Part shown: piece by piece, positions 1 to 64,000 of the stretch | Layout: each line of letters begins with the position of its first letter | Position numbering within the stretch: the stretch's first letter is position 1 | Source of the DNA: Pseudomonadales bacterium | Lineage (GTDB): Bacteria > Pseudomonadota > Gammaproteobacteria > Pseudomonadales > Azotimanducaceae | NCBI GenBank assembly: GCA_963665455.1 | Contig: OY762279.1 | Coordinates: 4,443,492-4,507,491 of the forward strand | DNA: 64,000 nucleotides | Reading direction: 5' to 3' | Notes under the pieces: model-generated | Databases searched by the model: none | What the model was told of the DNA's origin: nothing | What the model saw: the letters and a program-made list of their open reading frames with translations, nothing else | Position numbers and translations under genes: made by a program

Positions 1-716
1 AAGCCCAGGTAGCGGCGCGCGGCCACGATGGCTTCCGCCTCGTCGGCGGCCAGCACGTCCACGTCCCCCGACTTCGCGTAGTCGTCCGCGCTTCGGAAAT
101 GTCCCGCCTGCGTTCCGAACTCGGCGTGTTCCGTCGCGATCACCAAGTCCGACAGCATGGCGATGCCGGCATGGCCGCCGACCACGCGTCCGCTCGCGAT
201 CGCGACGGTCGGTGCCCAACCATTGAGTTCGGCCAGGCCGTCGTACAGTTCGAAACGCCCCCTCGGCGTCACGGCAATCGGGGGCGGCGGCAGGGGATCG
301 TCCGGGCGGGCACCGCCACCATCCACGAAACAGACGAAGGGCCAGCGGTGCTCCACCGCGAGATACAGCAGCTTGGCCATCTTGCGCTGGTTGCGGTCGC
401 TCTGGGTACCGCCCAGCACGGTCTCGTCGTAGCTCGCGCCCACGGCGGGTTGCCCGAACACCAGACCCGCCCCCGCAACCAGACCGTCCGCGTACGCTTC
501 GTCCTCCGGCTCGGTCGTGGCGCCGGCGAGGGCTCCGTACTCGATGAAGCTCACTTCGTCGAACAGGGCCGTCACACGCTCCCGGGCGGTGAGTCGTCCC
601 CGTCGGTGTACGCCGGCGACGGCGCCCGGCCGGGCATCGTCGCGCCCGCGCCGCCTTCCCCGCGCGATCTGGCGTACGAGTTGCTCTTTCAGGGGGATCC
701 TCTCGACCAGAAGCAA
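1..716 (-). CDS. acyl-CoA carboxylase carboxyltransferase (beta) subunit, N-terminal part; gene continues past window start
   Basis: Own minus-strand translation (absent from track because it runs off the edge): ...RGRLTARERVTALFDEVSFIEYG...DGLVAGAGLVFGQP...VLGGTQSDRNQRKMAKLL...CFVDGGGARP... The motif order matches the N-terminal carboxyltransferase domain of propionyl/methylcrotonyl-CoA carboxylase beta chains. Start uncertain (TTG at 716 is a candidate). Confidence 0.65.
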   Translation of the reverse strand, partial: MLLVERIPLKEQLVRQIARGRRRGRDDARPGAVAGVHRRGRLTARERVTALFDEVSFIEYGALAGATTEPEDEAYADGLVAGAGLVFGQPAVGASYDETVLGGTQSDRNQRKMAKLLYLAVEHRWPFVCFVDGGGARPDDPLPPPPIAVTPRGRFELYDGLAELNGWAPTVAIASGRVVGGHAGIAMLSDLVIATEHAEFGTQAGHFRSADDYAKSGDVDVLAADEAEAIVAARRYLG

Positions 717-816
717 AGTCCGATCCAGAGTATCACCCGCCGGGGGGTCGCCGTGGCGTCGCAACACGGCCCCGGCCCCGGCTACACTGCGTTCCGACTT
801 CCCCAAGCGACCCATC

Positions 817-1575
817 ATGAATTTCGAAGCCATCCTCTACGAGAAGAAAGGCCCCGTCGCCTATGTGACCCTCAATCGCCCCGAGAAACTGAACGCGATG
901 AACGCCACCCTGCACCGGGAACTGGCCGAGGCGTGGGCGGACTTTCGCGACGACGAGTCCCTGCTGGTGGGGATCCTCTCGGGCAACGGCCGCTGCTTCA
1001 GCGCGGGGGCCGACCTGACGGAACGCGGGAGCGGACCCTACCAGTACACGGGCGAGTTCCCGGACATCACCCAGACCCAGAAGGTCTACAAGCCCATCAT
1101 CGCCGCCCTGCACAGCCACGTCGTGGGCTACGGGCTGTGGATCGCGCTCGACGCCGACATACGCATCGCGACGGAAGACGCGTCCTTCTGGCTACCGGAA
1201 CCCCAATGGGGCATCGCCACGATCCCCGCCGCCTGGTTCCCGAAGATCATGCCGTGGGCGATCGCCTCCGAACTCCTGCTCATGGCCGGGCGCGTGGATG
1301 CCCGCCGCGCCCACGAGGTCGGCATGATCAACCGGATCGTGCCGGCGGACCGGCTGATGGAAGAGGCGGAGCAGATTGCGGAACGGTTCTGCGAGTTGAG
1401 CCCCGCCGCGGTGCAGGGCATGAAGGAATCGATGGTCAAGGCGTCTTCCCTCGACTACCGGGCGCTCGACCAAATCACCGAACACGTGCAGACCCGGGTG
1501 ATGAACTCCGAGGATCGCCGCGAGGGCGCGCGGGCATTTCGGGAGAAGCGCCAAGGGGTGTGGCCGGGGCAGTGA
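817..1575 (+). CDS. enoyl-CoA hydratase/isomerase (crotonase) family protein
   Basis: ATG at 817 inside track ORF 517..1575. MNFEAILYEKKGPVAYVTLNRPEKLNAM...GNGRCFSAGADL is the classic crotonase-fold N-terminus. Divergent from the carboxyltransferase gene. Confidence 0.85.
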   Translation: MNFEAILYEKKGPVAYVTLNRPEKLNAMNATLHRELAEAWADFRDDESLLVGILSGNGRCFSAGADLTERGSGPYQYTGEFPDITQTQKVYKPIIAALHSHVVGYGLWIALDADIRIATEDASFWLPEPQWGIATIPAAWFPKIMPWAIASELLLMAGRVDARRAHEVGMINRIVPADRLMEEAEQIAERFCELSPAAVQGMKESMVKASSLDYRALDQITEHVQTRVMNSEDRREGARAFREKRQGVWPGQ

Positions 1576-1693
1576 TTCCGCGTCCGGCCGCTCTGGACGG
1601 CGGCCGGCCCGCCGTGGAGTCCGGACGCTCCGCCCGGTCCCCCACGGGCTTCCGGTGTAGACTGCTACCGCGTCCACCCGCCACGGGCCCCTC

Positions 1694-3076
1694 ATGAACG
1701 CCAAGTCGGGCGTCGTCATCGAACTCAAGCTGTTCAGCACCCTCGGCGTGCCGATCATCCTCACGCAGCTCTCGCAGATGGGGATCGCCGTGATCGACAC
1801 GATCATGGCGGGCCGGGTCAGTGCGACGGATCTCGCGGGCGTCTCCCTCGGCGGCACGTTCTACTTTCCGCCAGTGGTGCTCCTGTCGGGCGTCGCGATG
1901 GCCGTCACGCCCATCGTTTCGCAGATGCACGGCGCCGGCAAGGAAGCCGGAGGCGGCGCGGTCGTGCGCCAGGCCCTCTGGATCGCGGTGGGCGGGGGTC
2001 TCCTGACGGTGGCGGTCCTGCTGTTGTTCGGCGAGCTCGGCTACCGTCTGATCGGCGTCGACCCAGCCGCCATCCCCGTCGCCACGGCCTATCTCAAGTA
2101 CATCAGCATCGGCGTCGTGCCGACGCTCGGGTTCTTCGTGTTGCGTTACCTCTGCGAAGGGCTGTCATGGACGACGCCGTCCATGATCGTGGCGTTCGGG
2201 GGGCTGGTACTCAAGCTGCCGCTCAACTACCTCTTCGTGTACGGCGGATTGGGCATCCCCGCGATGGGCGGCCCCGGCTGCGGCCTCTCCACGGCCATCG
2301 TCATGTGGGTCCAGCTTCTCGCGATGATCTTCATCGTCGCCTACTCGCGCGTGCAGCGCGCCGGCGCGTTCTCGCGGTTCTCGCTGCCGGACTTCACCGT
2401 CATCTGGCGGCTCATCAAGCTCGGCATCCCGATCGGCGTGACCATGTTCTTCGAGGGAACGGTGTTCTCGATCGTGGTCCTGCTCATCGGACGCATCGGC
2501 GTCGAGGCGACGGCGGCCCACGCGATCGTCTTCAACGTCGGCAGCGTCACCTCGATGATTCCGGTCGCCCTGGGCGTGGCGGCCACCATCCGCGCCGGCT
2601 ACAACGTGGGTGCGAAGGACTATCCCGGCGCGCGCCGCTCGGTCTATACCGCGCTCGGCGCCGCCCTCGGCTTCGCGTTTCTTGCCGCGAGCGTCCTCGT
2701 GCTGATGCGCGACACGATTGCCGGTATCTACACCACCGACGCCGGCCTCCTCGCGAGCGCCTCGGCGCTCCTCCTCATTCTCGCGCTCTATCAGTTCGTC
2801 GACGACACGCAGACCACGGCGATCGGCTGCCTGCGCGGCTACAAGGACGTGCGCATCCCGATGGCGATCGTCCTGTGCGCTCACTGGGGAGTCGGGATTC
2901 CCCTGGGCGCCCTGCTGGGCTACGGCAACGAAGGGTTGGGGGTAGCGCCCATGGGCGTGTCGGGATTCTGGTGGGGCCTGGTCATCGGGTTCGGGGTCTC
3001 GACACTCTGCCTGAACACGAGACTCGCTATCATTTCCCGGAGTCAACGCCGGATCGAGCGGTACGCGGAGGCGTGA
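1694..3076 (+). CDS. MATE family multidrug efflux transporter
   Basis: 460 aa, about 12 hydrophobic segments. N-terminus LGVPIILTQLSQMGIAVIDTIMAGRVSATDLAGVSLG is typical of NorM-like MATE pumps. Confidence 0.85.
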   Translation: MNAKSGVVIELKLFSTLGVPIILTQLSQMGIAVIDTIMAGRVSATDLAGVSLGGTFYFPPVVLLSGVAMAVTPIVSQMHGAGKEAGGGAVVRQALWIAVGGGLLTVAVLLLFGELGYRLIGVDPAAIPVATAYLKYISIGVVPTLGFFVLRYLCEGLSWTTPSMIVAFGGLVLKLPLNYLFVYGGLGIPAMGGPGCGLSTAIVMWVQLLAMIFIVAYSRVQRAGAFSRFSLPDFTVIWRLIKLGIPIGVTMFFEGTVFSIVVLLIGRIGVEATAAHAIVFNVGSVTSMIPVALGVAATIRAGYNVGAKDYPGARRSVYTALGAALGFAFLAASVLVLMRDTIAGIYTTDAGLLASASALLLILALYQFVDDTQTTAIGCLRGYKDVRIPMAIVLCAHWGVGIPLGALLGYGNEGLGVAPMGVSGFWWGLVIGFGVSTLCLNTRLAIISRSQRRIERYAEA

Positions 3077-3085
3077 CGCCACGCC

Positions 3086-3475
3086 TCATCGCCACTCGCC
3101 GTCGCGCCCACAGGTCTTCAGCAACACCGCGGGAAGCCTCTTCAACCTCTCCTGCCGAGGATCGACCTCGAATCCCCCAGACTCCAGGGCGGTAACACCG
3201 AGCAGCGGCTCCGTACCCTCGGTGCCGAACACCACGGTTCCTCCGACCTGCTCCCCTTCGAACTCGAGGGCCGCGACGGTCATGTCCAACGCGGTTCGGC
3301 TGCCATCGGCGAGGGTGTATTCCCGATTGCCCCAGGGCTTGAGGCCGATCGCCTCCAGGTGTTCCGCGGGTACGACCGAGTCGTAGGCCCCGGTGTCCAC
3401 CAGAAACGACCCGGTCCACGCGCGCTGCGGCTCCGCCGGGTTGCGGATCGTGACATCGACGTAGGTAGCGCCCAT
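3086..3475 (-). CDS. retropepsin-like (clan AA) aspartic protease domain protein
   Basis: 129 aa. MGATYVDVTIRNP...FLVDTGAYDSVVP contains the D-T-G-A active-site loop in the usual position. GGGAG Shine-Dalgarno-like sequence lies upstream. Confidence 0.55.
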   Translation of the reverse strand: MGATYVDVTIRNPAEPQRAWTGSFLVDTGAYDSVVPAEHLEAIGLKPWGNREYTLADGSRTALDMTVAALEFEGEQVGGTVVFGTEGTEPLLGVTALESGGFEVDPRQERLKRLPAVLLKTCGRDGEWR

Positions 3476-3650
3476 CGAGTTGGTCTCCCTTCCACGGCGA
3501 GTTTCGACTCAGGCCATTTTCGCCGATAACGCAACGTGAACGCCAAGCATTTCGATGCGCCCACGCAACGCGCGCGCTGGCGTCCATCGGCTCTGCGGGG
3601 CAGAATCAGCCCCCGGTGACCCACGCCACGCCCGAGCAGGAGGACACGAA

Positions 3651-4523
3651 ATGAACGCGACGCTCATGGAGCAAACCGCAGCGGACATCGTCCATGTCGG
3701 TCCCGACACGCCCGTCGAAGAGATGCTCGCGATCTATCGGCGCGATGGCGTGCTGATCGTGGACGGACTCGCCGACGAAGACACCGTCGCGACGCTCCGG
3801 GCCGAGCTGCGCGGACCCCTGGAGCGCGCCGGCACCCTTGACGGGTTTTACGGCAACAGAACGGTGCGCGCAGGCGCACTCATCGCCGAGGTCCCGGCCT
3901 GCCGGCCGCTCGTGATCCACCCCGTAATGCTCGATCTCCTGACCGGCATCTTCGGTCGCCTGTCGCGCGTCCAGGTGAACGCAACGCAGGCCATCGCCGT
4001 GCATCCCGGCGAGCCCGACCAGATGCTGCACCGCGACCGCTGGGTCTGGCGGGCCCTGCCGCTCGCGCCCGACTACGAGTGCGTCGTCAATTGCATCTGG
4101 GCCATCGACAACTTCACCGCGTCGGCGGGCGCCACGCGCGTCGTCCCGCGTAGCCGCGATCTTCCCGACCCAGAGGACCTCAGAGGCGACGAGGACGGCG
4201 AAGTCGTGCTGCCCGACGGCACCACGGTGTCCAGTCACGGCGCGGTCCCGGCCGAGATGTCGCCCGGAGCCGTGGTGATCTACAGCGGGGCAACCTACCA
4301 CGGCGCCGGAGCGAACCACACGAAGCTGCCCCGCGTTGGCATGGCGCTCGCGTACGCCGCCACGGCCCTCCGCCAGGAGGAGAACCAGTACCTGGTCGTG
4401 CCCCCGGAGGTCGCACGGGAACTCCCGGAGACCCTGCAGAAGCTCGTCGGGTACGAACTCGGGCACTCGGCGCTCGGGTTCGTGAACGGGATGCAGTCGC
4501 CGATGACGTTGCTGCGTTCGTAG
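3651..4523 (+). CDS. phytanoyl-CoA dioxygenase (PhyH) family Fe(II)/2-oxoglutarate oxygenase
   Basis: ATG 3651 preceded by AGGAGGA, inside track ORF 3555..4523. HRD (H-x-D) motif in MLHRDRWVW; length and overall pattern fit PhyH. Confidence 0.7.
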   Translation: MNATLMEQTAADIVHVGPDTPVEEMLAIYRRDGVLIVDGLADEDTVATLRAELRGPLERAGTLDGFYGNRTVRAGALIAEVPACRPLVIHPVMLDLLTGIFGRLSRVQVNATQAIAVHPGEPDQMLHRDRWVWRALPLAPDYECVVNCIWAIDNFTASAGATRVVPRSRDLPDPEDLRGDEDGEVVLPDGTTVSSHGAVPAEMSPGAVVIYSGATYHGAGANHTKLPRVGMALAYAATALRQEENQYLVVPPEVARELPETLQKLVGYELGHSALGFVNGMQSPMTLLRS

Positions 4524-4573
4524 CGACCGGCGCGGGGGATCAGCCGGGCCGGACTCCGCAAGGCAGCTCTCGA

Positions 4574-5293
4574 TCAAGCGTGGTTAGTCCTGTTGCGGTC
4601 TTGGTTTTCTCGAAGGATGTCTGCCGCTCTCGCTGCTCTCCTGGCGGTCCCAGGATGGGAAAGCGCTTGGCGATGGTACCTGTCGATCTCCGTGATCGTC
4701 GCGCCGCCGATTTGCTCCCCAAGAGCGCGGGCGCAGTGAACGATCCTCCACCGAGTGTCTTTGTCGAGTCGGAGAAGAATGGCACCGAAGCACGCAACCA
4801 GGGAAAGAGGCAACGCGAGTTCGTTGAGACAGACGAGAATTCCTTCTTCCTGTACATGGCTGCCGGCGAACGGAACGCCGAGGATGTTGTGAGATTGCGG
4901 GACCGTGTACGGTCCGACATGTGTCGCTCGGCCACTGAGCAGGCCGTAGCGCTCTTGAGAGACCACTGGAGATTGGGAGAGCCCCTCAAGCCGCGTCCGG
5001 ACCTTGTACGGGGAGAAGTCGGCGCGTGCCGTGTTGGCTGAGGCATGGCGCCACTCATCCAAGGCTGCCTCGTCCATGGTGAAGAGCTGCATGAGGTTTG
5101 CGATTTCTCCGATGGCCCGGGAGAGAGCCAGGGACTCGTCGTAGAGGGCAAACCGCAGCAGTCTGACGGCGGAGCGGGCGTTAGTGACGGCTCGTCCACA
5201 GAGGTATTCGACACGATGGTCGCCGCCCTGGCACACCCACCAGCAAGAGGCCATCCGGTCGAGGAGCGACATGACCGTACCGACGTGGACCAT
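4574..5293 (-). CDS. hypothetical protein (mostly helical, unrecognised)
   Basis: 239-aa ORF with non-artefactual composition in a stretch that looks AT-richer. The frame stays open upstream to about 5417 without another ATG. No motif I can name. Confidence 0.4.
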   Translation of the reverse strand: MVHVGTVMSLLDRMASCWWVCQGGDHRVEYLCGRAVTNARSAVRLLRFALYDESLALSRAIGEIANLMQLFTMDEAALDEWRHASANTARADFSPYKVRTRLEGLSQSPVVSQERYGLLSGRATHVGPYTVPQSHNILGVPFAGSHVQEEGILVCLNELALPLSLVACFGAILLRLDKDTRWRIVHCARALGEQIGGATITEIDRYHRQALSHPGTARRAARAADILRENQDRNRTNHA

Positions 5294-5700
5294 GGCCGCC
5301 GGAGCCTTCTTGCCAAGCTTGGACAGAAGCGCGTCGGTCTTGGTTTGACATTCGTCGTCTTGGCGCCACGTCAGTTCAAGAAAGTCCTGACCCTCGGGGG
5401 ATGTCGTCGTCGTTTTTCACCGCAAGCTCTCGGTATAGCCTACTTGGCCATCATGTCAGACGCGGGGAGAAGCGCAAGCGAAAACGCGACTCAGCAAGGC
5501 CCACCCGCGTTCTCGGCCTCTACCTTCGCACGTCCGATGTCCCGCCGCTTCGACTCGCCATCCGGCCAATTCCTAGGTTGGGTCGCCCCCATGTCGGTCG
5601 TCCACCCACTCCCCAATATCGGCCGTCCGGACGCCTGCAGCCCGAGCTATTCGTACGGCTGACCACCGTCGAGGCAAAGGCTCGGGGCGGACTTCCGCTG

Positions 5701-6138
5701 TCAGGCCACCGGGAGCGGATTGGCCACCGCCAACTCCGGGAATCGCGAGAAGTCCCGGTCCGCAGACCAGAGCAACCGCACGCCGTGGTAGACGCAAATG
5801 GCGGCAATCCGGGCGTCGTGTACGACCGCTCCTTGCAGGAGCGCCGGTCGGGCAAGCCGCTCAAGCACGCGCAGGTACCCTTCTCCCTCGGCCAGGAAGC
5901 CGCCGCCGACGCTGTCGAGGAGCCGTCCTACGGCATCGAGCGCCGCATCCATCGGCGTGGGATCCCTGAAGATCCGAGGGTTCGAGACGACGGCGAGGAA
6001 CTCGTGCACGCATGGCCAAGGAACCGACACGGGTTCCGGTCCGCTCACCGCACCGGTCAGCACCTCGCGGGTGCGCTCGTGGAACGGCATCTCAGGCCGA
6101 TGTGCATAGACGAGCAGGTTCGTGTCGATGGCAATCAC
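5701..6138 (-). CDS. vapC: PIN-domain toxin VapC
   Basis: VIAIDTNLLVYA... with acidic PIN residues. GTG 6138 overlaps the antitoxin stop by 4 nt (GTGA). Confidence 0.8.
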   Translation of the reverse strand: MIAIDTNLLVYAHRPEMPFHERTREVLTGAVSGPEPVSVPWPCVHEFLAVVSNPRIFRDPTPMDAALDAVGRLLDSVGGGFLAEGEGYLRVLERLARPALLQGAVVHDARIAAICVYHGVRLLWSADRDFSRFPELAVANPLPVA

Positions 6139-6380
6139 GCGCCATGCTCGCGGTAGACCTCGTCGCGGATTCGATTCCAAGGCACGCCCTGGAACTCGGC
6201 GGTGAGTCCGCTGCCCCCGTAGGTCGGAAAGTCCAGACGCCGCCGCATCACCCTCCGCCGGGCTTCCAGGGTGCGCTGCAGACCTTCCTCAACCAGCCCG
6301 CGGAGCGTGGCGCCCTCCCTCCGGGCCACGCCCCGGACCTGCTCGAGCAGCTCGTCGGGAAGCTCTATGGTGGTCTTCAT
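6135..6380 (-). CDS. vapB: type II antitoxin (VapB-like, probable ribbon-helix-helix)
   Basis: MKTTIELPDELLEQVRGVARREGATLRGLVEEGL is typical of small DNA-binding antitoxins. Sits immediately upstream of and overlapping vapC. ATG 6380 preferred over the track TTG 6398. Confidence 0.6.
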   Translation of the reverse strand: MKTTIELPDELLEQVRGVARREGATLRGLVEEGLQRTLEARRRVMRRRLDFPTYGGSGLTAEFQGVPWNRIRDEVYREHGA

Positions 6381-6388
6381 ACGGGTCT

Positions 6389-6407
6389 GCCATATCAACG
6401 ATATGGC
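6389..6407. promoter_or_regulatory. inverted repeat, candidate vapBC operator
   Basis: GCCATATC-AAC-GATATGGC: perfect 8-bp arms, 9 nt upstream of the vapB ATG. Confidence 0.3.
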
Positions 6408-6581
6408 GTAACCTTAGCCGTTGATGTCCGTGCACCGCAAGCCCAAGCCCCCCTGCGCGCAGGAGCGGTAACCGAGGCCCTGGCGGCTCCGCTACGAGGC
6501 GAAAGTGTTCATGTTTATCTATCGTAAAACTTGACATACGCGTACCTCCGCAGGCACGTTCGGAACGTCGGAGGAGAGCCC

Positions 6582-7307
6582 ATGAGCATCGCGGCCGCCG
6601 TCAACCAGACCATCGACCGGGCGCCGACCGGCCGGATATTCGGCTACGAAGTCTTCCCGCAGTACCGAGAAGCTCCCGGAGCGGTCGTCCAGGCCGTGAA
6701 CCGAGGGGTCGAGGACCGGCGTTTGAAGCGGGTCGCGAAGGGACGTTTCTACGAGCCCCGCAAGGGCGCACTCGGCGACGTTCCCGTTGGCGACGAGGAG
6801 CGCCTGCGCGACGTGTTGTATCGCAACGGGCGGCGGGTGGGGTACGTCACCGGGCAGGCGCTCTACAACCGGCTCGGCCTCACGACCCAGATGCCCAAGA
6901 CCGTCGTGATCGCGGTGAACGGCGCCGCCCAGATCAAGGACTTCGGTACGATACGCATGAAGTTGGTGTCGAGGCGAGCGCCCATTTCAGATTCCACGGT
7001 GCCACTGCTCGAAGTCCTGGACATCCTGCGCGACGCCCGAAAGGTGCAGGACGCGAACGTCGAACGCGTTATCCAGGCGATGACGAAGCGTTTGACGGAA
7101 CTCACGCCCGCCCAACGCAAAAGAATGCAGCGGCTTGCGCTCGACTACTACAGGTCCGGCACGAGAGCCCTACTGGGAATGCTGCTTACACGTTGCAAGG
7201 AAGAAGTGTTACCGACGCTCAGGGCTTCGCTCAACCCCACCTCGCGTTTCGACTTGGGCCTCGATCCCGATGATTGGTCAGAAGCCCGATCTTGGAACAT
7301 CCGGTGA
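6582..7307 (+). CDS. AbiEi-like (type IV TA antitoxin, DUF6088-like) protein, no toxin partner
   Basis: ATG 6582 after GGAGGAG. N-terminal pattern GRIFGYEVF...AVVQAVNRGVEDRRLKRVAKGRFYEP resembles the AbiEi winged-helix N-domain (...L.RL.k.G.l.rv.rG.Y). Confidence 0.5.
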   Translation: MSIAAAVNQTIDRAPTGRIFGYEVFPQYREAPGAVVQAVNRGVEDRRLKRVAKGRFYEPRKGALGDVPVGDEERLRDVLYRNGRRVGYVTGQALYNRLGLTTQMPKTVVIAVNGAAQIKDFGTIRMKLVSRRAPISDSTVPLLEVLDILRDARKVQDANVERVIQAMTKRLTELTPAQRKRMQRLALDYYRSGTRALLGMLLTRCKEEVLPTLRASLNPTSRFDLGLDPDDWSEARSWNIR

Positions 7308-7416
7308 CGTTGCACGACGTATCGGACACGTACCTGGAGCCAGTCGAGACCACGGCGGACCAACTGGCTCCTCGTTGACCAAGCTTTAAGGACCGCTCAA
7401 TCGCTTACCGCCGCCG

Positions 7417-8490
7417 CTACACCAAGGACGCCGCGAAGCCCTGAATGTCCCGCACCGTCGCCCGACAGACGTGGGGCACGGCCCCCCAGTACTCCGTGTC
7501 GCCGCCGTGGTGCGTGCCGTTGACGGTGCGGCTGATCGTCGGGACGCCCGCCGCCATGAGCTTGCGCGCGTAGATAAGGCCTTCGTCGCGCAAGTTGTCG
7601 AGTTCGTTCACGGACACGGTGTGCGGGGGCAGGCCGACCAGGTCGTCCGGCGTTGCGTGGTAGGGCCAGGCCAGCGGGTTCCGCGCGTTGGCGCCGCCCG
7701 GGTCGTAGGCCGTGGCCCATTGCTGCGTCAGCCTCGCGACGCCCATCAGGTCGTTCTCCACCGCCGACACGAGCTCCGGGGGCGGGGGATCGTAGGTTCC
7801 CGAGATGTAGGGGCAGCACGAGTAGACGCCGGCGATCTCCTCGATCCAGCCTTCCTGCTTGGCCTTGAGCGCCGTGGCCAGGCACAGGTTGCCCCCGCCC
7901 GATTCGCCCGAGATCACGAGGTTTCCGATGCCGAGGGCGTCCCGGTTCCGGTACGCCCACTGGGCGGCGCTCGCGCAATCGTTCAGGCCGGCGGGGAACG
8001 GGTGGTTGCCTAGCTTGCCCGCGGCGTTGCGGAACTCGACGCCGATGACGCACAGCCCGCTGGCCGCGAGCTCGTCCCGCCACCGCACGTACTGCGGATC
8101 GCGCGCGCTCATCAGCACCATGCCGCCGCCGTGCGTGTGCAGGATGCCGGGCAGTGGTCCCGTCCTCCGCTCGGGTTCATGGATGTACATGCGGATTTCG
8201 TTGCCGTCGACGCCCTCCGTGGCCTCGCTGCGACGGACCACGCCAGGGACGGGCGGGAGGTTTGCGAATATCCCCGCATAGAGCGCATCGCTCATGGCCT
8301 CCGCTTCGGCAATGCCGTCGAGGATCTCCTCGAGCGACGGATCGCCCTCATCGGCGGCCATCTCGCCCCAGTCGGAGAGCCCGTACTCCTCGAGTACTGC
8401 GCGCAGGCGGGGGTCGAGCCGCAGGTCCGTGGCCAGGGTCAGGGTCGGATCGCCCAGTCTGCCGGGCAGGTTGGGAGAGGATGGGGTCAT
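7417..8490 (-). CDS. alpha/beta hydrolase, hormone-sensitive-lipase-type esterase
   Basis: HTHGGGMV oxyanion motif (HGGG) and GESGGG nucleophile elbow (GxSxG). Confidence 0.8.
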   Translation of the reverse strand: MTPSSPNLPGRLGDPTLTLATDLRLDPRLRAVLEEYGLSDWGEMAADEGDPSLEEILDGIAEAEAMSDALYAGIFANLPPVPGVVRRSEATEGVDGNEIRMYIHEPERRTGPLPGILHTHGGGMVLMSARDPQYVRWRDELAASGLCVIGVEFRNAAGKLGNHPFPAGLNDCASAAQWAYRNRDALGIGNLVISGESGGGNLCLATALKAKQEGWIEEIAGVYSCCPYISGTYDPPPPELVSAVENDLMGVARLTQQWATAYDPGGANARNPLAWPYHATPDDLVGLPPHTVSVNELDNLRDEGLIYARKLMAAGVPTISRTVNGTHHGGDTEYWGAVPHVCRATVRDIQGFAASLV

Positions 8491-8527
8491 TGGCGTACGT
8501 CCTCCGAAACGTCGTCAAGGAAGTTGG

Positions 8528-9037
8528 CTACATCACGGCGGGTTCCGGCGACTCCAACCCGAGGCTCCGCATCATCAGGTCGTTCCAGTCGGACGTGAAC
8601 AGGCGTTCCGGCTTGATCTCGAGCCAAACCATACCCGGCGCCGCCACCATCTGCGCGGTGCGCCGTTCCAGGTTGTACGTGCCGAGCTTGCGCATGAGCC
8701 GTGCGGCCATCTCTTCGTGTACGGCCGGGTCATCATGCACGGTACACACCCCGCGCAGGCTGATGCAGCGGTCCCGTCCGAGCCCGGTCCCGAGGACGGA
8801 CACGACGATGCACATGTTCGGGTTGCGCCGAATCGCGGCCATGCGCGGCAAGTCGCTCGGACTGCCTATCCAGACGCTGCCCTCGTGCCAGACGAACGAG
8901 ACCATCGTCCCAGCGCTGTTGCCGTCCCGGGTGTTCCAGATCATCGTGCATTCCCGTTGGGTCTCGAGGATCTGCTCCATCAGGTCGGGCGTCAGCAGTT
9001 TGGCGCCCATGCTTGGGGAGTTGCCTTCGTCCTTCAT
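8528..9037 (-). CDS. pyridoxamine 5'-phosphate oxidase-like FMN-binding split-barrel family protein
   Basis: 169-aa real part of track ORF 8528..10060, starting MKDEGNSPSM after AGGAGGA. ATGA overlap with the upstream Rieske gene. Pattern ...TMIWNTRDGNSAGTMVSFVWHEGSVWIGSPSDLPRMAAIRRNPNMCIVVS fits PPOX-class proteins. Confidence 0.6.
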   Translation of the reverse strand: MKDEGNSPSMGAKLLTPDLMEQILETQRECTMIWNTRDGNSAGTMVSFVWHEGSVWIGSPSDLPRMAAIRRNPNMCIVVSVLGTGLGRDRCISLRGVCTVHDDPAVHEEMAARLMRKLGTYNLERRTAQMVAAPGMVWLEIKPERLFTSDWNDLMMRSLGLESPEPAVM

Positions 9038-10203
9038 GCGCTCTTTCCTCCTATTGCGGTGAGCAGCCGACGCGCCAGCCAACGGTGCGTCGCGATGGCG
9101 GGTCCTTCCTGGAGCGGGCTCATCAGCCCGGGCTCGGCCCGGCTCGACCGGACCGCACGCGAGATGCCCCGGTCGAATACCGTCGAGTCCTGGAAGTTGA
9201 TCCTGTTCGGCCCCTCGGGGTCCGCGTATTGCTCCGGCGTGTACTGCTCGGCAGCGAACTCGGGAGGCGCCACGCTGAACATGGCGACCCGGGTCCGGTC
9301 GACCGAGATGGGCCAGTTCGCCTGGATGCTGAGCATGGCAGGTGTCGGCATCAGGAAATTGGCGGGGGGCGTAATGGTCATATCGAACGCCGGACGTCTC
9401 CGGCCGACCATGCCGATCTCGTCCTTGTCGGGCTCGAAGCCGTACCACCTGGTGTAGTACTCGAGGTCGAGTCCGAGCACCTGCCGGGACCAGTACTCGC
9501 CGCACGTCGTTGGCTCGGTCATGGAGAGTGGCTCGTACACCCGCATCGCCTCCGGGTGTACTCCCGGGCCGTGGTAGACGTCTCCATTCTCCATCGCCTG
9601 CTTCCAGTTCGTGTTCCACACGTCGACAAAGACGTTGTTGCACACGAGGTCTTCCCGGTCGCAGAACCGGAAGTAAGGCGCCAGGCCTTCGAGTCGTGGC
9701 GCAAGTGCCGCGGCATCGTCGTCGAAGTTCACGAAGACGACTCCGTTCCAGACCTCCACCCGGAACTCGGGGAGCGCGATCCGCGTCTTGTCGAAGCCGG
9801 CGTTGTCCGTCATGAAGGGCGCGCCGGCGAGCTTGCCGTCGAGCCCGTAGGTCCACAAGTGGTACGGGCACTGGAAGCGCTTCACGTTGCCGCGCTCCCC
9901 GTCCTGCGTGACCGGAACGGCGCGGTGCCGGCAGACCGATGAGAGGGCCCGGACCTTCCGGTCCTCGCCCCGCACGAACACGATCGGCTCGCCGAGGATT
10001 TCCCACGCGAAGTAGTCGCCGGGTTGCTTCAGCCACGCCGTGTGCCCGACCGCGATCCACTCCTTCCTCCAGACGTGCTCGAGTTCCAGCTCGTACACCT
10101 CGGGCGAGTAGTAGTGGAAGAGGTCCGGCGTGCGCGGTTGATCGTCCGGAGTCGCGAGATAGGCTTCGAGCGACTCGCGGATCTGCTCAAGCCCCGATCT
10201 CAT
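9034..10203 (-). CDS. Rieske [2Fe-2S] ring-hydroxylating oxygenase alpha subunit
   Basis: CRHRAVPV...CPYHLWTY (CxH..CxxH) Rieske motif, followed by a catalytic domain with NWKQAMENGDVYHGPGVHP. Confidence 0.85.
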   Translation of the reverse strand: MRSGLEQIRESLEAYLATPDDQPRTPDLFHYYSPEVYELELEHVWRKEWIAVGHTAWLKQPGDYFAWEILGEPIVFVRGEDRKVRALSSVCRHRAVPVTQDGERGNVKRFQCPYHLWTYGLDGKLAGAPFMTDNAGFDKTRIALPEFRVEVWNGVVFVNFDDDAAALAPRLEGLAPYFRFCDREDLVCNNVFVDVWNTNWKQAMENGDVYHGPGVHPEAMRVYEPLSMTEPTTCGEYWSRQVLGLDLEYYTRWYGFEPDKDEIGMVGRRRPAFDMTITPPANFLMPTPAMLSIQANWPISVDRTRVAMFSVAPPEFAAEQYTPEQYADPEGPNRINFQDSTVFDRGISRAVRSSRAEPGLMSPLQEGPAIATHRWLARRLLTAIGGKSA

Positions 10204-10238
10204 GGTGTTCTCCGCCTGACCTTCCCCGGGCGCACGGG

Positions 10239-10667
10239 TCAGGAACCCGCCATTTCCGCCGCGCGCCAGGTCTCGTACTCCATGGCCACGAGTTCCCGAT
10301 ACGGGTCCCCCGCCATCTCCCAGGTACCGCTGAAGCCCTTGGGCAAGACTACGTGGCCTCCCGCCTCCGTTTCCATGGACGTTCCACCCGCGGGCGTCAG
10401 GATCAGCTTGCCCTCGAGCACGTGTATGTACTCATCGTAACCATAGTCCTCGAGCTCGAACTTGCCCGGCGAGGACTCGTACACGATCATGACGATGTCC
10501 CCCTGGAACACCAGGCCCACCCTGGGCTTGCGCTCGGTCGGCACGACGATGCGCCGTGGATTCCCGGCCGGGTTCGCCACCGCGACCGGAACCTCCACGA
10601 GGTCTCCGCCGGCGAGTTTGACCGGGTCTATGCGCAGGGGCGCGCCCTGCAGCTTCTTCCGTTGCAT
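10239..10667 (-). CDS. cupin domain protein (EutQ/DUF861-like)
   Basis: 142 aa. ...EYIHVLEGKLILTPAGG...GHVVLPKGFSGTWE is the typical small-cupin pattern. Confidence 0.6.
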   Translation of the reverse strand: MQRKKLQGAPLRIDPVKLAGGDLVEVPVAVANPAGNPRRIVVPTERKPRVGLVFQGDIVMIVYESSPGKFELEDYGYDEYIHVLEGKLILTPAGGTSMETEAGGHVVLPKGFSGTWEMAGDPYRELVAMEYETWRAAEMAGS

Positions 10668-10694
10668 GTTCGCCTCCGGTTTCTTACATCGTGT

Positions 10695-11876
10695 TCAAGC
10701 GTGGTCGCCAACTCCCACCGCCGGCTCGCCCGGCGCCCACGTCTTCAGGACGGGAATAATCACGAACAGGCTCGCCAGCAACGCCAGGGAGCCGCCGTAG
10801 ATCATCGGGCTATAACTGCCCTGCACGAGCATGAAACTCGCCGCGGCCGGTCCCACGGCTCCACCCGCGTAAAAGAGGAGGTTGGCTGCGTTGACCAGCC
10901 TGCCCGAGGCATCCACCTTGGCGAACAGGCCGAAAAAGAACGTCAGCGCGACATTGGCGGCGACGTACGAAACCGCGGTCGCCGCCACGTAGGCGGCCGG
11001 GGTGTAGAGCAACGCCACGGCGTAGCCGAGCCCCATGATCGAAAAGCCGCCTATCAGGGCGGTGGCATCGTCCACCTTGCCGTCCATCCAGGCGGCCAGC
11101 GCACCCCCGAGCATGCCGCTGACAGCCCCCACGGACAGGACCAGACCGATACCCCAGGGGCCCAGCCCGGAATCGACCCCGATACGCTCCCAGTAGGCCC
11201 AGTACGCGCCGGCCACCGTGGACTGAACGAACAGGCCCAATGCCAGGAGCAGCACGGGCACCGTCAGCATGCCCAGTAGGCCCAGTTGCGCGGACGGGCC
11301 GTCCGCCTGTCGGCCGTATCGGGGAAACCACGCGAGGGCGATAACCAGCGCGACCAGCGAGACCGCCGCAATGCCGAGGAAGGGCCCTGTCATACCGGAG
11401 TACTCCAGCAAGGGGGGCATTCCCAGGAACCAGATGAGGCCCGACACGGACATGCTGGCCATGACGATCCCGTAGACACGGGTGGGCCGTGCCACCCTCG
11501 AGATGGCCGCATACACCGCACCCAGGATTACTCCCGCTGCGAGTCCGGTGACGACGCGAGTGACGATCATCAGCGTCGTGCTCTCGAGCCACGCGGCGAG
11601 AAAGTCGGAGAGCACGGCCACCAGGGCGGCCGAGAGCACTGTCGTTCGCAGATTCCAGCGATGTACGGTGATGGCCGCGACCCATAGCATCCCCATCGTT
11701 GCGAACAGTTGCAGCGATGAGATCTGTCCCGCCAGCTCCGGCGACCACCCGAAATCGTCGACGAAACCGCCGACTAGAAACGGCATGGCGTTCCAGTATG
11801 CGACTCCCGCCACGCTCAAGGCGACTAGGGTGACGATTGGCCGCAACTCGTTGACGCCGCTTTCTTCTGTCGTCAT
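10695..11876 (-). CDS. MFS transporter
   Basis: 393 aa, about 12 hydrophobic helices, same strand as the oxygenase cluster. Confidence 0.7.
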   Translation of the reverse strand: MTTEESGVNELRPIVTLVALSVAGVAYWNAMPFLVGGFVDDFGWSPELAGQISSLQLFATMGMLWVAAITVHRWNLRTTVLSAALVAVLSDFLAAWLESTTLMIVTRVVTGLAAGVILGAVYAAISRVARPTRVYGIVMASMSVSGLIWFLGMPPLLEYSGMTGPFLGIAAVSLVALVIALAWFPRYGRQADGPSAQLGLLGMLTVPVLLLALGLFVQSTVAGAYWAYWERIGVDSGLGPWGIGLVLSVGAVSGMLGGALAAWMDGKVDDATALIGGFSIMGLGYAVALLYTPAAYVAATAVSYVAANVALTFFFGLFAKVDASGRLVNAANLLFYAGGAVGPAAASFMLVQGSYSPMIYGGSLALLASLFVIIPVLKTWAPGEPAVGVGDHA

Positions 11877-11888
11877 GTCCGGTCGCCC

Positions 11889-13046
11889 CTACAGCGCGTC
11901 GTACAGGGCGGCGGCAAGGGGGTCGGAACGAAACTCACCGGTCCACTCGTTCAGCATCCTGTTCATCACGTACCCGTAACTTACCCGGGCATCCGGATCC
12001 ATGACACAGAAGGAGCCCCCGTAGCCGCCCCAGAAGAAGGCCCGCGGGCTGGGACCCATGTTCGGCATCCAGATGCTGTCGCAGCGGAGCGCAAAACCGA
12101 GACTGTAGCGAACGCGCATCTCCGGCGTCGCGAGATCGAAGTCCTCGATCTGCTCTTCGATCGCAAGCTCCACGGTGCCGGGGGACATTATTCGCACCCC
12201 GTCCACCGTGCCGCCGCAGGCCATCGCGGATGCAATCCGGGCCACGGAGCGGGCATTGCCGTGGCCGTTCACGGCCGGAATCTCCGCCCCCCGCCAGGCC
12301 CTCGTGCCGACGGCCGTAGTCAATGCGTCGTACGGGAGATTGCCGCCGACCTTCGCCGCGACCGATCCGGGTTCGGGCTCCTCCCCCCAACCGGTTTCGG
12401 GCGGTGGTATCAGTTCGCCCACCCTGGCGTCCAGGCTTGCGTCCATGCCGATGTGAAAGTCCGCGCCGAGCGGTTCCGCCACCTCCTGCCTGAAAAATGT
12501 ACCGAGGCTCCTGCCGCTCACCCGCCGCACGAGTTCGCCGAGCAGGTAGCCATGGGTGATGGCCTGGTATCCGCAGTGGGCGCCCGGTTCCCACCAGGGC
12601 GCCTGGGCGGCGAGCAGCCGCGTACACGCGTCCCAGTCATAGAGCGTTTCCACGGAGATCGGCTCCTCGAAACCCGCGAGGCCCGACATGTGGCTGAACA
12701 GGTAGCGCACGGGCAGCTTCTCCTTGCCCGCCTGGGCGAACTCCGGCCAGTACGTCGCCACGGGTGCATCCAGGTCGATCGCGCCCCTGTCGACCAGGAC
12801 CAGGGCCGCGATGCCCGTCATCACCTTGGTCGTCGAGTAGACGTTGGCGATCGTGTCCCGCTCCCAGGGCCGCGTCCGCGCCGCATCGGCGTGTCCCCCC
12901 CAAAGGTCCACGACGAATTCCCCGTCCACGGTCGCCGCGAAGGACGCGCCGACCTCCCTGCCCTCCCGGAAGTTGTCGGCGAACGCATCCCTGACGGCGG
13001 CAAAACGCGCGTCGCAGTGGCCTTGCACCTCGACCGGTCCGTCCAT
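11889..13046 (-). CDS. serine hydrolase, beta-lactamase/EstB family
   Basis: S-x-x-K motif in VYSTTKVMTG. N-terminus FAAVRDAFADNF...VDGEFVVDLWGG is typical of class C-like esterases. ATG 13046 preferred; TTG 13076 is the alternative. Confidence 0.75.
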   Translation of the reverse strand: MDGPVEVQGHCDARFAAVRDAFADNFREGREVGASFAATVDGEFVVDLWGGHADAARTRPWERDTIANVYSTTKVMTGIAALVLVDRGAIDLDAPVATYWPEFAQAGKEKLPVRYLFSHMSGLAGFEEPISVETLYDWDACTRLLAAQAPWWEPGAHCGYQAITHGYLLGELVRRVSGRSLGTFFRQEVAEPLGADFHIGMDASLDARVGELIPPPETGWGEEPEPGSVAAKVGGNLPYDALTTAVGTRAWRGAEIPAVNGHGNARSVARIASAMACGGTVDGVRIMSPGTVELAIEEQIEDFDLATPEMRVRYSLGFALRCDSIWMPNMGPSPRAFFWGGYGGSFCVMDPDARVSYGYVMNRMLNEWTGEFRSDPLAAALYDAL

Positions 13047-13078
13047 GCGCTTCCGCCCGTGCGAGCCCCCGATCAATC

Positions 13079-15406
13079 CTAGAACACGTACCCTATCGTC
13101 ACCCCGGCGCTCCGTGGGTGCGTTATGTACATCGCGTCCGTTCCAAATGCCTCGGGGCCGGGGAAGACAGCGCGCACGAAGTTGATATCGTCCGAGATGT
13201 TCTCGACAAAGGCGCTCACGCTGAACCCGCTGGCCTGATTCTCGTAACGGAGCCGCGCCGAGTAACTCCAGAAGTCCCCTCCAAAGTCACCGGATCGTCC
13301 TGTGCTGTCGACCGGACGTGGGCCATGATAGAACGCCTCGAGTTGCGGCACGAGGACAGCCGAAGCGCCCAGGGCAAACTCGTACCGGATCGATCCGCTG
13401 AAGTCCCCTTCGTCCGAGTGCGCCAGTCGATTCCCGCTGTTGTCCTCCAGCGCCCCTCGGATGTACTCCTTGATCTCGTTATCGGAGTAGCCGTAGCTCA
13501 ACCTCAACTCGAGGTTCTCCGTCGGGCGTGCAACCGCCTCGATCTCTATACCCTGGAAGACCATTTCGGGAATGTTCGATCCCTGGAACGTATACTCGAG
13601 GGCGCCAAGGACTTGCCCGCCCTCGCTCGGCAAAAAATCGAAAAACTGGAAGTCCGTGTAGTCAAAGTAGTAGATGGATGCGTTCAGCCGCAAGCGTCCG
13701 TCGAACAACGAACTCTTGATGCCGGTCTCCCAGGCAAGGACCAACTCCGGATCCAGTTCCTTGTACGGCCCGAACATCGCGAACACGGCGCCTCTATAGC
13801 CCTGACTCACACTCCCATACAGCAGGACACCCTCCCGAAGCACATACTCCGCGGCAAGGCGCCAGGTCACTTCGCTCGAAGAGAGATCGCGGTCCGTCAG
13901 TTCCCCGAACCCGAAGTCGTCGTGGAGCGACAAATCACCTCCCGACAACTCCGACGTCTTCGGGAAAAAGGTAAAGGCGGCGTAGTCTCTCTGGGCTTCG
14001 ACTTCATCGCTGGTGTACCTTAGCGCATGAGTGGTGCTCAGCCTGTCGGTCCAGGCGTAGGTCGTATGCGCAAAGACGGCCCAGCTCGAGAGTTCCTGCT
14101 CCGCCAAGTACCGCTCGCCCCAACCGAAGTCTCCCGGCGGGAAGCTGATCGGATCGAACATCCGGTAGAAATCGGTATATTCAAACGCTGCGCCCCAATC
14201 CGCCGACTGATCGAGGAAATAGGCGCCGGCAATCCATTGGAACGGTGACTCGTCGGTGGAGGTCAACCGAAACTCCTGGGTGAACGTTCGGTGATCTCCG
14301 TACTCGTACCCGTGCCACATTGCCGCCGCCGTCCCGTCCCAGTCGGAGATGTCCGCGACTTCGAGATCCGTGTATCCAGTCACGGATGTGAGCGCCACGC
14401 TACCCAGATCCCATGTTATCGACAACGTGTATACGTTCGTATCGATCTCCGCCTGCTGCTCGTCGTTCGTGAAACTCAGATTGACCTTGCGGTGATCGCT
14501 CCCTGGACCTGGATTATGCAAGAGCGAGGAGTCTATTCCTGCCCATGGCGCAAAGGCTCCGTAGTAGTGCGGATCGGGCGCTCTGTTGACCAGCTGGGCC
14601 GGCGACGATTCGTCTCTTCCAAGTTGGGCCTTGAAGCGGACGCTGACCTCGTCGCTTGGATCCAGATCGAAGACCGCCCGGATGGCGCGCGTGTCTACCC
14701 AGGGGCCCTCTTCGCCCGTGTGGATGTTCTTCTGAAATCCGTCGTCCTCCTCCATGACGCCCGCGACGCGCACGCCGAAGCCGTCGGAGAGGGGCCCTCC
14801 AACGGCCACTTCGGCCCTGCGGCGGTTGAACTTGCCCAGGGTGACCCGTGCATAGCCATCTAGCTCGTCACCCGGCCCAGCGCTGATGAACTGCAGCGCG
14901 CCCGCGGTCGAGTTCCGGCCGAACAGCGTCCCCTGGGGCCCGCGGAGCACCTCCACGCGCTCGAGGTCGAACATGGCGAAGGAGTTGAACCAGTAGCTGT
15001 CCAGGATCGCTTCGTCCGCGTAGACCGCCGCGGTCTGGCCATCCATGAAGGAGTAGTTCGCGCTCGTGATCCCGCGAATCGTGATGACCTGGGCGCCCTG
15101 CTCGCCGTAACCCGATACGATGTTGAGGTTCGGCGCGACGTCGCCGAGCTGCTTCGACCCCTCGAGACCGTAGTCCCACAGGTCGTCGCCGCCGAACACG
15201 GTCATCGAGATCGGCACGTCCTGGGCACTCTGAGCGCGCCGCTCGGCGGTCACCAGGATTTCTTCTATCGGCGCGTCGGTGTCCGCTCCGCCGGACGTGT
15301 CGTCTTCCGCCAGCGCCAAGCCACCGGTCAGGACGACCGCCGCCAGTGCGGCACCAAGGCTTGCGAGGCCCGAGCCCCGCACGTTGTCCGTTCTCCGCTG
15401 TGACAT
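13079..15406 (-). CDS. TonB-dependent outer-membrane receptor
   Basis: Signal peptide, plug region EEILVTAERRAQSAQDVPISMTVF, C-terminal ...GVTIGYVF ending in an aromatic residue. ATG 15406 after GAGGGGAAGGA. Confidence 0.85.
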   Translation of the reverse strand: MSQRRTDNVRGSGLASLGAALAAVVLTGGLALAEDDTSGGADTDAPIEEILVTAERRAQSAQDVPISMTVFGGDDLWDYGLEGSKQLGDVAPNLNIVSGYGEQGAQVITIRGITSANYSFMDGQTAAVYADEAILDSYWFNSFAMFDLERVEVLRGPQGTLFGRNSTAGALQFISAGPGDELDGYARVTLGKFNRRRAEVAVGGPLSDGFGVRVAGVMEEDDGFQKNIHTGEEGPWVDTRAIRAVFDLDPSDEVSVRFKAQLGRDESSPAQLVNRAPDPHYYGAFAPWAGIDSSLLHNPGPGSDHRKVNLSFTNDEQQAEIDTNVYTLSITWDLGSVALTSVTGYTDLEVADISDWDGTAAAMWHGYEYGDHRTFTQEFRLTSTDESPFQWIAGAYFLDQSADWGAAFEYTDFYRMFDPISFPPGDFGWGERYLAEQELSSWAVFAHTTYAWTDRLSTTHALRYTSDEVEAQRDYAAFTFFPKTSELSGGDLSLHDDFGFGELTDRDLSSSEVTWRLAAEYVLREGVLLYGSVSQGYRGAVFAMFGPYKELDPELVLAWETGIKSSLFDGRLRLNASIYYFDYTDFQFFDFLPSEGGQVLGALEYTFQGSNIPEMVFQGIEIEAVARPTENLELRLSYGYSDNEIKEYIRGALEDNSGNRLAHSDEGDFSGSIRYEFALGASAVLVPQLEAFYHGPRPVDSTGRSGDFGGDFWSYSARLRYENQASGFSVSAFVENISDDINFVRAVFPGPEAFGTDAMYITHPRSAGVTIGYVF

Positions 15407-15454
15407 GGTCCTTCCCCTCTTTCCCCCTCTTCCCCGGCTGCGCTCCGGCGAACA

Positions 15455-15468
15455 CGGTATCGATACCG
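15455..15468. promoter_or_regulatory. perfect 14-bp palindrome in a divergent promoter region
   Basis: CGGTATCGATACCG lies between the receptor start (15406) and the esterase start (about 15526). Function unknown. Confidence 0.2.
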
Positions 15469-15525
15469 GCGGTGGCGACAGCTCCATGGCCCTTGGCGAT
15501 ACTATCGCACACTACATCGTTGTCG

Positions 15526-16526
15526 GTGACCGGAGTGGCAAGCGGAATCACGAGGCGGAGCCTGATGGGTGCGCTGGCGGCGGCGGGCGTGCCGGCGTTG
15601 GCGATGGACGTCGAGGACTACCTGCGCCTGGGACTCGAGAAGTCCTTCCTCGACCGCGGCCTGGACGCCGAGGTGAACGGCCGCTCCAACATGGAGGCGC
15701 TCGAAGCCCTGGACGTACCCGGGGACCGGCAGTACCACCCGTGTCCCGAGGCGCATCCGGAGCCCGACGTTCCGCGCGGCGTGGTGCGCGAGTTCCTCGG
15801 CTGGGACAGGACCCGGATCTACGAGGGGACCGTCCGGGACGTCTGGATCTACGTGCCGGAGCAGGTCGAGCCCTCGACACCGCCTGCCCTCATGGTGTTC
15901 CTGGATGGCGACCTGTACCTCGATCCGAAGGGTGCGGTGCGGACCACGGCAGTGCTCGACTCGCTCATCCATGCGGGGGAACTGCCGCCAACGGTCGCGG
16001 TGTTCGTCATGCCCGGCCGGCGCCCGGGCATGACCGAGGACGAAGCCAGCATCAATCGCAGCCTCGAGTACGACCCCGTCACGCCTGCGCACGTCCGTTT
16101 CCTCGTCGACGAACTCCTGCCGTTCGTGGAGTCCGAGGTGGGCCTCAAGTTCGCGCAGGATCCGGCGATGCGCCTGATCTGCGGCATATCGAGCGGTGGC
16201 ATGTGCGCGTTCAACGCCGCCTGGCACGATCCTTCGGCGTTCGGCCGGGTGCTCTCCCACGTGGGGTCCTTCGTGAACATCCGGGGCGGGCACCACTATC
16301 CGTACCTCATCCGGTCGACGCCCCGGAAGCCCTCCGGGTGTTCCTGCAGAGCGGCAAGCGCGACCTCGACATCATCTTCGGCAACTGGCCGCTCGCCAAC
16401 CGGCTGATGGCCTCGGCGCTCGAATACGCCGGATACGACTACCGCTACGTCTTCGGCGAGGGCGGTCACAGCCTCTACCACGGCGGCGCCATCTTCGCCG
16501 ACTCGCTGCGGTGGCTGATGCGTTGA
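15526..16526 (+). pseudogene. secreted esterase (enterochelin-esterase-like putative esterase family), disrupted by a 1-nt frameshift
   Basis: Twin-arginine-like leader ITRRSLMGALAAAGVPALA and GISSGG nucleophile elbow. The reading frame switches at C-run 16330-16332. Frame of track ORF 15346..16407 gives ...HHYPYLIRSTPRKP. Frame of 15279..16526 continues LRVFLQSGKRDLDIIFGNW...GEGGHS. One extra C would restore a single ORF. Confidence 0.65.
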
Positions 16527-16535
16527 GGCGCCGCG

Positions 16536-18050
16536 CTACCTCTCGTAACCGAGCTTCCTCAGATTGGCGCGATGCTGATCTTCCGTCAGCGAGTATCGCG
16601 CCAGGAACAGTATCGCCATCGGGATCAATACGGCAGTCACACAGACCTTGATTACCACGAATCTGTAGACCGCCACTTCCTTCAGTTCGGCCGTGTCCGC
16701 ATCGTCGAACCCCGCCCAACTGATCATGAACCCGGCCAGCAGAACGCCAACGCTTGCGATCAACTTCGTAACGAAGTTCCGGCCGACCAAGACCAGGCCG
16801 TCCGATCTCGGCCCCGTCGACGCCTGATGCTCCTCGACCACGTCGGCGAACATCGAGACGACCAGTATCATGAAGAACGTCCAGATAGCGCCATTGAGCC
16901 CACCGTGGAACGCCCAGATCCACCACAGGGGGCTCAGCACGCCGCCTCCGGCGTCCGGCATCAGGCCGTAGCCAAAGTAGTAGTCCATGGCCATCAGCCC
17001 TATCAGCAGCTGGGAGACCACAAAGCTCAGGGCGCTTCCTATCAGGACGAGGTTGCGCTTGTTCCTCCCTTTGGCGATACGCCAGGTCACGAAAGCCGCG
17101 ATGGCGCCTCCACCGAGCTGTAGCGGGATCGCCCAGAACAGATCGCGGGGGGCGAACCGGAACAGGTGATTGTTCAGGTAGACCTGGTCGCTGGTCTGAA
17201 TGCCGCTGTTGACGCCAAAGAAAAGAAACGCGATGAGCAACGTCATCCAGTTCCGATTGGCGAGCAGGGACCTGACCTCCCCGAGCAACGTCGAAAGAGA
17301 AAAGTCCGTGGTCTTGCCGGTTCGGTCCAGCTCCAGCAGGTTCCTCTCGACCGCGCTCAGTCTTACCGTCCCCAGGTACAGGGACCACCCCAGGAGAAAG
17401 CAGGTCCAGAGGGCCGCCCACGGATAAAGGTGCGCCTGATCCCAGTCCGGCATGAGAAGCAGGATCGGTCCCAGGCAGAGTGCACCGCCCGCGATCTCGA
17501 AGATTCGGTCGGTGCCAAGTAGCTGATTTCTCTTCGAGTAGTCCTTGTAAAGCTCCACGCCCAAGGCGAGTCTCGGTACCGCGAAGACGGTATTGGCCAC
17601 CTGGAAGACCGACATCAGGACGGTGAGCTGCACGAACAGGATCCACTGCTCCTCCCCGGGGTGTATGACAAACAGGGCAAGGCAGGACAGGACCATCGGG
17701 GCGATACCGACGAGCATGAACGGTATTCGCCTGCCGAACTCTCCCTTGTGCCTGTCGGACCAGTGGGCGATGACCGGATCCGAAACCGCATCGAAGACCA
17801 CGCAAATGAACAGGGCGAGTCCGGCCAGCACTGGGAGCCTAAGGATCTGATTGTAGTAGTAGAGGAGGAACAGGGTGAGGAAATCGCTCACGCCCATGAG
17901 GCCAAGGCTCGGAACGCCCCACCAATACATCTTCTTCTCTGTCTTGGCGGAGACCAGCCCCAGCGTGAGCGCGGAGAGCCCGCCCCCGATCTCGCCGGTC
18001 AGGGTGTCCAGGTTCTCGCGGGATTTCCTTGCCAGAAAGTCTCGAAACAC
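16536..18050 (-). CDS. GPH-family (glycoside-pentoside-hexuronide type) MFS symporter
   Basis: 504 aa polytopic. FDAVSDPVIAHWSDRHKGEFGRRIPF matches the D..SDP..G..SDR....GRR.P loop of GPH transporters. Confidence 0.7.
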   Translation of the reverse strand: MFRDFLARKSRENLDTLTGEIGGGLSALTLGLVSAKTEKKMYWWGVPSLGLMGVSDFLTLFLLYYYNQILRLPVLAGLALFICVVFDAVSDPVIAHWSDRHKGEFGRRIPFMLVGIAPMVLSCLALFVIHPGEEQWILFVQLTVLMSVFQVANTVFAVPRLALGVELYKDYSKRNQLLGTDRIFEIAGGALCLGPILLLMPDWDQAHLYPWAALWTCFLLGWSLYLGTVRLSAVERNLLELDRTGKTTDFSLSTLLGEVRSLLANRNWMTLLIAFLFFGVNSGIQTSDQVYLNNHLFRFAPRDLFWAIPLQLGGGAIAAFVTWRIAKGRNKRNLVLIGSALSFVVSQLLIGLMAMDYYFGYGLMPDAGGGVLSPLWWIWAFHGGLNGAIWTFFMILVVSMFADVVEEHQASTGPRSDGLVLVGRNFVTKLIASVGVLLAGFMISWAGFDDADTAELKEVAVYRFVVIKVCVTAVLIPMAILFLARYSLTEDQHRANLRKLGYER

Positions 18051-18197
18051 GAAGGGAACTCCTAGGCCGTCCGGGATGGGAAGCGCTGCCGGGGCCGACC
18101 CGCGCCGGTCGTTGCCTACGCCGCGAGAAGGGCGAGCGACGGCAAGAAGGCCCCCGGCCTGGGGTCAGGCGTGGCGCAGGCTTGGCAAGGACGCATG

Positions 18198-19574
18198 CTA
18201 TCCGACCAGTTCACCCACGCACTCGCCAAACACCTTGTTGTGGAATTCGATGTCCCGAGCGGTGACCTCGGGCGAAATCAATGCGAAGAAGCCGGGTGGG
18301 ATGAGGATGCCCCGATTCGCGTAGAACGTATGGAAGTACATGCCCGTCTCCGCCAGCCCCTGTAGTCCGCGCCTCTCGGCCCGCTGCTCGGCGAAGTTCC
18401 TCGGTACGGCCGCGGAGAACCGGAGCACCACCCTGCAGCCGAGACAGTCAACGCGCCAAGGCAGGTCGGCCGCCCTGATCACTTTGTCCATGCCATCGGC
18501 GATCCGCTCCGCCCCGGATATCATCCGGTCGTACGCAGACTCCGTCATGACGTGCTCCAGGGTCGCCCTGAGCGCGGCGACCGCCAGCGCATTGCCGGAC
18601 AGCGTGGTTCCAATGCCTTGTACGAAGTTCTTCTCGAACAGGGGCAGGGCCTGGTCCGCAACGTCCTGGCTGAGGCCCATGACCGAAGCGGGGATCCCGC
18701 TGGCGATCCCCTTCCCAAGGACAAAGATGTCCGGCTCGAGGTTCCAGAGGCGCGTAAAGCCGCCCGTGCCCGCAACGATGTTGTGCGTTTCGTCGATGAT
18801 GAGCAGCGTGCCGAAACGTCGGGTCAGCTCCCGCAATCCCTCGTGGAAGCCTGGATCGGGGGGATAAACGGACATTTGCGCGACCACTGGCTCCGTTATC
18901 ACACAGGCAACGTCCCGGGGGGACAACGCCTTCTCCAATGCCTCGAGATCATTGAACTCGACTACGCGCGTCCTCGACTCGGGGTCGGGCAGCGCCCCTA
19001 TGCCATACGAGGAGCCGCCGTAGGGATCGGTGATCATCCTGCCGTCCACGACGGTGACCAGCGTTTCGTCCACGGTACCGTGGTAGGAGCCATTGAAGCA
19101 GAGGACGAGCTTCCGTCCCGTGATCTCGCGGGCTATCTTGATCGCCGTCCTGTTCGAGTCGCTGGCCGTCATGTGGATCTGCCAGTACGGCAGGCCGAAG
19201 CGGCGTGCCAGTTCCTCCCCGACCCAGATGGAGTCTTCCCCGGGAAGCGTGAACATGACGCCCCGCCGTACCCGGTCCGCTACCGCGTCGGCCACGGCTT
19301 TCGGCGCGTGTCCGAAGATCGCTCCGTGGTCCGCTCCCAACAGGTCGAGGTAGCGGTGACCGTCGGCGTCGGTCACGTAGGCGCCCGCGCCCTCCTCGAT
19401 GAACAGGGGGAGACGCCCCATGAAGTCGTTCATCCAGCTATGGGGCACACCGCCGAACAGGGACCCCTTCGCCCTCTCGTACAACGCCACGGACTTCGGG
19501 CGTTCAGCCAGGTAGCGCGTCTCTTCGCGCTGTTTCAGCGTCTCTAGTCTTGAACGATCAATCTTCGTAGTCAC
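18198..19574 (-). CDS. class III (PLP-dependent) aminotransferase, glutamate-1-semialdehyde aminomutase-like
   Basis: ...LIIDETHN... and FVLGKGIASGIP (PLP lysine context); 458 aa. Confidence 0.8.
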   Translation of the reverse strand: MTTKIDRSRLETLKQREETRYLAERPKSVALYERAKGSLFGGVPHSWMNDFMGRLPLFIEEGAGAYVTDADGHRYLDLLGADHGAIFGHAPKAVADAVADRVRRGVMFTLPGEDSIWVGEELARRFGLPYWQIHMTASDSNRTAIKIAREITGRKLVLCFNGSYHGTVDETLVTVVDGRMITDPYGGSSYGIGALPDPESRTRVVEFNDLEALEKALSPRDVACVITEPVVAQMSVYPPDPGFHEGLRELTRRFGTLLIIDETHNIVAGTGGFTRLWNLEPDIFVLGKGIASGIPASVMGLSQDVADQALPLFEKNFVQGIGTTLSGNALAVAALRATLEHVMTESAYDRMISGAERIADGMDKVIRAADLPWRVDCLGCRVVLRFSAAVPRNFAEQRAERRGLQGLAETGMYFHTFYANRGILIPPGFFALISPEVTARDIEFHNKVFGECVGELVG

Positions 19575-19607
19575 TGATATCGACCCGCGCCCGACCCTAT
19601 CTCCTAC

Positions 19608-21692
19608 CTAGTACCTGACACTCACCTCGACGCCAAAGGTCCGTGGGACAGGGCGCGTCGCCGCGAAGCTCGAGGCCACTCCCCGGGCCTTCAGGGCGCC
19701 GTCTTCATCCGTGAGGTTCGTGCTGAAGAGGTAGACGCCCAGCCGGTCGTTTTCGATGCCGAGCCGCGCATCAACCATCGTCATCGCATCGCTCGACAGG
19801 TTCGCGAGGCTGGTGGTGTCCTCGCGCTCGCCGGCATGTCGAACCGCCAGCCGCGCCATGCCGTTGAAGCCGTCCAGCGAGCCCCCAAGCGGCCAGTCAT
19901 AGCGCGCGTACGCGTTGGCCATGAATTCGGCGACCTCGGGCAGGGGATCGCCCTTCATCAGGTCGGTGTTCGGCACGTCCGCTTTCTGCTCGCTGTCCAC
20001 CAGGCTCATCCCCGCGTGCAGCGTCAGGTTGCCCGCGATGTAGGTCGTGGAGAGATCGAGCCCCGAGATATCCGCGCCCTCCGTGTTGACCTGCAGGACC
20101 AGCCCTCCCAGTCCAACCACCGGCACGGTCGTCGACAAGTCCTCCCAATCGCTGTAGTAGACCGCGGCTTCGATGGTCCAGTTGCCTTCCCCAAGGACCG
20201 CCTTGACACCCAGTTCATACGTCAGGATCGAATCGGCATCCAGGACCAGATCGTAGGGAACCGGGAGTCCAAGGGTTTCGATGAGAAAAATGGCGTCCGT
20301 GAAATTCGGCACCGCGCTGCGGGCGCCCTTCGCCACACTGGCATAGAACATCGCGGAGTCATCGGGTTGGTAGCTGAGGCTGAAACGCGGCAGGAGATAA
20401 TCAGCATCGATTTCCGCCTCGATCAACGTCTGGGTATCGAAGTTGTGGAGGTCCTCCTGGGAGAAGCGCAACCCAAGGGCAGCGGCCCAGGCATCCGACA
20501 GGCTGTACTCGACTTCTCCGAAAACCGCTCGGACTTCGTTGTTCTGGAGGGTCACGGTATCGACGATCGGGACGCCGCCCGCAACGAACTTCAGGCCGAA
20601 GGGAACCCCAGCGTCTCTCGAATAGACGCCGGCCGTGTAGGTAAAGCGATCAGCCGACCCGGAATAACGCAGCTCATGGGTGTCCATCTCTACGCCGATG
20701 TTCGCGAAAATGACGAAGCCGGCAAAGGCCGGAATCGTGAGCAGGTGATCGTATTCGGTCCTCCCGTAGGCATACAGCAGTTCGCCCGGCCCCAGACTCG
20801 CAGTGGCCGTCAGCGTGTATCGGTCGTACTCCGTTTCGCCGTATGCCCCGCCTGGGGGGATCACGCCGTCGTCGGTCGCCCGGTCTTCCGCATCCCAACC
20901 GCGTTGCTCGTTCAGCCAGGCCGAAGCAACGATCTCGATGTCGTCGGTGGGCGTGTACGCCAGCTTGGCGCGAACGCCGCTGGCGTCGCGGCTGTTGGCG
21001 TCGTCCTCGTTCTCGTTGTCGAGCCAGCCGCCGCGGTCCTCGTCGAAGCCGACCACGCGCAGCGCCAGTTGGTCTTCGACCAGGGGAATGTTGATCATCC
21101 CGCGGGCACCCCGGGTGTCGCCGCCGTCAAAACTCCCGTAGAAGGCGTCTACGTGCATTCCGAAGGCCGAGGGATCGGGATCGCGCGTCACGATGTGCAC
21201 CGTTCCCCCCATGGAACCATCGCCGAATATGGTGCCCTGCGGACCCCGCAACACCTCGATGCGCTCGATGTCGAAAGCGCGCACATCCGGGTTGATCGGC
21301 AACACCAGACCGACAAACGGGACATCGTCCACGTAGTAGCCCACCGTCTGTGAGCCCGAGGTCGTGGAGGTCCCGCGGATCGTGATCCGCTGCGCGCCGC
21401 CGGCCGTATCGTCGGAGAGATTCACTCCCGGAGCGAGCTCGAGGACGTCGTAGATGCTCCTCGCGCTGTTGTCGCGCATGGTGGTCTCGTCAAGGACGGT
21501 GAGCGCGATGGGGACATCCATCGCGTTCTCCGAGCGTTTTCGCGCGGTGACAATGACCTCCTCGATAACGCGTGTCTCTTCCGCACTCGCGTCACCTGCT
21601 TCGGCCGCTTCGCCCGCGGCGCCGAGACCGGCCAATATCGTCGCGACGACAACGACACCGAAGCGGTTGCCTGGTCGTGCTTTCTGACTCAT
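19608..21692 (-). CDS. TonB-dependent outer-membrane receptor
   Basis: Signal peptide, plug EEVIVTARKRSENAMDVPIALTVL, C-terminal ...VEVSVRY. Confidence 0.85.
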   Translation of the reverse strand: MSQKARPGNRFGVVVVATILAGLGAAGEAAEAGDASAEETRVIEEVIVTARKRSENAMDVPIALTVLDETTMRDNSARSIYDVLELAPGVNLSDDTAGGAQRITIRGTSTTSGSQTVGYYVDDVPFVGLVLPINPDVRAFDIERIEVLRGPQGTIFGDGSMGGTVHIVTRDPDPSAFGMHVDAFYGSFDGGDTRGARGMINIPLVEDQLALRVVGFDEDRGGWLDNENEDDANSRDASGVRAKLAYTPTDDIEIVASAWLNEQRGWDAEDRATDDGVIPPGGAYGETEYDRYTLTATASLGPGELLYAYGRTEYDHLLTIPAFAGFVIFANIGVEMDTHELRYSGSADRFTYTAGVYSRDAGVPFGLKFVAGGVPIVDTVTLQNNEVRAVFGEVEYSLSDAWAAALGLRFSQEDLHNFDTQTLIEAEIDADYLLPRFSLSYQPDDSAMFYASVAKGARSAVPNFTDAIFLIETLGLPVPYDLVLDADSILTYELGVKAVLGEGNWTIEAAVYYSDWEDLSTTVPVVGLGGLVLQVNTEGADISGLDLSTTYIAGNLTLHAGMSLVDSEQKADVPNTDLMKGDPLPEVAEFMANAYARYDWPLGGSLDGFNGMARLAVRHAGEREDTTSLANLSSDAMTMVDARLGIENDRLGVYLFSTNLTDEDGALKARGVASSFAATRPVPRTFGVEVSVRY

Positions 21693-22093
21693 CGTGTTCC
21701 CCTCCTTCGTTGCCCGTCCTACCTCGCGCTTGCCGAAGACCGGGACCGACCCGGCACCGGCCAGGAGGATGGAGCATTCATCCAGCAGACTACATTGCTG
21801 CCGGTGACTGCATCAAGACGGCGCACCGGCGCTCGGGCCGCCAACCCGGGTCTCGCCGGTTGCGACCCCCCGGCCCAGGGCGCCCGTGTCCTTCGTCGCC
21901 GAGTTCCCGGCGCGGTGGGTCAGCTCCACGATTCGCGGCTTCGCGATGCACGCCCCGGCGGCGCTGGACGGAGAACATCTCGCCGACGAACTGATCGACG
22001 CGGTGGCGCGGTATCTGCTCACCGAGCCGGAGAGCGAGCGTAAAGCGCTCGATGGAGTATGATGTACACTCAGATGAACATCCGAGGAGGCAA

Positions 22094-22375
22094 ATGACGG
22101 TTCAGTACTCCATCGCCGACGCACGGCGTCACCTCCCCACCCTGGTGCGGGACGCGGAAGCCGGCAGGGCCGTGGAGCTGACGCGCCGAGGCGCTCCCGT
22201 GGCAATGCTGATCGGCCGGCGATCGTACGAGCGCCTGGTCGCGGGCCGTCCCGGTTTCGCGAAGTCCTTCGCGAACTTCGCAAGCGAGGTGGGCCTCAAG
22301 GAACTGGCGCTCGATCCAGACGCAATCTTCGGCGGCGCGCGGCCCGGCACGCCCGGCCGTGACCCGGCCCTGTGA
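22094..22375 (+). CDS. Phd/YefM-family antitoxin
   Basis: ATG 22094 after GAGGAGG. MTVQYSIADARRHLPTLVRDAEAGRAVELTRRGAPVAMLI is the Phd/YefM N-terminal pattern. Confidence 0.7.
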   Translation: MTVQYSIADARRHLPTLVRDAEAGRAVELTRRGAPVAMLIGRRSYERLVAGRPGFAKSFANFASEVGLKELALDPDAIFGGARPGTPGRDPAL

Positions 22376-22788
22376 ACCTGCGCTACCTTCTCGACACCAA
22401 CGTGATCTCGGAACCGCTTCGGCCCGAGCCCAACGTCCGTGTCATGCGCCGCCTGCGGGTACACGAGACGGAGATCGCGATACCCGCGCCCGTTTGGCAC
22501 GAACTGCGTTTCGGCAGCGCCAGGCTGCCGCGGTCAACACGACGGTCGGCCATCGAGCGCTACCTGGAGGATGTGGTCCTGGCCAACTTCCCGGTCATGG
22601 AATACGACCAGCAGGCGGCGGACTGGCATGCGGTCGAGCGGGCGCGACTTGCCGCGGTCGGCCGCACACCGCCGTTCGTTGACGGACAGATCGCCGCAAT
22701 CTCGAGAGTCCAGGACCTGACCCTCGTCACGGCGAACGCCCTCGACTTCTCGGACTTCGAGGGATTGCGCGTGCGCAACTGGGCGTAA
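22372..22788 (+). CDS. vapC: PIN-domain toxin VapC
   Basis: NLRYLLDTNVISEPLR...FVDGQIAAI...LVTANALDF. GTG start overlaps the antitoxin stop (GTGA). Confidence 0.8.
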   Translation: MNLRYLLDTNVISEPLRPEPNVRVMRRLRVHETEIAIPAPVWHELRFGSARLPRSTRRSAIERYLEDVVLANFPVMEYDQQAADWHAVERARLAAVGRTPPFVDGQIAAISRVQDLTLVTANALDFSDFEGLRVRNWA

Positions 22789-22999
22789 GTCCCCGTGGCC
22801 CGGAGAGCCACCGTTTCTCTCCGCAAAGGCCCCGCCCGCCGGCCCACCCACGACGTCCTTTCGGGAAGTCGCCAACGGTGAGCCATCGGCGACTTCAGCC
22901 CGGGACTCCTGGCGGGTGCGCTACGGGACTGACAGAGAGCCACGACCTGACCCTTGCGAAGACTGCTGGAGCCCGGCAACTGCGCGCTCCAGCGTAGCG

Positions 23000-24184
23000 C
23001 TACGTTGTCGGCGCCCTCGTCGCATCCGCCGTCGAGAAGGAGGCAAGCTCCAGCAGCGTCGCCGGCAGCGTCTCCTCCTCCGTCCGATACGCCGGTCCCA
23101 GCGAGGGCAGGTAGGTGAAGTGCCCGAATCCGGCGTCCTCGGACCGAACGCTGGTCCTGACGCCCTCCCGCGACTCGAAGAGCCCGGCAAGCCACTCCCC
23201 ATGTGACGGCGGGCACTGCGTGTCGTCCCCGGCATACCACACGGCCACGTTGCGCGTCTCGATCTCGCGCGGATCGAAGCCCCAGCGGGTGTTCACGTCA
23301 TACGAGAACTGGTCCCAGCCTTGTCCCTGGGTGCCCCGCGCCACCAGTCGCCGCTGGTCCGCGCCGAGGGCCTCGAAGACCCACGGCCGCTCCGCCTCCA
23401 CCTTCCCGCCGCCGCCGAGCCCGCCCATGTGGCGGGCCGGAGGGGAGATCAGGGGCGCCCGGTACATCAGGTCCGCCGCGACGAAGTTCCATGCCTGGTA
23501 CCACGCACGGGCGTCCGTCTTCGGCAACTTGTCCCCGTCGTGCTGAAAGTCGAACTCCCTGCAGATGTGTTCGGGCAGGTAGGGCACGTTGAGTCCCAGC
23601 GCGACGCAGCGGTCGGGCCCGAAGTGCCAGGCGACCGCCATCGCGTGGGCCGTGCCAAGGGACGTGCCCTCCACCATGAACTCCCCTACGCGCTCCTCTT
23701 CCAGGATCGCCTCGAGGTCGCGCGGGAAGTCCGCGATTCTGCGGCCGGGGAGCGGGTCGCTATAGCCGTAGCCGGGCATGGAGGGCGCGATGCCCTTCAG
23801 GTTGAGTTCCTCGCACAGCGCCGCGTTCATTCCGCACTGCCAGCCTCCGGTCGTGCCCGCGCCGTGGATCTGCACGATGACCCGGGCGTCCGGATGGCTG
23901 CTGCCGTACACGAGGTACTCCACGATCCGGCCGTCCGCGGTCCTGACGTGGCGCCCCTCACCTCCAAGACGCGCCGCATCCCGCTGCTGCTCGGCCGCGT
24001 CGAAGGGACGCAATGGCTGCGCTCGCCTCACGAGGCCGTAGAGGGTCACGGCAACCCACGGTACGAGCGGGACTCCGACGATGACCGCCGCGATGGCAGG
24101 AAGCAGCGGCAGGAACAGGAAACACGCGACCGCCCCAGCGACGGTGCCGAGCAGGACCAGTGCAACGAACGCGAGCGCCAGCAT
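23000..24184 (-). CDS. membrane-anchored alpha/beta hydrolase
   Basis: Two N-terminal hydrophobic helices, then QIHGAG...EGTSLGTAHA (GxSxG). Confidence 0.7.
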   Translation of the reverse strand: MLALAFVALVLLGTVAGAVACFLFLPLLPAIAAVIVGVPLVPWVAVTLYGLVRRAQPLRPFDAAEQQRDAARLGGEGRHVRTADGRIVEYLVYGSSHPDARVIVQIHGAGTTGGWQCGMNAALCEELNLKGIAPSMPGYGYSDPLPGRRIADFPRDLEAILEEERVGEFMVEGTSLGTAHAMAVAWHFGPDRCVALGLNVPYLPEHICREFDFQHDGDKLPKTDARAWYQAWNFVAADLMYRAPLISPPARHMGGLGGGGKVEAERPWVFEALGADQRRLVARGTQGQGWDQFSYDVNTRWGFDPREIETRNVAVWYAGDDTQCPPSHGEWLAGLFESREGVRTSVRSEDAGFGHFTYLPSLGPAYRTEEETLPATLLELASFSTADATRAPTT

Positions 24185-24187
24185 CGC

Positions 24188-25879
24188 TTACATCCCCCGG
24201 AACAGCCTTCCGGCCAACGCTCCGGTGTGTTCGTTGTCCTCGAGGAAGACCTCACCCGCCACGATCGTGTGGCTGATCCCGTCCGCGACCTGCTTGAGCC
24301 GCGTGGCGCCGCCGGGCAGGTCGTGCACGACTTCGGGCATGCGCGGCCCCACGGTCTCCGGGTCGAAGATCACGAGGTCCGCGTTCAGGCCCTCGCGCAG
24401 CAGCCCGCGGTCGTGCATGCCCCAGGAAGACGCGGGGATCGAGGTGAGTTGCCGGACTGCTTCCTCCAGCGTCATCGCCTCCCGTTCGCGGACCCAGTGT
24501 CCGAGCAGGTGCGTCTGCAGGGAGCTGTCCATGATCTGCGAGACGTGGGCGCCCGAGTCCGAGAACGTCACCACGGAACGGGGATGCCGCATCATCTCGA
24601 GCACGTGACCCTGGTCCTCGTTCGCGGCGGGCTGGAAGAAGAACTGTTTGAGGTCCTTCTGCAACGCCAGTTCGATCATGAGGTCGACTGGGTCCATGTC
24701 CCGCTCGCGCGCGACATCCACGAGACGGCGCGGCTCCCCCAGCATCGAATCCAGGACGAAGAACCAGTTCCAGTCCGGCGGTCGGGCCTCGACGCCAACG
24801 ATCTTCCGTTCCGGGCGTGGGCCGTTGGCGATTTCGACGAGCTTCGCGCGCAACGCCGGGTCGCGCAGCTTCGCCTGCTGCTCGGCCAGCGGCAGGTGCC
24901 GGATGTCCCGCCAGACGTCCCAGTGGTCGAAGGGCATCTGGGTCTCGAAGGACATCATGGTGTTGAGCGCCCGCGAGTGGACCTGCACGAAGATGCGGCC
25001 GCCGGCCGCGGCGGTTTCGTCGGCCAAGTCGAAGTAGGGGCGCCAGAAGTCCGGCGCGCGCCGCGTGCTGAACATCCCCCACGTCTGCGTGACACCCGAG
25101 TCGACGGCCAGGTCGCGCAGGCGTTCGTGGTAGTCGCGCAGGCGCTCCGGACTGCGCCCGGGGGTCTCACCGGCGATCTCGAAGACACCGCGCCCCGTCT
25201 CGCCCACGGCGCAGACGATGGCCCGCACCTCGTTCCAGTCCGCCGCCCGGCTCGCCACCGGGCGGTCGTCCGCCGTGACGTGGTTCGTGGTGCGGGAGGT
25301 GGAGAAGCCCATGGCCCCGGCCTCGACGGCCTCCCTCGCCAGGGCGCACATGTGCGCCAACTCGTCGGGGGTCGCCTGATCCGTGAAGGCACGTTCGCCC
25401 ATCACGTACGTACGGAGCGCCGAGTGGCCGATGTAGCCCGCGTAGTGGATGCCTTTCGGCAGGGCGTCGATCGTGTCCAGGAACTCGGGGAAGGTCTCCC
25501 ACGACCAACCGATCCCGGCCTGCATCGCTTCCGGCGCGATGTCCTCGGCGCGTTCGAGATTCCGGAACACGAAGCCCGCGTCCTGCTCGGCGCAAGGCGC
25601 CAGGGTGAAGCCGCAGTTGCCCATCACGACGGTCGTCACGCCGTGGTACGAGGAGCAGGATCCTAGCTGGTCCCAGAAGATCTGCGCGTCCATGTGCGTG
25701 TGACCGTCGACGAACCCCGGCGCGACGGCATGGCCCTCTGCGTCGATTTCCCGGGCCGCGCGCTCGCGGATGCGTCCAATCCGAGCGATGCGGCCGTCCT
25801 TGACGGCGACGTCCCCCCGAAACCGCGGCGTGCCCGCGCCGTCGATGATCCAGCCGTTCCTGATGAGCAGATCGTGCAT
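24188..25879 (-). CDS. N-acyl-D-amino-acid deacylase (D-aminoacylase) family amidohydrolase
   Basis: MHDLLIRNGWIIDGAGTPRFRGDVAVKDGRIARIG...APGFVDGHTHMD. ATG 25879 after GAGGGAGGG; 3 nt from the downstream hydrolase gene. Confidence 0.8.
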   Translation of the reverse strand: MHDLLIRNGWIIDGAGTPRFRGDVAVKDGRIARIGRIRERAAREIDAEGHAVAPGFVDGHTHMDAQIFWDQLGSCSSYHGVTTVVMGNCGFTLAPCAEQDAGFVFRNLERAEDIAPEAMQAGIGWSWETFPEFLDTIDALPKGIHYAGYIGHSALRTYVMGERAFTDQATPDELAHMCALAREAVEAGAMGFSTSRTTNHVTADDRPVASRAADWNEVRAIVCAVGETGRGVFEIAGETPGRSPERLRDYHERLRDLAVDSGVTQTWGMFSTRRAPDFWRPYFDLADETAAAGGRIFVQVHSRALNTMMSFETQMPFDHWDVWRDIRHLPLAEQQAKLRDPALRAKLVEIANGPRPERKIVGVEARPPDWNWFFVLDSMLGEPRRLVDVARERDMDPVDLMIELALQKDLKQFFFQPAANEDQGHVLEMMRHPRSVVTFSDSGAHVSQIMDSSLQTHLLGHWVREREAMTLEEAVRQLTSIPASSWGMHDRGLLREGLNADLVIFDPETVGPRMPEVVHDLPGGATRLKQVADGISHTIVAGEVFLEDNEHTGALAGRLFRGM

Positions 25880-26344
25880 GGGTGCCCTCCCTCTCTCGAA
25901 CACCGCAGTTTACACTTGGTGTGCGCCCACAGCCTGCGCGCGGCGTCTGACGGTCGTTTGGCAGTTTGACACGTGGGCGGTTTTGGCCCACGCTTTGCCG
26001 ACACGGCAGCGTTTGGGAGGTGACGATGCCGACAGGTGGCAAGGCCAGCCGAACCGTCGGTGACCCGGTGGGCTCGTCCCGATCAGTCGGATTGGGACCC
26101 GCGACTCACCAGAAGCCCACGTCAATCGGGGCAAGGTCGCCCGCAGTGAGAACGGTCGCTGCGGGTTCAGCCGCGCCTGCGGCCCGCGATTGCCGCCAAG
26201 CGATCATGCAGAAGGCGGCCAACGCTCGATGGAGCGCAGTCGGCGACGGCGCATAGCCTTTTTCGATGCGCCGTAAGTGAGAAAAATTATCATTTTCATT
26301 TCGGTGCCGGTATCGGCACGGAAGATAGGCTTTTGGGGTGCGAA

Positions 26345-26647
26345 ATGAGCGACGAGTTGGCCTTGACTGACCCCGGTAAAATAGCCGCAGCGGCCGAAAA
26401 GATATACGACGAGCGGTATCGGCAAAAGTACGAGGGCAAGTTCCTCGGACAGTTTGTGGTCATCGATGTGCACGGTGGATCGGCCTACCAAGGAGAGTTT
26501 GCGGAGGAGGCGCTACAGAAGGCCAGAGAGAGTGCTCCTCATGGCGTCTTCCATCTGATCAGAATTGGCGCTCCGGGAGCGTTTAAGGTGAGCTACGTTG
26601 GCGAGCGAGAAACCAGCTGGAATTGGGTACTTCGACCAGCAGGGTAA
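26345..26647 (+). CDS. small protein, DUF5678-like (usual partner of AF_0612-type aspartic proteases)
   Basis: 100 aa. ...YEGKFLGQFVVIDVHGGSAYQGEFAEEALQKARESAPHGVFHLIRIG. Located in an AT-rich pocket. Family assignment is from memory of the pattern only. Confidence 0.4.
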   Translation: MSDELALTDPGKIAAAAEKIYDERYRQKYEGKFLGQFVVIDVHGGSAYQGEFAEEALQKARESAPHGVFHLIRIGAPGAFKVSYVGERETSWNWVLRPAG

Positions 26648-27020
26648 CGCATGCTTGAAGTTCCACCTCCGTGGCGTGCGACATCAGCCGCCCGGAGTGG
26701 AGTTCGAGGCGATCATAGACACCGGGTTCACGGGGTTCATCCAACTCCCTCTATCCCATGCTATGTCGTTGTCCCTTCCTCTCGAGGGCACGAACGCGGT
26801 GACTCTGGCGGATGGTTCCACCTTGGTGATGCTCACTGCTATGGCAGAGGCCACCCTAGTCGGTAGGTCAGAAGTTGGCGTCGTCCTGCTGTCCATGACG
26901 TCCGAGTCAGTACTCGTTGGCATGGATTTCCTGCGCAGGTTCGAGCGCGCCCTTCTCGTATCAAAGCACCTCGGCGTCGTGCTCATAGACGAACCCGATA
27001 CCCAACTGCCATCCGAGTAG
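26598..27020 (+). CDS. clan AA (retropepsin-like) aspartic protease
   Basis: EFEAIIDTGFTGFIQLP contains the D-T-G-F active-site loop. 140 aa. The only in-frame start upstream of conserved GYFDQQG is TTG 26598, giving a 50-nt out-of-frame overlap with the preceding ORF. Confidence 0.55.
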   Translation: MASEKPAGIGYFDQQGNACLKFHLRGVRHQPPGVEFEAIIDTGFTGFIQLPLSHAMSLSLPLEGTNAVTLADGSTLVMLTAMAEATLVGRSEVGVVLLSMTSESVLVGMDFLRRFERALLVSKHLGVVLIDEPDTQLPSE

Positions 27021-27027
27021 TCGAGGC

Positions 27028-27047
27028 TGCGGGGATCCATCCCCGCA
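27028..27047 (+). terminator. stem-loop just after the protease gene (no U-tract)
   Basis: TGCGGGGA-TCCA-TCCCCGCA: 8-bp stem, 8 nt after the stop at 27020. Confidence 0.2.
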
Positions 27048-27212
27048 TGGGGACGCAGCGAATCGCCGTGCGCGTACAGGTCCGTGTAGGCACCCTCACC
27101 GGGGGCGACGCAACTGGAACAGGACGGGCGACCACAAACAATGCTCCGCTAGTGCCGTCCGCGTCAAGAAGATGTCAGGCTCGAGCGCAACCGGAACCAA
27201 CCCCGCCCGGCC

Positions 27213-28304
27213 ATGAAATTGCCGATGCGGGTGGGCTTTGCCAAAATTGCGCGGATGATCAAGACGATTGCCGTGATCGAGGGCGACGACGCCGCCCCCG
27301 AAGCCATGCGCCCGGTCGTGCGGATGCTTAAGTCCCTCAACATCGGGCTGGAGTTCGTCTATCCCGAGGTCGGCGAGGCGGCCCGGGCGAAGACGGGGAA
27401 CATCTTCCCGGACGCGGCGCGCGAGACCATCGACCAAGCCGATACCACGTTATTCGGTTCCACCAGCGGCGCCTCCGGCGCTGCGCTCCTCTACCTGCGC
27501 TGGGGCAAACAGACCTACGCGAACGTGCGCCCGTGCCTGCACCTGCCCGGCTGTGCGACGCCGCTCCGGGATCCCGAGGGGATCGATTTCGCCATCGTTC
27601 GCGAGAACCTGGAAGATCTATACGTCGGCTGCGAGGGTCCGCTTGAGGACCTCGCGCCGCTCAATCTGGTCGGCCGCACCATCCGGCGACCCGTACACGA
27701 GATCGGCACCGGCAAGTACGCGGTCAAGGCGATCACGCGGGAGGGGACCGAGCGCGTGGTGCGCTTCGCCTGCGAACTCGCCCGCAAGCGTCGTGGTCAC
27801 CTGACCTGTGCAACGAAGCACAACATGCTGGCCGGCAGCGACGGCTTCTTTCTCGAAGTCGCGCGCGAGACGTCGGCGGACTATCCGGACATCGATTTCG
27901 ACTGGTTCATCGTGGACGACTTCGCCTGCCGGATGATCCGGGAGCCGCAGCGCTACGACGTGGTGGTGATGCCCAACCTCTACGGCGACATCCTCTCCGA
28001 CGCCGCCGGGGGGCTTGTCGGCAGCCTCGGACTCGCCGCCAGCGGCTGCTACGGCGACGACTACGCGTACTTCGAGCCCGCCCACGGCACGGCACCGGAC
28101 ATCGCCGGCCAGAACATCATCAACCCCACGGCCACGCTGCTCTCGGCGGCCATGATGCTGGAATACCTGGACCACGAACGCGAGGGCGCGCGCCTGCGCG
28201 ACGCCCTTGCCCGGGTGTACGCCGACGGGCGTACCCTGACCCCCGACCAAGGCGGCAACGCCAGCACCACGGACTTCTGCAAGGCGGTGGCCGGCGCCCT
28301 GTGA
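27213..28304 (+). CDS. isocitrate/isopropylmalate dehydrogenase family (beta-decarboxylating dehydrogenase)
   Basis: NLYGDILSDAAGGLVGSLGLAASG signature and MIKTIAVIEGDDAAPE N-terminus. Alternative start ATG 27255. Confidence 0.8.
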   Translation: MKLPMRVGFAKIARMIKTIAVIEGDDAAPEAMRPVVRMLKSLNIGLEFVYPEVGEAARAKTGNIFPDAARETIDQADTTLFGSTSGASGAALLYLRWGKQTYANVRPCLHLPGCATPLRDPEGIDFAIVRENLEDLYVGCEGPLEDLAPLNLVGRTIRRPVHEIGTGKYAVKAITREGTERVVRFACELARKRRGHLTCATKHNMLAGSDGFFLEVARETSADYPDIDFDWFIVDDFACRMIREPQRYDVVVMPNLYGDILSDAAGGLVGSLGLAASGCYGDDYAYFEPAHGTAPDIAGQNIINPTATLLSAAMMLEYLDHEREGARLRDALARVYADGRTLTPDQGGNASTTDFCKAVAGAL

Positions 28305-29104
28305 CCATCCCCTCCTGGGAAGCCCATCCCGGCACCGGCCCGTTCCTGCTCCTCGTGCATGGATTTCTCTCAAGCCGAGCCCAGTGGACGCCGAACCTGG
28401 AACCCCTCGGCGCGGTGTGCCGGCCGGTCACGCTGGAACTGTGGGGGCACGGACGCTCGCCCACGCCCGAGGACGATGCGGCCTACACCCCGGCCGGATA
28501 CATCGCGGCCATGGAGACGATCCGCGGCGAACTCGGCGCGGAGTCCTGGTTCGTCTGCGGCTACTCCCTGGGCGGCGCACTCACCATCCGCTACGCGCTC
28601 ACGCACCCGGAGCGCGTGACCGGTCACGTCTTCACCAACTCGATGTCCGCGTTCGCCGACGCGGCCCTGGTGAAGCAATGGTCCGAGACCGGCCAACGGT
28701 CCGGCGACGCCATCGAGCACGCCGGCCTGCCCGCCATCGAGCGCATTTCCGTGCATCCGAGGCACGCCCGCCGCCTGCCGTCCGACATGCGGGAGGCCCT
28801 GCTGCGTGACGCCGCGTTGCTGGATCCCCGCGGGGTCGCCAACACCATCCGCCACACCACGCCGGGGGCCAGCGTGCGCGCGGATGTCGCGGCGAACAGC
28901 GTGCCGGCGCTGCTCGCCTGCGGCCGCTTCGAGAAACGTTTCGACCCCCACAGGAGGTTCGCGGAAACGCACATGCCCGACCTTCGCGTCGTGGAAATGG
29001 ATGCCGGGCACGGGGTGAACATGCAGGATGCCACCCGGTTCAACGCCGCGGTCGCGGACTTCATCGCCACCCACGCCGTCGAGGGCAACGCGGCGCGCAC
29101 GTGA
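28301..29104 (+). CDS. alpha/beta hydrolase
   Basis: LLLVHGFLSS...VCGYSLGGALT (GxSxG). GTGA overlap with the upstream gene. Confidence 0.75.
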   Translation: MTIPSWEAHPGTGPFLLLVHGFLSSRAQWTPNLEPLGAVCRPVTLELWGHGRSPTPEDDAAYTPAGYIAAMETIRGELGAESWFVCGYSLGGALTIRYALTHPERVTGHVFTNSMSAFADAALVKQWSETGQRSGDAIEHAGLPAIERISVHPRHARRLPSDMREALLRDAALLDPRGVANTIRHTTPGASVRADVAANSVPALLACGRFEKRFDPHRRFAETHMPDLRVVEMDAGHGVNMQDATRFNAAVADFIATHAVEGNAART

Positions 29105-29916
29105 CCCACATCGTCGACACCCTGATCGAGGAGCGCGCCACCCGCCTCATGCGCCATCCCGCCATGTGGCGCGTGCTACTTGCCGGGTTGCGTCCCCTGC
29201 TCGGCTATCGCAGCGCCATCGAGATGGCCGACGCGATCACGGCGATGACCGGCGACGAGGTACTGCGCTACGTGAGCGCGTCCCTCACGCTCGACGTGCG
29301 CGTGCGTGGCGCCCACCACGTGCCCACCACAGGGCGCGCCATCGTAGCGCCGAACCATCCAACCGGCATCGCCGACGGTGTGGCCGTGTTCGACGCACTG
29401 AAGACACGGCGGACGGACATCACCTTTTTCGCCAATCGGGACGCGATCCGCGTCTGCCCGGGCCTCGCGGACACCATCATTCCAGTGGAATGGATCGAGG
29501 CGAAGCGCACGCCCGCACGCAACCGGGAAACGCTCCGCGCAACCATCGAGGCGTTCCGGCGCGAACGACTGGTGGTGATCTTTCCGTCCGGCCGCCTGGC
29601 CCGGCCAACGCTGCAAGGGCTGCGGGAACGGCCTTGGCAGACGACGGCGGTGAACTTGGCACGCAAGTTCTACGCGCCGGTGATTCCGATGCACATCCTG
29701 GCGCGCAACTCGCTACTCTTCTACTGCTTCTGGCTGATTCACGAGGAACTGCGCGACATCACGCTGTTCCGAGAACTGCTAAACAAGGAAGCGCGGGTCT
29801 ACGACGTTTCCATCGGCCCGGCGTTTAGCGCGACGGACGACGCCCAGGCCGCGACTGCGGCGCTGTGCCGGATTGTTACGGAGCGGATGCGGGCGGAGGC
29901 GAAGGCCGCGCGCTGA
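29101..29916 (+). CDS. lysophospholipid acyltransferase (LPLAT/PlsC-like) family protein
   Basis: NHPTGIADG (H-x4-D) and VIFPSGRLARP blocks. GTGA overlap with the upstream gene. Confidence 0.6.
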   Translation: MTHIVDTLIEERATRLMRHPAMWRVLLAGLRPLLGYRSAIEMADAITAMTGDEVLRYVSASLTLDVRVRGAHHVPTTGRAIVAPNHPTGIADGVAVFDALKTRRTDITFFANRDAIRVCPGLADTIIPVEWIEAKRTPARNRETLRATIEAFRRERLVVIFPSGRLARPTLQGLRERPWQTTAVNLARKFYAPVIPMHILARNSLLFYCFWLIHEELRDITLFRELLNKEARVYDVSIGPAFSATDDAQAATAALCRIVTERMRAEAKAAR

Positions 29917-30742
29917 GTGGCCTCACTTGTTTGGTCTCGGCGTCGCCGCAGCTTGCGAGGATGTGGTACGCACGGTCCTCGGTAACGCCGACGCGGCGCT
30001 CCCCGCTCGCCGTGCGCAACACGACATCGGCGGTTGTCGCCTCCAAGAGTTCGAGCACCGGTTCGTCCAGCAACGCCTCCGCGGCCTGCGCCTTGGGCGG
30101 GAATGCGGAGCGGCCCCGAACGTGGGGCTTCGAAATGCGGCCCGCCTCCACCTCGTCGACGAACGCCGGCACGTCTTCCGGCCGCACGCGCCCATAGAGC
30201 ACGCCCTGGGGCAGGACGACGACGTTGGGCGCGAAGCGATGGCCCCCGACGTGGGTCGTTTGCCAGGCCCGCCCGCCGACCCGCTCGCGAAGCGCCCGGT
30301 ACGCGGGCAGGCCGTAGCGCGCGCAGCAGAGGTCGCGCTGGCCGTTGGTGCAGACGAAGTAGTGCGCTGCCTCGACTCGCGTGAATCGCTCCGCCAGCGT
30401 CTCGTCCCGGGTGAGGTCCAGGCCTTGCATGGCGTCATAGCCGAGGGATTCGAAGCGGAACAGCGCCCCGGCGCGCGCCACGAACAGCGTCGTGCGGTCC
30501 GTGTCGATCTCGGGACGGCGCACGAACTGCGGACGGACGGCGAGACCAAGTGCCTCCAGGCCCGCCACTTGTTCCGCCAGCCAGTCGCGCGCCCCCGCCG
30601 AGAGGGCGTTGTCCTCGACCGCCTTCCGCCGCCACACCGGCGCGTACTCGAGCAGCAGCCAAACGTCCACCCGCGGCGCGGTGCCGGCCATCGGCTCCCC
30701 CGACGCGGCGCACAGGTCGGAGCAGTAGTCCCGGTCGCTCAT
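29876..30742 (-). CDS. sucrase/ferredoxin-like (thioredoxin-like [2Fe-2S]) family protein
   Basis: ATG 30742 (MSDRDYCSDLC...) inside track ORF 29876..30946. HYFVCTNGQRDLCCARYG and HVGGHRFAPNVVVLPQG are typical of this family. The 3' end overlaps the convergent acyltransferase gene by 41 nt. Confidence 0.6.
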   Translation of the reverse strand: MSDRDYCSDLCAASGEPMAGTAPRVDVWLLLEYAPVWRRKAVEDNALSAGARDWLAEQVAGLEALGLAVRPQFVRRPEIDTDRTTLFVARAGALFRFESLGYDAMQGLDLTRDETLAERFTRVEAAHYFVCTNGQRDLCCARYGLPAYRALRERVGGRAWQTTHVGGHRFAPNVVVLPQGVLYGRVRPEDVPAFVDEVEAGRISKPHVRGRSAFPPKAQAAEALLDEPVLELLEATTADVVLRTASGERRVGVTEDRAYHILASCGDAETKQVRPLSARPSPPPASAP

Positions 30743-30887
30743 CCGCGTGATGGTAAACCGGGCCGCGCGGGGGCCACAACGCGCGACGCCACCCATGCCG
30801 CCACGCGCCCGACCATGCCGGCGGCGAGCCACCCGTTTATCATGGCGGGCCATCCGGCGACCGTCGCCGGTCGGCCCGGGAGCGAAC

Positions 30888-32294
30888 ATGGACCGTTTCA
30901 TCGACGCGGCGATGCGGCCCGTCGCCGACCTCGTATCCGCGTTCATCTTCTACAGCGTGCCCCTGTTCGGCGCGGACGTGCCGCTGATCGTCGTCTGGCT
31001 CGTCGCCGGGGGCGTCTTCTTCACGGTCTACCTGCGCTTCGTCAACATTCGGGGCTTCCTGCACGCGATCCGCGTCGTCTCCGGCCGCTACAAGGCACCG
31101 GGCGACCCCGGCGAGGTGTCCCAGTTCCAGGCCCTCAGCACCGCGGTCTCCGGGACGGTAGGCATCGGCAACATCGCCGGCGTGGCCGTGGCGATCTCCA
31201 TCGGCGGGCCGGGCGCCACGTTCTGGCTGATCGTCTCCGGGCTGCTCGGCATGTCCACCAAGTTCGCGGAGTGCACCCTCGGCGTCCTCTACCGCCGCGA
31301 CAACCCGGATGGGTCGGTGTCGGGCGGACCCATGTACTACCTGGAGCGCGGGCTGTCGGAGCGCCGCTGGCCCCGGCTCGGCAAGGCGTTGGGCATGTTC
31401 TATGCCGCGAGCATGGTCATCGGCTGCGTCGGCATCGGCAGCATGTTCCAGTCCAACCAGGCGACGGCCATCGTGGTGAACGTCACCGGCAGCACGGTGC
31501 TGGCGGACAACGCCTGGCTGATGGGCACGGCCCTCGCCGTGCTGGTGGGGCTCGTCATCGTCGGCGGCATCCGCTCGATCGCGAACACCACGGTAAGGCT
31601 CGTACCGACGATGGCGCTCCTCTACGTGATCTCCGCCCTCGTCATCATCGGCCTGAACGCCGAGCGCGTGCCGGCCGCCTTCGTCGCGATATGGAACGGC
31701 GCGTTCGCACCCGAGGGCGTCGCCGGGGGCATCATCGGCGTCATCATCATCGGCTTTCGCCGCGCCGTCTTCTCCAACGAGGCGGGGCTCGGCAGCGCCG
31801 CGATCGCGCACGCCACGGCACGCACCCCGAAACCCGTGAGCGAGGGATTCGTCGCGCTCCTCGAACCGTTCATCGACACGGTGGTGATCTGTACGATGAC
31901 GGCACTCGTCATCATCACCACGATCTACGATCCGGCGCTGGCGAACGGTGAGGTCAGCGGCGTCGAACTAACGACCCAAGCGTTCGCCTCGACGCTCTCC
32001 TGGTCGCCCATCCCCCTCGCCATCGCGACCGTCCTCTTCGCCTTCTCGACGATGATCGCCTGGGCCTACTACGGCCTGAAGGCGTTCACCTACCTCGTCG
32101 GCGAGGGACGCATGCGCGACCTCGGCTTCAAGACGTTCTACTGCCTCACCGTGATCGTGGGCTCAAGCATCACCCTGAGCTCCCTGATCGATCTCTCGGA
32201 CGCCTTGGTGTTCGTCGTCGCCATCCCGAACCTGATCGGGCTCTATGTGCTGGCGCCGGTGGTGAAACGGGAGTTGGAGGCGTATCGGCCGTAG
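30888..32294 (+). CDS. alanine/glycine:cation symporter (AGCS) family
   Basis: ATG 30888. ...GEVSQFQALSTAVSGTVGIGNIAGVAVAISIGGPGATFW is the AGCS signature region. Confidence 0.85.
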   Translation: MDRFIDAAMRPVADLVSAFIFYSVPLFGADVPLIVVWLVAGGVFFTVYLRFVNIRGFLHAIRVVSGRYKAPGDPGEVSQFQALSTAVSGTVGIGNIAGVAVAISIGGPGATFWLIVSGLLGMSTKFAECTLGVLYRRDNPDGSVSGGPMYYLERGLSERRWPRLGKALGMFYAASMVIGCVGIGSMFQSNQATAIVVNVTGSTVLADNAWLMGTALAVLVGLVIVGGIRSIANTTVRLVPTMALLYVISALVIIGLNAERVPAAFVAIWNGAFAPEGVAGGIIGVIIIGFRRAVFSNEAGLGSAAIAHATARTPKPVSEGFVALLEPFIDTVVICTMTALVIITTIYDPALANGEVSGVELTTQAFASTLSWSPIPLAIATVLFAFSTMIAWAYYGLKAFTYLVGEGRMRDLGFKTFYCLTVIVGSSITLSSLIDLSDALVFVVAIPNLIGLYVLAPVVKRELEAYRP

Positions 32295-32309
32295 CGGCCC
32301 CAACGGAGG

Positions 32310-33542
32310 CTAACCGTTCGTGCCTCCCAGCGACGCCGGCACGCTCACGATCCCCCCATCGACCAAGTTTCCCAACTCCGTCTCGGAGTATCCGAGTTCC
32401 GAGAGGATCTCCGCCGTATGCTCTCCGAGCAACGGCGCGCCGTGGCGGATCTGCATGGGGGCACCTTCGAATACGGCCGCGTTGCGGGCTTGGCGGAGGC
32501 GTCCCGCGTGGGCGTGCTCGCTCTCGACGAGGATCCCGCTCGCCTGTAGCTGCGGGTGCTCCACGGCCTGGCTGCGCGTCAAGACCGGCGCGCACGGCAC
32601 GCCCTCCGCATCGAGGGCCTCCAGCCATTCGTTGGCGGTGCGGGTGAGCAGCACCTCCTGGATCAACGCCAGCCGCTCGTCCGCGTTCCGGTGGCGCGCG
32701 CCGGCCGACCGGAAGCGCGGGTCGGCGATCAGTTCCGGTTGCCCGGCGGCGCGGCAGAACCCCGCCCACTGGTCGTTGGTCATGGTCGAGATGGTGACGT
32801 AACCGGTCTTCGTCTCGTAGATGAGGTCGATGATCGTGGCGGCCGCCTGGGCCGAGACCTCGCGGTCCAGGAACGTCTGCTCGCCCATGTCCGAGGACCA
32901 CATGAAGGCGACCACGGAGTCGAGCATGGAGAGGCGGATGTGCTGCCCCTCCCCGGTTCGCTCCCGCGCCACCAGGGCACTCGATATCGCCTGCGCGGCG
33001 GTCATCCCCGTCAGCTTGTCCGGCAGGATGGTGCGGATGAGCTTCGGCCGAACGTCGTCCGAGCCCGCCTGCACCGTCGTCAATCCCGACAGCGCCTGGA
33101 TGAGCGGATCGTAGACCGGCTTATGCGCAAACGGTCCCGACTCGCCGAAGCCGCTCATGGAGACGTAGACGATCTGCCCATTCACGGCCCGCAGGGCGGG
33201 TTCGTCGATGCCGAGGCGGGTCATCACGCCCGGGCGGTAGTTCTGTACGAAGACATCGGCCGTCGCGGCGAGACGCAACAGAATTTCGCGCCCCGCATCG
33301 GTGGTGGCGTCCACCGACAGCGAGCGCTTGTTGCGGTTGTTGTTCAGGAAGACGGAATTGAGCTGGGCGGCGCCCTCGCCCCCTCCCCGCGCGAAGTCGC
33401 GGCGGCGTGGACCCTCCACCTTGATGACGTCCGCGCCCTGGTCGGCCAGGATCATCGCGGCGTAGGGACCCGCCACGACGTTGGTGAAGTCGATGACGCG
33501 GATGCCGTCGAGCGGTCCCGCGTACCCTCCCGTGCCCGCCAT
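32310..33542 (-). CDS. family III CoA-transferase (CaiB/BaiF)
   Basis: LDGIRVIDFTNVVAGPYAAMILADQGADVIKVE N-terminal signature; 410 aa. Confidence 0.85.
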   Translation of the reverse strand: MAGTGGYAGPLDGIRVIDFTNVVAGPYAAMILADQGADVIKVEGPRRRDFARGGGEGAAQLNSVFLNNNRNKRSLSVDATTDAGREILLRLAATADVFVQNYRPGVMTRLGIDEPALRAVNGQIVYVSMSGFGESGPFAHKPVYDPLIQALSGLTTVQAGSDDVRPKLIRTILPDKLTGMTAAQAISSALVARERTGEGQHIRLSMLDSVVAFMWSSDMGEQTFLDREVSAQAAATIIDLIYETKTGYVTISTMTNDQWAGFCRAAGQPELIADPRFRSAGARHRNADERLALIQEVLLTRTANEWLEALDAEGVPCAPVLTRSQAVEHPQLQASGILVESEHAHAGRLRQARNAAVFEGAPMQIRHGAPLLGEHTAEILSELGYSETELGNLVDGGIVSVPASLGGTNG

Positions 33543-33548
33543 CCCCGC

Positions 33549-34781
33549 TCAGCCCGCCGCGGCTTCGTGATGTTCGGCGCGGCGCGCCTGTTCTTGGCCA
33601 ATGGCACCCCCTTCGCGCAGCCGTTCTAGCGTGGCGGCATCGAGCCCGAGATCCTCGGCCAGCACCTCGTCGGTATGCTCGCCAAGCAACGGCGCCGGCG
33701 AAATCCCCACGCTGCTCCCCGACATGCGCGCCGGCCAGCCCAGCACCCGGACGCGGCCGTGTTCGGCGTGGTCGAGTTCGTGTACGAAGCCGCGCTCGAC
33801 CAAGTGCGGATCGGAGAACAACTCGTGGGTCTCGAACACCTGGCTCGCGCAAACACCCGCCTCCGCGAACGCGTGCATCGCCTCCCCCTTCGTGCGCCCG
33901 AGGGTCCACGCCGTGATTTCGTCCGTCAGTGCCTCCCGATGCTCGCGCCGCGCATCGGCCGAACCGAACCGAGGATCCTCCAGCAGGCCGGGCTTGCCGA
34001 TCACCCGGCACACCGCCGCCCACATGCGCGGGTTCACCGCCATCAGGAAGACGTAGTCGTTCAATCCACCCGGCGCACAGGGGTAAAGCGCGACGAACGC
34101 GTTGTCGCTGTCGCCCATGCGTGGCGTGGGCTCGTTGCCGAAGTTCGAGTAGGAGATGGCCGTGCGCATGTAGTACGTCATGGCCTCCTGCATGGAGAGC
34201 TCGATAAGCTGCCCCTCCCCGGTACGGAGCTTCTGCGCCCACGCCGCCGAGATGGCGAGGGCCGCCTGCATCCCGGTGCCCGCGTCCCCCATCGTCACGC
34301 CAGGCCGCAGGGGCGGCCCGTTCTGGTAGCCGGTGACGGAGAAGGCCCCCGCCGCGGCCTGGGCGACCATGTCCATGCACTTGTAGTGCGCGTACGGCCC
34401 GCTCGTGCCGAACCCCTTGATGCGCGCGTAGATGATGTCCGGCTTGATCTCGCGCATGACGTCGTAGCCGATGTCGAGCTTCTCCACGACGCCCGGCCCG
34501 TAGTTCTCCACGAACACGTCGTAGTGCGGGACCATCTCCAGGAGCAGCTCGCGGCCGGCGGCGTTGCCGAGATCAATCGTGACGCTGCGCTTGTTGCTGT
34601 TCCAGTTGACGAAGTACTCGGAATCCTTCTCGCGGCCCCACAGCTTCCGTCCCGGGTCGCCCACGTCCGGCTGCTCTACCTTCACCACGGTCGCACCCAG
34701 GAAGGCGAGGGACTGCGTGCAGCAAGTGCCCGCCTCCCACTGGGTCATGTCGAGAATGCGGAGTCCGTCGAGGGCGGCCAT
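33549..34781 (-). CDS. family III CoA-transferase (CaiB/BaiF)
   Basis: LDGLRILDMTQWEAGTCCTQSLAFLGATVVKVE; 410-aa paralog, 6 nt upstream of the previous one. Confidence 0.85.
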   Translation of the reverse strand: MAALDGLRILDMTQWEAGTCCTQSLAFLGATVVKVEQPDVGDPGRKLWGREKDSEYFVNWNSNKRSVTIDLGNAAGRELLLEMVPHYDVFVENYGPGVVEKLDIGYDVMREIKPDIIYARIKGFGTSGPYAHYKCMDMVAQAAAGAFSVTGYQNGPPLRPGVTMGDAGTGMQAALAISAAWAQKLRTGEGQLIELSMQEAMTYYMRTAISYSNFGNEPTPRMGDSDNAFVALYPCAPGGLNDYVFLMAVNPRMWAAVCRVIGKPGLLEDPRFGSADARREHREALTDEITAWTLGRTKGEAMHAFAEAGVCASQVFETHELFSDPHLVERGFVHELDHAEHGRVRVLGWPARMSGSSVGISPAPLLGEHTDEVLAEDLGLDAATLERLREGGAIGQEQARRAEHHEAAAG

Positions 34782-34868
34782 CGGATTGAATCCCCTTGGG
34801 CGTGTGGCGGAATTGTCCGCTTTCTCGGCGGTTTGTCGAGCCTGCGCAAAGCGACCGGCGACCGGGGG

Positions 34869-37229
34869 CTAGGTGCCCAGGCGATACCGCAGCTTAACGA
34901 CGACCTGCTCCGCAACGGGCTCGTCGAGCGCGTTCGCGAAGAGCCCGGTGAAACCCTCGCCCACGGCGCTCGGCAGGCTTGCATGCCGGGTGTAGACGAC
35001 GAACAGGTCGGACATCGGGGCGAGTTCCCAACGGTACCGGACCTGTAGGGCGAGTTCCGAGATCGTAAAGGCGTCGTCGGTGTCGGCCCCGCCGGCGACC
35101 GGAATCAGGTCCCCCGCGCGTTCGGGCAGCCGGAAATAGGCGGTGTCGCTCGCGTGCACGCCCACCCATTGCAGGGCCACCCGAAACTGCTGGCGCGCGC
35201 TTGGGAAGTAGTCCAGGTTCCATCGTGGAATCCACTGCTCCGCCTCGAAGGACGTCATGCGGCGATCGCCCCGATACAGGAGCCAGCCGTCCCGCGTGAC
35301 GTAGTCGAGGCCCGCCTCCAGGGTCACGCGGTCCGTCGGCCGCCATGTGAGCGACCCTTGATAGGTGGCCTTGCCACCGTCCAAAGGCTCGTCCTCCCAG
35401 CCAAAGCCCACCTCGTACGAGAAGCGCCTAGCGCTATCCGATTCGTACGACGTGTTCACGTCCCACCGGTCCCGGACGCGAAAGCTCCCCGCGCCAAAGG
35501 CCCCCCGGTCGTCGAGGCCGGCGGCGTCGAAACCGCCCCGCAGCCGGACTTGCGCCTGGTTGTGCAGACGGTAGCTCTGATAGACACCGATTCTGGAAGC
35601 CACGCGTTCGCCCTCTGCGTTGTGTCCCCAGTCCAGGCCGACGCTCGACCACCTGTCGCGGACCCAGCCGAGGTCGGAGCGCTGCGTCCGCACGCGGTAC
35701 TGGTAGCGGGTCAGGTCGTTGCGGTACAGGTACCCCATGTCGTTGAGTTCGAGATCCGGGTCGAAGTGGTCGACCGAGACCTGGTGGGACAACCCTTGCC
35801 GGGGCGCCCAGACGAGGTCCACGAAACCGCCATGGCCGCGCGTGTCCTCCACGTCCGAAGAGACCAACTGCGCGTCCGCCCGCCAGCTGCCGTCGGCGTT
35901 CTGGAAGTGCCCGTCCAACGCCTGCACGTGGGCTTCGCCGTGCAGCCGGTCCGCGTGGGTCGACATCCAGCCGACGGCCCGGTAGGGGCCCTCGGTGCGC
36001 TCGTAGAGCACCCGCACCGCCTCGAAATCCCGGCCGTCCTGCCGGAGGCGCTCGGTGCGCCCGGCGGCGTCCGTGGCCGTGAACGCAGTCTCGTCCTCCA
36101 TCGCCGCGAGGAACCCCCAGCGCAGGCCACCCCGCTGCCCCGTCATCTTCGCGGCGCCAAGCAGTTCGGTCGGGCGGGCGAACGCCGCGTCCTCCACCGT
36201 GCGGCCATCCGCGAGCCGCGGCCGTTCCGCCGGCGCCCCGATGCGCCGCGTGTGCAGGAGGAGGAACGGCGGCGAGGAACTGCGCCGAAACGTGCTCGCC
36301 CGGGGCGAGGTGACGAAAATCTCCTGGTCCTCCTGGAAGAACAGCCGCTTCTCCGGGTAGAACGTCTCGAATGCCGACAGGTTGACGATCACGTCGTCCG
36401 CCTCAACGTTGCCGAAATCGGGATTCAGCGTGGCGGTCACCCGCAGGTCCGACGACGGACGCCAACGCAGGTCCACCCCCACCTTGCCGGAGACGCTCTC
36501 CGCCAAGCGGTCATAGGTGCTGGAGGCATACGGCACCACGGCATACTCGTGGCGCGGATTCACGCCCTCGAGCACCAGCGGCTGGAAGTCCGAGATGAAC
36601 TTCGGGCGCGACCACGGCAACGCCGGCCAGCCCCAGCGCTCGTCCAGATACGCCACGGAGCGCTGGCCGAAGAAGCCCAGCCGGCGCTTGCCCTCCGTCC
36701 GGGGCATGTTGACGACGGACCAGGGCACGAACAGCTCGGCGGACCAGCCCGTGTCCGTGCGCGCGGTCGCCGCCCGCCAGGCACCGTCCCAGGTAAAGCT
36801 GTATTCCCGCTCCGGCAGCAGCGTGCCGTCCGACAGGCTGCCGCCGAGGGCGACCTGGAACCAGAAGCCGTAGCGTCCCTCCCCGGAGGTGTCCAGGTTG
36901 AACGTGAACGCGTCCCGCGTGAGGTAACCCTGGTCCCGCGGGCTCAGACGCTCGACCAAGGTGTCGGGCGGCTGCTCCATCTCCGCGCCGATGTAGAGGC
37001 CCTGGGGCGTGTAGAAGAAACGCACGGAGGTGCGGTGCGGCGGGGGTTGCATGGTGTCGGGCTGGACGACCCGGAACGTCGTGGAGGCCGGCACGGACTG
37101 CCAGATTTCCTCGTCGAGCCGTCCGTCGATGGACACGGAGGTGTCGTGGGGCGCTTCGGTCAGGTGCAGGGGCGGCACGCTGTCGCCACCCACGGCGGCG
37201 GCCAGAACCAGCGGCAGCACCAACGACAC
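34869..37229 (-). CDS. CBM9-like/DUF5916-type outer-membrane-associated protein
   Basis: Short leader, then SIDGRLDEEIWQSVPASTTF (carbohydrate-binding family 9-like start). Long beta-rich C-terminus ending ...VVKLRYRLGT. Confidence 0.55.
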   Translation of the reverse strand: MSLVLPLVLAAAVGGDSVPPLHLTEAPHDTSVSIDGRLDEEIWQSVPASTTFRVVQPDTMQPPPHRTSVRFFYTPQGLYIGAEMEQPPDTLVERLSPRDQGYLTRDAFTFNLDTSGEGRYGFWFQVALGGSLSDGTLLPEREYSFTWDGAWRAATARTDTGWSAELFVPWSVVNMPRTEGKRRLGFFGQRSVAYLDERWGWPALPWSRPKFISDFQPLVLEGVNPRHEYAVVPYASSTYDRLAESVSGKVGVDLRWRPSSDLRVTATLNPDFGNVEADDVIVNLSAFETFYPEKRLFFQEDQEIFVTSPRASTFRRSSSPPFLLLHTRRIGAPAERPRLADGRTVEDAAFARPTELLGAAKMTGQRGGLRWGFLAAMEDETAFTATDAAGRTERLRQDGRDFEAVRVLYERTEGPYRAVGWMSTHADRLHGEAHVQALDGHFQNADGSWRADAQLVSSDVEDTRGHGGFVDLVWAPRQGLSHQVSVDHFDPDLELNDMGYLYRNDLTRYQYRVRTQRSDLGWVRDRWSSVGLDWGHNAEGERVASRIGVYQSYRLHNQAQVRLRGGFDAAGLDDRGAFGAGSFRVRDRWDVNTSYESDSARRFSYEVGFGWEDEPLDGGKATYQGSLTWRPTDRVTLEAGLDYVTRDGWLLYRGDRRMTSFEAEQWIPRWNLDYFPSARQQFRVALQWVGVHASDTAYFRLPERAGDLIPVAGGADTDDAFTISELALQVRYRWELAPMSDLFVVYTRHASLPSAVGEGFTGLFANALDEPVAEQVVVKLRYRLGT

Positions 37230-37346
37230 GTTACGAAAGTCCCCGTTCCTGCCCTTCGCTACGGTCGCCGTCGATCAACGTGCCGAACTATGGGGCGCGG
37301 AAGATGTAGCATTCTACCCGAAGCGGCTTCGCATCTAAACCGTTGA

Positions 37347-38807
37347 TTAGCGGCGAAAGAAGGCCGCTACGCGCGCGTCCTCCACCGGCCGGGTCGTGGC
37401 CGCCACCACGACATAGACGAGGATCGACGCCAAGAGCGCCGGAAACACCTCGTGCAGGTGCGCTTGCCAGCCGAGCAGCAGCCAGCCGACCAACACCGCG
37501 ATCCCCGTTCCGAACGCCGCGAGCGCCGCAGTCTCGCTGCCACGCCGCCAGTGCAGGCCGATCACGACCGTCGGGATGAAGCACACGGCATAGAGGCTAC
37601 CGGAGAAGATGGTGATCTCGACAATGCCACCGGGCGGGTCGAGGGCGACCACGGCCGCCACCACGGCGAAGGCGATCACGCCCGAACGTGTCCAGGCGAT
37701 GGCCGAGCGGTCCGGCAGCGGGCCGAGTTCCATGCGAATGTCCCGCACCACCACGGAGGCGGCGACGAGGAGCACGCTGTCCAGCGACGACATCGCCGCC
37801 GCCAGGATGGCCACGACGAGGAAGTCTCCCACGAGGGCCGGGAACACCCGCGGGTCCGTAACCAAGAGCGGCACGACGAGATCGGTATCCGTCACGCCAT
37901 CGAGCAGGAAGCGCGCATAGAGCCCGACCGGCAGCAGCGAGAACTGCACGACGAGGATGCCGATGCCCGCGATCCACATCCCCGTGTGGATGCTGCGCGC
38001 GTCCCGGAGCCCGTAGAAGCGCGTGACCTGGCGCGGATCCACCAGCAGCTTGAGCGAGCCGGCCAGGGCGATGCCGACGAGGACGACGAAGGGAATGGCG
38101 GCATTCAGTTCCGTGAGATGGGACGTGTCCGGGCGGGTGCCCAGTTCCCGGATGATGCCCACGCCCCCCGCGGCGTGCGTCACGAAGCCGAAGAGCAGGA
38201 GCGCGCCGACGACCATGAGCACGCCCTGGAGTACGTCGGTACGGACCACCGACACGAACCCTCCGAGGGACGTATAGGACATCACGATGACGAGGGTGAT
38301 GCCGACCGCGGCCGGATACGGCACCCCGAGGAACGCCTCGAACAAGTTGCCCGCGCCCTTGAAGATGGCGATCAGGTAGAGAAGGCTGGAGAAGGCGATC
38401 ACCAGCGCGGAGGCGATCCGGACCCGCCGGCTTGCGAAGCGCACGGCGAGGAAGTCCGGCACGGTCACCGAATCCCATTGCGCCGTGAAGCGGCGCAGCC
38501 TCGGCGCGACGAGCCGCCACGACACGAAGGCCATGACCACGAGCATGACGGCCATCGTCAGCCACGGCACGCCGTACTCGTACCCCTTCCCGGCGTGGCC
38601 GATGTAGCTGTTCGTGCTCGCGAACGTCGCGTAGAACGAGACGCCGATGACGACGCCGCCCATGGAACGGCCACCGACGTAGAAGTCGCGGACCGCGCGC
38701 CCACGCCGCATCCCCGCCCGCGCGTGGGCGACGAGGAAGCCTGTGTACGCCGCGAAGAGCGCCACGGCGAACCAGTGCTGCGCCAGCCACGCGGCCGGTC
38801 CACTCAC
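37347..38807 (-). CDS. sodium:solute symporter (SSS) family transporter
   Basis: 486 aa polytopic. ...DFYVGGRSMGGVVIGVSFYATFASTNSYIGHAG is the typical SSS N-terminal region. Confidence 0.8.
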   Translation of the reverse strand: MSGPAAWLAQHWFAVALFAAYTGFLVAHARAGMRRGRAVRDFYVGGRSMGGVVIGVSFYATFASTNSYIGHAGKGYEYGVPWLTMAVMLVVMAFVSWRLVAPRLRRFTAQWDSVTVPDFLAVRFASRRVRIASALVIAFSSLLYLIAIFKGAGNLFEAFLGVPYPAAVGITLVIVMSYTSLGGFVSVVRTDVLQGVLMVVGALLLFGFVTHAAGGVGIIRELGTRPDTSHLTELNAAIPFVVLVGIALAGSLKLLVDPRQVTRFYGLRDARSIHTGMWIAGIGILVVQFSLLPVGLYARFLLDGVTDTDLVVPLLVTDPRVFPALVGDFLVVAILAAAMSSLDSVLLVAASVVVRDIRMELGPLPDRSAIAWTRSGVIAFAVVAAVVALDPPGGIVEITIFSGSLYAVCFIPTVVIGLHWRRGSETAALAAFGTGIAVLVGWLLLGWQAHLHEVFPALLASILVYVVVAATTRPVEDARVAAFFRR

Positions 38808-38869
38808 GATTTGCTCCCTTCGTGGCGGCGCGGGTATGCTCGCTCCACGACAGGCGACGCGGACCCTCG

Positions 38870-39091
38870 ATGCGCTATCTCGTGCAACTGCTCATCCCCG
38901 CCCTGATCCTCCTGGGGGTGATCTGGGCCATCTCGCGCAGCCGACGCACCAACACGCGATCCGCCTCCGGTGACGGTAACGAACTCCTTTCCACCCCCGC
39001 CTTTCTGCTCATTCTGGTGATCGGCGCGGCGCTGGCGGTGGCGTTGCTGTTTGCGATGGGCGCCTGGACGGGGGTTCAAGCAGATCCATGA
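38870..39091 (+). CDS. possible small two-helix membrane protein
   Basis: MRYLVQLLIPALILLGVIWAI...FLLILVIGAALAVALLFAMG. It overlaps the convergent POT gene by 83 nt, so it may be spurious. Confidence 0.2.
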   Translation: MRYLVQLLIPALILLGVIWAISRSRRTNTRSASGDGNELLSTPAFLLILVIGAALAVALLFAMGAWTGVQADP

Positions 39092-40583
39092 TGCGGTGCC
39101 GGCACGCGAACGCCGCGATGGCGGCGACCGTGCAGCCGGCCGCGATGCCGAGGTAGACGGCCCGGATACCGACGGGTTCCGCCAACGCGCCGATCTGCCC
39201 CGACACCCAGATGCCGACGCCCCCGAAGAGGAGCCACACGCCCATGAGGGTGTTCGCCAAGCGCCGCGGGGCCTCCCGACTCACGAACGCCTGACCCACC
39301 GGCACCACGGTCATCTGGCCGAAGGTGATGACCCAGTAGTAGACCAGGGGCCAGAACAAGGGGATCTGCCCGTCCGTGTCGTCGCCCATGGCCGGCAGGA
39401 TGGCGGCCAGGATTCCGAACGCGCCGGCCGTCAGCAACAGGCCGGCAGCCATCTTGGCCGGGGGTTCCCGCAAGACCCCGCGCTCGTCCAGGGCATTCCA
39501 CACCGCCAGCATGATAGGACCGACGATGATCACGAACAGCGCCTGCGCCGAATGGATCCAGAGCGTGGGAATCTCGAATCCGAACACCACCCGGTCGGTG
39601 TCGTTCTCGACGAATAGGCTGAACGAGCCACCCCATTGTTCAAAGGCCGCGATGAAGACGAAGTAAGCGAGGCACATGCCGCAGATCGCGACGACGCGCC
39701 GCCGCTCCACCCGCGAGAGGGTGAGCAGGCTGGCGTCCAGGGCGATGGGGCTCGCCGCGGCCGGCCTCAATGCATCGGCGGACGATTGCGCGGAAGGCCG
39801 GACCCGCGACAGGAGCGCCGCCGCCAAGGCCACCATCACGGCGGCCGCCGCAAGCCCCTCGATCCAGCCCATGCGGCTCGCGATGGTCCCGGAGACCAAG
39901 GCACCGACGATGAAGCCGAGCATCGCCGCCATGAACAGGAGCGTGTAGCCCGCCTCGCGTTTGGCCCTGCTGCCCTCGTAGAGCGACCCCACCATGACGG
40001 CCAGGGCCGGGGACTGCAGACCAAAGCCCGCGATGAAAGTGGCCAAGGCTCCGTAGAAGAGCACCGACATCGTTGCGTAGGCCCCCACCGCGGCGTCATG
40101 GAGTACCTCCGCGCCCGCCGCGTCCACGGAGTATCCGCGCGCTTCCGCCAGGAGCCGGACGGCCGACGCGTCGTCGAGCCCCAAGCGCGCAATGGGAACG
40201 TCCGCAGCGAGGATCACCGCCCGCACCGGCGCATCGTGCACGTGGCCGAACATGGCCGGCACCAGTCCCACCGCGATGAGCAGGAAGAACGCTGCGGCTT
40301 GCAGCCACATGCCGAGGACGGCCGCCCGGCGCTGGCCGAGGAACGCGTCCGCGATCCATCCTCCGATGACCGGGGAGCCGTGCACCAAGCCCGTGAACAG
40401 GCCGTAAAGGCGCACCGCCTCGGCATTCGTCCAACCGTAGCCGTACTCCGCGGGCGCGGCCGTCATGATGAGCACGAGATGGCCGATCAGGCCCGCGTAC
40501 GCCGCGATGTGCCATAAGGCCACGTGCGTCAGGGGGTAGATCTGACGCGGATGATGGAGGAGAACCTCGGTGAAGCGTGCCAT
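39009..40583 (-). CDS. proton-dependent oligopeptide transporter (POT/PTR2)-like MFS protein, divergent
   Basis: GGWIADAFLGQRRAAVLG loop typical of POT. The N-terminal ExxERF motif is degenerate. Confidence 0.6.
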   Translation of the reverse strand: MARFTEVLLHHPRQIYPLTHVALWHIAAYAGLIGHLVLIMTAAPAEYGYGWTNAEAVRLYGLFTGLVHGSPVIGGWIADAFLGQRRAAVLGMWLQAAAFFLLIAVGLVPAMFGHVHDAPVRAVILAADVPIARLGLDDASAVRLLAEARGYSVDAAGAEVLHDAAVGAYATMSVLFYGALATFIAGFGLQSPALAVMVGSLYEGSRAKREAGYTLLFMAAMLGFIVGALVSGTIASRMGWIEGLAAAAVMVALAAALLSRVRPSAQSSADALRPAAASPIALDASLLTLSRVERRRVVAICGMCLAYFVFIAAFEQWGGSFSLFVENDTDRVVFGFEIPTLWIHSAQALFVIIVGPIMLAVWNALDERGVLREPPAKMAAGLLLTAGAFGILAAILPAMGDDTDGQIPLFWPLVYYWVITFGQMTVVPVGQAFVSREAPRRLANTLMGVWLLFGGVGIWVSGQIGALAEPVGIRAVYLGIAAGCTVAAIAAFACRHRIMDLLEPPSRRPSQTATPPPAPRRSPE

Positions 40584-40636
40584 CGTCCCTCGCCGCGCCG
40601 GCGCGGTGCGTCGCCCGCCGACGGTCGGCGGAACGC

Positions 40637-41647
40637 TCAGATGCCCAGCGTGCGGACGACGAAGCGCTGGAACGCGTGCATCGCCCCTTCGCTGTTGCCG
40701 TCAGGATTGTAGATGACCCGGCCCCGGTCGTAGCCGAGGGACGCGAGGCCCTTCTGCACCGACTCGCAGAGCGACTTGTCTTCCCCACCGATGTCGCCCC
40801 AGTCCGGCCGCCACTCCTCCGTGTCGAGTTCCTCGGGCAGCCGGTACACGTCCATCCGGCCCGCGCCCGTGCGGGCCGGGCCCTCCGGAGCGCCGAAGTT
40901 CATGGCGTGGATCGACTGCTTCTCGCGGGTGCCCGAGTTCCAGAACACGAAGCTCGGAAAGAGCGTCCAGAACATCTGCTGGTCCCCATCGGCGCGGCGC
41001 GTTCCGCTCATCTGCTTGGCCCAGAGGTCATGCCCCGTGTAGGTCAGGTCCTCGAAGGTCAGGTCCCGCAGGGAGCCGGGGTGCGCCGGAGGGCAGTGAT
41101 AGCACTCGAGGAAGTTGTCCATGACGATCTTCCAATTCGCCCGGATGGGGAAGTACTCATCGTACCTCTGCTGCAGCGTGCCGCCCCGGCCGCGCATGAT
41201 GATGACGCTCTGGTCGAGCAACTCCGCCGTGATGTAGCCGCCCGGCGTACGCAGATCGCCCACCCAGCCGGCGTACGTCCAGCTCTTGTAGAAGAGTTCG
41301 TGCTTTTCGCGTTCGTAGACGTCGGGGTCGAGATGGGCCCATGCGGGGAGAGAATGGGATCGAGCGGGATCGTCCGTGACCCCGGTGGGCGTAGCGGGCC
41401 TACACCGCACGAGCGTCTGTTCCCAAAGCTCCACCGACATCGGACTAGCAGGGTCCCCGCAGAGGCCAACCAGCTCCTCGATGCGCCCGATGTACTGCTC
41501 CTGAACCGTCTGGCCGACGTACTCGTTCGGCGCGACGAGTCTGATGGTCGACCCGCCCTGCCGAGCCTCAAGCGGACTGATCCACGTGCTGAATTGCTCC
41601 GGCGCAAGCTCGGCCCGCAACCGTGCGAGGCACTCTTCCCACACCAT
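40637..41647 (-). pseudogene. chimeric ORF: DnaA domain I-like N-terminus fused to a ring-hydroxylating oxygenase alpha subunit lacking its Rieske cluster region
   Basis: Residues from ATG 41647, MVWEECLARLRAELAPEQFSTWISPLEARQGGSTIRLVAPNEYVGQTVQEQYIGRIEEL, parallel E. coli DnaA [27 protein letters not shown]...LYAPNRFV. Next comes an RHO N-terminal stub, DPDVYEREKHELFYKSWTYAGWVGDLRTPGGYITAELLDQSVIIMRG. It jumps at about 41170 straight to catalytic-domain motifs ANWKIVMDNFLECYHCPPAHP, with no CxH..CxxH. Confidence 0.5.
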
Positions 41648-41788
41648 CCCCGTCCCCTTGGCCGCAGCAAATCTAGCTCGCCGAGAGTCTCCCAGCCTTA
41701 CCGGCATGTGTCCACAACGACTCAAGGGCGGGCCGATCACGCCCGAACGCGGTGGTGCTATCCGGTATCATCGACTCGCGGCGCGAAC

Positions 41789-41819
41789 ACGAGTCGTCAC
41801 CAAGAGCGAACGAGTCGTC
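41789..41819 (+). promoter_or_regulatory. two 10-bp direct repeats upstream of the PLD nuclease gene
   Basis: ACGAGTCGTC at 41789-41798 and 41810-41819 (21-bp spacing), plus inverted CGACTCG at 41772-41778. These sit 22 nt before ATG 41841. Confidence 0.2.
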
Positions 41820-41840
41820 GCACGACGAGGAGAGAAACGC

Positions 41841-42905
41841 ATGGCCGAACTGCTCGGGAGCGACTTCACCTCGAAGTTCAAGAAGCGTGTGGCGTCGGCC
41901 CGGGAAGTTTGGATTTGTTCGGCATGGATGACCGAAAGCCAGGCTCTGAACGCCTTGGTCAGCCGGAAGCGAGAATGTGCCGTGCGGGTCATCGTCGGCA
42001 TTCGCGGGAACGCAACATCGCCCGACAGCCTGTACAGGCTCGCGCAGGAGTTCGGGTGGGAGAGGGTCAGGATCGCCGATCCACCGGACCGTCTGTTCCA
42101 CGCCAAGCTCTTCCTGTTCCACTACCCCCGACGTCCGACCGTCGCGTGGATTGGCAGCGCCAACTTCACGGGCCACGGAATGGAGGTGAACAGAGAACTG
42201 ATGCTTGAGACCAGCCACAGCAGCGCCGTGACGGCTATGCAGAAGTGGTTCGACAAAGAGTGGGAGGATTGCTGCCCCGATACGGAGGCGGTGGCCGCAG
42301 CGTATCGGCAGCGGTGGACGCCGCCCAACGAATTCAACGGCGACTGGGGCGGCGAGCCAGCACCAGTCGGGCCCCGCCCCCGAACCGGGCCAGACAGGCG
42401 CAGCTTGGTCGACTTGCGGGAAAAGCCGGACAACGGCAAGTGCTACAAATTCAAGTACTTCGGAGAAGACCGCTGGGCGAAATCGCTCGCCGAGATTGCA
42501 CGCAACGTGCTCGTCGCCTTCGGGGACGCTGATCCAGATTTCCTGACAAGGTTCGCGACGAAGGATGACGAGGCGCGCACGGCTCTCCCGAGCGCCACGA
42601 GGCGTTACCTGAGCAAAAGACGCGGGGAGCTGGGCACACAACCGCCAAAGGGTGGGCTACCAAAGCCACATGGGCAATGGCGGATGGCGCAACGCTTGGA
42701 GGAGCACCTCTTTTTTCAGGGTAAATCGCGTCCCGGCATACTAAAGATGGCTTGCGAGGCCATGGACGTAACCTACGGAGAGGGCGACGCAGGGCCCATC
42801 GACTTTCAAAGTACCCAGAGAAGCAAGCCACCCGGATTCGCGGAAGGCGAGGTCATCCTAGTGAAGATCGGAACCAGATCGGAGCGTCACCGGCTAGACT
42901 CTTAG
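41841..42905 (+). CDS. phospholipase D/Nuc-family (single HKD) nuclease with an unassigned C-terminal domain
   Basis: ATG 41841 inside track ORF 41544..42905. FHAKLFLFHYPRRPTVAWIGSANFTGHG is the HxK(x)4D...GSxN motif (42099-42164). The last ~190 aa are unrecognised. Confidence 0.7.
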   Translation: MAELLGSDFTSKFKKRVASAREVWICSAWMTESQALNALVSRKRECAVRVIVGIRGNATSPDSLYRLAQEFGWERVRIADPPDRLFHAKLFLFHYPRRPTVAWIGSANFTGHGMEVNRELMLETSHSSAVTAMQKWFDKEWEDCCPDTEAVAAAYRQRWTPPNEFNGDWGGEPAPVGPRPRTGPDRRSLVDLREKPDNGKCYKFKYFGEDRWAKSLAEIARNVLVAFGDADPDFLTRFATKDDEARTALPSATRRYLSKRRGELGTQPPKGGLPKPHGQWRMAQRLEEHLFFQGKSRPGILKMACEAMDVTYGEGDAGPIDFQSTQRSKPPGFAEGEVILVKIGTRSERHRLDS

Positions 42906-43025
42906 GCGCGGTCCGTTCCTTGCTGCCTAGTGCTAGTGGACGTCCTTGACGCGGCTCTCATTGATGCACAGTCCCACCGAGTCCAGTCCTGACGACGAGC
43001 CCTTTGGACAGTAAGGCTGATCGGG

Positions 43026-43739
43026 TCACGCGTCTCCATCGGGTACCTGTTGATGATCGCGACAGAACTGCCAAAGATAGGCGTCCACCTGCTGCCGGGT
43101 GAGTCCGTGTTCCCGCGCAAGAAAGGTCACCATTTGGTCCGGGGTCGCCGAACACGCATTGGCGCATTGGATGATCCACGTGTCCGCCTTTTCGGTGTCC
43201 TCGATACCGAGAATCAGGGCCAAGTGTTGGCCCGTCGCGGGCCCTATCCAAGGCAACTCCACCAGGGCCGAGCGGCCTCGCTCCACCACACGCTCCCTGA
43301 AGGCGGGCCACCCTTCCGCGTTGATCATTCGGCATCCCTTGAGGAAAGCGTCGGCCTTGGCCTGATTGCGGATCGGTAGCGTCTGGGCGTCCACCCCGTC
43401 CATCGCCACGATCTTGTCCAGATCCAGCTCGTGGAATGCCGCTACGAGGGCAGGCAAGTGCTTGGCCACGACCGCAGTACGGAAACCCGACTCAAAGACC
43501 ACGCAAAGGTAGTCCTCAAGGAAAGTCCTCAGATCCACATCCTCGAACTTGCGAGGCTTGAAGATGTCGTCGCCCACATGCCTGCGAGCCACAGCCAGCA
43601 TCCGGCTTGCCTTGTCCTTGTCCACACGAATCGCTCCCGTGACCGTCGCCGAGTATGGCCCAAAACGCAAACGACCGCTCCCGCCAAGTGAATCCCGCGC
43701 CCGATGGCATCTGCGTGCGGGGGCGTGGGACGGAATCAC
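43026..43739 (-). CDS. helix-hairpin-helix protein, Tag/HhH DNA-glycosylase-like (tentative)
   Basis: LPWIGPATGQHLALILGI HhH motif. The preceding helices (LRTFLEDYLCVVFESGFRTAVVAKHLPALVAAFHELDLDKIVAM...IRNQAKADAFLKG) parallel E. coli Tag LFEMICLEGQQAGLSW...FDPVKVAAM...IIRHRGKIQAII. Start is either GTG 43739 (GTGA overlap with the zinc-ribbon gene) or ATG 43601. Confidence 0.4.
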   Translation of the reverse strand: MIPSHAPARRCHRARDSLGGSGRLRFGPYSATVTGAIRVDKDKASRMLAVARRHVGDDIFKPRKFEDVDLRTFLEDYLCVVFESGFRTAVVAKHLPALVAAFHELDLDKIVAMDGVDAQTLPIRNQAKADAFLKGCRMINAEGWPAFRERVVERGRSALVELPWIGPATGQHLALILGIEDTEKADTWIIQCANACSATPDQMVTFLAREHGLTRQQVDAYLWQFCRDHQQVPDGDA

Positions 43740-44026
43740 GTCTTGTCCGGCAGCCCCTTCGAGATATCCCCCCGGCGATTGATCAGCCGGTCCGGATCCG
43801 CGTCCCGGGTGTTGTGCATCGCCCGGTCCACCATCTTGTCGTACTTGGGATCGAGGCGTTCGAGCTTCGAGAGGTTCGACAGGTGCACCGAGGGGCGGGA
43901 GACGATGCGCCGGGTGCTTTCGCTACCGCAGCGTTCGCACGGATGCGGCGCGTTGGCGCGCGACACCGGGGCGAGCACGGACGTCACCGCCCGGCAGTTA
44001 CTGCAGCGGTACTCGTAGATGGGCAT
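43736..44026 (-). CDS. FmdB-family zinc-ribbon protein
   Basis: MPIYEYRCSNCRAVTSV...HPCERCGS: CxxC..CxxC with the canonical MP.YEY.C start. 96 aa inside track ORF 43736..44419. Confidence 0.7.
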   Translation of the reverse strand: MPIYEYRCSNCRAVTSVLAPVSRANAPHPCERCGSESTRRIVSRPSVHLSNLSKLERLDPKYDKMVDRAMHNTRDADPDRLINRRGDISKGLPDKT

Positions 44027-44046
44027 CCGCCGCCCGCCCGGCGCCG

Positions 44047-44433
44047 TCAGGCGGCGAGTTCCGCTCCCTTGTCGATCAGGGCCTGAATCGAGAGGTGATA
44101 GCGCTCGAACTTCATCTTGTCGAGGACGTTGCGGGAGCTCACGATCTCGCGGTCGGTGTCCAGGGAGAGCAGCGACGGTCCGGTCCCCTTCTTGCGGCGC
44201 TTGAGGTAGTTCGTCCAGTCGCGCGCGGGCATGTCGATGACCAGTTCGACGTCGCGCAGGTCGTCCTCGCCGATCGCCTCGATCATGCCAACCTCGAATG
44301 CCTCCAGGATGACCCTGCGAATCGTCTTGCCGGCCTTGAAGCCGATCACCACGTCCGCGCTGCCGAGTTTCCGGTAGGCGGGATCGACGTTGAGCGCGTC
44401 TCTCGCGCCTTCGAGCCAATCGAGCTGGGGCAT
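44047..44433 (-). CDS. SCP2-like (sterol carrier protein 2 fold) small protein
   Basis: About 128 aa. ...NVDPAYRKLGSADVVIGFKAGK...VELVIDMPARDWTNYL... resembles the SCP2 pattern and the upstream paralog-like gene. Alternative TTG start at 44442. Confidence 0.5.
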   Translation of the reverse strand: MPQLDWLEGARDALNVDPAYRKLGSADVVIGFKAGKTIRRVILEAFEVGMIEAIGEDDLRDVELVIDMPARDWTNYLKRRKKGTGPSLLSLDTDREIVSSRNVLDKMKFERYHLSIQALIDKGAELAA

Positions 44434-44447
44434 GTGTCTCAAGTCCT

Positions 44448-44903
44448 CTAGGCGAACGCCGTCTTCACGCGCGCGGACGCGTCGAAGTAGAACTGCAGCG
44501 TCTGGTTGTAGCGAAAGAAGAGGTCTTCCCGGTATTGGTCCCCGTGCCTCGACGTCGAGAGGCCGTCGTCCCGGTCGAGGTCGAGGCTGTTCAGGGTGTG
44601 ATTCTCCGTGGCGTGGCCATGGTGCTGGATGTCCTCAAGCATCTCCCGCCAGTCCGCCCTCGGCATGTGCATGTAGAAGTCGACCTCGTCGAGCGCGGCC
44701 TCGTCCGCCGCCACGCCCCCCTTGCACTCGGCACCCTCGAAGGTCAGCACGAACACGTCCTCGAGCACGCTCTCGTCCTCGCCCGTGACGACCAGGCCGG
44801 CCGTGCAGTTGCAGTGTCCGCCACCGGCGCCCTGGTAGCGGTCATCGCTGTTGTAGACGGCCGCGACCGCGCCGAACCATGCTTCCGAGGGAAACCTCGC
44901 CAT
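44448..44903 (-). CDS. SCP2-like small protein
   Basis: 151 aa starting MARFPSEAWFGAVAAVYNSDD...CTAGLVVTGED...FVLTFEGAEC...VDFYMHMPRADWREML. The ATG shares one base with the upstream stop (TGATG). Confidence 0.55.
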   Translation of the reverse strand: MARFPSEAWFGAVAAVYNSDDRYQGAGGGHCNCTAGLVVTGEDESVLEDVFVLTFEGAECKGGVAADEAALDEVDFYMHMPRADWREMLEDIQHHGHATENHTLNSLDLDRDDGLSTSRHGDQYREDLFFRYNQTLQFYFDASARVKTAFA

Positions 44904-45934
44904 CACGCGGCTTCCGGCAGGAAGCGCCGCATCTCCTCCGGTATGCGGTCCGCCGCGCGGGGCACGCGCAGCCAATCCCAAACGGCCTCGTAGCGCGCCA
45001 TGAAGTCCCGCATCATGGCCTCCCACGTGGCCATTCCGGTGGTCGCCGCCTTCGCCACGCCGCCCCCGAAGATGACGGCCAACGCCTCGCGGAGGACCGG
45101 GTCGCGGAGTTCCCGCGCAAAGATCCGGTCGCCGATGAAGAGGAGCGTGGCCAACACCTGCGCTTGGGCGTCGACATGCGCGATGGAGTACTTCAGGTGG
45201 TCCAGGGCGTACGCCATGTGCCGCGCGCGGTCCTGAATGACGTGTGCGTAGATGAAGCGCTCCGCGTCGTTGTGCGCGAAGCGTTCGAGGTAGCGCAGGA
45301 TGGTCATCGCGTACGTACCGCGCAGCAGGAACAAGTACGTGACCGCCTCCGTCCAGCCGCCCCGGCTCTCGAGGATCATGCGGTTCACCTCTCCGGGTGC
45401 CTCGAGGCCCAATCCTCCGCCGTTGTAGAGCGCGCGCTTGCGGAACACCTCGTAGTGGCGTCCGGCATCGAACGTGGCGGTCGCGAGGAACTGCTTCACC
45501 TCGTGATAGCCGTAGGCCATCTGATGCTGCCAGGAGGAGATCGTCTCGATGTCCACGTTCGCGTACTGCGAGAGTTCGGTGCACACCTGGCACACCGCGC
45601 GTTCCACGTCGTCGGGAAGAGGCTCGATGGTGTCCCAGGGAACGTCCGTCGCCGGCGCCCAGCGCCGCTGGATTGCCTCCTCGTAGAGGTCCGCCGCCGA
45701 GTCCGCCCAAACCGCCGCCTTCTCCCGAATCGCATATCCGACGGGCGGCATGCCCCGGCGAGGGATCGCACCCCGCGGATTGCGGGTCTGGTCGTTCCAC
45801 TCCGTGGGAATCTCGCCGTAGATGCCAACGTTCAAGCTACCGAGGGTCAGGCCCTTCTTGCCGGGCTTCACCCGCACGCCCCACTGGCGGGACTGGTTCA
45901 TCCAGTCGAACTTGGGGTCCGGCACGGGGGTCAT
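44903..45934 (-). CDS. ferritin-like diiron-protein paralog lacking carboxylate ligands (putative non-catalytic subunit)
   Basis: Paralogous to 46125..47195 (QTxxPRGA, LYEEAIQRRW, TDVPWDTIEPLPDD). The motif positions read DAGRH (45455-45469) and DRARH (45217-45231). Start is ATG 45934 by alignment with the paralog; GTG 46054 is possible. Confidence 0.6.
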   Translation of the reverse strand: MTPVPDPKFDWMNQSRQWGVRVKPGKKGLTLGSLNVGIYGEIPTEWNDQTRNPRGAIPRRGMPPVGYAIREKAAVWADSAADLYEEAIQRRWAPATDVPWDTIEPLPDDVERAVCQVCTELSQYANVDIETISSWQHQMAYGYHEVKQFLATATFDAGRHYEVFRKRALYNGGGLGLEAPGEVNRMILESRGGWTEAVTYLFLLRGTYAMTILRYLERFAHNDAERFIYAHVIQDRARHMAYALDHLKYSIAHVDAQAQVLATLLFIGDRIFARELRDPVLREALAVIFGGGVAKAATTGMATWEAMMRDFMARYEAVWDWLRVPRAADRIPEEMRRFLPEAA

Positions 45935-46081
45935 GAGGTTCGCGCCGTCCGCGGAAACCGTCTCGATCCGTCTCGGCGATGACTTCGCCTGTGCGCGTTT
46001 CTTCGTATGCGAGGGGTTCCCCCTCGCGCTCCCCGGCTGACGGCTCTTGGCCACGTTGTGATACCCGTCCGGTCAGGTTAC

Positions 46082-46108
46082 GGAAAACGCCCGCCGGGAA
46101 GACGGGCG
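46082..46108 (-). terminator. intercistronic GC stem-loop followed by TTTTCC (attenuator or terminator-like)
   Basis: Minus strand reads CGCCCG-TCTTCCCGG-CGGGCG-TTTTCC, 17 nt after the stop of the upstream diiron gene. Confidence 0.3.
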
Positions 46109-46124
46109 CGTGGTGTGTGTTCGC

Positions 46125-47195
46125 CTAGGCGGCTATGTCGGCCAGGATTTCCGGCACCTGCGAGCGGCCGTTGTCGAAACGGTCGCCGAAGCCCGCGCTC
46201 CTGACGCGCTTGATGTACTCGGAAAGCTGCCGGCGGCGGATGGCGATGAGCTTGTTGCGCCCCTCGTCGAAGTGCTGCTTGCCGCCACCGAGCAGGATGG
46301 CCATGGACTCCGAAGTCTGCGGGAACTGTCCCGCCGGGTTCTGCGAACCCGCGAGAATCCCACGCTCCGCCTCGTCGAGGTAGCAGTGGATCTCTTCGTG
46401 GCGTTCCGGCGCCGTCTCGGCCATGTAGCGCATGTGCATGACGCCGAACGCGACGTGGCGCGCCTCGTCCTGGGCGCACAGGCGGTAGATGGCCTTCTCC
46501 GCGTCGTTGTATGCCATCAGTTCGCCCATGCGGAAGATGGTGAGCACGGCGCCCTCGCCGGAGATGTGCAGCCGGGACGACATCTCGGTGAAGTCCCGCG
46601 AGAGGTCGATGCTGCCCACGACGCCCGAGGTGCCACCGGTCGCCTTCATGAGGCCACCGCCGTTGGCGAGCGCGCGCTTGCGGAAGACGTCCATGTGGCG
46701 CGACTCGTCCATCACCTGGCAGAGGAGCACGTTGCGGGCCTCGAAGAAGTCCGGCGTCGTCTGGGCGATCCAGCGCGCCGGCACGTCCCCGGCCACGAAC
46801 TCGACCTCCGTGAGGAAGGTGTCCATCGTGCACTGCGCCTGCTCGATGTCGTCCGGCAGCGGTTCGATGGTGTCCCAGGGGATGTCCGTCGCCGAACTCC
46901 ACTGGCGCTGCAGGGCCTCCTCGTAGAGGAACGAGGCGTTGTCGAGCCAGATCTCGCTCTTCGTGCGCACGGCGTAGTTGCCGATGCGATAGGACCCAGG
47001 CCGCTCCGCCGCGCCCCGCGGGCGGCCCGTCTGGTTGTCGCTCTGCTCCGGCGGATCACCGTAGTCCCCGACCTGGATGTCGGCCAGCGTCAGACCGTAC
47101 TTGCTCTGTTCGGCACGCGTATCCCACTGGCCTTGCTGGTCCATCCAGCCCAAGTCCAGTTCTTGATCGGTTTCGAGCTGAACCGCTTCGCTCAT
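46125..47195 (-). CDS. ferritin-like diiron-carboxylate protein (putative catalytic oxygenase subunit), family unassigned
   Basis: ATG 47195 after GGGGAG. Two complete motifs: E-x33-DESRH (DESRH = 46695-46709) and E-x29-DEARH (46455-46469). Confidence 0.7.
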   Translation of the reverse strand: MSEAVQLETDQELDLGWMDQQGQWDTRAEQSKYGLTLADIQVGDYGDPPEQSDNQTGRPRGAAERPGSYRIGNYAVRTKSEIWLDNASFLYEEALQRQWSSATDIPWDTIEPLPDDIEQAQCTMDTFLTEVEFVAGDVPARWIAQTTPDFFEARNVLLCQVMDESRHMDVFRKRALANGGGLMKATGGTSGVVGSIDLSRDFTEMSSRLHISGEGAVLTIFRMGELMAYNDAEKAIYRLCAQDEARHVAFGVMHMRYMAETAPERHEEIHCYLDEAERGILAGSQNPAGQFPQTSESMAILLGGGKQHFDEGRNKLIAIRRRQLSEYIKRVRSAGFGDRFDNGRSQVPEILADIAA

Positions 47196-47322
47196 GAATC
47201 GCTCCCCAAGGGTGTTCAACGTGACATTTGCCCCAGGCGGTCGCCCCACCGGGCACCGACGGTCGAGGCCCACCAGCCAAGGCAGGTACTATACCCGCCG
47301 GTTCGGGATTCTCAAATAGGCG

Positions 47323-47733
47323 ATGAGCTTCGAGTTGCACCCCCGCCTGACCACCGACTGCGAACGGCTGTGTGAGCTGGGCCTCTCGACGGCCCTGCTC
47401 GCCCGCGACCGGAGGTTTCACTGGGTCATCCTGGTGCCGCGCATCGCCGGCCTACGCGACCTGCACGACGTTCCCGCCGCGCACCGGGCAGCCCTGTTCG
47501 ACGAAATCGAGCAGGTCTCCGCAGCCCTCAAGCGCATCGTGGAGGCCGACAAGATCAACGTGGCCGCGCTCGGCAACCAAGTCCCCCAGTTGCACATTCA
47601 CGTCATCGCGCGCCGCACGGACGATCCGGCCTGGCCGGACCCGGTCTGGAGCGCCCCCGCGGCCGACGCGCCCCTCGCGGGTGCCGAGTTGGCCGCGCGC
47701 GCAACACGCATCAAGGAGGAAATCTCTGCATGA
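47323..47733 (+). CDS. HIT (histidine triad) family protein
   Basis: QLHIHVIAR histidine triad (HxHxH); 136 aa. Confidence 0.8.
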
Positions 47734-47897
47734 AGAAGTGGCAATGCATGACCTGTGGCTTCATCTACGACGAGGCCAAGGGCTACGAGGAGGACGGCAT
47801 CGCCGCCGGGACCGCCTGGGACGACGTTCCCGAGGACTGGCTATGCCCCGAGTGCGGCACGCCCAAGAGCGATTTCGAAATGGTCGAGATCGGCTAG
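47730..47897 (+). CDS. rubredoxin
   Basis: Own translation (55 aa, below the track cutoff): [55 protein letters not shown]. It has both CxxCG knuckles. ATGA overlap with the HIT gene stop. Confidence 0.85.
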
Positions 47898-47910
47898 CGG
47901 AGCACCACTC

Positions 47911-48936
47911 ATGCGCGAGGAGATCGAGCGCATCCTGGAGATGCAGGAACGCGGGGAGTTGACCCGGGAGGAAGCCGCCGCCCGGATCGAGGCGCTGGCC
48001 CGGGAGGCTGGGGGTCGCCGCGAGCGGCCGCGGGGCGCGTTCGACGACCTCGAGCGCTCCCTCGGCAATCTCGGCCGCGAGTTCGGCAACGCGTTCGCGC
48101 GCGCCTCCAAGGGACTCGGGGACGCGTTGCGGCCCGAGACGTGGGTGAACGACAGCAACACCGCAACCTTCTCCCGCACCGAGCTTCCGGAGGGCGAACG
48201 CTTCGAGTGCGAGGGCAACGGCCTGAACCTCGCCCGCGTCGTGCACATGACCCTCTCCGACTCCCGCTTCGTGGACAACGAACTGCATGCCGCCGGCATC
48301 GAGGGCCTCGCCTGCACGCGCGCCGCGTTCACCGGCAACGCCCTGCGGGCCTCCCACGTCGACCGCTTCCGCGTCGAGGACGGCGAAGTCGCGGACAACC
48401 AATGCAACGCCGCGCGGCTCGCCGACTGGCACCTGTCCTGCGCCCGCTTCGAGCGCAACCGGTTGAACGCGACCCAAGCCACCGAGGTCTCCCTGACCGA
48501 CAGCGCCATCCGGGACGGGCGCTGGAACGCCGTGCAGTTGCGCACGCTGGCACTCGCCAACGGCACGGCCTGGGACGGCGTGGGGCTGAACGGGGTCGCC
48601 GGCCGGGATTGGTCCTTCGACGACACCACGCTATCTGCCGTGCGCATCAACGGGCTGCGCATCAACGGCCTCGCGTGCGTCGGCGCTCGGCTGATCCGCT
48701 GCGTCCTACGGCACGGCGACTGGATCCGGGGCATCGATCCCCGCGAACTCGCCACGCTGCGCAACCTGCGGATCGAGAACGCGACCCTCGAGGGATGCGA
48801 GTTCATCGATTGCCGTTTCGACGACACGGCGTTCCGGAACCTCGAGGGGTCGGGCCTCGTGTTCCGGGACGTTGATTTCGGCGGGATGGCGGTGGAATCT
48901 TCGGCGGAGTTGGCGGGCCTCAGCGTGGATTCGTAG
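47911..48936 (+). CDS. SHOCT-like N-terminus plus pentapeptide-repeat/beta-helix protein
   Basis: ATG 47911. EIERILEMQERGELTREEAAARIEAL is SHOCT-like. Long runs of 5-residue-periodic repeats follow (...LEGCEFIDCRFDDTAFRNLEGSGLVFRDVDFGG). Confidence 0.55.
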   Translation: MREEIERILEMQERGELTREEAAARIEALAREAGGRRERPRGAFDDLERSLGNLGREFGNAFARASKGLGDALRPETWVNDSNTATFSRTELPEGERFECEGNGLNLARVVHMTLSDSRFVDNELHAAGIEGLACTRAAFTGNALRASHVDRFRVEDGEVADNQCNAARLADWHLSCARFERNRLNATQATEVSLTDSAIRDGRWNAVQLRTLALANGTAWDGVGLNGVAGRDWSFDDTTLSAVRINGLRINGLACVGARLIRCVLRHGDWIRGIDPRELATLRNLRIENATLEGCEFIDCRFDDTAFRNLEGSGLVFRDVDFGGMAVESSAELAGLSVDS

Positions 48937-49678
48937 GCGGGGCGGGCCCTTCCTCCACAGCCCCCGCAGCAGCCACGTCCTCCCCACCCGCTCGGAGCGC
49001 GTCCGGGACCGACAACTCCTCCCAATCGTCGAACGCCGTTTCCCGCGCTCGGCCGACCAGTTCCAAGCCACGGGAAACGCCCTCGTCGACCACGATCCGA
49101 AGGGGCACCCGCCGCCCGTAGCGTTCACCGAGTTCGAGACGCCCCCGCGACCGCTCCCCGTCGTCATCGACGATGCCGTAGTCGCACCGTTCGACCCCAT
49201 CTGGCGCGACGGCGTGTTCCGTACGCGTCATGGCGTAGTGGTGGCGACCGTTGTTGAGCACCTGTTCGGCGTCGCACCGAACGGTCACCCACAGCGCGGA
49301 CATCAAGTCCACGCCAGGCGGCGCGGGCCGTTCGGGGCGGAGGTTGCCATTGCGTAGCTGCCGCAGAACCCCATCGGCGACGCGAATCGTGCGGTCCTTG
49401 CGCCGGTCCTTCTCGTGCAGCACGAGCGTCTCCGGCACGGCCCGCCCGTCCTCGATGCGGCCCGTCACGAAGAAACGCGCGTTCCACGGCGCGAGGACGT
49501 TCCACACGCCGTGGGTCCGCATCATGCCGCGAACTTCGTAGCGTTCAGCGCCGGATTCGATGCGGACGTAGGCGGAACCGGCGTCCGCCCCGGCGATCAC
49601 GCCGCGGTATTCCAAGTCCAGCGCCTGCCCAGGCAAACCCAGTGCGAGGGGCAGGACCCAGAGCGGCGGTTTGCCCAT
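48920..49678 (-). CDS. DUF3108-like secreted protein
   Basis: Signal peptide, then LDLEYRGVIAGADAGSAYVRIE... pattern. The assignment is tentative. Confidence 0.45.
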   Translation of the reverse strand: MGKPPLWVLPLALGLPGQALDLEYRGVIAGADAGSAYVRIESGAERYEVRGMMRTHGVWNVLAPWNARFFVTGRIEDGRAVPETLVLHEKDRRKDRTIRVADGVLRQLRNGNLRPERPAPPGVDLMSALWVTVRCDAEQVLNNGRHHYAMTRTEHAVAPDGVERCDYGIVDDDGERSRGRLELGERYGRRVPLRIVVDEGVSRGLELVGRARETAFDDWEELSVPDALRAGGEDVAAAGAVEEGPAPPTNPR

Positions 49679-49690
49679 GTCGCGCCCCGA

Positions 49691-50317
49691 TCAGTCCGGG
49701 ATGGGGATGTCGTTCACCTTCATCGGCACGTCGTAGCCGCGCTGCACGGCGGGCCGCCCGGCGATCTCGATGTACCAGCGCTTGAGGTTCGGGAAGTCCG
49801 CCCAGTCGATGCCCTGCCACTCGTAGCGTGAGATCCAGGGCCAGGTCGCCATGTCGGCGATGGAGTATTCGTCCGCGAGATACGGCCGACCCGCCAGGCG
49901 CCTGTCCAGCACGCCGTAGAGGCGGTTCGCCTCGGCCGCGTAGCGCTCCTCCGCGTAGGGTGCCTTGCCAACGTTGAAGCGCAGGAAGTGGTGCGCCTGG
50001 CCGAGCATCGGGCCGACGCCACCCATCTGGAGCATGAGCCATTCCAGGGTGGTCCAGCGGTCCGGTCCGCCGAAGCGTCCCGTCTTGTCGACCAAGTAGA
50101 GGAGGATGGCGCCCGACTCCATCATCGACCGTCCCGTCTCGCGATCAACGATGGCGGGAATCTTGTTGTTCGGGCTGATGGCGAGGAAGGACGGCTCGAA
50201 CTGCTCGTCCTTGCCGATGTGTACGGGATGCACCTCGTAGTCGAGCCCGAACTCCTCCAGGGCGATCGAGATCTTGCGTCCATTGGGGGTGGGGAACGTG
50301 TAGAGGTCGATGGTCAC
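49691..50317 (-). CDS. glutathione S-transferase (Nu-class, YfcG/YghU-like)
   Basis: TPNGRKISIALEE...ISPNNKIPAIVD...ESGAILLYL. Confidence 0.85.
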   Translation of the reverse strand: MTIDLYTFPTPNGRKISIALEEFGLDYEVHPVHIGKDEQFEPSFLAISPNNKIPAIVDRETGRSMMESGAILLYLVDKTGRFGGPDRWTTLEWLMLQMGGVGPMLGQAHHFLRFNVGKAPYAEERYAAEANRLYGVLDRRLAGRPYLADEYSIADMATWPWISRYEWQGIDWADFPNLKRWYIEIAGRPAVQRGYDVPMKVNDIPIPD

Positions 50318-51120
50318 TACGAGTCCTCGGCGGGAGCGTCGGCTTCGGACTCCGCGGGTGCCGGCGGGAGCTCGGGTGGCTTCGTGAGCCGGTAGAGCAC
50401 GCGGTCGGTTTGCCCGCGGATCGCCGGGTCGAACACCATCGTCGTGCGGTCGTCCAAGGGATTGCGCAGCAGGGCCGACGACTCGACGATGAAGCCCGAT
50501 GCCTCGAGGATCGGCACGGCCCGCACGACGTCGAGACGATGCAAACCGTTGTTGTCCTGGTCGGCGTCGCCGTAGTGGTCGACAACGCCGAGCACACCGC
50601 CCGGCTTGAGCAGTGCCTTGACAACCTGCAGGAAACCCGCCGCCGCGTCGTCACCCCCCGTGCCCTCTCCCAGACCGTTGTGTACGTCGTGGAAATTGAG
50701 CGCGGTGAACGCGGCGTCGAGCGACCCGGCCTCGATGCCCAAGTCGGCCAATTCGGTGTCCACGCGCTCGACGTTGCCCAGCCGCCCGTCCGCGAGCCGC
50801 GCCGTCATCGCCTTGTCGTACATGCCGTCGGCGAACTGCAGGAAGATCGGGAAGTTCTGGGCGTAGACCTTGCCTGCCGGCCCCACGGCGAGCGACAGCA
50901 CCTCGGTGTAGTAGCCACCGGACGCCATCAAGTCCATGACGGTCATGCCGGCACCGATGCCGAGGTATTCGATCACCTCCGCCGGCTTGCGGCCCGCGTC
51001 CCGCGCCCGGTCTTCCTCCGTCCGGTCCCCCGATGCCAGGGCGGCCGCGAGGTCGGCGGAAGCAGCCGAACCTGCCAACACCATGCCGAGCACCACGCTC
51101 CAGACCACGTTCCGGCTCAT
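50317..51120 (-). CDS. class I SAM-dependent methyltransferase with signal peptide
   Basis: VMDLMASGGYYTEVLS (motif I-like) and LKPGGVLGVVDH; cleavable-looking leader. Confidence 0.7.
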   Translation of the reverse strand: MSRNVVWSVVLGMVLAGSAASADLAAALASGDRTEEDRARDAGRKPAEVIEYLGIGAGMTVMDLMASGGYYTEVLSLAVGPAGKVYAQNFPIFLQFADGMYDKAMTARLADGRLGNVERVDTELADLGIEAGSLDAAFTALNFHDVHNGLGEGTGGDDAAAGFLQVVKALLKPGGVLGVVDHYGDADQDNNGLHRLDVVRAVPILEASGFIVESSALLRNPLDDRTTMVFDPAIRGQTDRVLYRLTKPPELPPAPAESEADAPAEDS

Positions 51121-51197
51121 AGGTTCCTCCGTCTTGTCCCCAAGTCGAGCCGCAACCCTTGCACAACGCGGGGCGATGTCAAGCCGCTACGCCGCTA

Positions 51198-51341
51198 GGG
51201 AAGGTCTGAACAAGACCTTTCCTAGTGCGGCACAGGGATGTGCCGCCAGATTCGATGGCGTAAGCCATTGAATCTGTGGAGCAAGCCGAAACCGCGCTTT
51301 TGGCTTGCGACCTGAACAAGTCCATGGACGGACTTGTTCAG
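51198..51341 (+). ncRNA. candidate structured RNA or tandem hairpin array (unclassified)
   Basis: Five back-to-back hairpins. H1 51198-51222 (9 bp). H2 51227-51246 (8 bp, GGGA loop). H3 51247-51276 (13 bp, GUAA loop). H4 51281-51308 (11 bp). H5 51312-51341 (12 bp perfect). All non-Watson-Crick pairs are G.T on the plus strand. Confidence 0.3.
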
Positions 51342-51355
51342 AGGTTCCCCTAGTG

Positions 51356-51460
51356 CCCGCAAACCGTCGCCTATGGGGCCGCGCCGTAGGACGGCGCGAG
51401 CGCGTAGGTCGGAGGGGCTGGGCCGCGAGCGGAGCCGTAGGCGACGGTTGCGGGGCGCTA
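51356..51460. repeat. REP-like long imperfect hairpin containing a 60-nt repeat unit
   Basis: Arms 51356-51376 and 51435-51454 pair (20 bp, one bulge, one G.T). 51401-51460 is the reverse complement of 61206-61265 with 2 mismatches. Confidence 0.5.
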
Positions 51461-52309
51461 TGGGGCGCTCGTATCGAACACGTCGTCCAGCGTGCGCGCG
51501 TCGAGCACGTTCTCGGCCCATGCCTCCAAGTCGGTTGCCGACGCCTGATGGAGCCGGTCCGCGACCGCCGCGGAAAGGCGACCGAATCGCCGCCGCAAGA
51601 GGCGCTCCAGCACGGTCCGTTCACCGTCGACGCGGCCCTCGCGGATACCCTCGTCGCGTCCCACCCGCATGCCCTCGTCGCGCCCTTGCCGAATGCCCTC
51701 GTCCCGAGCCCTCTGGATCATTCCCGCCATGGTCTTGCTCTCCTCCGGATACCGCCGCCGGTAGGTTTCCTGCTCATTCTCCGTGAGCGCGGCGTAGATG
51801 TCGGTGAACTGCACGTACTTCGCGAGCTTGGCGGCGTCCGGCTCCAGCGCCCGCAGGCCGTGCGCCGCGTGCGCGAACACGTCGACCCGGTCCATGCCGG
51901 GCGGCCGGCGCATGTTCGGCAGGTTGACCAGCGCCACCGGGTTGTCGCTGTCCCGCCATTCCCCGGCGTCCATCGCGTCGAGCCGGCAAGAGAGGTGGTG
52001 GAACGTCAGGTAGTCGCCGCGTTCGGTGCCGAGCGCGAGCGTCTCGGGGTCCGGACCGTCGCGCAGGAAGATGGACACGGGCGCCACGCGGTTCGTCTTG
52101 AACAGCTCGGCGAGGTCGAGGCAATAGTGCGCCAGCCGGTGCCGCGAGAAGCGCCCGCCGTCGGTTTCCTCCTCCAGGGCGAAGAGCCCTCAGCCGGGGA
52201 GCGCGAGGGGCCTGCCCCTCGCATGAGAGAGCACCGTTTCGCGGCGGCCGTCGGCCCAATCGACGCGCAGGGGCGTGTCGAGCTCGTGGTACGCCAGCAT
52301 TGACGGCAT
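51458..52309 (-). pseudogene. Rpn-family (YhgA-like PD-(D/E)XK) recombination-promoting nuclease/putative transposase with DUF4351-like C-terminus, interrupted by an in-frame TGA
   Basis: Track ORFs 52190..52453 and 51458..52087 are in the same frame, separated by TGA 52190-52192: ...TPLRVDWADGRRETVLSHARGRPLALPG*GLFALEEETDGGRFSRHRLAHYCLDL... The C-terminus ERLLRRRFGRLSAAVADRLHQASATDLEAWAENVL is DUF4351-like. Confidence 0.5.
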
Positions 52310-52363
52310 CCAATGGGCGCGGCAGCATGCCGGCAGGTCGGTTCGAGCGCGGGAGGAGGCTCT

Positions 52364-52906
52364 TTGGATACCCGCAAGATCCTCGCCGTGCGCGAAACCA
52401 TCCTCGCGAACGAGTTCGGTCGGGAATGCCCCGCCATCGTCCGCGTCGCGCACATCGCGGTGCTGGCGAACCCATGCGCCGGGCGGTTCGAAAGCGACCT
52501 ATCCCCGCTGTTCGACCTTGGCGGGCGCACCGGGGAGCGCCTAGCACGAGACGCCGCCGCACTGCTCGGCGGGCCGGCGGTGAGCTACGGCAAGGCCGCC
52601 ATCGTGGGCGTCGCGGGAGAACTGGAACACGGCGCCGCCGCAATCCACCCGAAGCTCGGCAAGCCCATGCGCGCGGCCGTGGACGGCGGCGAGTCCCTGA
52701 TTCCCTCGAACGTCAAGCTCGGCCCCGTTGGCACCGCCATCGACATCCCCCTCGGCCACAAGGACGAGAGTTGGTCGTTCGACCACTTCGACACGATGAC
52801 CGTGATGGTGCCCGACGCCCCGCGGCCCGACGAGATCGTGCTGGCCGTCGCGGTCGCCGACGGGGGCCGGGCCCTGCCCCGCGCCGGCCAACGGCCCTTG
52901 GTCTAA
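52364..52906 (+). CDS. amino acid synthesis family protein (DUF1185)
   Basis: TTG 52364, 5 nt after GGGAGGAGG. ...SYGKAAIVGVAGELEHGAAAIHPKLGKPMRAAV...IPSNVKLGPVGTAIDIPLGHKD...HFDTMTVMVPDAPRPDEIV matches the family pattern closely. Confidence 0.65.
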   Translation: MDTRKILAVRETILANEFGRECPAIVRVAHIAVLANPCAGRFESDLSPLFDLGGRTGERLARDAAALLGGPAVSYGKAAIVGVAGELEHGAAAIHPKLGKPMRAAVDGGESLIPSNVKLGPVGTAIDIPLGHKDESWSFDHFDTMTVMVPDAPRPDEIVLAVAVADGGRALPRAGQRPLV

Positions 52907-52940
52907 GCCTGGCGGAGGCCGTTTGTACCGACGAGAAGAA

Positions 52941-53993
52941 ATGCTCGGATTCCCTTCGCCGCTGTTCGCCGGGGAGGCGTTTCGGCTCCGGGGAGCGTGG
53001 GATCCCGAGGCCCGAGCCGCTTGGGAGGCGGCGACCGCGTTCATGTCCAGCGAGGCTTTTCCCGCGATCACCGAAGCCAACGTTCCGCAGCTCCGGGAGA
53101 TCAGCCGTCAGGATCCCGCCAACCGGAGTTCCAGCGACCTCGAGGCCCTGGCCCGATGCGAGACCGAGGTCGTGGAATGCGACGGTACCCGGTTCGGCTC
53201 CCCCGACAATCCGCGCATCGAGATTCGCGTACACGTACCCCGCGAGGGGTCGCCGGAGGCCGCCTTCAGAAAGGGATTGGTCTTCTATCACGGGGGCGCA
53301 TTCGTCCTCGGCTCGGCGACCGAGGAGGATCCGTGGGCGTGCCGCACTGCGGCCGAATGCGATCTGGTCGTCTTCAACGTCGACTATCGCAACGCACCCG
53401 AGACCCGGGCACCGGGCGGCATCCTCGACTGTTTCGCCGCCCTCCGCCACGTCGCCGCCGACCTTTGCCACCGCTACGGCGTGGACCCCGCACGCTTGGG
53501 GGTCTACGGCATCAGCAGCGGTGGATACCTCGCCGCCGGTGTCGCGATGGAACTTGCGAAGCGCCGCGCCGCAGACCTCGTTGGGCTGGTCATCGCGGAC
53601 GTGCCCGCCGTCAGCGACCACTGGGTGCGCCCGCCGCCCGCGTCACCGGATGCCGCGACGTGGCACTGGTCGCAGTCCGAGGTTGAGCGCTGGCACGGGA
53701 CGCACGGACACATTGAAACGCTCGCCATGCTGGCGGAGGACTGGGAGCGCCAGGTGCGGGACCGGGATCCCTACCTATTCCCCGCGACCATGGGCGACGA
53801 CCTGCTCCGGCACGTGCCGGACCATGTGATCATGACCCGGGAGTTCGATTTCCTGCGCACCGACGCCGAGCTGTTCGCGAGCGCGCTGGCACGGCACGGG
53901 AAACTGCTGGACTTCTACGTCCGCCCAGGCGTGAGCCACTACACGGGACCGCAGGAGGGGGTTCTGAAGCGGATCGTGGACGCCTACCTCTGA
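52941..53993 (+). CDS. alpha/beta hydrolase, HSL-type esterase
   Basis: FYHGGAFVLGS and GISSGGYLAAG motifs. ATG 52941; the track start is TTG 52923. Confidence 0.75.
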   Translation: MLGFPSPLFAGEAFRLRGAWDPEARAAWEAATAFMSSEAFPAITEANVPQLREISRQDPANRSSSDLEALARCETEVVECDGTRFGSPDNPRIEIRVHVPREGSPEAAFRKGLVFYHGGAFVLGSATEEDPWACRTAAECDLVVFNVDYRNAPETRAPGGILDCFAALRHVAADLCHRYGVDPARLGVYGISSGGYLAAGVAMELAKRRAADLVGLVIADVPAVSDHWVRPPPASPDAATWHWSQSEVERWHGTHGHIETLAMLAEDWERQVRDRDPYLFPATMGDDLLRHVPDHVIMTREFDFLRTDAELFASALARHGKLLDFYVRPGVSHYTGPQEGVLKRIVDAYL

Positions 53994-54010
53994 CCGCACG
54001 CAGCAGCCGT

Positions 54011-54946
54011 TCAGGCGCTCTCGCCGTCCTCGCTTCCGTCCGACGTTCCGGTGTCGTCCGCGTCCTCATCCACCTCGTCGGCCTCCGCGACGAAGTCATC
54101 GAGAGACGCGTCGAGGCGCTCCGCCACGTACTTGGCGATCTCGAACTGGCCCGCGTACCGGTTCGAGGTGGCCACGAAATCGTCCTCTTCTTCTAGATGG
54201 AAGAGGTCCAGTTCGTGCGCCCCGGCGTCGTCCGTAAGCACGAATCGCGCGGCCGGTTCCGCCGGCAGTTCGACATCGACGAGGTTGAGTACGTTCAGGC
54301 CGGTGAAGCGGGCCGTGTACTCTGCCGCTTCCTCCTGATCGACGGTGACCCCCTCCGCGTTCCAGCCGTCGTCGCCGGATTCCAGCGTCCATCTCGATTC
54401 GCCCACGCGCGCAACGGATTGCAGCGTGCCGTCGGGCTGCAGCAGGGACTTCTTCAACCAGTCGGACACCTTGGCGCCGGCCTCGTAGTTCGAGAAGTCG
54501 ATTGCGTAGACCGGCCCGCCCGAGGCATGGCGCGCATGCACCCGCTGGTAGCTGGGCGAGGTGCCGAGATAAACATCCGCCAGCGTTTCCTCCCCAGCAG
54601 CGACCACGACATGGCGTTGGTGCGCGTCCTCGGTGACCTCGAAGCGCGACATGGCCGAGTCGCTCGTCGCGACGGGCCAGCCCCCCGCAGCGTCCGCGAG
54701 CTTGCCGAGCACCCGGTCGATCTTGCCCGCGTCCGCCGGAAGGCCGTCGGCGATGGTCCATGCGTCGTCCGCCTTGGTGACGGTCACCGACTGTTCCTCG
54801 TCCGCCACGGAGAGCGTGTCCACGGTCTCGGCGTCAAACTCAAGGAAGGGTTCCGGCTCCTCGCCCTCCCCGGTCTGCAAACCCCACACGAGGGCGACCA
54901 GCAGCAGTTGCACTCCGAGCGCGATCACGAGCGTCGACTGTTTCAT
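54011..54946 (-). CDS. DUF4340 domain protein (GldG-operon accessory)
   Basis: ATG 54946 (MKQSTLVIALGVQLLLVALVW, single TM). ATGA overlap with the upstream permease gene. Acidic C-terminal tail. Confidence 0.6.
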   Translation of the reverse strand: MKQSTLVIALGVQLLLVALVWGLQTGEGEEPEPFLEFDAETVDTLSVADEEQSVTVTKADDAWTIADGLPADAGKIDRVLGKLADAAGGWPVATSDSAMSRFEVTEDAHQRHVVVAAGEETLADVYLGTSPSYQRVHARHASGGPVYAIDFSNYEAGAKVSDWLKKSLLQPDGTLQSVARVGESRWTLESGDDGWNAEGVTVDQEEAAEYTARFTGLNVLNLVDVELPAEPAARFVLTDDAGAHELDLFHLEEEDDFVATSNRYAGQFEIAKYVAERLDASLDDFVAEADEVDEDADDTGTSDGSEDGESA

Positions 54947-57900
54947 GCGGCGTCCTCCAGCCAGGCGGCCTGCACCCGGCGCCGCCGGAGCCGCTGCCGC
55001 AGGTTGATCCCGAACACGGCCAGCACGGCGATGACCGCGAGACCGTAGTTGACGTACTCCCAAACGCGCTGTTCGTTCTCCGGCATCGCCGGCAGGGTGC
55101 GGTTGAAATGGCCCCGGCTGCGGATGGTCATGAGGGCTTGGTCCTCGACCGCCCAGTCGACCAAGTTGGCGATGAGCTGGATCGAGTTCGAATACAGCGT
55201 GCCGTCCGCCGAGCCCACCATGCGGATCGTACGGTCCGCGACAAAGGCGCTCGACCCGATCACGATGAGGCGGGCGGACTCGGGCGAGCGTTCGATGACG
55301 CTCGTGATGGTCCCGATGTTCTCTTCTTCGTCTGCTTCCTCTTCGGCATCGTCGCCTTCCGGCCCCTCACCGTCTGCGTCGTCGCCCTCCGCTGCTGCGT
55401 CGTCCGCCCCTTCATCGCCGACGGCTTCTGCCGGCACCTCAAGCAACGGCGACTCCTCGAAGAACGAGTCGAAGCGCCCCTCGATGGCCACTGCCAACGT
55501 GTTCTCCCCGACCTCGCCCTCGGCGGCGAACGAACTCAAGCCCGTCTCGCTTATGCGGGGCATCACCTCGGTGGAGGACGAACGCCACGAGTCCGCGGAG
55601 CTTCGCAGCAACGTGCGCACGGTCCGCCCCGCATTGGCTTCATCGTCCACGTCCACGGGAGAGGCCCAGGCGACGGTCACCTGGGGCAGCTCCGCAGTGG
55701 CGGGGAAATCCGCATCGAGACCCTCCCCGCGCACGTCGACGAAGTACGGGTAGTCGAGCATCACCAAGTCCTGGAAGCTGAATCCGCCCACCTGCCGCCG
55801 CACCGGTACGGGGAACGCCGCGTTGTTCGGGTCCATCACGAAGGAGCGCTCGATGGTGACGCCGTGGTGGGCGAGCCAGTCGTCCAGTCCCGTGTTCTTG
55901 GGGGAGGCCATCAGGGACTGGCCCGTCGCCGTCACGTCGAAACCCCCGGCGGCGACAACGAGGGTGCCGCCCCGCATGAGGTACTGGTCGGCGGCGAACA
56001 ACGCTTCGTCGTCCAGATTCTCGGGATCGACGACGAGGAGAACGCCGGCGTCTCCAGGGATACCGCCGACGTCGAGGGTTGCCGACTCGATGTCGAAGTC
56101 CACCGCGAGGAACTGGCGCAGGTCCTCGTATTGGTTGCCGGGGGGCGTCGGCATCTGCTGCTGCATGTAGGGGTTCGGCGCGGCCGGCGCGTTCAGCGCC
56201 ACGGTCTGCAGGAGCCCCTCCGCGAACCGCTTGAGCCCCTCCTCCAGGCTGCGCGTGAGCCCGTCCGCGTCCATCGACTCCGGCAGCGCGGTCTGCACGA
56301 CCGTCTCGCCATCGGAGAGGGTCAGGTAGAAGTAGAACGTGTTGAGGTCGAACAAGCTCGCCGCCATGGGCGAGAAGCCGTAGTTCTCCGCAATCTCGGC
56401 GGCGAGCGCCCCGTCCCCGGCGTCCGGGTCGAGAATCTGGGTCGTGAGCTTGCCCCCCGACGTTTCCGCGAGTTCCGCCAGCACGCCGTCGAGCTCGCCC
56501 TTGAGTTCCACCAGCGCCGCCGGCAGGCGATCGTCCGCCGAGATGTACCCCGTGAACGTGATCGCGTCGCTGATGCTGTCGAAGATGCTGCCCCCGCCCT
56601 GGAAGCCGTACAACACCTTCTTGATGCTGCGGGTGAGGTCGTATTCCGGGTTGCGCAACTGCACGTCGAGGTCCGACTCGCCCTGCACCTTCACCTCGAT
56701 GAGATCCCGGAAACCGAGCACCTCGTACTCGTCGCCGTATTGCACGAGCACGTCGAAATAGGAGTTGACCAAGCTGGCCTGATAGCGGTCCGCGATCTGA
56801 AACGGGACAGCGCGGATGCCGTACTTGCTGTTCGCCTCGTCCTCGAGCTCCGGCTCGTCCGCCGGGTCGATGAACTCAAGGCGCAGGCGACCGTCCGACG
56901 CCACCTCGTACTCCCGCAGCAAGTCCTTGATCTGCGGCACCAAGGGCTGGAGGAGCGGGTGCGTCTTGGCGCTGAAGTAGCCCCGCAGCAACAGCGGCTC
57001 CCGCAGCTGCGCCAGATACGACCGCGTCGCTTCCGAGATCGTGTATTGCCGGCCCTCCGTCATGTCGAGGCGCGGCAGGTTGAGGCCCCCGAGCCACACG
57101 TTGGCGACGACGAAGTTGAGCGCCACGAGCGCCGTGACGCGCTGGCGCGCACGATGCCGCGCCGGGGAGCCGTCCGCCGCCCAGCCGTGGCTCTCCAGCG
57201 CGTGGACGTTCAGCACGAGGAACACGCCGACGATGGAGACGTAGTAGTAGAGGTCGCCGAGATCGAGCACGCCGCGGACGATGGACTCGAATCGGGCGCC
57301 GGTGCCGAGGCTGCGCAGCACGTCGCCGATCTCGCTCGTGAACAGCTCGGCAACGAACGGGCTACCCACCAGATAGAGCACCCCGCAGCCGAACGTCGCC
57401 AGAATGAGCGCGACGATCTGGTTGTCCGTGCGGGCGCTGACGTAGAGGCCCACCGAGACGTAGGCCGCGCCCAGCAATGCCGCCGCGACGTAGCCGGCCA
57501 ACACCGGGCCCCAGTCCAGATCACCGATCAACGCCACGGTGACCGCGAGGGGCAGCGTCATCGCGAGGGCGATCACGAGCAGCGCCCAGCACGCCGCGAA
57601 CTTGCCGAGCACGAAACGCCAGGCGCTCGCCGGCACGGTAATGACGAACTCGAGGGTTCCCACCCGGCGCTCGTCGCTCCACATGCGCATGGTCAGGGCC
57701 GCCGACAGGAAGATGAGCAGGATCGGCAACCACTCGAACATGGGCCGCACGTCGGCGATGTTCCGGGCGAAGAACGCCTCGCCCCAGAAGAACACGAACA
57801 GGGTGACGCCGAGATAGGCCGCGAGGAACAGGTAGCCGATGGGCGACCCGAAGAAGAGCGCGAACTCCTTGCGCGCGATGGCGCCGGCGGTGTCAAGCAT
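54943..57900 (-). CDS. fused ABC-2 permease (GldF-like) and GldG-like extracytoplasmic domain protein
   Basis: N-terminal ABC-2 membrane domain (...FFGSPIGYLFLAAYLGVTLFVFF...), a large soluble region, and a C-terminal TM. ATG 57900 overlaps the ATPase stop by 8 nt. Confidence 0.75.
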   Translation of the reverse strand: MLDTAGAIARKEFALFFGSPIGYLFLAAYLGVTLFVFFWGEAFFARNIADVRPMFEWLPILLIFLSAALTMRMWSDERRVGTLEFVITVPASAWRFVLGKFAACWALLVIALAMTLPLAVTVALIGDLDWGPVLAGYVAAALLGAAYVSVGLYVSARTDNQIVALILATFGCGVLYLVGSPFVAELFTSEIGDVLRSLGTGARFESIVRGVLDLGDLYYYVSIVGVFLVLNVHALESHGWAADGSPARHRARQRVTALVALNFVVANVWLGGLNLPRLDMTEGRQYTISEATRSYLAQLREPLLLRGYFSAKTHPLLQPLVPQIKDLLREYEVASDGRLRLEFIDPADEPELEDEANSKYGIRAVPFQIADRYQASLVNSYFDVLVQYGDEYEVLGFRDLIEVKVQGESDLDVQLRNPEYDLTRSIKKVLYGFQGGGSIFDSISDAITFTGYISADDRLPAALVELKGELDGVLAELAETSGGKLTTQILDPDAGDGALAAEIAENYGFSPMAASLFDLNTFYFYLTLSDGETVVQTALPESMDADGLTRSLEEGLKRFAEGLLQTVALNAPAAPNPYMQQQMPTPPGNQYEDLRQFLAVDFDIESATLDVGGIPGDAGVLLVVDPENLDDEALFAADQYLMRGGTLVVAAGGFDVTATGQSLMASPKNTGLDDWLAHHGVTIERSFVMDPNNAAFPVPVRRQVGGFSFQDLVMLDYPYFVDVRGEGLDADFPATAELPQVTVAWASPVDVDDEANAGRTVRTLLRSSADSWRSSSTEVMPRISETGLSSFAAEGEVGENTLAVAIEGRFDSFFEESPLLEVPAEAVGDEGADDAAAEGDDADGEGPEGDDAEEEADEEENIGTITSVIERSPESARLIVIGSSAFVADRTIRMVGSADGTLYSNSIQLIANLVDWAVEDQALMTIRSRGHFNRTLPAMPENEQRVWEYVNYGLAVIAVLAVFGINLRQRLRRRRVQAAWLEDAA

Positions 57901-58813
57901 GGATCTCACCTCCGGCACTCACTTCCCGGAACACGGATTCGAGATCGCGTTGCTCCGGGTGCAGGGCGTGAAACGCGATACCGCCCTCCACCAGCCGCTT
58001 CGCAACGTCCGCAGAGACCGTCTCGTCCACGGATGCCTCGAAGGATAGGAACGCTCCCTGGCCCCCGTCGTCTCCCGCGACTCGGGCGAGGTCTCCCACG
58101 GCCGCCTGCACGGCTTCCAAGGACGCGTGCGTTCCCAAGTGCAGACGCTGACCGCGTTGCAGATCGGCCAGCTTGCTGTCGAGGGCCAGCCGGCCGGCCC
58201 GCAGGATCATCACCCGGTCACAGACCGCGTCCACCTCCTGCATGATGTGGGTCGAGAGGATCACCGTGGCGTCCCGGGCGAGTTGCCGGATCAGGTTGCG
58301 CATGCCCTCGGTCTGCGCGGGATCGAGCCCGCTGGTGGGCTCGTCGAGGATGAGAAAGCGCGGTTCGTGCACGATGGCCTGGGCGACGCCGACCCGCTGC
58401 CGGTAGCCCCGGGACAGCGTTCCGATGACGTCGAGGGCGCGGTCCCCGAGGCCGGTTGCCTCCACCGTCCGACGGATCGCCGCCGGTCGCTCGCCCTGCG
58501 GGACGCCGCGCACGGTGGCCGCTAAATCGAGATAGTCGAGGACCTCCATGTCCAGGTACAGGGGCACGCTTTCCGGCAGATAGCCGATCTTGCGCTGCAC
58601 CTCCGACGCATGCTCCGTCACGTCCTGGCCGTCGATGGCGGCCGCGCCCGCGCTCGGCTCGAGGTAGCCGGTCAGAATCTTCATGACCGTCGTCTTGCCG
58701 GCGCCGTTGTGGCCGAGCAGTCCCACGATCTCCCCGTGGCCGATTTGGAAGCTCACCGCGTCCACCGCCACGTTGTCGCCGAAGCGACGTGTCAGGTCTT
58801 GGGCTTCGATCAC
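57893..58813 (-). CDS. ABC transporter ATP-binding protein
   Basis: Walker A GHNGAGKTT, signature LSRGYRQR, Walker B FLILDEPT. Confidence 0.9.
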   Translation of the reverse strand: MIEAQDLTRRFGDNVAVDAVSFQIGHGEIVGLLGHNGAGKTTVMKILTGYLEPSAGAAAIDGQDVTEHASEVQRKIGYLPESVPLYLDMEVLDYLDLAATVRGVPQGERPAAIRRTVEATGLGDRALDVIGTLSRGYRQRVGVAQAIVHEPRFLILDEPTSGLDPAQTEGMRNLIRQLARDATVILSTHIMQEVDAVCDRVMILRAGRLALDSKLADLQRGQRLHLGTHASLEAVQAAVGDLARVAGDDGGQGAFLSFEASVDETVSADVAKRLVEGGIAFHALHPEQRDLESVFREVSAGGEIHA

Positions 58814-59083
58814 CTTCCGAAGTCCTTGTCATCGCTCATTTGCGGGTGCCCCGGGTCCGGGGCGGCACATATTCTTAGGAGAAGCGGGGGGAAGATCAAG
58901 TATGGTTCCTGATCGCCGGTTAAGGACTCCGACACCGCCGTCTGCGGCGAAATTCGGAGACGAATCCGTGGCGGAACGCGGCGGCAGGGCTCGGGTTCGC
59001 CACGTGGGCGGCGGGATGCTGTTGGGATGTACAGCTTTTGCGCGGCCCGCGCGTATGCGGCGGGCGGAACGGTAAGCGCGCGG

Positions 59084-59500
59084 TCAGCTATGGCTCTCGA
59101 ACGGGCTCAAGTGCGGAACCCCCATCCTCTCGAAGTGCTTCCGGTCTCGCGTGACGACGACCAAATCTCGCTCAAGCGCTGTCGCCGCGATCAAACCATC
59201 GACGGCAGGAACGGGGTCGGGCGTTCCCAGCGTCCCCCACCGCTCCGCGATGGCCTTGTCGACACCGACGATCCGATCACGAAACTCGATGGATGTCCGT
59301 GCGAGCCAGCTAGCCAACACGCGCGCCGTGGCCGGATCCCTTCGCCGCACCCGTTCCACACCCCGTCGCAGTTCACCAATGGTGAGAACGCTCAGGAACA
59401 ACTCGCCAGGTCTCCGTCGTCGCAACCAAGCAACCACGTTGGGGTTCGCTCGCCGTTTGCGCAGTTCCGACACGACGTTCGTGTCGAGGAGATAGCTCAC
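59084..59500 (-). CDS. vapC: PIN-domain toxin VapC/FitB-like
   Basis: SYLLDTNVVSELRK...IAATALERDLVVVTRDRKHF. GTGA overlap with the upstream antitoxin. Confidence 0.85.
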   Translation of the reverse strand: MSYLLDTNVVSELRKRRANPNVVAWLRRRRPGELFLSVLTIGELRRGVERVRRRDPATARVLASWLARTSIEFRDRIVGVDKAIAERWGTLGTPDPVPAVDGLIAATALERDLVVVTRDRKHFERMGVPHLSPFESHS

Positions 59501-59763
59501 AGTCCGACATCGCGCGGCGGCGATGGGTCGCGAGCAAAGTCCGCATCGTCACCGATGTCCGGCATGGCGAGCAGGTGCTCGACGAACGCATCCGGACGGG
59601 ACTTCCCACTTCCCTCGGAAGCTGACCGTGACTGATCGGCCTCCCGTTTCGCCTCTGCGGCGTCCAGAGCCTTCGAGAGCGCCGAGTCAGCCGTGTCCCG
59701 CAAGGGTTCGGCCCAAGCCTTCAGGCGTTCGATTGTTTCGTCGGAGACACGGATAACGGGCAT
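59497..59763 (-). CDS. vapB: type II antitoxin (VapB/FitA-like)
   Basis: 88 aa, placed directly upstream of and overlapping vapC. The C-terminal ...PDIGDDADFARDPSPPRDVGL resembles toxin-binding tails. Confidence 0.55.
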   Translation of the reverse strand: MPVIRVSDETIERLKAWAEPLRDTADSALSKALDAAEAKREADQSRSASEGSGKSRPDAFVEHLLAMPDIGDDADFARDPSPPRDVGL

Positions 59764-59890
59764 CGGAAAGCACGTAACTTCGTAACATATCCACTAAAGT
59801 AACGGGACATCCGAGGCGTGTCAATATCGCGCCGGGGGGCATGTCGCGCCGGGGCAGCCTCATGGAGCACCTTCCAGAGGCGGTTGCCGA

Positions 59891-61147
59891 CTACTTCATG
59901 CGATAACGGACCGGCAGGCTCTTCAGGCCACCCACGAAGGTAGACTGGGAATAGAGCGGCTCGCCGTTCAGTTCGAAGTCGTCCACGCGCCGGAATAGCT
60001 CCTTGTAGAACGCCCCCATCTCCATCCGCGCCAGATGCTGTCCGAGGCACACGTGCGCGCCGAAGCCGAACGCGAGATGGTTCATGGGCCGGTCGATGCG
60101 GAACTCGAAGGGCGCGTCGAAGGCGGCCTCGTCCCGGTTCGCCGACGGATACCAGAGGACGCAAGACTCCCCTGCCGCGATGTCCACCCCCCCGACCGTG
60201 CAGTCCGCCGTGGCGGTACGCGTGAACTGCCGCACCGGCGACACCCAACGAATGATCTCGTTCAACGCCGTCTGCAGGTGCGCGTCCGGGTCCGCACGGA
60301 AACGGTCCATCTCGTCCGGGTGTTCGACGAATGCGAGCAGGCCCCCCGCCGTCGCCGAACTCGTGGTGTCGTGGCCGGCCGTCGCCACGATCATGTAGTA
60401 GCTGTTGCTCTCGTGCTCGGGCAGCGCCTCGCCGTCGATGCGGGCGTTGGCGATCACGCTCGCCACGTCGTCCGTGGGGTACGCGCGCCGCTGCCGGCTG
60501 AGTTCGGAGAAGTAGTCCTCGAAATCGCGCACGACATCGACCAGCGACATCGGTTCGAAGGAACGCTGGGTGTCCGGGTCCGACGAGCCGAACAACTCCT
60601 GGGTCAGCTTCAGCATCAGCGGCTCGTCGCTCTCCGGGACGCCGAGGATCGACATGATCACCCGCAGCGGATACCACATGGCGATGTCCTTCAGGAAGTC
60701 GCACTCGCCGCCGAGTTCCCCGAGCCGATCCACGTACTCGACCGCGAGCTCGTCGATGCGCCCCGCCAGCCGCCGGAGGTTCTCGCCCCGGAACCACTGC
60801 TGCGTGAGCGCGCGGTATCGGGCGTGGTCGGGATCGTCCATTTGCACCAGCGAGCGGACGAGGTGCCGGCGGCCGACCAATTGCTCCACCAAACCTTCCA
60901 GCATCTTCGGTCCCAAGATCGGGCGCGGATCGTTGATGAAGAGCTTGCTGTCGGCCTCGACCGCCTTGACGTCGGCGTGCCGAGACAGCGACCAGAACGG
61001 GTCGTAGCCATTCGGCGCCATCCGGCGGACGGGATCGTTCGCGCGCAACCACTCGAACTGGGCGTGCACCCAGGCTTCGTCGCCCCAGTTGGCGGTATCG
61101 ACGAGACCGTCGTCGAGTTCGGGGGACTCAGTGAGCACGTCGGGCAT
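59891..61147 (-). CDS. cytochrome P450
   Basis: Heme-binding loop FGFGAHVCLGQHL. ATG 61147 after AAGGAG. Confidence 0.9.
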   Translation of the reverse strand: MPDVLTESPELDDGLVDTANWGDEAWVHAQFEWLRANDPVRRMAPNGYDPFWSLSRHADVKAVEADSKLFINDPRPILGPKMLEGLVEQLVGRRHLVRSLVQMDDPDHARYRALTQQWFRGENLRRLAGRIDELAVEYVDRLGELGGECDFLKDIAMWYPLRVIMSILGVPESDEPLMLKLTQELFGSSDPDTQRSFEPMSLVDVVRDFEDYFSELSRQRRAYPTDDVASVIANARIDGEALPEHESNSYYMIVATAGHDTTSSATAGGLLAFVEHPDEMDRFRADPDAHLQTALNEIIRWVSPVRQFTRTATADCTVGGVDIAAGESCVLWYPSANRDEAAFDAPFEFRIDRPMNHLAFGFGAHVCLGQHLARMEMGAFYKELFRRVDDFELNGEPLYSQSTFVGGLKSLPVRYRMK

Positions 61148-61205
61148 CAGAAACTCCTTTCGCACCATGCTTCCGGGAAACACCGGGCACCTCGCAGGCC
61201 AAAGC

Positions 61206-61265
61206 TAGCGCCCCGCAACCGTCGCCTACGGCTCCGCTCGCGGCCCAGTCCCTCCGGCCTACGCG
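61206..61265. repeat. second copy of the 60-nt REP-like repeat
   Basis: TAGCGCCCCGCAACCGTCGCCTACGGCTCCGCTCGCGGCCCAGTCCCTCCGGCCTACGCG matches 58 of 60 nt of the reverse complement of 51401-51460. Confidence 0.5.
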
Positions 61266-61558
61266 CCCGCGGCGCTGACCACAAGAAGCGTCGTCACGGC
61301 GTCGAAGCCTCGGACACGCTCCGAATAGACGGCCGTGCGCGCCAGTTGCCCAAGTTCCCGGTCGAGCTCCTGTTTGAGCCTCTTCCGCTCTCTGCCACGC
61401 CGAACAAGCGTGTCGTAGGGCTCGGCCAACGCGTACGCCGGAACCCGTAGCTCGATATCACCCCGCTCGGCAAGCTTCAATATCTCGTCGCAGCTATCCG
61501 CCCATCGCTGCAACAAGGCGAGTTCCAGAACGAAGTTCGACTCGACGTAGACCTTCAC
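61259..61558 (-). CDS. hypothetical protein, N-terminal half of a PIN-like fold, apparently truncated
   Basis: KVYVESNFVLELALL...ELRVPAYALAEPYDTL resembles the first two PIN acidic blocks, and the C-terminal blocks are absent. The last codons and the stop lie inside the 60-nt repeat. GTGA overlap with the upstream gene. Confidence 0.35.
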   Translation of the reverse strand: MKVYVESNFVLELALLQRWADSCDEILKLAERGDIELRVPAYALAEPYDTLVRRGRERKRLKQELDRELGQLARTAVYSERVRGFDAVTTLLVVSAAGA

Positions 61559-62040
61559 AGTGCCACTTCATGCTCGACGTGTCCATCGACCACGGCAGCA
61601 CGAAAGCCCGATTCATCTAACCATTCCTGGCCTGCGGCAGCCTGCTCGGGACGACGCCATGTCAGGTCGCTAAACCAACCGGAGACCAGCATCTCGAAGG
61701 CCGGCCCCGTCACGTTGGCAGGGTCGATTCCCGCCCTCTCGAAATAGGGCGCGAACGTCGGCGCACAGTCGGCCTCGTACGTCGGCGGCAGCTCCACGGG
61801 CTCATTGCCCACGTCCTTCCAAACGTAGAGGCGATCCGGAGTGACCATCAAGAAGAAGTCCCATCGGCCCACCAACCCATGCGCCAACATGTTCCGCCGG
61901 GTACGCGCTGCCCACTCGCCGGAGGTATCCCTCAGATTCTTGACTTCGACGACGGCCACCAGTTGACCCTTCCCGTCGTACAGGCCGAGATCCACTCGAA
62001 GCGGCATTTCGTCGATCACCAATCGTTGTCGGTCGGTCAT
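61555..62040 (-). CDS. hypothetical PD-(D/E)XK-like (HsdR N-terminal-domain-like) protein
   Basis: RVDLGLYDGKGQLVAVVEVKN gives a D...E-x-K arrangement; 161 aa. Confidence 0.4.
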   Translation of the reverse strand: MTDRQRLVIDEMPLRVDLGLYDGKGQLVAVVEVKNLRDTSGEWAARTRRNMLAHGLVGRWDFFLMVTPDRLYVWKDVGNEPVELPPTYEADCAPTFAPYFERAGIDPANVTGPAFEMLVSGWFSDLTWRRPEQAAAGQEWLDESGFRAAVVDGHVEHEVAL

Positions 62041-62079
62041 TGTCCGGCGCTCGCCGGGTGGCGGTCAACGTGCGCCCGC

Positions 62080-63333
62080 TCAATCCCCGTCGGCGGCGGC
62101 TTCGGCTGCCTCCTTGTCCATGGTCGCCGTCACGTCGGCGATAAAGGCCGGCCGCCGCTCGTCCGCCTGCTGCATCGCCTCGGCCGCCCGCTTGTTCTCC
62201 GCGATCTTGCTCATGATCGCCGCGCCGGCGCGATTCCAGACGTCGCGATGATCGATGACGAAGCGGTTCGACTCTTGGTAGCCCTCCAGCATCCCGTTCG
62301 TCTCCGGGATCACGTAGCGGGCCACGAGATCGTAGCTGCGCAGCGTGTCCTCCCGGTTCGCCCAGTCGTGGGCGAAGGCGATGACGGCACCGAAGCCGCC
62401 GGTCAACTCCTGGAGCTCCCGGATGCGCGCCACGAGATCGTCCGGCGTGCCGACGATGTTGATGGGGTTCTCGCCCCAGGCCGTGGCCTCCACCGCCTCT
62501 TCGGGGGTCTTGTAGATCGCGCCCGCCCCGGCCGCCAGCGTGCCGACCAGATAGTCGTTGCTGTGGTGCAGCAGGCCCGGGCCGGCTTGCCGCAACGCCT
62601 CTTCGCGGGACTCCGCGATGTGCCAGGAGAGCACCAAGCGCCAGTTCGCCCGGTCCACCGTGCCGCCGTTCTCGGCGGCGGACTCCTCCGCGAAGCTCCA
62701 CTGCAGCGGGAGGGCCTGGATGCCGGCCGTGGTGGTCGAGCCGATCGACAGCACACCCGTGCTGTGCTTGCCGGCGAGCGTCATGCCCGAGGGCGAGATC
62801 AGGGACGCCACCGCGAACTCCATCTCTTCCTGCAGCGGCAGCAACTGCAACTTGGCGTCGCGCAGCGTGAACCAATCGCTCTCGTGGTCGAAGCGCTCCT
62901 CGCCGGAGAGCAGCCGCTTGATGACCCCCATCGCCTCGTCCTGCCGGTCCCGCAGCAGCATCGGATCGACGCCGAGCGTGTGGGCGTCCGACGGTAGCGC
63001 GCCCGGGCCGGAACCGAAGATGACGCGCCCGCGGCTCTGGTGGTCCAGCTGCACCAGGCGTTGCGCCACCATGAAGGGATGGTGGTAGGGCAGCGACACC
63101 ACGCCCGTGCCGAGCTTGATGGTGGACGTGCGCTCCGCGGCCGCCGCCAGGAACAGTTCGGGCGACGCGATGACCTCCCACCCCGTCGAGTGGTGTTCGC
63201 CGCACCAGAACTCGTCGTAGCCGAGGCGCTCCAGGTGCGCGACCAGCTCCAGATCGCTCTGCAGCTGCAACGTCGGGTGCTCGCCGATGGGATGGTGCGG
63301 CGCCAGGAACGCCCCGAACTTGAGCCGAGTCAT
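62080..63333 (-). CDS. LLM-class (luciferase-like) flavin-dependent monooxygenase
   Basis: MTRLKFGAFLAPHHPIGEHP...LGYDEFWCGEHHS...IKLGTGVVSLPYHHP. Confidence 0.85.
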   Translation of the reverse strand: MTRLKFGAFLAPHHPIGEHPTLQLQSDLELVAHLERLGYDEFWCGEHHSTGWEVIASPELFLAAAAERTSTIKLGTGVVSLPYHHPFMVAQRLVQLDHQSRGRVIFGSGPGALPSDAHTLGVDPMLLRDRQDEAMGVIKRLLSGEERFDHESDWFTLRDAKLQLLPLQEEMEFAVASLISPSGMTLAGKHSTGVLSIGSTTTAGIQALPLQWSFAEESAAENGGTVDRANWRLVLSWHIAESREEALRQAGPGLLHHSNDYLVGTLAAGAGAIYKTPEEAVEATAWGENPINIVGTPDDLVARIRELQELTGGFGAVIAFAHDWANREDTLRSYDLVARYVIPETNGMLEGYQESNRFVIDHRDVWNRAGAAIMSKIAENKRAAEAMQQADERRPAFIADVTATMDKEAAEAAADGD

Positions 63334-63402
63334 GCGGTTCTCCCCTGCGTGATGCGTGGCGGGAGATTGCCACAGTTGGGGGGCGGGCGGAAAATCGCCC
63401 GA

Positions 63403-64000
63403 CTACCCCGCATATGCCTCCAACTCGCCGCCGTCGATCGTCACCCGGTGCATGCGCCGGGTCTCGCCCGGATAGTCGTCCAACGCGTAGTGCCAGGTAG
63501 CGCGGTTGTCCCAGAACGCGACGCTGCCCGGTTCCCAACGGAAGCGGTAGGTGTGCTCGGGACGCGGGGACATCCGGTAGAGATAGTCGAGCAGGGGCTG
63601 CGACTCGAGTTCCGTCCACCCGTCGAAGCGCAGCGTGAACGCCCGGTTGACGTACAGCGCCGGACGGCCCGAACGGGGATGCCGGATGACCACGGGATGG
63701 ACCGCCAACTGGGTCGCCCCCTCCTGGTTGAAGTAGCGGTCGTCCTGATCGTTGTAGCCGCCGGGCCCGAAGATGTGCCGGCTCCCGTGTACCGCCGACA
63801 TGCCCTCCAAGGTGCGCTTCAGCCCGTCGGAAAGCGCGTCGTAGGCCGCATACATGTTGGCGAACATCGTGTCGCCGCCGTGCTCGGGCACGTCCAGCGC
63901 ATAGAGCATCGAGCCCATCGCCGGGACTTGGTCGTAGGAGTGGTCGGTATGCCAGCCGCCGCCGATGTTCGTCGCATGGCGGGGCTCCTTCAGCACCTCG
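63403..64000 (-). CDS. TauD/TfdA-family Fe(II)/2-oxoglutarate dioxygenase, C-terminal part (N-terminus beyond window end)
   Basis: WHTDHSYD (H-x-D), ...GDTMFANMYAAYDALS..., ...WDNRATWHYA; the ORF is open to the window edge. Confidence 0.85.
   Translation of the reverse strand, partial: EVLKEPRHATNIGGGWHTDHSYDQVPAMGSMLYALDVPEHGGDTMFANMYAAYDALSDGLKRTLEGMSAVHGSRHIFGPGGYNDQDDRYFNQEGATQLAVHPVVIRHPRSGRPALYVNRAFTLRFDGWTELESQPLLDYLYRMSPRPEHTYRFRWEPGSVAFWDNRATWHYALDDYPGETRRMHRVTIDGGELEAYAG

Follow-up and report, generated by a model that had tools for sequence, protein, structure and literature searches.

The open reading frame at 40637-41647(-) of the window (the whole stretch of 64,000 nucleotides analysed here) joins the 5' end of a dnaA-type gene to an oxygenase gene that has lost its Rieske cluster. 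The anatomy, the junctions and the uniqueness of this chimera are shown by sequence comparison, and it is most likely a recombination scar, that is, a lineage-specific chimeric pseudogene left by two illegitimate-recombination events in a CntA-like oxygenase gene. The frame is a real feature but of an ordinary kind, most likely a one-off broken gene.

From the ATG at 41647 to the stop codon at 40637-40639, the frame encodes 336 amino acids (P0001), and it stays open further upstream, to a GTG at 41740. Codons 1-31 of this longer frame have GC contents of 0.65, 0.68 and 0.61 at the three codon positions and lack GC3 periodicity, whereas the remainder is GC3-enriched (0.80-0.92), which makes the ATG at 41647 the credible start. 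Profile searches bore out the two-part composition given in a preliminary description of this DNA: the first ~80 residues correspond to DnaA domain I (DnaA_N, PF11638; E 1.1e-15, 57.6 bits against a Pfam cut-off of 24.6 bits, profile positions 3-63 of 65) and the later part to a ring-hydroxylating oxygenase (Ring_hydroxyl_A, PF00848; E 1.1e-21), with no Pfam match to the Rieske domain (PF00355) anywhere in the frame. NCBIfam returned incomplete matches to GbcA and to DnaA, each far under its cut-off (the TIGR00362 score was 30 against a cut-off of 343.9), and neither Pfam nor NCBIfam placed an AAA+ ATPase domain (PF00308) or a C-terminal helix-turn-helix (PF08299) in the frame. The peptides that span the two junctions read …VRCRPATPTGVTDD… and …GRGGTLQQRYDEY…. 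Among the matches in a database of ~5.8 billion proteins, no second protein was built from DnaA_N and Ring_hydroxyl_A. An AlphaFold model of the chimera (mean pLDDT 66.9) scored under 50 for the junction and for the Rieske remnant and reached moderate to high confidence only in the core of the catalytic domain; this is compatible with a chimera whose structure is compromised, though it does not decide the matter.

The oxygenase part derives from a gene that congeners keep intact. Its closest relatives in the same ~5.8-billion-protein database, 72-87% identical where the sequences overlap, are without exception intact proteins of 374 aa with Rieske and Ring_hydroxyl_A domains, and the gene is present in four genus genomes (G010, G005, G014 and G013), intact and 374 aa long in 4/4. 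The orthologous loci share the order Zn_ribbon_8 gene, oxygenase and MFS/POT (PTR2) transporter, and the flanks in the window match it: the Zn_ribbon_8 gene at 43736-44026(-) forms the native left flank, and an intact MFS/POT transporter gene at 39009-40583(-) (Pfam PTR2 and MFS_1; omega 0.20) is the native gene that follows the oxygenase at every orthologous locus. Nucleotide synteny was read against the G010 locus (L009) and gave three collinear blocks, in which L009 5675-9929 corresponds to window 47893-43736, L009 10026-10243 to window 41388-41171, and L009 10585-14344 to window 41174-37349. The N-terminal part of the oxygenase (41171-41389(-), orthologue codons 10-82) comprises the N-terminal helices and the first Rieske strands and matches L009 10026-10243 at 83% in blastn; the catalytic-domain remnant with its stop codon (40637-41170(-)), which carries the Ring_hydroxyl_A match, is 90% identical to P0002.

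Among solved structures, CntA, the oxygenase subunit of carnitine monooxygenase (6Y8J; E 5.6e-56, full length), was nearest to the intact orthologue. Residues E181, H184, H189 and D290 of the chimera are kept and align to the ECYHC, PAHP and ED positions of CntA, which we take to be its bridging glutamate and its iron ligands (two His and one Asp); H184, H189, E289 and D290 are invariant. If a change counts as lineage-unique when one sequence departs from a residue shared by the other four orthologues, the window remnant has 9 such amino acid changes compared with 6, 6 and 10 in three intact orthologues, and its omega against G010 is 0.13-0.18. Since these values give no sign of long neutral decay, the inactivation of the oxygenase looks recent relative to species divergence.

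Alignment with the intact orthologues placed the internal junction at 41171-41174(-), in agreement with the earlier report that the sequence passes directly to catalytic motifs at ~41170. Here 342 bp (114 codons) are missing, in frame, at a (G)CAG microhomology: the orthologue (L009) reads CTCCAG/GGTTTC ... GAGCAGCAG/AGGTAC (slashes at the breakpoints), and the window reads CTGCAGCAGAGGTAC. The deleted segment holds NVCQHRGH and CPYHAW, and with them the four [2Fe-2S] ligands, and the deletion also took the first ~40 residues of the catalytic domain. No CxH..CxxH occurs in the frame, as had been noted before; its one remaining CxH string, CYH, belongs to the mononuclear-iron motif ECYHCPPAH. 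The gene at 9034-10203(-), cited earlier as an intact comparison, does have the cluster motifs (CRH...CPYH). Relocation of the deleted Rieske segment within the genome was considered and rejected, no second location being found elsewhere in the genome. Because the Rieske [2Fe-2S] centre is gone, the retained mononuclear iron site would have no electron input, and the fused protein is presumably dead as an oxygenase.

Upstream of the oxygenase remnant, synteny with the orthologous loci breaks at the two ends of a lineage-specific insert of 2,347 bp (41389-43735). The insert starts right after the TGA of the Zn-ribbon gene and replaces ~96 bp of the orthologous locus, namely the intergenic promoter region (which contains a TTGACA-type motif) and some 9 codons from the start of the oxygenase. 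Its GC content is 58-64%, against 65-70% in the flanks, and GC3 is 0.75 in its PLD gene, 0.73-0.75 in its OGG-like gene and 0.80 in its dnaA piece, compared with 0.87-0.92 in the native neighbours and 0.91 in the 5' end of the resident dnaA. The PLD gene, at 41841-42905(+), encodes a single-HKD PLD-family nuclease of 354 aa (PLDc_2 E 6.9e-14, RE_NgoFVII; ZacB/DrmC-like in PADLOC), and the OGG-like glycosylase gene, at 43026-43601(-), encodes 191 aa from the ATG at 43601 (PADLOC OGG E 6.9e-22). No terminal direct or inverted repeats and no target-site duplication were found at the insert borders. The insert was not found in 40 related genomes, where only its dnaA piece matched, to their dnaA genes (68-73% nucleotide identity).

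The PLD homologues (40-52% identity) stand alone in unrelated contexts, and the idea that DnaA_N travels with the PLD gene was rejected on three such contexts, none with DnaA_N. A donor islet upstream of dnaA likewise had no support, the conserved upstream region in the sampled genus members having no PLD or OGG gene. No sigma-70-like site was found within 40500-44100, and no DnaA box (TTWTNCACA) in the window. The breakpoints and the in-frame deletion, both read against the orthologous loci, uphold the preliminary description in its view of a recombination scar at the border of a PLD islet, fused to an oxygenase gene with an internal deletion.

The dnaA piece (41390-41647(-)) is the opening stretch, 86 codons long, of a diverged dnaA; it takes in domain I and the beginning of the domain II linker and has an ATG of its own, together with a GGGGA-type ribosome-binding site. 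Similarity to DnaA begins at this ATG and ends at about residue 82, having passed GDPASPMSVEL (up to and including which the identity to the DnaA P0070 is 56%) and entered the domain II linker. The oxygenase picks up again at residue 87, equivalent to codon 10 of the orthologues. The linker of ~25 aa that had been described after domain I is thus mostly DnaA-derived, and the first Rieske strands do come after it, as stated. A Met at 41440, which a first MAFFT alignment offered as a retained oxygenase start, was rejected because the stretch GDPASPMSVEL is DnaA-derived. The genuine dnaA of this genome (G000:C1:1205249) has DnaA_N, Bac_DnaA and Bac_DnaA_C, is followed by dnaN and recF, and sits ~3.3 Mb away from the chimeric frame, which agrees with the earlier statement that the window does not hold the dnaA locus.

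Identity of the piece to the resident dnaA is 58% (amino acids) and 70% (nucleotides); its best amino acid identity in the genus is 66%, to the dnaA of G012 and G013, at 70-72% in nucleotides (73% for G013 in the genome search). Its dS is 0.67-1.05 (0.79 to the resident gene) against 0.47-0.61 among genuine dnaA 5' ends, and pairwise omega values are 0.26-0.43 for the piece and 0.23-0.32 for those 5' ends. Of the 19 domain I columns conserved order-wide (at 90% or more across the order), 17 are retained by the piece. It has two radical changes, R24S in WIRPL and R45E, the latter beside the position aligned with E. coli F46, which is presumably the DnaB-contact residue. A domain I tree put the piece inside the genus clade that includes the host, where no branch is well supported, on a terminal branch of 0.47 (0.07 or less for that clade's genes). 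Given its clean ATG start, conserved positions and omega, the piece resembles a coding unit that was functional until recently more than it does decayed debris, and it looks as if it has not decayed much.

In the genus dnaA genes (L001, L014, L036 and L038-L040), a conserved element, CGTGCATAGAATGG, lies ~55 nt upstream of the start and is followed by a G-rich ribosome-binding site (CGTGCATAGAATGG ... GGGGGG-n-ATG); it is probably the -10 region of the dnaA promoter. The motif CGTGCATAGAATGG...GGGGGG is absent upstream of the dnaA piece, and the spacer between the piece and the divergent PLD gene (41648-41840) is not homologous to the genus dnaA upstream region, so homology begins at the start codon or the ribosome-binding site. 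Searches of metagenome, genome, plasmid and phage collections returned no close variant of the piece, and the short DnaA_N representatives were truncated ordinary DnaAs. The preliminary description had the piece duplicated from the resident dnaA, a view that the nucleotide comparison does not sustain, and a recent duplicate was rejected on the 70% nucleotide and 58% amino acid identities. These low identities, together with the lower GC3 (0.80 against 0.91), the missing genus upstream region and the position inside a non-syntenic, lower-GC insert, indicate that the piece was most likely imported with the islet; it looks like the 5' part of a dnaA-type gene that belonged to an unsampled relative.

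A history of two events probably accounts for this arrangement. In the first, a foreign, lower-GC patch of 2.35 kb would have entered immediately behind the stop codon of the Zn-ribbon gene upstream, bringing two defence-type genes (the PLD nuclease and the OGG-like glycosylase) and, at one end, the dnaA 5' piece; the insertion would have displaced the oxygenase promoter and ~9 codons, with dnaA and oxygenase joined in frame by chance. In the second, an in-frame deletion of 342 bp between (G)CAG microhomologies would have removed the [2Fe-2S] ligands and the Rieske core, presumably after or together with the insertion. From the sequence comparisons, we infer that both events were recent. The frame may persist as an open one because both joins are in frame (a chance of ~1 in 9, if the two are independent), and in-frame joins were perhaps favoured, as they would cause no premature termination or polarity on the intact downstream transporter gene.

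Several observations sit uneasily with a broken gene: the two joins are both in frame, the dnaA homology starts almost exactly at a start codon with its ribosome-binding site, the 17/19 conserved positions go with an omega like that of genuine dnaA 5' ends, and the remnant of the catalytic domain retains all iron ligands. An alternative, which we consider unlikely, would be that the DnaA domain I module is a genuine islet-borne gene, stand-alone or formerly fused, with the oxygenase remnant as an incidental extension; as cargo of a small defence-type islet, it would have a start codon of its own, regulatory DNA other than that of dnaA and a history of purifying selection. The product of such a gene would be expected to bind DnaA, the DnaB helicase and DiaA/HobA-type factors and to modulate or sense replication initiation, a role that seems doubtful to us; that it acted as a decoy or adaptor for host initiation partners, or as the sensor module of a since-lost effector, has a similarly low probability. 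An islet gene of this kind agrees with homology that begins at the ATG and ribosome-binding site next to non-dnaA upstream DNA common to the divergent PLD gene, with the omega of 0.26-0.43 and the 17/19 positions kept, and with the occurrence in the genus of DnaA_N fused to other domains (the 301-aa protein of G014 and the protein of G001). Against it, the dnaA piece has no short or fused relative in any collection searched, PLD homologues elsewhere lack a DnaA_N neighbour, two otherwise near-invariant arginines are radically changed (R24S and R45E), no promoter-like site is present, and the architecture is a singleton. The option that the preliminary description had ranked as less likely, a DnaA_N protein of a mobile element, accordingly keeps the standing of a minority possibility, no relatives having been found in the collections searched.

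Were the piece instead the 5' end of the resident dnaA, duplicated by intragenomic recombination and since diverged, its grouping with the genus clade that contains the host DnaA would be natural. We regard this as highly improbable, however, given that the piece is less similar to the resident gene than to other genus members (58% against 66% in amino acids, 70% against 72-73% in nucleotides), that its dS to the resident gene is 0.79 though the surrounding oxygenase scar looks recent, that its GC3 is lower and its location lies inside a foreign insert, and that its omega is well below 1, unlike the expectation for a dead duplicate. The genome consists of one 5.45-Mb contig, presumably metagenome-derived, in which a chimeric join or a collapsed region might in principle be an assembly artefact. 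Both sides of the insert are, however, collinear with the orthologous loci, which indicates an insertion and not the joining of distant regions; there are no border repeats to mislead an assembler, the deletion leaves a clean in-frame junction at a microhomology, and the genes within the insert are intact. An artefact is thus very unlikely, and a recombination scar accounts best for the frame.

With the CntA (6Y8J)/GbcA/choline-monooxygenase group the frame shares the catalytic domain, including ECYHCPPAHP and the Asp ligand, and with CntA/GbcA-like loci the downstream transporter context, in the position between Zn_ribbon_8 and MFS/POT genes. It differs from the group in lacking 114 residues, both Rieske ligand pairs, the start of the catalytic domain and a start codon and promoter of its own, and in carrying a DnaA head; as predicted from these losses, it cannot be an active member. 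The match to DnaA domain I is full-length, has the same MVWEEC start as the genus DnaAs and runs into the linker, but the frame is without the AAA+ domain, the C-terminal DNA-binding domain, the dnaN-recF context, the dnaA promoter region and DnaA boxes, and it has R24S and R45E at near-invariant positions. Chimeric pseudogenes made by islet insertion offer the closest likeness: a low-GC cargo of solitary defence-type genes, present in one lineage only, without integrase, att sites or terminal repeats, that replaces a short native segment. Unlike in such remnants, the insert here came with part of an essential housekeeping gene, frame-fused to the target gene, which is unusual, yet no new mechanism is needed for it.

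For annotation, the frame should carry the label of a disrupted CntA-like oxygenase gene, not that of a DnaA paralogue or an active oxygenase. The oxidation step for quaternary amines (carnitine/choline-type), which the congeners retain, has probably been lost in this lineage. The locus also provides a clean, datable case of a small defence islet inserted by illegitimate recombination with the creation of a chimeric frame. If the DnaA domain I piece were an expressed islet gene, it would bear on interference by mobile DNA with replication initiation.

Two further proteins in the genus likewise carry DnaA_N at the N-terminus of a non-DnaA protein, and a literature search on DnaA_N fusions found nothing relevant. 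In G014, a 301-aa frame (L041 1441-2346(+), G014:C135) has DnaA_N at aa 21-82 (E 2.6e-16), followed by a C-terminal part of ~200 aa that has no Pfam, PHROG or PADLOC match; this part also had no match in 301 genomes sampled from the order, an uninformative negative. In G001, a 5165-bp plasmid-like contig (L050, G001:C616) bears two ParB-like genes and a ParA gene, beside which lies a gene for DnaA_N (E 1.5e-10) followed by ~340 aa without a Pfam match; its product may be, as a guess, a plasmid Rep-type initiator with a borrowed DnaA domain I. The DnaA_N domains of the two proteins are much more diverged than the dnaA piece (tree branches of 1.6 and 2.8 against 0.47) and have no specific kinship to it, and neither protein has a C-terminal part related to oxygenases.

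Other differences mark the same region. Two more patches of the window, 51183-52408 and 52888-54008, are without counterpart in the G010 locus (L009), which indicates that the syntenic block gained several small inserts. Conversely, ~5.9 kb of G010 (L009 14344-20224, opposite window 37263-37349) are absent from the window and include HTH_32 and rve (integrase/transposase) genes, so congeners also differ in what lies downstream of the transporter and SSF genes.

Follow-up and report, generated by a model that had tools for sequence, protein, structure and literature searches.

A low-GC islet in Pseudomonadales DNA carries two convergent genes that look, from their sequences, horizontally acquired: one encodes a predicted PLD-family endonuclease, the other a glycosylase-type protein of the helix-hairpin-helix (HhH)-GPD superfamily. 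It is probable that the islet, set within the 64,000-nucleotide stretch analysed here (the window), holds two independent single-gene modules, likely directed against modified phage DNA, and not a two-gene system. This reading rests on the folds and motifs of the two proteins, the composition of their genes, the lack of linkage between them in other genomes and the mobile contexts of their relatives.

The nuclease gene (41841..42905, forward strand, GC3 0.752), recognised from the list of open reading frames, Pfam, its homologues and Foldseek, encodes 354 residues with a single HKD motif and zero membrane segments. Its N-terminal catalytic domain (residues 1-160, 41841..42320, forward strand) is confidently modelled, with pLDDT mostly 84-95 across residues 11-160 of the AlphaFold model and dips near 85, 105 and 115. 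The active-site motif, H87-x-K89 ... G105-S-A-N108, reads HAKLFLFHYPRRPTVAWIGSAN in translation and lies exactly at 42099..42164 (forward strand), where the earlier note had placed its one HKD motif. Alignment of 28 relatives shows no variation in H87, K89, N108, E119 or the VAWIGSANFT signature; the canonical Asp of HxK(x)4D is replaced by His, at a position that varies within the family. H, K, N and E are spaced much as in the Nuc/BfiI active site. Full-length homologues are 40-52% identical. Pfam matches to PLDc_2 (6.9e-14, 52.3 bits, cut-off 27) and RE_NgoFVII (3.7e-9, 36.5 bits, cut-off 23.8) both exceed the gathering scores, and Foldseek places the SauUSI nuclease domain first (3.6e-9), along with NucT (2.4e-7), Zucchini, Nuc (1byr) and NgoAVII R (4rct). 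The assignment to Nuc/BfiI-type single-HKD nucleases, first made from the sequence alone, is thereby upheld; the structural neighbours are nucleases, and there is no match to an enzyme of phospholipid metabolism.

Behind the nuclease domain sits a C-terminal domain (residues 186-354, 42396..42902, forward strand) for which profile searches give no fold match. Neither its sequence nor profile A4 draws any Pfam or PDB match, so the earlier description of this region as one without assignment holds for ∼170-190 residues, and its AlphaFold model has low confidence. The B3-like pseudobarrel of BfiI-type enzymes is not matched in any search made (profile A4 against PDB and Pfam), the low-confidence model leaving room for a likeness of fold. 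The domain is found attached to this PLD domain only, a profile search returning just PLD-family fragments, and the window-type module is carried by no more than a dozen or so sequences in 5.8 billion clusters. Its presumed target is DNA or a modified base. Three subgroups of C-terminal domain share the one N-terminal PLD domain, which forms a tight clade in spite of its different partners. That of subgroup 1, to which the window protein belongs, is weakly related to that of subgroup 2 (hhalign probability 54%, E 1.3e-4). The subgroup-3 domain carries an HhH motif and a remote Ogg/Cap11-like profile match (probability 50-75%, E 2.6e-5 to 1.7e-4), whereas the window domain reaches an hhalign probability of 0.3% against the Ogg/Cap11-like profile; the subgroup-3 domain is also present in a Rhizobium plasmid gene beside UvrD-helicase and McrC genes.

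That PLD nucleases and the HhH glycosylase superfamily supply anti-phage functions, as the earlier note held, is a fact at the level of the families. Three of the systems concerned, END, Dag and Cap11, are compared here through published descriptions and the PADLOC model, not through direct sequence alignment. END nucleases join a PLD N-terminal domain to a variable sensor C-terminal domain, which is an inactivated EndoIII/Ogg-like HhH domain; they are encoded by a single gene in defence islands, have no methylase and restrict only phages with hypermodified DNA (bioRxiv 10.1101/2025.03.31.646159). END-PaCF1 and its homologues resemble the window nuclease as single genes with a BfiI/NgoAVII/SauUSI-like N-terminal nuclease bearing HxK, no linked methyltransferase or conserved partner, mobile or defence-island contexts and a modular C-terminal domain. 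The difference lies in that last domain: in the window protein it is not HhH/EndoIII-like and matches no recognised reader domain, and an END-like HhH domain is joined to the window protein's nuclease domain in the subgroup-3 relatives only. BfiI, NgoFVII and R.NgoAVII share with the window protein the RE_NgoFVII N-terminal PLD domain, the two-domain layout and, for NgoAVII R, the Foldseek match; unlike them, the window gene has no adjacent methyltransferase or NgoAVII N-type ATPase partner.

The closest relatives of the nuclease gene are solo genes beside transposases and NYN, DUF1643 and Ea8.5 genes, and more distant relatives adjoin HNH, Mrr_cat and DUF4238 genes. Several homologues of both the PLD and the HhH gene stand among genes of ordinary metabolism and have no defence genes for neighbours. 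The DUF1643 neighbour at one locus (L004), presumably UDG-like, was considered as a second glycosylase-like partner and rejected, as it occurs at that single locus; a search for literature supporting a UDG-like DUF1643 found none.

The second gene (43026..43625, reverse strand, GC3 0.750) encodes a 199-residue HhH-GPD-superfamily protein that is Ogg2/Cap11 ('OGG')-like by its homologues, PADLOC match and fold. Judged from the sequence, it almost certainly starts at GTG 43625, preceded by GGGAG 8 nt upstream; ∼50 homologues start at the equivalent MDK...ML position. The longer frame first proposed, from GTG 43739, overlapped the stop codon of the zinc-ribbon gene (GTGA); with the start moved to GTG 43625 this overlap is gone and a 110-bp spacer (43626..43735) separates the two genes. 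The HhH motif, LVELPWIGPATGQHLALILG (residues 121-140, 43206..43265, reverse strand), aligns in translation with IKGIGY(K/Q)EASHFLRNVG of MjOgg, and Ala130 stands where Ogg2 has its lyase Lys. Beyond it, in K146-A-D148 (43182..43190, reverse strand), D148 falls opposite the catalytic Asp of Ogg2 (IIDRH) in the alignment, and both K146 and D148 are near-invariant across the wide HhH family. A D181-x3-W185 motif (DAYLW, 43071..43085, reverse strand) aligns with DLYIW of Ogg2, and four conserved Cys residues are specific to the subfamily.

The AlphaFold model of this protein is all-helical (pLDDT 89.6). Foldseek puts Tag (2ofk, 4ai5) at the top, then NTHL1, MutY and AlkA, with probability 1.0 to Tag, MutY and NTHL1, and the best superposition is again with Tag (TM 0.54-0.58); the HhH motif and Tag-like helical pattern seen earlier are thus both real. 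At the level of sequence, the family profile matches MjOgg (3knt, 2.5e-6) and Tag (3e-5) and aligns with Ogg2 from end to end, retaining the catalytic Asp as well as the C-terminal D-x3-W. The window protein is matched neither by Pfam Ogg-HhH nor, at E up to 0.1, by Adenine_glyco, which weakly matches only 15 of 73 distant relatives. The PADLOC run that the earlier note had proposed gives the one match to a curated family model: OGG (Cap11, PDLC00910) covers model positions 34-207 of 215 (174 positions; E 1.3e-21 and 7.3e-22, 75-76 bits). All 73 sampled relatives match the same model (best E 2.6e-85), the 76 bits of the window protein lying far below the scores of the best of them.

Cap11 is an accessory of type IV CBASS, a system built on 7-deazaguanine chemistry; CBASS defends without it, its substrate may be a protein-linked base and not DNA, and it is present in about a third of 49 operons, implying ∼16 (bioRxiv 10.1101/2025.04.06.647259). 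Cap11 and the HhH protein are alike in size (about 200-215 residues). The Cap11 operon partners, CD-NTase, Cap9 (QueC-like) and Cap10 (TGT-like), are absent near the window gene, whose neighbours are the PLD gene, the zinc-ribbon gene and the diiron operon, and CD-NTase, Cap9, Cap10 and effector genes are absent from the annotation of all five distinct homologue loci. Against the ∼16 operons with Cap11, the HhH family comprises 685 clusters at 50% identity. A second point of comparison is provided by Dag1-Dag16, small HhH proteins from AT-richer mobile loci, found in Vibrio integrons, that target 7-deazaguanine phage DNA; Dag1 depends on residues D184 and W188, works with a Lys-Asp pair and seems to be bifunctional (bioRxiv 10.1101/2025.10.29.685425). 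The window protein is Dag-like as a single-gene HhH-superfamily protein that is invisible to Pfam glycosylase models, lies in an AT-richer mobile or defence-associated locus, is structurally near Tag, aGOG, MjOgg and SsOgg and has a D-x3-W motif; by this shared spacing, not by alignment, D181 and W185 would be equivalent to D184 and W188 of Dag1. It differs in having Ala at the lyase-Lys position where Dag1 has its Lys-Asp pair. With Ogg2 it shares the HhH-GPD fold, the catalytic Asp and the C-terminal D-x3-W, but not the lyase Lys or the Ogg-HhH Pfam match.

Homologues of ∼195 residues are 60-69% identical across phyla, and such a patchy spread at this level of identity points to horizontal transfer of the gene. 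One homologue (L027) lies in an integrase island together with Abi_alpha, KAP NTPase, PLD-SNF2 helicase, Fic and MmeI-type methyltransferase genes, one is beside a Type ISP restriction-modification gene, one is beside a transposase and one is inserted between pdxJ and recO; DNA similarity among the loci ends at the ends of the coding sequences. A housekeeping Tag ortholog, the identity that would have undone a defence reading, does not fit a protein with no Adenine_glyco match and a patchy, mobile distribution, in contrast with Tag itself. Scanning JGI metagenomes with the HhH alignment gave zero matches. IMG/VR scans with both families and tblastn against phage records were also empty, BFVD held no structural relative of the HhH model, and plasmids gave no HhH match and just two distant PLD matches; for this reason, neither an origin in phages or plasmids nor a role in anti-defence was retained. 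Antitoxin RHH domains, suspected in C-terminal extensions of some homologues, were not confirmed by Pfam.

Both genes are AT-richer than their neighbours, as had been noticed at first reading. They lie in a ∼2.3 kb patch (∼41,380-43,735) of ∼62% (61.7%) GC, compared with 66.5% window-wide and ∼2 SD under the mean of 2-kb windows, and their GC3 of ∼0.75 contrasts with 0.87-0.90 in flanking genes. To the left, the low-GC3 tract reaches ∼41,380, into a DnaA_N-like coding segment (41380..41740, reverse strand; Pfam DnaA_N 1.1e-15 plus Ring_hydroxyl_A) that is fused to, and shares its reading frame with, a truncated GbcA-like oxygenase gene. NCBIfam GbcA matches the oxygenase gene as two separate pieces and the Rieske part is lacking, and GC3 is 0.65-0.85 in the DnaA_N-like segment versus 0.88-0.95 in the oxygenase part; it is in this segment that the acquired DNA probably has its left edge. 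On the right, the tract is bounded by the 110-bp spacer. Searches for element ends found no meaningful direct or inverted repeats on the flanks, no tRNA and zero Rfam matches. The divergent intergenic region (41741..41840), a potential promoter region in which no sigma-70-like promoter was found, contains an inverted core CGACTCG (41772-41778) and the two 10-bp direct repeats reported earlier, ACGAGTCGTC at 41789-41798 and 41810-41819 (start-to-start spacing 21). The copies exist, and yet they are no commoner than chance: with up to 1 mismatch the motif occurs 10 times in the window against 10.2 expected. As ∼14 comparable pairs of exact 10-mers <=30 bp apart are present in the window, it is as a mere possibility that the repeats may be read as an operator.

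The earlier note saw in the two genes a candidate two-gene defence system, which would amount to a two-step restriction pair, or split END: the glycosylase removes modified bases and the PLD protein cuts the abasic or modified DNA. The genes are adjacent and convergent with the same atypical GC3, some relatives with this PLD domain have it joined to an HhH domain remotely like this glycosylase family, END nucleases join PLD and EndoIII/Ogg-like domains in one chain, a monofunctional glycosylase would gain from a partner nuclease, and the L027 homologue lies ∼1.7 kb from a PLD-helicase gene, albeit an unrelated PLDc_2-SNF2 helicase. Co-occurrence in other genomes, the check that the earlier note had set for its own proposal, tells against such a pair. 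By tblastn, an HhH homologue is found within 8-10 kb of the PLD gene at none of 21 distinct PLD-relative loci (23 including duplicates) and a homologue of the window PLD family at none of five distinct HhH loci (six including duplicates), and in the sole genome with both families the genes are ∼1.07 Mb apart. Since each travels separately in other genomes, the two genes are best read as neighbours and not a two-gene system. The window nuclease also has a C-terminal domain of its own, convergent genes would not be co-transcribed, and the END sensor is catalytically dead, whereas the HhH protein retains its Asp. A restriction pair is thus very unlikely; a slim chance is left for a split END counterpart in which a competent HhH protein makes abasic sites from, for example, 7-deazaguanines and the PLD C-terminal domain is a new reader that directs cleavage. 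It is also hardly likely that the two genes are what decay has left of past insertions and no longer function: the adjoining oxygenase gene has become a pseudogene by deletion and fusion, the HhH homologue at one locus (L021) is disrupted and several PLD homologues are truncated, but both window frames are full length relative to their homologues, keep all invariant catalytic residues and are preceded by plausible Shine-Dalgarno sequences.

The remaining alternatives each concern one gene. The PLD protein could be the nuclease of a classical Type II/IIS system (BfiI/NgoFVII-like), its methyltransferase being elsewhere or lost and the HhH gene unrelated, a reading that fits the RE_NgoFVII match and two loci with an Eco57I-type N6 methyltransferase: one directly upstream of a subgroup-2 relative, the one locus where a methyltransferase adjoins the PLD gene, and one (L019) ∼3 kb upstream of a relative, the C-terminal domains of subgroups 1 and 2 being weakly related. 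All five subgroup-1 contexts, those of the closest relatives, have no adjacent methyltransferase, however, and no DNA methyltransferase is recognisable within the 64-kb window, where the motifs [DNS]PP[YFW] and PC[QK] give only two unrelated matches in plausible open reading frames and the Eco57I-type methyltransferase of L001 gives zero tblastn matches. A methyltransferase could lie elsewhere in the genome, beyond the window, but an unlinked one would be unstable for a mobile solo nuclease gene, and the C-terminal domain matches no B3-like or pseudobarrel DNA-binding domain in the PDB and Pfam searches. This reading is therefore unlikely. The HhH protein, in turn, might be a repair enzyme, the last gene of the diiron/zinc-ribbon operon, as the earlier note had suggested, or a Cap11-like deazaguanine hydrolase acting on protein or nucleotide. 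Its gene runs in the same direction as the diiron operon, from which transcription may read through, there being no terminator found in the spacer; for Cap11, reversal of a protein-linked deazaguanine modification has been proposed; and some homologues have housekeeping neighbourhoods, such as pdxJ-recO. Operon membership is not supported by the 110-bp gap, by GC3 (0.75 versus 0.88-0.90) or by synteny, no diiron or zinc-ribbon genes being found beside homologues in the loci examined. Together with the absence of CD-NTase, QueC and TGT genes from the immediate neighbours, the patchy cross-phylum spread and the missing Adenine_glyco match, this makes a role outside defence distinctly improbable.

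For the two independent modules favoured here, we infer defence roles, substrates and dimerisation. The PLD protein would be a metal-independent endonuclease of the Nuc/BfiI/SauUSI type, probably a homodimer in which two HxK...N...E motifs form one active site, and would cleave, like others of that type, by way of a phospho-His intermediate. As in END-type modification-dependent restriction enzymes, the PLD domain would cut and the interchangeable C-terminal domain would pick the substrate. With no methyltransferase linked to the gene here or in its closest relatives, host DNA is most likely spared because cleavage needs a modification of foreign DNA that is read by the novel C-terminal domain. 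The HhH protein would be a free-standing Ogg2/Cap11-like glycosylase with the catalytic Asp kept and the lyase Lys absent. Most likely it flips out and removes a non-canonical base, the leading candidate being of the 7-deazaguanine type, as for the Dag glycosylases, and the resulting abasic sites would cripple a phage genome.

Two cautions would follow for the reading of such loci, should the proposal hold: a small islet whose genes lie side by side and agree in composition is not thereby a system, and the PADLOC 'OGG' model will flag many genes unrelated to CBASS. On the same condition, the modular restriction enzymes built from a PLD nuclease and a sensor gain, in the PLD protein, a very rare type of C-terminal module, which would be a candidate new reader of modified DNA. 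The HhH protein is one of a large family of free-standing Cap11 relatives; if these solo relatives remove 7-deazaguanine-type bases from DNA, they would link Cap11 to the Dag glycosylases and hint at the role of Cap11.

The stretch at 41,741-43,739 that holds the PLD gene and the convergent HhH gene is AT-richer than its surroundings, as the earlier note had it. Its GC content is 61.7%, against 66.5% for the window, which places it ∼2 SD under the mean of 2-kb windows. The GC3 values of the PLD and HhH ORFs are 0.752 and 0.750, whereas those of the transporter, zinc-ribbon and diiron genes on either side are 0.87-0.90, and because of this difference both ORFs look like acquired DNA. The low-GC3 tract reaches left to ∼41,380, into the DnaA_N-like segment of a chimeric ORF (40637-41740, minus strand), in which a DnaA N-terminal domain (residues 33-91, E 1.1e-15) is fused in-frame with a GbcA-like ring-hydroxylating oxygenase from which the Rieske region (∼100 aa) has been deleted. 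GC3 is 0.88-0.95 in the oxygenase part and 0.65-0.85 in the DnaA_N part, and the ORF is probably a pseudogene that marks where the insertion begins on the left. A search for features that might mark the ends of the islet gave no tRNA, integrase, flanking repeat or Rfam element. The 10-bp direct repeat ACGAGTCGTC is present in both of the copies reported earlier, at 41789 and 41810, with an inverted core CGACTCG at 41772, but its frequency is unremarkable: ∼14 close 10-mer pairs of a similar kind occur in the window, with no enrichment of the motif, so the repeats alone are no evidence of anything.

The PLD protein (41841-42905, plus strand, 354 aa) is a PLD enzyme of the nuclease type rather than a phospholipid enzyme. 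Its matches to Pfam PLDc_2 and to the NgoFVII restriction-endonuclease PLD domain are both over the gathering scores, and the HKD-type motif lies exactly where it had been read from the sequence. An alignment of PLD relatives (n = 28) shows no variation at H87, K89, N108 and E119 or in the signature VAWIGSANFT. The model of the N-terminal domain, mostly confident over residues 11-160, superposes on the SauUSI nuclease domain (E 3.6e-9), then on NucT, Zucchini, Nuc and the R protein of NgoAVII. These matches, residues and superpositions bear out the proposed single-HKD nuclease of the Nuc or BfiI type and lend no support to a phospholipid-enzyme identity. Searches with PADLOC and NCBIfam gave weak generic PLD matches (ZacB, DrmC, DpdK), far under the cut-offs.

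The PLD family is rare (35 clusters in 5.8 billion) and joins one conserved catalytic domain to at least three different C-terminal domains. In subgroup 1, about a dozen sequences including the protein in the window, this domain is ∼170 aa long and gives a low-confidence structure model. It has no Pfam or PDB match even in a profile search, so the region first described as unassignable stays so, and the profile never found it apart from the PLD domain. The C-terminal domain of subgroup 2 is weakly related to it (hhalign probability 54%, E 1.3e-4). The proteins of subgroup 3 (388-427 aa; encoded near position 10,000 of the loci L006, L008-L011 and L015, in homologue clusters P0030-P0033 and at 4956-6176 of L029) have a C-terminal domain with an HhH motif and the conserved pattern ...GxGxGxATRLLxxARPDRFVSLN...MRAALLDCFxY, remotely matching an Ogg/Cap11-like profile (probability 50-75%, E 2.6e-5 to 1.7e-4). 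One of them is an annotated Rhizobium plasmid gene adjoining UvrD-helicase and McrC genes. Subgroup 3 proteins are probably END-type nucleases. END nucleases are defence enzymes encoded by one gene, without a methylase, that combine a BfiI/SauUSI-like PLD domain with an EndoIII/Ogg sensor that is inactivated, and the END PLD domain occurs with other sensor domains too (bioRxiv 10.1101/2025.03.31.646159). By comparison with this published description, the family in the window is END-like in having one catalytic domain with varied C-terminal domains, a modularity that fits the description.

The five closest PLD relatives with known context are all solo genes. They adjoin transposases, DUF1643, lambda Ea8.5-like, NYN or ordinary metabolic genes, and no partner gene recurs from one context to another. 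Directly upstream of more distant relatives lie HNH, Mrr_cat, DUF4238 or transposase genes, and the immediate neighbours of subgroup 3 include HNH, Mrr_cat, DUF4238, UvrD-helicase and McrC genes. Of all the PLD loci, L001 alone has a methyltransferase next to the PLD gene: there a subgroup 2 member immediately follows an Eco57I-type N6 methyltransferase. In L019 a methyltransferase lies ∼3 kb upstream. No plausible DNA methyltransferase was found in the 64-kb window.

Some 50 homologues (∼195 aa) of the HhH protein start at the equivalent of GTG 43625, which has GGGAG 8 nt upstream; the gene is therefore placed at 43026-43625 on the minus strand (199 aa). The protein has no match in Pfam or NCBIfam and matches the PADLOC ‘OGG’ model (E 1e-21), which represents Cap11, an OGG-like accessory protein of type IV CBASS (bioRxiv 10.1101/2025.04.06.647259). 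Its AlphaFold model is good (pLDDT 89.6), and the best structural matches are all HhH-GPD glycosylases: Tag (TM 0.54-0.58, probability 1.0), then NTHL1, MutY and AlkA. The glycosylase-like, Tag-like pattern seen earlier is thus upheld, with Tag as the top match, at E-values of only ∼1e-2, which set the protein at a distance from every solved family. An exhaustive profile search gives 685 clusters at 50% identity; the OGG model is matched by all sampled members (73/73) and Adenine_glyco, weakly, by 15/73. The profile of the wide family aligns full-length with Ogg2 enzymes (MjOgg 3knt, 2.5e-6; TmOgg 3n0u) and with Tag (3e-5). In this alignment D148 falls on the Ogg2 catalytic Asp, D181-x3-W185 on the DLYIW motif and Ala130 on the lyase-Lys position, and given Ala130 the protein, if active, should be a monofunctional glycosylase. 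Four cysteines (C98, C154, C158 and C188) are invariant or >90% conserved in the tight subfamily (alignment A2) but not in the wide family (alignment A5), and may make up a metal site specific to the subfamily, loosely comparable to the Tag zinc site or the EndoIII Fe-S cluster.

Across Rhodobacteraceae, Bryobacterales, Acidobacteriia and others, HhH homologues share 60-69% identity, a level that across phyla indicates horizontal transfer. DNA similarity between the loci ends at the limits of the coding sequence, and no relatives were found in phages or plasmids. The contexts sampled comprise five distinct places outside the window. The gene is solo among metabolic genes in one, adjoins a transposase in another, and in a third (L026, 8001-8834) sits between pdxJ and recO, in a housekeeping cluster that is conserved apart from it. 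Elsewhere (L021, 10001-10920) it is disrupted, with residues 1-172 and 169-195 split by ∼300 bp, near a Type ISP restriction-modification gene, an AAA protein and WYL gene pair, IS66-family genes and transposases. The remaining place is an integrase-bounded island with Abi_alpha, KAP NTPase, PLD-SNF2 helicase, Fic and MmeI-type methyltransferase genes. The L026 homologue has an extra C-terminal segment of ∼90 aa, common to four clusters (also P0070, P0073 and P0077), which looks like an antitoxin DNA-binding domain; a Pfam search of the segment gave no support for such a domain. Dag glycosylases are small, single-gene defences of the HhH superfamily, found in AT-richer mobile loci; they remove 7-deazaguanine-type bases from the DNA of phages, and by structure they group close to Tag, aGOG, MjOgg and SsOgg (bioRxiv 10.1101/2025.10.29.685425). 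Going by that description, the HhH protein is Dag-like in its small size, HhH fold, single gene and AT-richer mobile setting.

The earlier note read the two genes as a defence pair, and here its observations, largely correct and well located, part from its interpretation. Searches with tblastn found no HhH homologue in 23 loci of PLD relatives (21 distinct places), and neither the PLD protein nor its C-terminal domain found a family member in six HhH loci (five distinct places), the single signal being a marginal match to an unrelated PLD-helicase of L027. One 4.88-Mb contig has both families, far apart at 2.88-2.90 Mb and 3.95-3.97 Mb. Neither gene has a neighbour that is seen again in another of these contexts, and the two genes, being convergent in the window, cannot share a transcript; in these loci the reading as a pair finds no support. 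The other reading offered, that the HhH gene is the last cistron of the diiron operon, drew on a GTGA overlap between its start and the zinc-ribbon stop, which the 110-bp spacer left by the corrected start rules out. Operon membership fails on this gap, on the different GC3 and on the absence of diiron or zinc-ribbon genes from every other HhH locus (five distinct places). No terminator was found in the spacer, so read-through transcription from the operon into the HhH gene is possible. The adjacency of the PLD and HhH genes is best explained as defence cargo clustering at a single permissive site, where insertion also destroyed the oxygenase gene alongside.

Nuc and BfiI are established as dimers with one active site that cleave DNA independently of metal ions. 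By inference from them, two chains of the PLD enzyme probably come together in one active site and need no metal ions to cut DNA, and the private C-terminal domain would supply substrate choice. As no methyltransferase is there to protect host DNA, the simplest way to spare it would be for cleavage to require a modification or structure peculiar to foreign DNA. Such dependence has been shown for SauUSI. It has also been shown for END (bioRxiv 10.1101/2025.03.31.646159). The HhH protein would probably flip out and remove a non-canonical base. Three indirect links point to 7-deazaguanine derivatives as its substrate: the match to the Cap11 model, the 7-deazaguanine chemistry on which the Cap11 system is built (bioRxiv 10.1101/2025.04.06.647259) and the 7-deazaguanine DNA targets of the HhH Dag enzymes.

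Several other features of the window were recorded. Two products of the operon at 43736-47273 (minus strand) are paralogous ferritin-like diiron proteins that share 38% identity and have no more than weak AurF and R2-like oxidase matches. The operon also encodes two small proteins of ∼130-150 aa that match nothing in Pfam and a zinc-ribbon protein of the FmdB type, and a HIT-family gene at 47323 runs divergently from it. A low-GC stretch at 25.3-28 kb has two overlapping small ORFs (26333-27020, plus strand), one of 104 aa without a family match and one of 140 aa with sub-threshold retropepsin-like aspartyl-protease matches; a gene similar to the latter lies near the PLD relative in L001. A PIN-domain gene of low GC3 (0.72) at 59084-59500 (minus strand) is likely a VapC-type toxin, and small low-GC3 ORFs adjoin it at 61259-62040. 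Uncultured MAGs of Latescibacterota, Dadabacteria, Binatia, Acidobacteriota, Bryobacterales, Thiotrichales and Rhodobacteraceae are the main source of relatives of both the PLD and HhH genes; such an assemblage is typical of marine sponge microbiomes.

With END, Dag and Cap11 compared by description or PADLOC model, the PLD and HhH genes can each credibly be placed as a solo representative, or a variant, of a type of anti-phage enzyme described only recently. The C-terminal domain of the PLD protein, which has no assignment, and the large free-standing family of Cap11-like proteins are the leads of most use.

Follow-up and report, generated by a model that had tools for sequence, protein, structure and literature searches.

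A conserved operon of uncultured marine bacteria encodes a candidate multicomponent dimetal-carboxylate oxygenase distantly related to R2lox and VlmB

R2lox proteins bind long-chain fatty acids, and in haloarchaea their genes have been reported to lie in clusters with those for ferredoxin and sterol carriers and to be induced by hexadecane (PMC9314684); a Geobacillus member, GkR2loxI, has been reported, on crude-lysate evidence, to be an alkane monooxygenase (PMC10867098). VlmB is the diiron azoxy synthase of valanimycin biosynthesis (PDB 8wvr and 6d9f), where it is partnered within its biosynthetic cluster by the membrane hydrazine synthase VlmO, and its substrates bear aliphatic chains (PMC11705231). 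In MMOH, phenol/toluene hydroxylases and PaaA/PaaC, a catalytic diiron subunit is combined with a non-catalytic paralog, an architecture that recurs in the locus described here. Handover of an isoprenoid or lipid to a hydroxylase by a lipid-binding protein is known from UbiJ, an SCP2 protein of the Ubi metabolon, and from COQ9, which acts with the diiron hydroxylase COQ7.

The window, that is, the whole 64-kb stretch of DNA that was analysed, contains five co-directional minus-strand open reading frames running from 47195 to 43736, in number and strand as described in an earlier note on this DNA, whose observation was confirmed overall. They encode alpha (46125..47195, from ATG at 47195 to TAG at 46125; 356 aa), a ferritin-like subunit whose dimetal-carboxylate site is complete; beta (44903..46054; 383 aa), a ligand-deficient alpha paralog; two small subunits, S1 (44448..44903; 151 aa) and S2 (44047..44433; 128 aa); and an FmdB-type CxxC...CxxC ribbon protein (43736..44026; 96 aa). 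The junctions had been described as very short, which holds for the TGATG at 44903, where the beta stop overlaps the S1 start, and for the spacers of 14 nt between S1 and S2 and 20 nt between S2 and the ribbon gene, but not for the alpha-beta gap, which is 70 nt. Alpha has GGGGAG as its ribosome-binding site, and about 90 nt upstream of its start lies a sigma-70-type promoter-like element on the minus strand (TTGAGA-16 nt-TATAGT, 47288..47315), the sole such site within 5.8 kb, where 0.4 would be expected. In seven close relatives the two hexamers are unchanged, as is most of the spacer, while the flanking sequence diverges, with indels. The stop/start overlap, the 14-20 nt spacers and the conserved promoter all argue for an operon. 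A TTG at 44442 was considered as the S2 start and rejected, as homologs share the ATG at 44433.

Alpha carries the complete diiron-carboxylate ligand set that had been proposed for it, consisting of four carboxylates and two histidines (E132, E164, H167, E214, E244 and H247) and including the motifs D163-E164-x-R-H167 (DESRH, 46695-46709) and D243-E244-x-R-H247 (DEARH, 46455-46469), both at the coordinates first given. The first-helix ligand had been placed at E130 and is corrected to E132: position 130 is E, Q, G, S, T or M among alpha-type homologs, and position 132 is E in 30 of the 30 alpha-type rows of a 64-row alignment. In a confident model (pLDDT 90.7), the ligands sit on four long helices (115-144, 148-176, 202-222 and 231-261), and the predicted fold is ferritin-like, of the R2/R2lox/VlmB/MMOH type, with R2lox, VlmB, R2 and MMOH as the best Foldseek matches (TM 0.43-0.52). 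Profile searches placed VlmB nearest (E 3.9e-13), followed by R2lox (E about 1e-7), and the four ligand helices and six ligands of alpha match those of both. Alpha, beta, S1 and S2 fall outside every Pfam and NCBIfam family, and databases label them just "ferritin-like domain-containing" or hypothetical. The diiron families proposed earlier as candidates do not claim alpha or beta: AurF stayed below its cut-off in the Pfam search (16.6 bits on beta vs 29.6), and the models for PaaA/PaaC (PF05138), phenol/methane hydroxylase (PF02332) and R2 gave zero matches to these proteins. With more than 2100 alpha homologs, and 732 clusters at 50% identity in the wider family, this is a previously unnamed and uncharacterised family, distantly related to R2lox and VlmB.

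Although alpha shares the R2-type fold and all six aligned metal ligands with R2lox, it scores 22.7 bits on the NCBIfam R2lox equivalog against a cut-off of 194 bits, and its Acidimicrobiia relative scores 44 bits; the structural TM is just ~0.5, and alpha has an N-terminal extension of ~110 residues with conserved PRGA and TDIPWDTIEPLPDD motifs. We know of no ligand-deficient paralog partner for R2lox. The haloarchaeal arrangement parallels both the alpha-S-ferredoxin order of Acidimicrobiia and the alpha-beta-S1-S2 order seen here, the likeness being one of gene clustering. The statement that no characterised family has this composition stands, with the qualification that the related R2lox provides partial precedent (PMC9314684, PMC10867098).

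VlmB, despite being the best profile match, with DEARH and DExRH motifs aligned, is only ~19% identical to alpha and has no beta paralog, SCP2-fold partners or ribbon protein, and the conserved block contains no VlmO-like partner. Alpha is nearest to VlmB and R2lox, yet a member of neither. Were the system nevertheless an N-oxidising enzyme like VlmB, or some other small-molecule oxidase that makes a specialised metabolite, with the S proteins having a structural role only, this would agree with the profile ranking, with a distant alpha relative inside a Burkholderia gladioli PKS cluster, and with the proximity to alpha, in 21 of 89 loci, of acyl-CoA dehydrogenases, a fold that includes amine N-hydroxylases such as VlmH (PMC11705231). 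We regard this as unlikely, given the low identity to VlmB, a conserved block holding no seryl-transferase, NRPS, PKS or other biosynthetic gene, and its standing as a core feature shared with stable synteny by ~70 species from a single lineage, in contrast to typical accessory biosynthetic clusters.

The paralogy of alpha and beta is clear (38% identity, E 4e-65). Beta has lost all four carboxylates and kept both histidines, as the earlier note had it, and also retains the second-sphere residues D163, R166, D243 and R246 in alignment columns; the residues at the carboxylate positions, however, are A, A (in DAGRH), G and R (in DRARH), where the first had been read as Q. DAGRH lies at 45455-45469 as given, and DRARH at 45218-45232, one base from its claimed position. 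The N-terminus of beta from GTG 46054 ('AKS...') is borne out by homologs, among which both the GTG start and a basic, K/A/P/S-rich tail of ~40 aa are conserved. Bacterial multicomponent monooxygenases resemble this system further in their double E...DExRH signature and in having an operon that also encodes small accessory subunits. Apart from the missing Pfam matches, they differ in that their alpha subunits are ~500 aa long, and in that the block here encodes no MmoB/DmpM-type effector, gamma subunit, reductase or Rieske ferredoxin, its small subunits having a predicted SCP2 fold instead.

The SCP2-like character previously ascribed to both small proteins is borne out by the model for S2 (pLDDT 94.3) and, for S1, by paralogy, with no support from Pfam or NCBIfam. 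The ten best Foldseek matches of S2 against the PDB all have the SCP2 fold, including UbiJ-SCP2 (the best, E 1e-3), AF1534 (TM 0.59-0.65) and human SCP2, and the best match of a combined S1 and S2 profile among PDB sequences was a weak one, to T. thermophilus SCP2 (E 0.1); the assignment is thus based on fold similarity of one AlphaFold model (TM 0.44-0.65, E at best 1e-3) and a weak sequence match. S1 and S2 are mutually paralogous (E 2e-6) and alignable over their full length, which suggests an SCP2-like fold for S1 as well. S1 is the S type that accompanies alpha across phyla, and S2 is a duplicate specific to the operon type found in the window. The S1 motifs are FPSxxWF ... HTLNxLDL ... 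DLFFRYNQTLQ; its most conserved stretch, DQYREDLFFRYNQTLQ, is polar and aromatic, which suits a protein interface no less well than a lipid pocket. The concept of lipid handover is shared with UbiJ and COQ9, but the resemblance is confined to the fold (14-18% identity), the partners of UbiJ are flavin monooxygenases, Coq7 and alpha are not related, and the operon has no link to ubiquinone genes.

The ribbon protein is of the FmdB type, as had been recognised (PF09723, 50.2 bits against a cut-off of 34.4; TIGR02605, 54.1 bits), and has a strongly conserved tail with the family consensus SKxERLDPKYDKMVDxAM. Of the 83 related loci, 74 have it, in the block every time, and it is missing from family types II to IV among the distant loci. 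Such a fixed Cys4 partner, taken as a rubredoxin-like Fe(Cys)4 site, could make the system a split-rubrerythrin analogue that handles iron or scavenges peroxide or O2 rather than oxidising a substrate, since rubrerythrins join a diiron four-helix bundle to a CxxC...CxxC domain; a type II relative whose neighbours are nifEN and nifQ, a setting in which protection from O2 is plausible, agrees with this. It is nonetheless quite improbable: the ribbon matches FmdB rather than rubredoxin models, types II to IV lack it, the 356-aa alpha has an R2/R2lox-type fold and not a short rubrerythrin/ferritin bundle, and iron-handling or scavenging systems give no role to a ligand-deficient paralog or SCP2-fold partners.

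Across 83 related loci, the five genes behave as a conserved module. Some 70 species-level Pseudomonadales MAGs have them in the order alpha-beta-S1-S2-ribbon, which holds with virtually no exception wherever the contig is long enough; four loci have a single S gene. Conservation of the operon extends to many uncultured marine bacteria. Of its genes, alpha is conserved best (75-96% identity), compared with beta (54-94%) and S2 (33-95%). Further afield, among 89 distant loci, an S profile detected S1-type partners adjoining alpha at 35, which represent three gene orders and span phyla, and alpha/beta pairs recur among relatives. Because motifs and gene order recur across hundreds of homologs, chance is excluded. 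In the window's own clade, conservation of flanking genes reflects the shared synteny of one family-level lineage, which could also explain most of it if the five genes were merely adjacent rather than one functional system; the overlap and short spacers, the cross-phylum alpha-S linkage in three orders, the recurring alpha/beta pairs and one record with an in-frame S2-ribbon fusion make that highly improbable.

Gene neighbours vary between subfamilies. In Acidimicrobiia, alpha and S are followed by a 2x[4Fe-4S] ferredoxin (13 loci), often with an acyl-CoA dehydrogenase adjacent. A hydrophobic/acyl theme shared by different subfamilies counts in favour of a hydrophobic substrate: besides the acyl-CoA dehydrogenases (21 of 89 loci), an enoyl-CoA hydratase accompanies an alkylsulfatase-like protein at L130, L125 adjoins a luciferase-like monooxygenase and L121 an alpha/beta hydrolase, and family III CoA-transferases occur both at L126 and at 32310-34781 of the window. 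Elsewhere, L118 has nif genes next to it, and type IV has PhnD-like binders and a TusA fusion; with such varied themes, the substrate may differ within the family.

We therefore favour, with a probability of roughly 0.55, a soluble multicomponent oxidase/oxygenase of an unnamed family that activates O2 at a dimetal-carboxylate site (Fe/Fe or Mn/Fe) and acts on a hydrophobic substrate. Alpha would be the catalytic subunit, most likely paired with beta as a non-catalytic structural paralog, and S1 and S2 would dock onto this core, either delivering the hydrophobic substrate (of alkyl, acyl or isoprenoid type) or serving as an effector subunit; the Cys4 ribbon protein would help, as an accessory subunit, with docking, assembly or the entry of electrons. 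The enzyme probably oxidises a greasy substrate, which may be lipid-like and presented by the SCP2-fold proteins. Counting against this reading, the nearest characterised relative, VlmB, catalyses N-oxidation and not C-H hydroxylation, and the five conserved genes encode no reductase or established electron carrier. Reducing equivalents would come from a donor outside the block, which in Acidimicrobiia may be the dedicated ferredoxin.

The earlier interpretation is supported in part, namely in its ligand set, fold, beta subunit, S2 fold and module, and is not supported in its link to rubredoxin. Across a divergent intergenic region of 127 bp, as reported, three plus-strand genes face alpha, of which the HIT-family protein (47323..47733; PF01230, E 6e-15) and the 55-aa rubredoxin (47730..47897; PF00301, E 4e-21) were correctly identified. 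Rubredoxins are established donors of AlkB-type non-heme iron hydroxylases, and the one encoded here is possibly a local electron donor that could serve in this lineage. That it is an obligate, dedicated donor of a rubredoxin-dependent oxygenase is unlikely: rubredoxin is a lineage-specific neighbour, found at just 8 of 83 related loci, each with an alpha identity of at least 88%, no rubredoxin reductase was found among the scanned genes of the window, and other relatives neighbour the Acidimicrobiia ferredoxin or, in Rhodococcus opacus, FdxA. The third gene (47911..48936), also lineage-specific (6 of 83 related loci), had been called SHOCT plus pentapeptide; the pentapeptide repeats score above cut-off (PF13599, Pentapeptide_4, 41.6 vs 38 bits) and the possible SHOCT-like N-terminus stays below it (18.9 vs 27 bits). 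A HIT gene lies within 7 kb of alpha in 45 of 83 loci, often ~3 kb away, and a DUF3604 gene often sits between the two.

The five genes of the block run on the minus strand from 47195 to 43736 and encode, in this order, the ferritin-like subunit alpha (47195-46125, 356 aa, ribosome-binding site GGGGAG), its ligand-deficient paralog beta (46054-44903, 383 aa, GTG start), two small SCP2-like proteins, S1 (44903-44448, 151 aa) and S2 (44433-44047, 128 aa, starting at the ATG common to its homologs), and a 96-aa FmdB-type Cys4 protein, the ribbon (44026-43736). The beta stop overlaps the S1 start as TGATG, spacers of 14 nt and 20 nt separate S1 from S2 and S2 from the ribbon gene, and a 70-nt gap lies between alpha and beta. 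A sigma-70-like promoter, TTGAGA-16-TATAGT, is located at 47315-47288 on the same strand; it is the sole such site in 5.8 kb, and neither hexamer varies among seven close relatives, in contrast to the diverging intergenic sequence around them. A short hairpin with a T-run (46088-46104, minus strand), just 3' of the alpha stop, could attenuate read-through into beta; terminator-like hairpins are not commoner in the block region than in shuffled sequence. An Rfam search of 43500-49000 gave a single sub-threshold match within the beta coding region (25 versus 58.6 bits), which we took as chance, so that a riboswitch clue to a ligand is absent there.

Scanning one genome per species returned 263 relatives, and the best 80 of these were nearly all labelled as Pseudomonadales, Gammaproteobacteria or Proteobacteria metagenome-assembled genomes, with Candidatus Azotimanducaceae and bins from sponges among them; a Klebsiella label on one contig looks like a mislabel. 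Across 83 related loci, the order alpha-beta-S1-S2-ribbon is held wherever the contig extends far enough, with a single S gene in four, bearing out the five-gene block recognised in the earlier note. That the five genes are merely adjacent is, in our estimation, very improbable. We favour instead, with a probability of about 0.55, an O2-activating dimetal oxidase or oxygenase of several components, which would act on a hydrophobic substrate with an external electron donor. The data show the ligands, the fold, the paralogies, the conservation of the module and the alpha-S linkage; for the assembly of a complex, its chemistry, the path of the electrons and the class of substrate, we infer the following: alpha would be the catalytic subunit and beta a structural pseudo-enzyme partner, S1 and S2 would be SCP2-fold subunits serving substrate delivery or an effector function, the ribbon protein would be an accessory subunit, electrons would come from a donor external to the block, and the substrate would be hydrophobic.

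An alignment of 64 family sequences yielded the alpha-type signature E132 ... D163-E164-x-R-H167 ... E214 ... D243-E244-x-R-H247; position 130, which the earlier note had taken for the first ligand, varies among these sequences, and the motif coordinates in that note were otherwise correct, with DRARH one base off. In a confident structural model of alpha (pLDDT 90.7), the ligands sit on four long helices, E132 on 115-144, E164 and H167 on 148-176, E214 on 202-222, and E244 and H247 on 231-261. This four-helix bundle with E/ExxH/E/ExxH ligands places alpha in the ferritin-like diiron-carboxylate superfamily of the R2/BMM/desaturase type. Foldseek assigned a probability of 1.0 to R2lox (R2-like ligand-binding oxidase), R2 and MMOH, and the best PDB matches were R2lox, VlmB (the diiron azoxy synthase of valanimycin biosynthesis), class I R2 proteins and MMOH, all with TM values of just 0.43-0.52, indicating that the PDB holds no close structure. 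The single alpha sequence retrieved VlmB alone from the PDB, at E 0.065, and significance was reached only by a profile built from diverse alpha-type sequences, which matched the VlmB homolog (6d9f/8wvr, E 3.9e-13) and R2lox (E about 1e-7) with every ligand helix aligned in both; aldehyde-deformylating oxygenase and phenol hydroxylase were marginal, the latter at E 0.13 over 35 residues only.

Within this known superfamily, the alpha family fails the membership tests for R2lox, bacterial multicomponent monooxygenases, PaaA/PaaC, AurF-like proteins and class I R2. None of alpha, beta, S1 and S2 has a Pfam or NCBIfam match above threshold. Against the R2lox equivalog NF006200 (cut-off 194 bits), alpha scored 22.7 bits and P0130, an Acidimicrobiia relative, 44.4 bits. 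For phenol hydroxylase (PF02332), no Pfam match to alpha was present at E <= 0.1; for AurF-like proteins (PF11583, gathering threshold 29.6 bits), alpha had no match and beta reached 16.6 bits (E 0.0046). Neither subunit matches PaaA/PaaC (PF05138), and the partners PaaB, PaaD and PaaE are absent from the block. A bacterial multicomponent monooxygenase (SDIMO) would be expected to carry an MmoB/DmpM effector together with a reductase or Rieske ferredoxin, whereas the small subunits here have the SCP2 fold instead, and the conserved block contains neither a reductase nor a ferredoxin. Alpha has no Pfam match to class I ribonucleotide reductase R2 (PF00268); in such R2 proteins the radical-site tyrosine lies four residues past the first His ligand, and in alpha this position, four residues past H167, is occupied by F171, which is nearly invariant in the family.

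To our knowledge, the function of R2lox has stayed open ever since its first description, and its relatives are poorly understood. Alkane monooxygenase activity has been reported, from crude lysates, for a Geobacillus R2lox encoded in a beta-oxidation gene cluster (PMC10867098). VlmB forms an azoxy group by oxidising an aliphatic hydrazine (PMC11705231); it is the best profile match of alpha, but at about 19% identity the relation is one of remote homology only. A VlmB-type azoxy synthase would be expected to have a VlmO-type hydrazine synthase in its cluster, and no VlmO-like gene was noticed among those of the block. We regard VlmB-like N-oxidation, or another specialised-metabolite role, as unlikely. 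Alpha homologs number more than 2100 in a 90%-clustered collection, with 732 representative clusters at 50% identity, and are recorded throughout as 'ferritin-like domain-containing protein', 'ferritin family protein' or 'hypothetical'. Scavenging or iron handling in the manner of rubrerythrin is, in our view, likewise unlikely.

Beta is a paralog of alpha (38% identity, E 4e-65) in which the carboxylate positions read A, A, G and R, with both histidines and the second-sphere D/R residues kept; these retained residues show little or no variation in either the alpha or the beta type, and the family representatives divide about evenly into alpha-type and degenerate sequences. The N-terminus of beta (45935-46054) is a basic K/A/P/S-rich low-complexity tail of variable length that recurs in the related loci L004-L012; in close relatives it includes AKSPQPGSARGNPSQ, present once or repeated in tandem up to three times, and in others AAKP-like runs. 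Basic low-complexity tails of this type are known from polyanion- or granule-binding proteins.

S1 and S2 are likewise paralogous to each other (E 2e-6) and alignable over their full length. The description of these proteins as SCP2-like stands at the level of the fold, but not as a sequence family: neither has a PF02036-type SCP2 match in Pfam or NCBIfam, and their best PDB sequence match, T. thermophilus SCP2, is weak (E 0.1). The S2 model (pLDDT 94.3) agrees with that weak match, its ten best Foldseek hits all being SCP2-fold proteins, among them UbiJ-SCP2, AF1534 SCP2 and human SCP2 (E between 1e-3 and 0.07, TM values reaching 0.65), and paralogy with S2 suggests the same fold for S1. A GAGGGxCxC motif is conserved in window-type S1 (residues about 25-34, 44800-44830) and missing from S2; at this site L084 has CSC, and the relatives classed below as types II and III mostly have no such cysteines. 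The 227-aa metagenome protein P0302 is an in-frame S2-ribbon fusion, which could be natural or the product of a lost stop codon.

Curated-family matches are confined to the ribbon and to the HIT protein and rubredoxin of the divergent operon facing alpha. The CxxC...CxxC domain of the ribbon scores 50.2 bits against PF09723 (cut-off 34.4) and 54.1 bits against TIGR02605 (cut-off 31.3). The divergent operon also encodes a pentapeptide-repeat protein, in which the repeats were confirmed and the SHOCT domain described previously is limited to a sub-threshold SHOCT-like N-terminus. With the rubredoxin gene placed opposite alpha, the earlier note had proposed a rubredoxin-fed enzyme; however, rubredoxin accompanies only eight of the 83 related loci, marking it as a lineage-specific neighbour (HIT occurs in 45 and the pentapeptide gene in six). 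Obligate rubredoxin dependence is contradicted by this pattern and is, in our view, improbable; neither a reductase nor a ferredoxin emerged as a conserved-block member in the loci surveyed. HIT, DUF3604, SSF transporter and family III CoA-transferase genes recur near the block mostly within one syntenic lineage, and since this reflects shared synteny we do not assign them to the system. The 850-aa DUF3604 protein, which the window does not encode, is divergent beside alpha in 35 of 80 related genomes, lying between HIT and alpha in L014, L016, L018, L022, L056 and others; it is also found in L087, where it is 7 kb from a distant alpha/beta pair, and in L119 and L124.

A distant set of 89 loci, collected from look-ups and a metagenome scan and classed with HMMs for the alpha/beta and S families, comprised four architectures, several relatives lying on contigs too short for gene context. 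Type I, that of the window, has alpha, beta, one or two S genes and the ribbon, which precedes S in two loci. Type II has S, alpha and beta, followed by a secreted 165-aa protein in L118 and L129, and an ABC exporter in L117, L118, L120 and L129. Type III, from Acidimicrobiia, has in order alpha, an S1-type protein and a 2x[4Fe-4S] ferredoxin whose C-terminus is a Cys4 segment, often with an acyl-CoA dehydrogenase upstream. In type IV alpha stands alone, and its neighbours are PhnD-like binding proteins and an acyl-CoA dehydrogenase, in some cases also a TusA fusion. An S1-type partner is present beside alpha in 35 of the 89 loci, and the motifs FPSxxWF, HTLNxL and FFRYNQTLQ are common to S1-type proteins across phyla; no other evidence speaks as strongly for S being a genuine partner of alpha as this cross-phylum linkage.

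Acyl-CoA dehydrogenase genes neighbour alpha in 21 of the 89 loci, L130 has an alkylsulfatase-like protein and an enoyl-CoA hydratase nearby, and single loci have a luciferase-like monooxygenase (L125), an alpha/beta hydrolase (L121) or CoA-transferases (L126). The Cys4 C-terminus of the Acidimicrobiia ferredoxin was considered as a ribbon homolog and rejected, as the ribbon HMM found no similarity, leaving a parallel of position only. Also dropped was the reading by eye of the L084 protein upstream of alpha as a canonical SCP2, for which Pfam, NCBIfam and PDB matches were all absent. One type II locus adjoins nifEN and nifQ; in L118 (2616-12362) and L129, the type II block lies directly downstream of a NifE/N-type nitrogenase gene, nifQ and a DsbA-like gene. 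A rough neighbour-joining tree, too crude to rely on, compared L114, L117, L118 and L120 with the window and L122-L126 and placed type II alpha and beta as sister groups, with type I beta branching deep; this topology suggests that the type II duplication was independent of type I, and ligand loss in the duplicated subunit may have happened at least twice. Cultured organisms yielded very distant relatives only, one next to FdxA on a Rhodococcus opacus plasmid and one inside a PKS cluster of Burkholderia gladioli.

The superfamily is known, as is the logic of pairing a catalytic subunit with a dead paralog or a lipid carrier with a hydroxylase, and R2lox/sterol-carrier/ferredoxin clusters are a partial precedent for the alpha family. 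The combination of parts is previously undescribed, and both a curated model and a characterised member are absent. Our literature search found no report of a ferritin-like diiron and SCP2 composition; papers on SCP2 with diiron concerned ubiquinone and unrelated lipid work. More tentatively than for the oxidase or oxygenase reading itself, we propose a soluble dimetal hydroxylase/desaturase class for long-chain hydrophobics (alkanes, alkyl or acyl chains, isoprenoids), in which an SCP2-fold subunit would be integral, ancestral and substrate-delivering; it would be widespread among Acidimicrobiia and among the uncultured Gammaproteobacteria of the sea and of sponges, and its catalytic/ligand-dead pairing may have arisen more than once. 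The alpha family, with its thousands of sequences, is large for one that has no Pfam or NCBIfam model, and its fixed partners (the ligand-dead paralog, SCP2-fold proteins, a Cys4 ribbon or ferredoxin and often beta-oxidation-type enzymes) offer concrete starting points for reconstitution. Should the substrate prove to be a hydrocarbon or lipid, the system would represent an unrecognised aerobic lipid or alkane oxidation route in abundant uncultured marine and sponge-symbiont lineages, and a new enzyme scaffold with a lipid-carrier fold built into a dimetal oxygenase.

Elsewhere in the window, the stretch near its right-hand end (59891-63999, minus strand), 11-15 kb from the block, encodes a cytochrome P450, a TauD-family dioxygenase and a luciferase-like monooxygenase. 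Two genes at about 41544-43739 separate the ribbon gene from the syntenic SSF transporter (37347-38807): a 237-aa ORF directly adjoining the stop codon of the ribbon gene and a PLD-like protein (PLDc_2, 26.8 bits, just below cut-off). The 237-aa ORF has a counterpart in none of the 83 related loci, and the region looks like a local insertion. The ORF at 40637-41740 (minus strand) combines the N-terminal domain of DnaA (PF11638, E 1e-15) with the catalytic domain of a Rieske ring-hydroxylating oxygenase alpha subunit (PF00848, E 1e-21) but lacks the Rieske domain itself, and may be a chimera or pseudogene bordering an insertion.

Follow-up and report, generated by a model that had tools for sequence, protein, structure and literature searches.

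A CTAG-bordered array of palindromic modules downstream of a degenerate Rpn-like gene, probably a mosaic of dispersed, mobile-type repeats

The window, by which we mean the whole stretch of 64,000 nucleotides that was analysed, comes from an uncultured gammaproteobacterium that is probably associated with sponges. An array of palindromes at positions 51195-51460 fills the gap between two minus-strand genes, one encoding a methyltransferase-like protein and the other a protein with a DUF4351 domain (Rpn-like; Table 1). These flanks are as an earlier note, made from the letters of the sequence, had described them: a minus-strand methyltransferase that reaches 51120 and an Rpn remnant with its stop at 51458. 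Homologues of the methyltransferase-like ORF are named class I SAM-dependent methyltransferase, and a Pfam search with this ORF returned no match. A 45-nt palindromic repeat splits the DUF4351 gene and introduces a stop codon, and the N-terminal loss of ~55 residues from this gene is found also in the orthologue of the closest relative, L114. On the other side, the array starts just past a conserved block that may be the promoter of the methyltransferase gene; this block is kept in L114 and also in L117, a relative that has no array.

Table 1. Positions of genes, modules, hairpins and repeat units (in the window unless another locus is named)
Feature	Position	Strand	Description
Methyltransferase-like ORF	50317-51120	-	Secreted, SAM-methyltransferase-like
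Conserved block 5' of methyltransferase gene	51148-51190	-	TTGACA-17-AGGGTT on the minus strand
M1 (= H1)	51195-51225	+	CTAG-GGAAGGTCTGAACAAGACCTTTC-CTAG; 23-nt mini-palindrome between two CTAG
H1	51195-51225	+	13 bp, counting the CTAG ends; one G.T
Left terminal inverted repeat of M1+M2	51199-51214	+	GGAAGGTCTGAACAAG; pairs with 51333-51349
M2 (= H2-H5)	51226-51349	+	Unit of about 125 nt
H2	51227-51246	+	GCGGCACA-GGGA-TGTGCCGC
H3	51247-51276	+	13 bp, GTAA loop
H4	51281-51308	+	11 bp
H5	51312-51341	+	12 bp, perfect
Right terminal inverted repeat of M1+M2	51333-51349	+	CTTGTTCAGAGGTTCCC; reverse complement GGGAACCTCTGAACAAG
CTAG junction of M2 and M3	51350-51353	.	Filled insertion site
H6	about 51351-51376 joined to 51435-51459	+	Long stem
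H6 left arm	51354-51374	+	Partial copy, inverted, of the ~21 nt that end the M3 unit
M3 unit	51375-51458	+	GGGGCCGCGCCGTAGGACGGCGCG...GGGCCGCGAGCGGAGCCGTAGGCGACGGTTGCGGGGCGC
CTA, 3' border of M3	51458-51460	-	TAG stop codon of the DUF4351 gene
DUF4351 (Rpn-like) ORF	51458-52087	-	DUF4351 is the C-terminal domain of Rpn-like proteins
Rpn-like (DUF4351) remnant, whole extent	51458-52291	-	~55 N-terminal residues missing; split by the 45-nt repeat
Second M3 unit	61206-61274	-	69 nt, 94%, without left arm; overlaps the end of a truncated PIN-like ORF
M3-family member, L126	18479-18566		
M3-family member, L124	1112-1174		
M3-family member, L124	14551-14616		
M3-family members, L125			Five units

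All six of the packed hairpins that the earlier note had pointed out can be read in the sequence, and the folding energies agree. RNAfold gave -172.4 kcal/mol for the plus strand of 51190-51460, compared with a mean of -113.8 +/- 5.0 for dinucleotide shuffles (z = -11.7), and -145.3 kcal/mol for the minus strand (z = -9.0); none of 200 shuffles matched the native energy on the plus strand, and none did on the minus strand either. With DNA parameters both strands formed stable folds and the advantage of the plus strand was smaller. The signs of a strand preference that had been noticed by eye also held up: each of the four non-canonical pairs named is G/T on the plus strand, and the GNRA loops (GGGA and GTAA) form on that strand only. 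So did the 12-mer CTGAACAAGNCC, which occurs at 51206 and 51312 and inverted at 51330, and is absent from the rest of the window. A motif TTCC..CTAGTGC, said to follow each direct copy of this 12-mer, does stand 3' of H1, but its second occurrence lies 3' of the inverted (3') arm of H5 and not 3' of the direct 12-mer at 51312. Two familiar kinds of hairpin were considered and rejected. A transcription terminator would have a U tract after the hairpins, and there is none (0 terminator-like sites in 50900-51800); the arms of H6, GCAAACC/GGTTGCG, do not fit the RYYYAAC/GTTRRRY of an integron attC site.

The region is not a single structure but three modules delimited by CTAG, with CTA only at the last border. 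M1 and M2 together are ~155 nt long and M3 ~84-105 nt, neither has a credible ORF, and all modules of the array share one orientation. CTAG is rarer in the window than expected from base composition (31 occurrences vs ~198), and despite this rarity it stands at three of four module borders, the exception being the border at the Rpn stop, which is CTA. The partition is borne out by L114, an ENA contig of 5.36 Mb with a methyltransferase 88% identical and, along 15 kb of syntenic sequence, a DNA identity of 91.4%. There the same gap lies between the same two genes and holds a different array, which in the orientation of the window reads CTAG-H1-CTAG-H1'-CTAG-[H2 H3 H4 H5]-CTAG-[H2 H3 H4 H5]-CTA and is followed directly by the Rpn stop. 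M1 and M2 are thus each duplicated, the tandem M2 copies being direct repeats, and since H2-H5 were duplicated together we treat them as one unit. M3, with its hairpin H6, is absent from L114, so that the empty site GGTTCCCTATGGGG can be compared with the filled site GGTTCCCCTAG[104 nt]CTATGGGG of the window; CTA/TA flanks are seen on both sides. The long stem of H6 is thus an M3 unit with an additional inverted copy of its own end, other M3 copies (61206-61274 in the window and 18479-18566 in L126) having no left arm. M2 is 99% identical across these genomes of 91% overall identity. In the four slightly more distant relatives L115-L118, with methyltransferases 80-81% identical, neither the array nor the DUF4351 gene was present at the locus; in L117 the methyltransferase and AA_synth genes are divergent, with 76 nt between them.

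M1+M2 was found in at least four gene contexts besides the window, five in all. Two of them, L120 and L121, are contigs of the marine-sponge metagenome LXNJ that were detected by a scan with the invariant core of H3, and three more regions of the L114 genome, L124 among these, were sampled via DUF4351 paralogs. Copies of M1 lie at 9871-9896 and 9845-9869 of L114 (in tandem), 1050-1079 of L120, 866-895 of L121, and 14393-14423 and 20569-20599 of L124. The M2 of the window is 99% identical to L114 9587-9714 and L124 14420-14548, and 92-94% identical to L114 9714-9842 and L124 20445-20572; M2 is present in L120 and L121 as well. The plus strand of L124 carries M1+M2 (14393-14548) and then a piece of M3, the minus strand a second M1+M2 (20444-20599, 94%), and a solo palindrome of the H5 type, with a 17-bp stem, is found at 11352-11398. 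The element starts at the TAG stop of an SDR gene in L120, where it faces a convergent gene, and in L121 both of its neighbours are on the opposite strand. Over the five contexts it is sense to the upstream gene in three and antisense to both neighbours in two. We counted M1+M2 at three places in 169 kb of this lineage; copy numbers given here for M1+M2 and M3 are estimates from sampled sequence. A covariance model of M2 found no further, more divergent copy in the 64-kb window or in about 23-24 other loci, blastn of 51150-51500 against a plasmid collection gave no match, viral contigs scanned with the H3 core gave 0 matches, and a protein search with the translated repeat, aimed at spurious ORFs over other copies, yielded no candidate.

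These copies bear directly on one of the two possibilities that the earlier note had raised, a plus-strand structured RNA. M2 or the whole array might be a functional RNA (an sRNA or a cis-regulatory element) inside the repeat or carried by it. Its very stable fold would suit such a role, as the plus strand was more stable by 10-14 kcal/mol in all four M1+M2 copies tested (the window, the L114 array, L120 and L121), and so would the GNRA loops formed by the plus strand alone, the compensatory changes in four of the five helices described below, and the 99% identity of M2 vs 91% overall. However, Rfam 15 had 0 matches in the window at gathering score, and even at E<=10 only chance-level matches of 10-16 bits, far under the cut-offs, were obtained in 50900-51800. 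No sigma-70-like promoter was predicted in that interval and no intrinsic terminator on either of its strands, the sequence upstream of the element is not conserved among contexts, and gene orientation is mixed (three sense vs two antisense). Moreover, copy number differs in close relatives and the element is missing from the slightly more distant ones. We consider a functional RNA very unlikely. As a gene specific to this locus it finds no support: the modules are dispersed, lie in mixed orientation and, at 91% genome identity, already differ in presence and copy number. Further copies in both orientations, as in a REP/BIME-type cluster, were named in advance as evidence against the RNA, and copies of this kind are what we found. 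Because copies occur in related genomes and differ between close relatives, the array is better described as a new family of a known sort of selfish intergenic repeat than as a one-off RNA gene.

M3 is the more frequent module, with seven places in the same 169 kb according to an HMM, and it often lies between convergent genes. The copy in L126 is clean, bordered by CTAG and TTGG and free of a left arm, and in L125 units of ~108 nt form a tandem run after a DUF4351 gene. The ends of the M3 unit are unrelated to each other and form no terminal inverted repeats, the added inverted arm being found in the window copy only; M3 is therefore not a classical MITE. Its stems covary among variants of the family (CCGAAA/TTTCGG, CCGCGA/TTGCGG and CCAAAA/TTTTGG), and CGTAGG occurs in it three times, within loops or stems. 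A scan of 596 Gb of genome sequence with the 18-mer TAGGCGACGGTTKSSGGG, for which ~140 chance matches are expected, listed 113 matches that were mostly chance. Among the matches listed, only loci in 'Spirochaetia' MAGs (taxonomic labels are those of the database records) were real, at least 15 loci with about 14 M3-like copies. The M3-like units in these large, high-GC MAGs are 87-97% identical over 30-49 nt and have a different hairpin upstream. If M3 is truly shared by a gammaproteobacterium and these MAGs, it would have spread across phyla within one host-associated community.

The second possibility raised by the earlier note was a decayed mobile element linked to the adjacent Rpn-family gene. 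Of this, the mobile-element-like nature of the repeats stands, and their being the end of an Rpn element does not, as M1+M2 copies adjoin SDR genes and others where no DUF4351 gene is near. An association does exist. The array and the DUF4351 gene are both present in the window and in L114 and both missing from L115-L118. The family is multi-copy: the source contig has at least eight paralogs and that of L114 at least seven. Of seven paralogs examined, five have a TAG stop with a module directly behind it, and one in L125 has M3 units on either side. The array could on these grounds be part of a unit with the Rpn-like gene (DUF4351, PD-(D/E)XK nuclease), either as its end or as sites that the nuclease binds or cleaves. 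Against this, M1+M2 in L120, L121 and L124 (14393 and 20444) and M3 in L126, L124 (1112) and at 61206 of the window are not beside DUF4351 genes, and in at least 15 MAG loci that carry M3-like copies the 8 kb sampled contain no DUF4351 homologue. The stop codon of the L123 and L126 paralogs is TGA, with no module behind it, and the type of module differs from paralog to paralog. We give little credence to such a unit. Since modules also lie far from these genes and in MAG loci that have no homologue, we read no specific link into the adjacency, and take it as shared residence in spots that tolerate insertion. By analogy with RAYTs and REPs, the Rpn-like PD-(D/E)XK nucleases might even be trans-acting partners of the CTAG-bounded modules, an idea that we rate as a long shot. 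If it were true, cleavage by the nuclease at CTAG or close by would open points for insertion or recombination, modules would accumulate at the stops of the nuclease genes as well as at other sites, and the Rpn family, long annotated 'putative transposase', would gain a cognate DNA substrate.

Seven M1+M2 copies were compared for covariation. Standard pairs fill 99% of the pair cells, and five pairs, in four of the five helices, are altered on both sides; one pair of H4 takes four types (C-G, A-U, G-C and G-U). The covariation score was 0.119, compared with 0.059 +/- 0.009 for shuffles, none of 500 shuffles reached it, and it collapsed when the partners were slid by 1-3 columns. With seven related sequences this covariation supports the helices and falls short of proof. 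Where only one side of a pair departs, the result is always G.U on the plus strand and never A.C; all copies share the G.U pairs of H3 and H4, and by our own count the departures amount to about five independent events vs zero for A.C. The helices and strand bias proposed earlier for the window alone are thereby matched by compensatory changes and by wobble pairs that favour one strand. Because compensatory changes occur and the wobble pairs all fall on one strand, the hairpins appear to be maintained. Double-strand cut-and-paste does not account for this pattern, which suggests that the elements are read as a single strand, be it RNA or DNA (by an HUH-type enzyme or in replication).

The one-strand wobble and the covarying stems lend some weight to the chief alternative mechanism of movement, in which the modules would be REP/REPIN-like elements and an HUH tyrosine transposase of the RAYT or IS200/IS605 type would move them in the form of single-stranded DNA. 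In such a scheme hairpins would be recognised on one strand and insertion would occur 3' of a CTA-like target, and the apparent duplications would be the target and a similar element end. M3 suits it in several respects: it has hairpins near its ends in place of terminal inverted repeats, contains the three CGTAGG, often sits between convergent genes and is fairly dense (seven places in 169 kb). The single orientation of all modules in the array points the same way, as does the retention of palindromes via complementary mutations in REPs (PMC2817692). Yet no GT(A/G)G head precedes the palindromes of H1-H5, the GTAG of M3 lies inside loops or stems and not on the 5' side, and M1+M2 has terminal inverted repeats that resemble those of IS5. 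On balance an HUH mechanism seems unlikely to us.

Elements of the IS5 group (IS5 family, with a DDE transposase) target YTAR, typically CTAG or CTAA, and produce a 4-bp duplication; IS630 elements prefer CTAG and duplicate TA. The CTAG flanks of our modules would fit targeting of either sort. The two ends of M1+M2, TAGGGAAGGTCTGAACAAG and the reverse complement of CTTGTTCAGAGGTTCCCTA, agree at 17 of 19 positions with the TA included, and the right end of M2 (reverse complement GGAACCTCTGAACAAG) forms an inverted repeat with the left end of M1, GGAAGGTCTGAACAAG. This left end is identical at 14 of 16 positions to an end of the E. coli K-12 IS5, GGAAGGTGCGAACAAG (NC_000913). In H1 and H5 each terminal repeat folds back to pair with an adjoining complementary copy; H2-H4 are unrelated internal palindromes. 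CTAG or CTA is found on both sides of M1+M2 in the window, in L114 and at the 14393 copy of L124; in L120, L121 and the 20444 copy of L124 the left flank is YTAG and the right YTGG, so these are not clean duplications. In a search for a partner insertion sequence, the terminal repeat was scanned with up to 3 mismatches over ~1 Mb of sampled loci, and it matched the modules themselves and, by chance, coding sequence. Because no transposase gene with matching ends turned up in this ~1 Mb, the connection with IS5 is one of end similarity and flanks alone. We found no paper that combines IS5-family MITEs with CTAG. For M1+M2 we tentatively propose an IS5-family DDE enzyme, which from the terminal repeats and the YTAR-type flanks would be the likeliest, at a confidence somewhat short of even.

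The letters at the ends of the modules suggest how an array might arise. Each module has a G directly after the TA at its start and a C directly before the TA at its end (TA-G...C-TA). Two things follow from these letters: wherever modules abut, CTAG arises as a fresh target beside an old module, and a stop codon whose TA receives a module reads TAG again, whichever strand it is on. In the mechanism that we propose, modules would be inserted at CTAG/TA by a trans-acting transposase, every insertion would recreate CTAG on both sides and so offer new targets next to old modules, and the array would have grown by successive insertions, module beside module, into its back-to-back packing. By the same rule modules could end up precisely at the stops of adjoining genes, and such coincidences are frequent. 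A convergent gene has its in-frame stop in the 3' CTA of an M3-family unit in the window, in L124 (1112-1114), in L125 (10976-10978) and in at least five MAG loci, the 5' TAG of M1+M2 is the stop of the SDR gene in L120, and the border of M2 is the Rpn stop in L114. The hairpins would in this mechanism be folded-back terminal repeats (H1 and H5) and internal palindromes (H2-H4), kept up on one strand for propagation or as a transcript.

Placed exactly between the stop at 51458 and the promoter-like block at 51148-51190, the array might by now serve its host as a barrier or insulator of 3' hairpins that separates the Rpn-like gene from the promoter of the methyltransferase gene. Either strand forms stable hairpins, and mRNA stabilisation or transcription attenuation has been described for REP/BIME (PMC3184786). 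The gene upstream is, however, a truncated and interrupted pseudogene, relatives do without the array, a U-tract terminator is absent, and the strand that folds better is antisense to both neighbours. Such a host function is in our judgement quite unlikely.

Taken together, the dispersal of the modules, their presence or absence in close relatives and their shared borders make it probable that the array is a mosaic of dispersed, mobile-type palindromic repeats, although the copy number of M1+M2 looks modest. The best reading is a BIME/MITE-like mosaic of three undescribed, non-autonomous palindromic modules downstream of a degenerate Rpn-like gene. It would explain a striking structure without a new class of RNA and document at least three undescribed families of small repeats (M1+M2, M3 and the 45-nt palindrome) in uncultured, probably sponge-associated bacteria. 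The simple end rule could account both for back-to-back arrays and for modules on stop codons, and the one-strand wobble with covarying internal hairpins makes these elements a practical system in which to test the recognition of such repeats. Annotation is affected as well: the repeats shorten or lengthen called ORFs and disrupt genes, the Rpn-like gene of the window being an example.

Several known systems share parts of this pattern. REPs have a GT(A/G)G head followed by an imperfect palindrome of 20-40 nt, which is preserved through complementary mutations (PMC2817692), and BIMEs composed of REP units are found in E. coli, Pseudomonas and Stenotrophomonas (PMC2817692, PMC3184786). Like BIMEs, the array consists of clustered, short, G+C-rich extragenic palindromes in an intergenic gap, often between convergent genes or after stops, is a mosaic of several motif types and varies in copy number between strains (PMC2817692, PMC3184786). 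Unlike in REPs, no GT(A/G)G head stands before H1-H5 and the CGTAGG of M3 is not ahead of a palindrome. REPs number >100 copies per genome; in the 169 kb sampled here there are seven places of the M3 family and three of M1+M2. The array also differs from BIMEs in having no regular spacing or alternating orientation of one REP, but five or six different hairpins in one orientation, and borders marked by CTAG. Compared with IS5 of E. coli K-12, whose ends GGAAGGTGCGAACAAGTCC and GGAAGGTGCGAATAAG (NC_000913) match GGAAGGTCTGAACAAGACC and GGAACCTCTGAACAAGTCC of M1+M2, the likeness is limited to 14-16 of 19 bases, and M1+M2 has no transposase gene between its ends. MITEs are under ~400 bp and have no transposase gene, as is true of both M1+M2 and M3; terminal inverted repeats are found in M1+M2 (17/19) and not in the M3 unit. 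M1+M2 differs from MITEs in that it is not one long hairpin, H1 and H5 folding locally while three unrelated internal hairpins covary, and in its imperfect flanking repeats (YTAG/YTGG). Dispersed copies and filled and empty sites, by which MITEs are likewise known, are seen in the five contexts of M1+M2 and in M3, filled in the window and empty in L114. With Correia of Neisseria, ERIC of enterobacteria, Nezha of cyanobacteria and RUP of pneumococcus, M1+M2 shares a length of 100-160 nt, the lack of coding capacity and terminal inverted repeats, as well as TA-containing flanks, very stable folds and IS-like ends, and M3 shares filled and empty sites in close relatives (PMC3184786).

The second copy of the palindromic module M3 in the window is part of an insertion of about 900 nt (61190-62050) relative to the closest relative, L114, and to L117, a further comparison locus. 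The insertion sits between a luciferase-like gene and a P450 gene and holds two ORFs; L114 has only 42 nt at this site. The M3 family of this gammaproteobacterial window corresponds to the 3′ half of an element of about 105 nt in which a hairpin, GGAGTCTGTCGG...CCGACAGACTCC, precedes GACGCGAAAGGTGGGGATGGGCCGAAAGCGGAGCCGTAGGCGACGGTTTCGGGGCGCTA. The element is strongly conserved in at least seven MAGs that carry the label Spirochaetia and have large genomes of 64-73% G+C. The shared family may reflect cross-phylum sharing inside one community.

M3-family units were also found around one paralog of the Rpn-like DUF4351 gene (L125), as tandem repeats of about 108 nt downstream of the gene and as one further unit upstream, with several CTAGCTAG doublets at the borders. 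A non-coding leader (..CCCATTGTGGTGCTTCCTTGTGCGCCATCGCCCCACGCATC..GGGCGAATTT..CACAGGA..TTCAGCGATAGCCGATTCC..) is conserved among the DUF4351 paralogs of four loci (L123-L126), and therefore the duplicated unit is larger than the ORF.

In four independent module copies a left flank YTAG is matched by a right flank YTGG, and the pairs agree in their first base on both sides (TTAG/TTGG, CTAG/CTGG), a pattern that simple target duplication does not account for. Four CTAG occur within 80 nt (42858, 42894, 42927, 42933) in a non-coding window stretch of lower G+C (42700-43000), for which Rfam gave no match. Immediately after M1+M2 in the sponge metagenome contig L120 there are three additional hairpins, whose stems differ while loop and closing pair are identical (C-TGAC-G); these are another hairpin family.

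Positions of the features
Feature	Locus	Position	Remark
~105-nt element	L006, L007, L011, L012, L019, L034, L045, L057, L070, L083, L085, L095, L106, L107, L111
161-aa ORF	window	61555-62040 (-)	within insertion
Truncated PIN-like ORF	window	61259-61558 (-)	within insertion
M3-family units	L125	10976-11305; 9603-9749
DUF4351 paralog leader	L123-L126	about 9850-10000	~150 nt upstream of each gene
YTGG right flank	L120	1208-1211
YTGG right flank	L121	1032-1035
YTGG right flank	L124	20441-20444
YTGG right flank	L126	18567-18570
Extra hairpins	L120	1205-1300	CGCGACC-TGAC-GGTCGCG; CCCATCC-TGAC-GGATGGG; GGAAGCTTCGC-TGAC-GCGAAACTTCC
~45-nt repeat	window	52174-52218
~45-nt repeat	window	46008-46055	inverted
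~45-nt repeat	L124	10011-10054; 4255-4318
~45-nt repeat	L126	10011-10054
~45-nt repeat	L125	9794-9826

A palindromic repeat of about 45 nt, ATGCGAGGGG-nnn-CCCCTCGCGCTCCCCGGCTGAGGGCTCTT, interrupts the coding region of DUF4351 genes at two different sites, and copies are present in intergenic DNA as well. In the window gene it lies near residue 80, where it introduces a TGA, and is missing from the L114 orthologue; in the genes of L124 and L126 it follows residue 4. In appearance the repeat resembles the REPs of Pseudomonas; in behaviour it resembles the palindromic elements that lie inside genes in Rickettsia.
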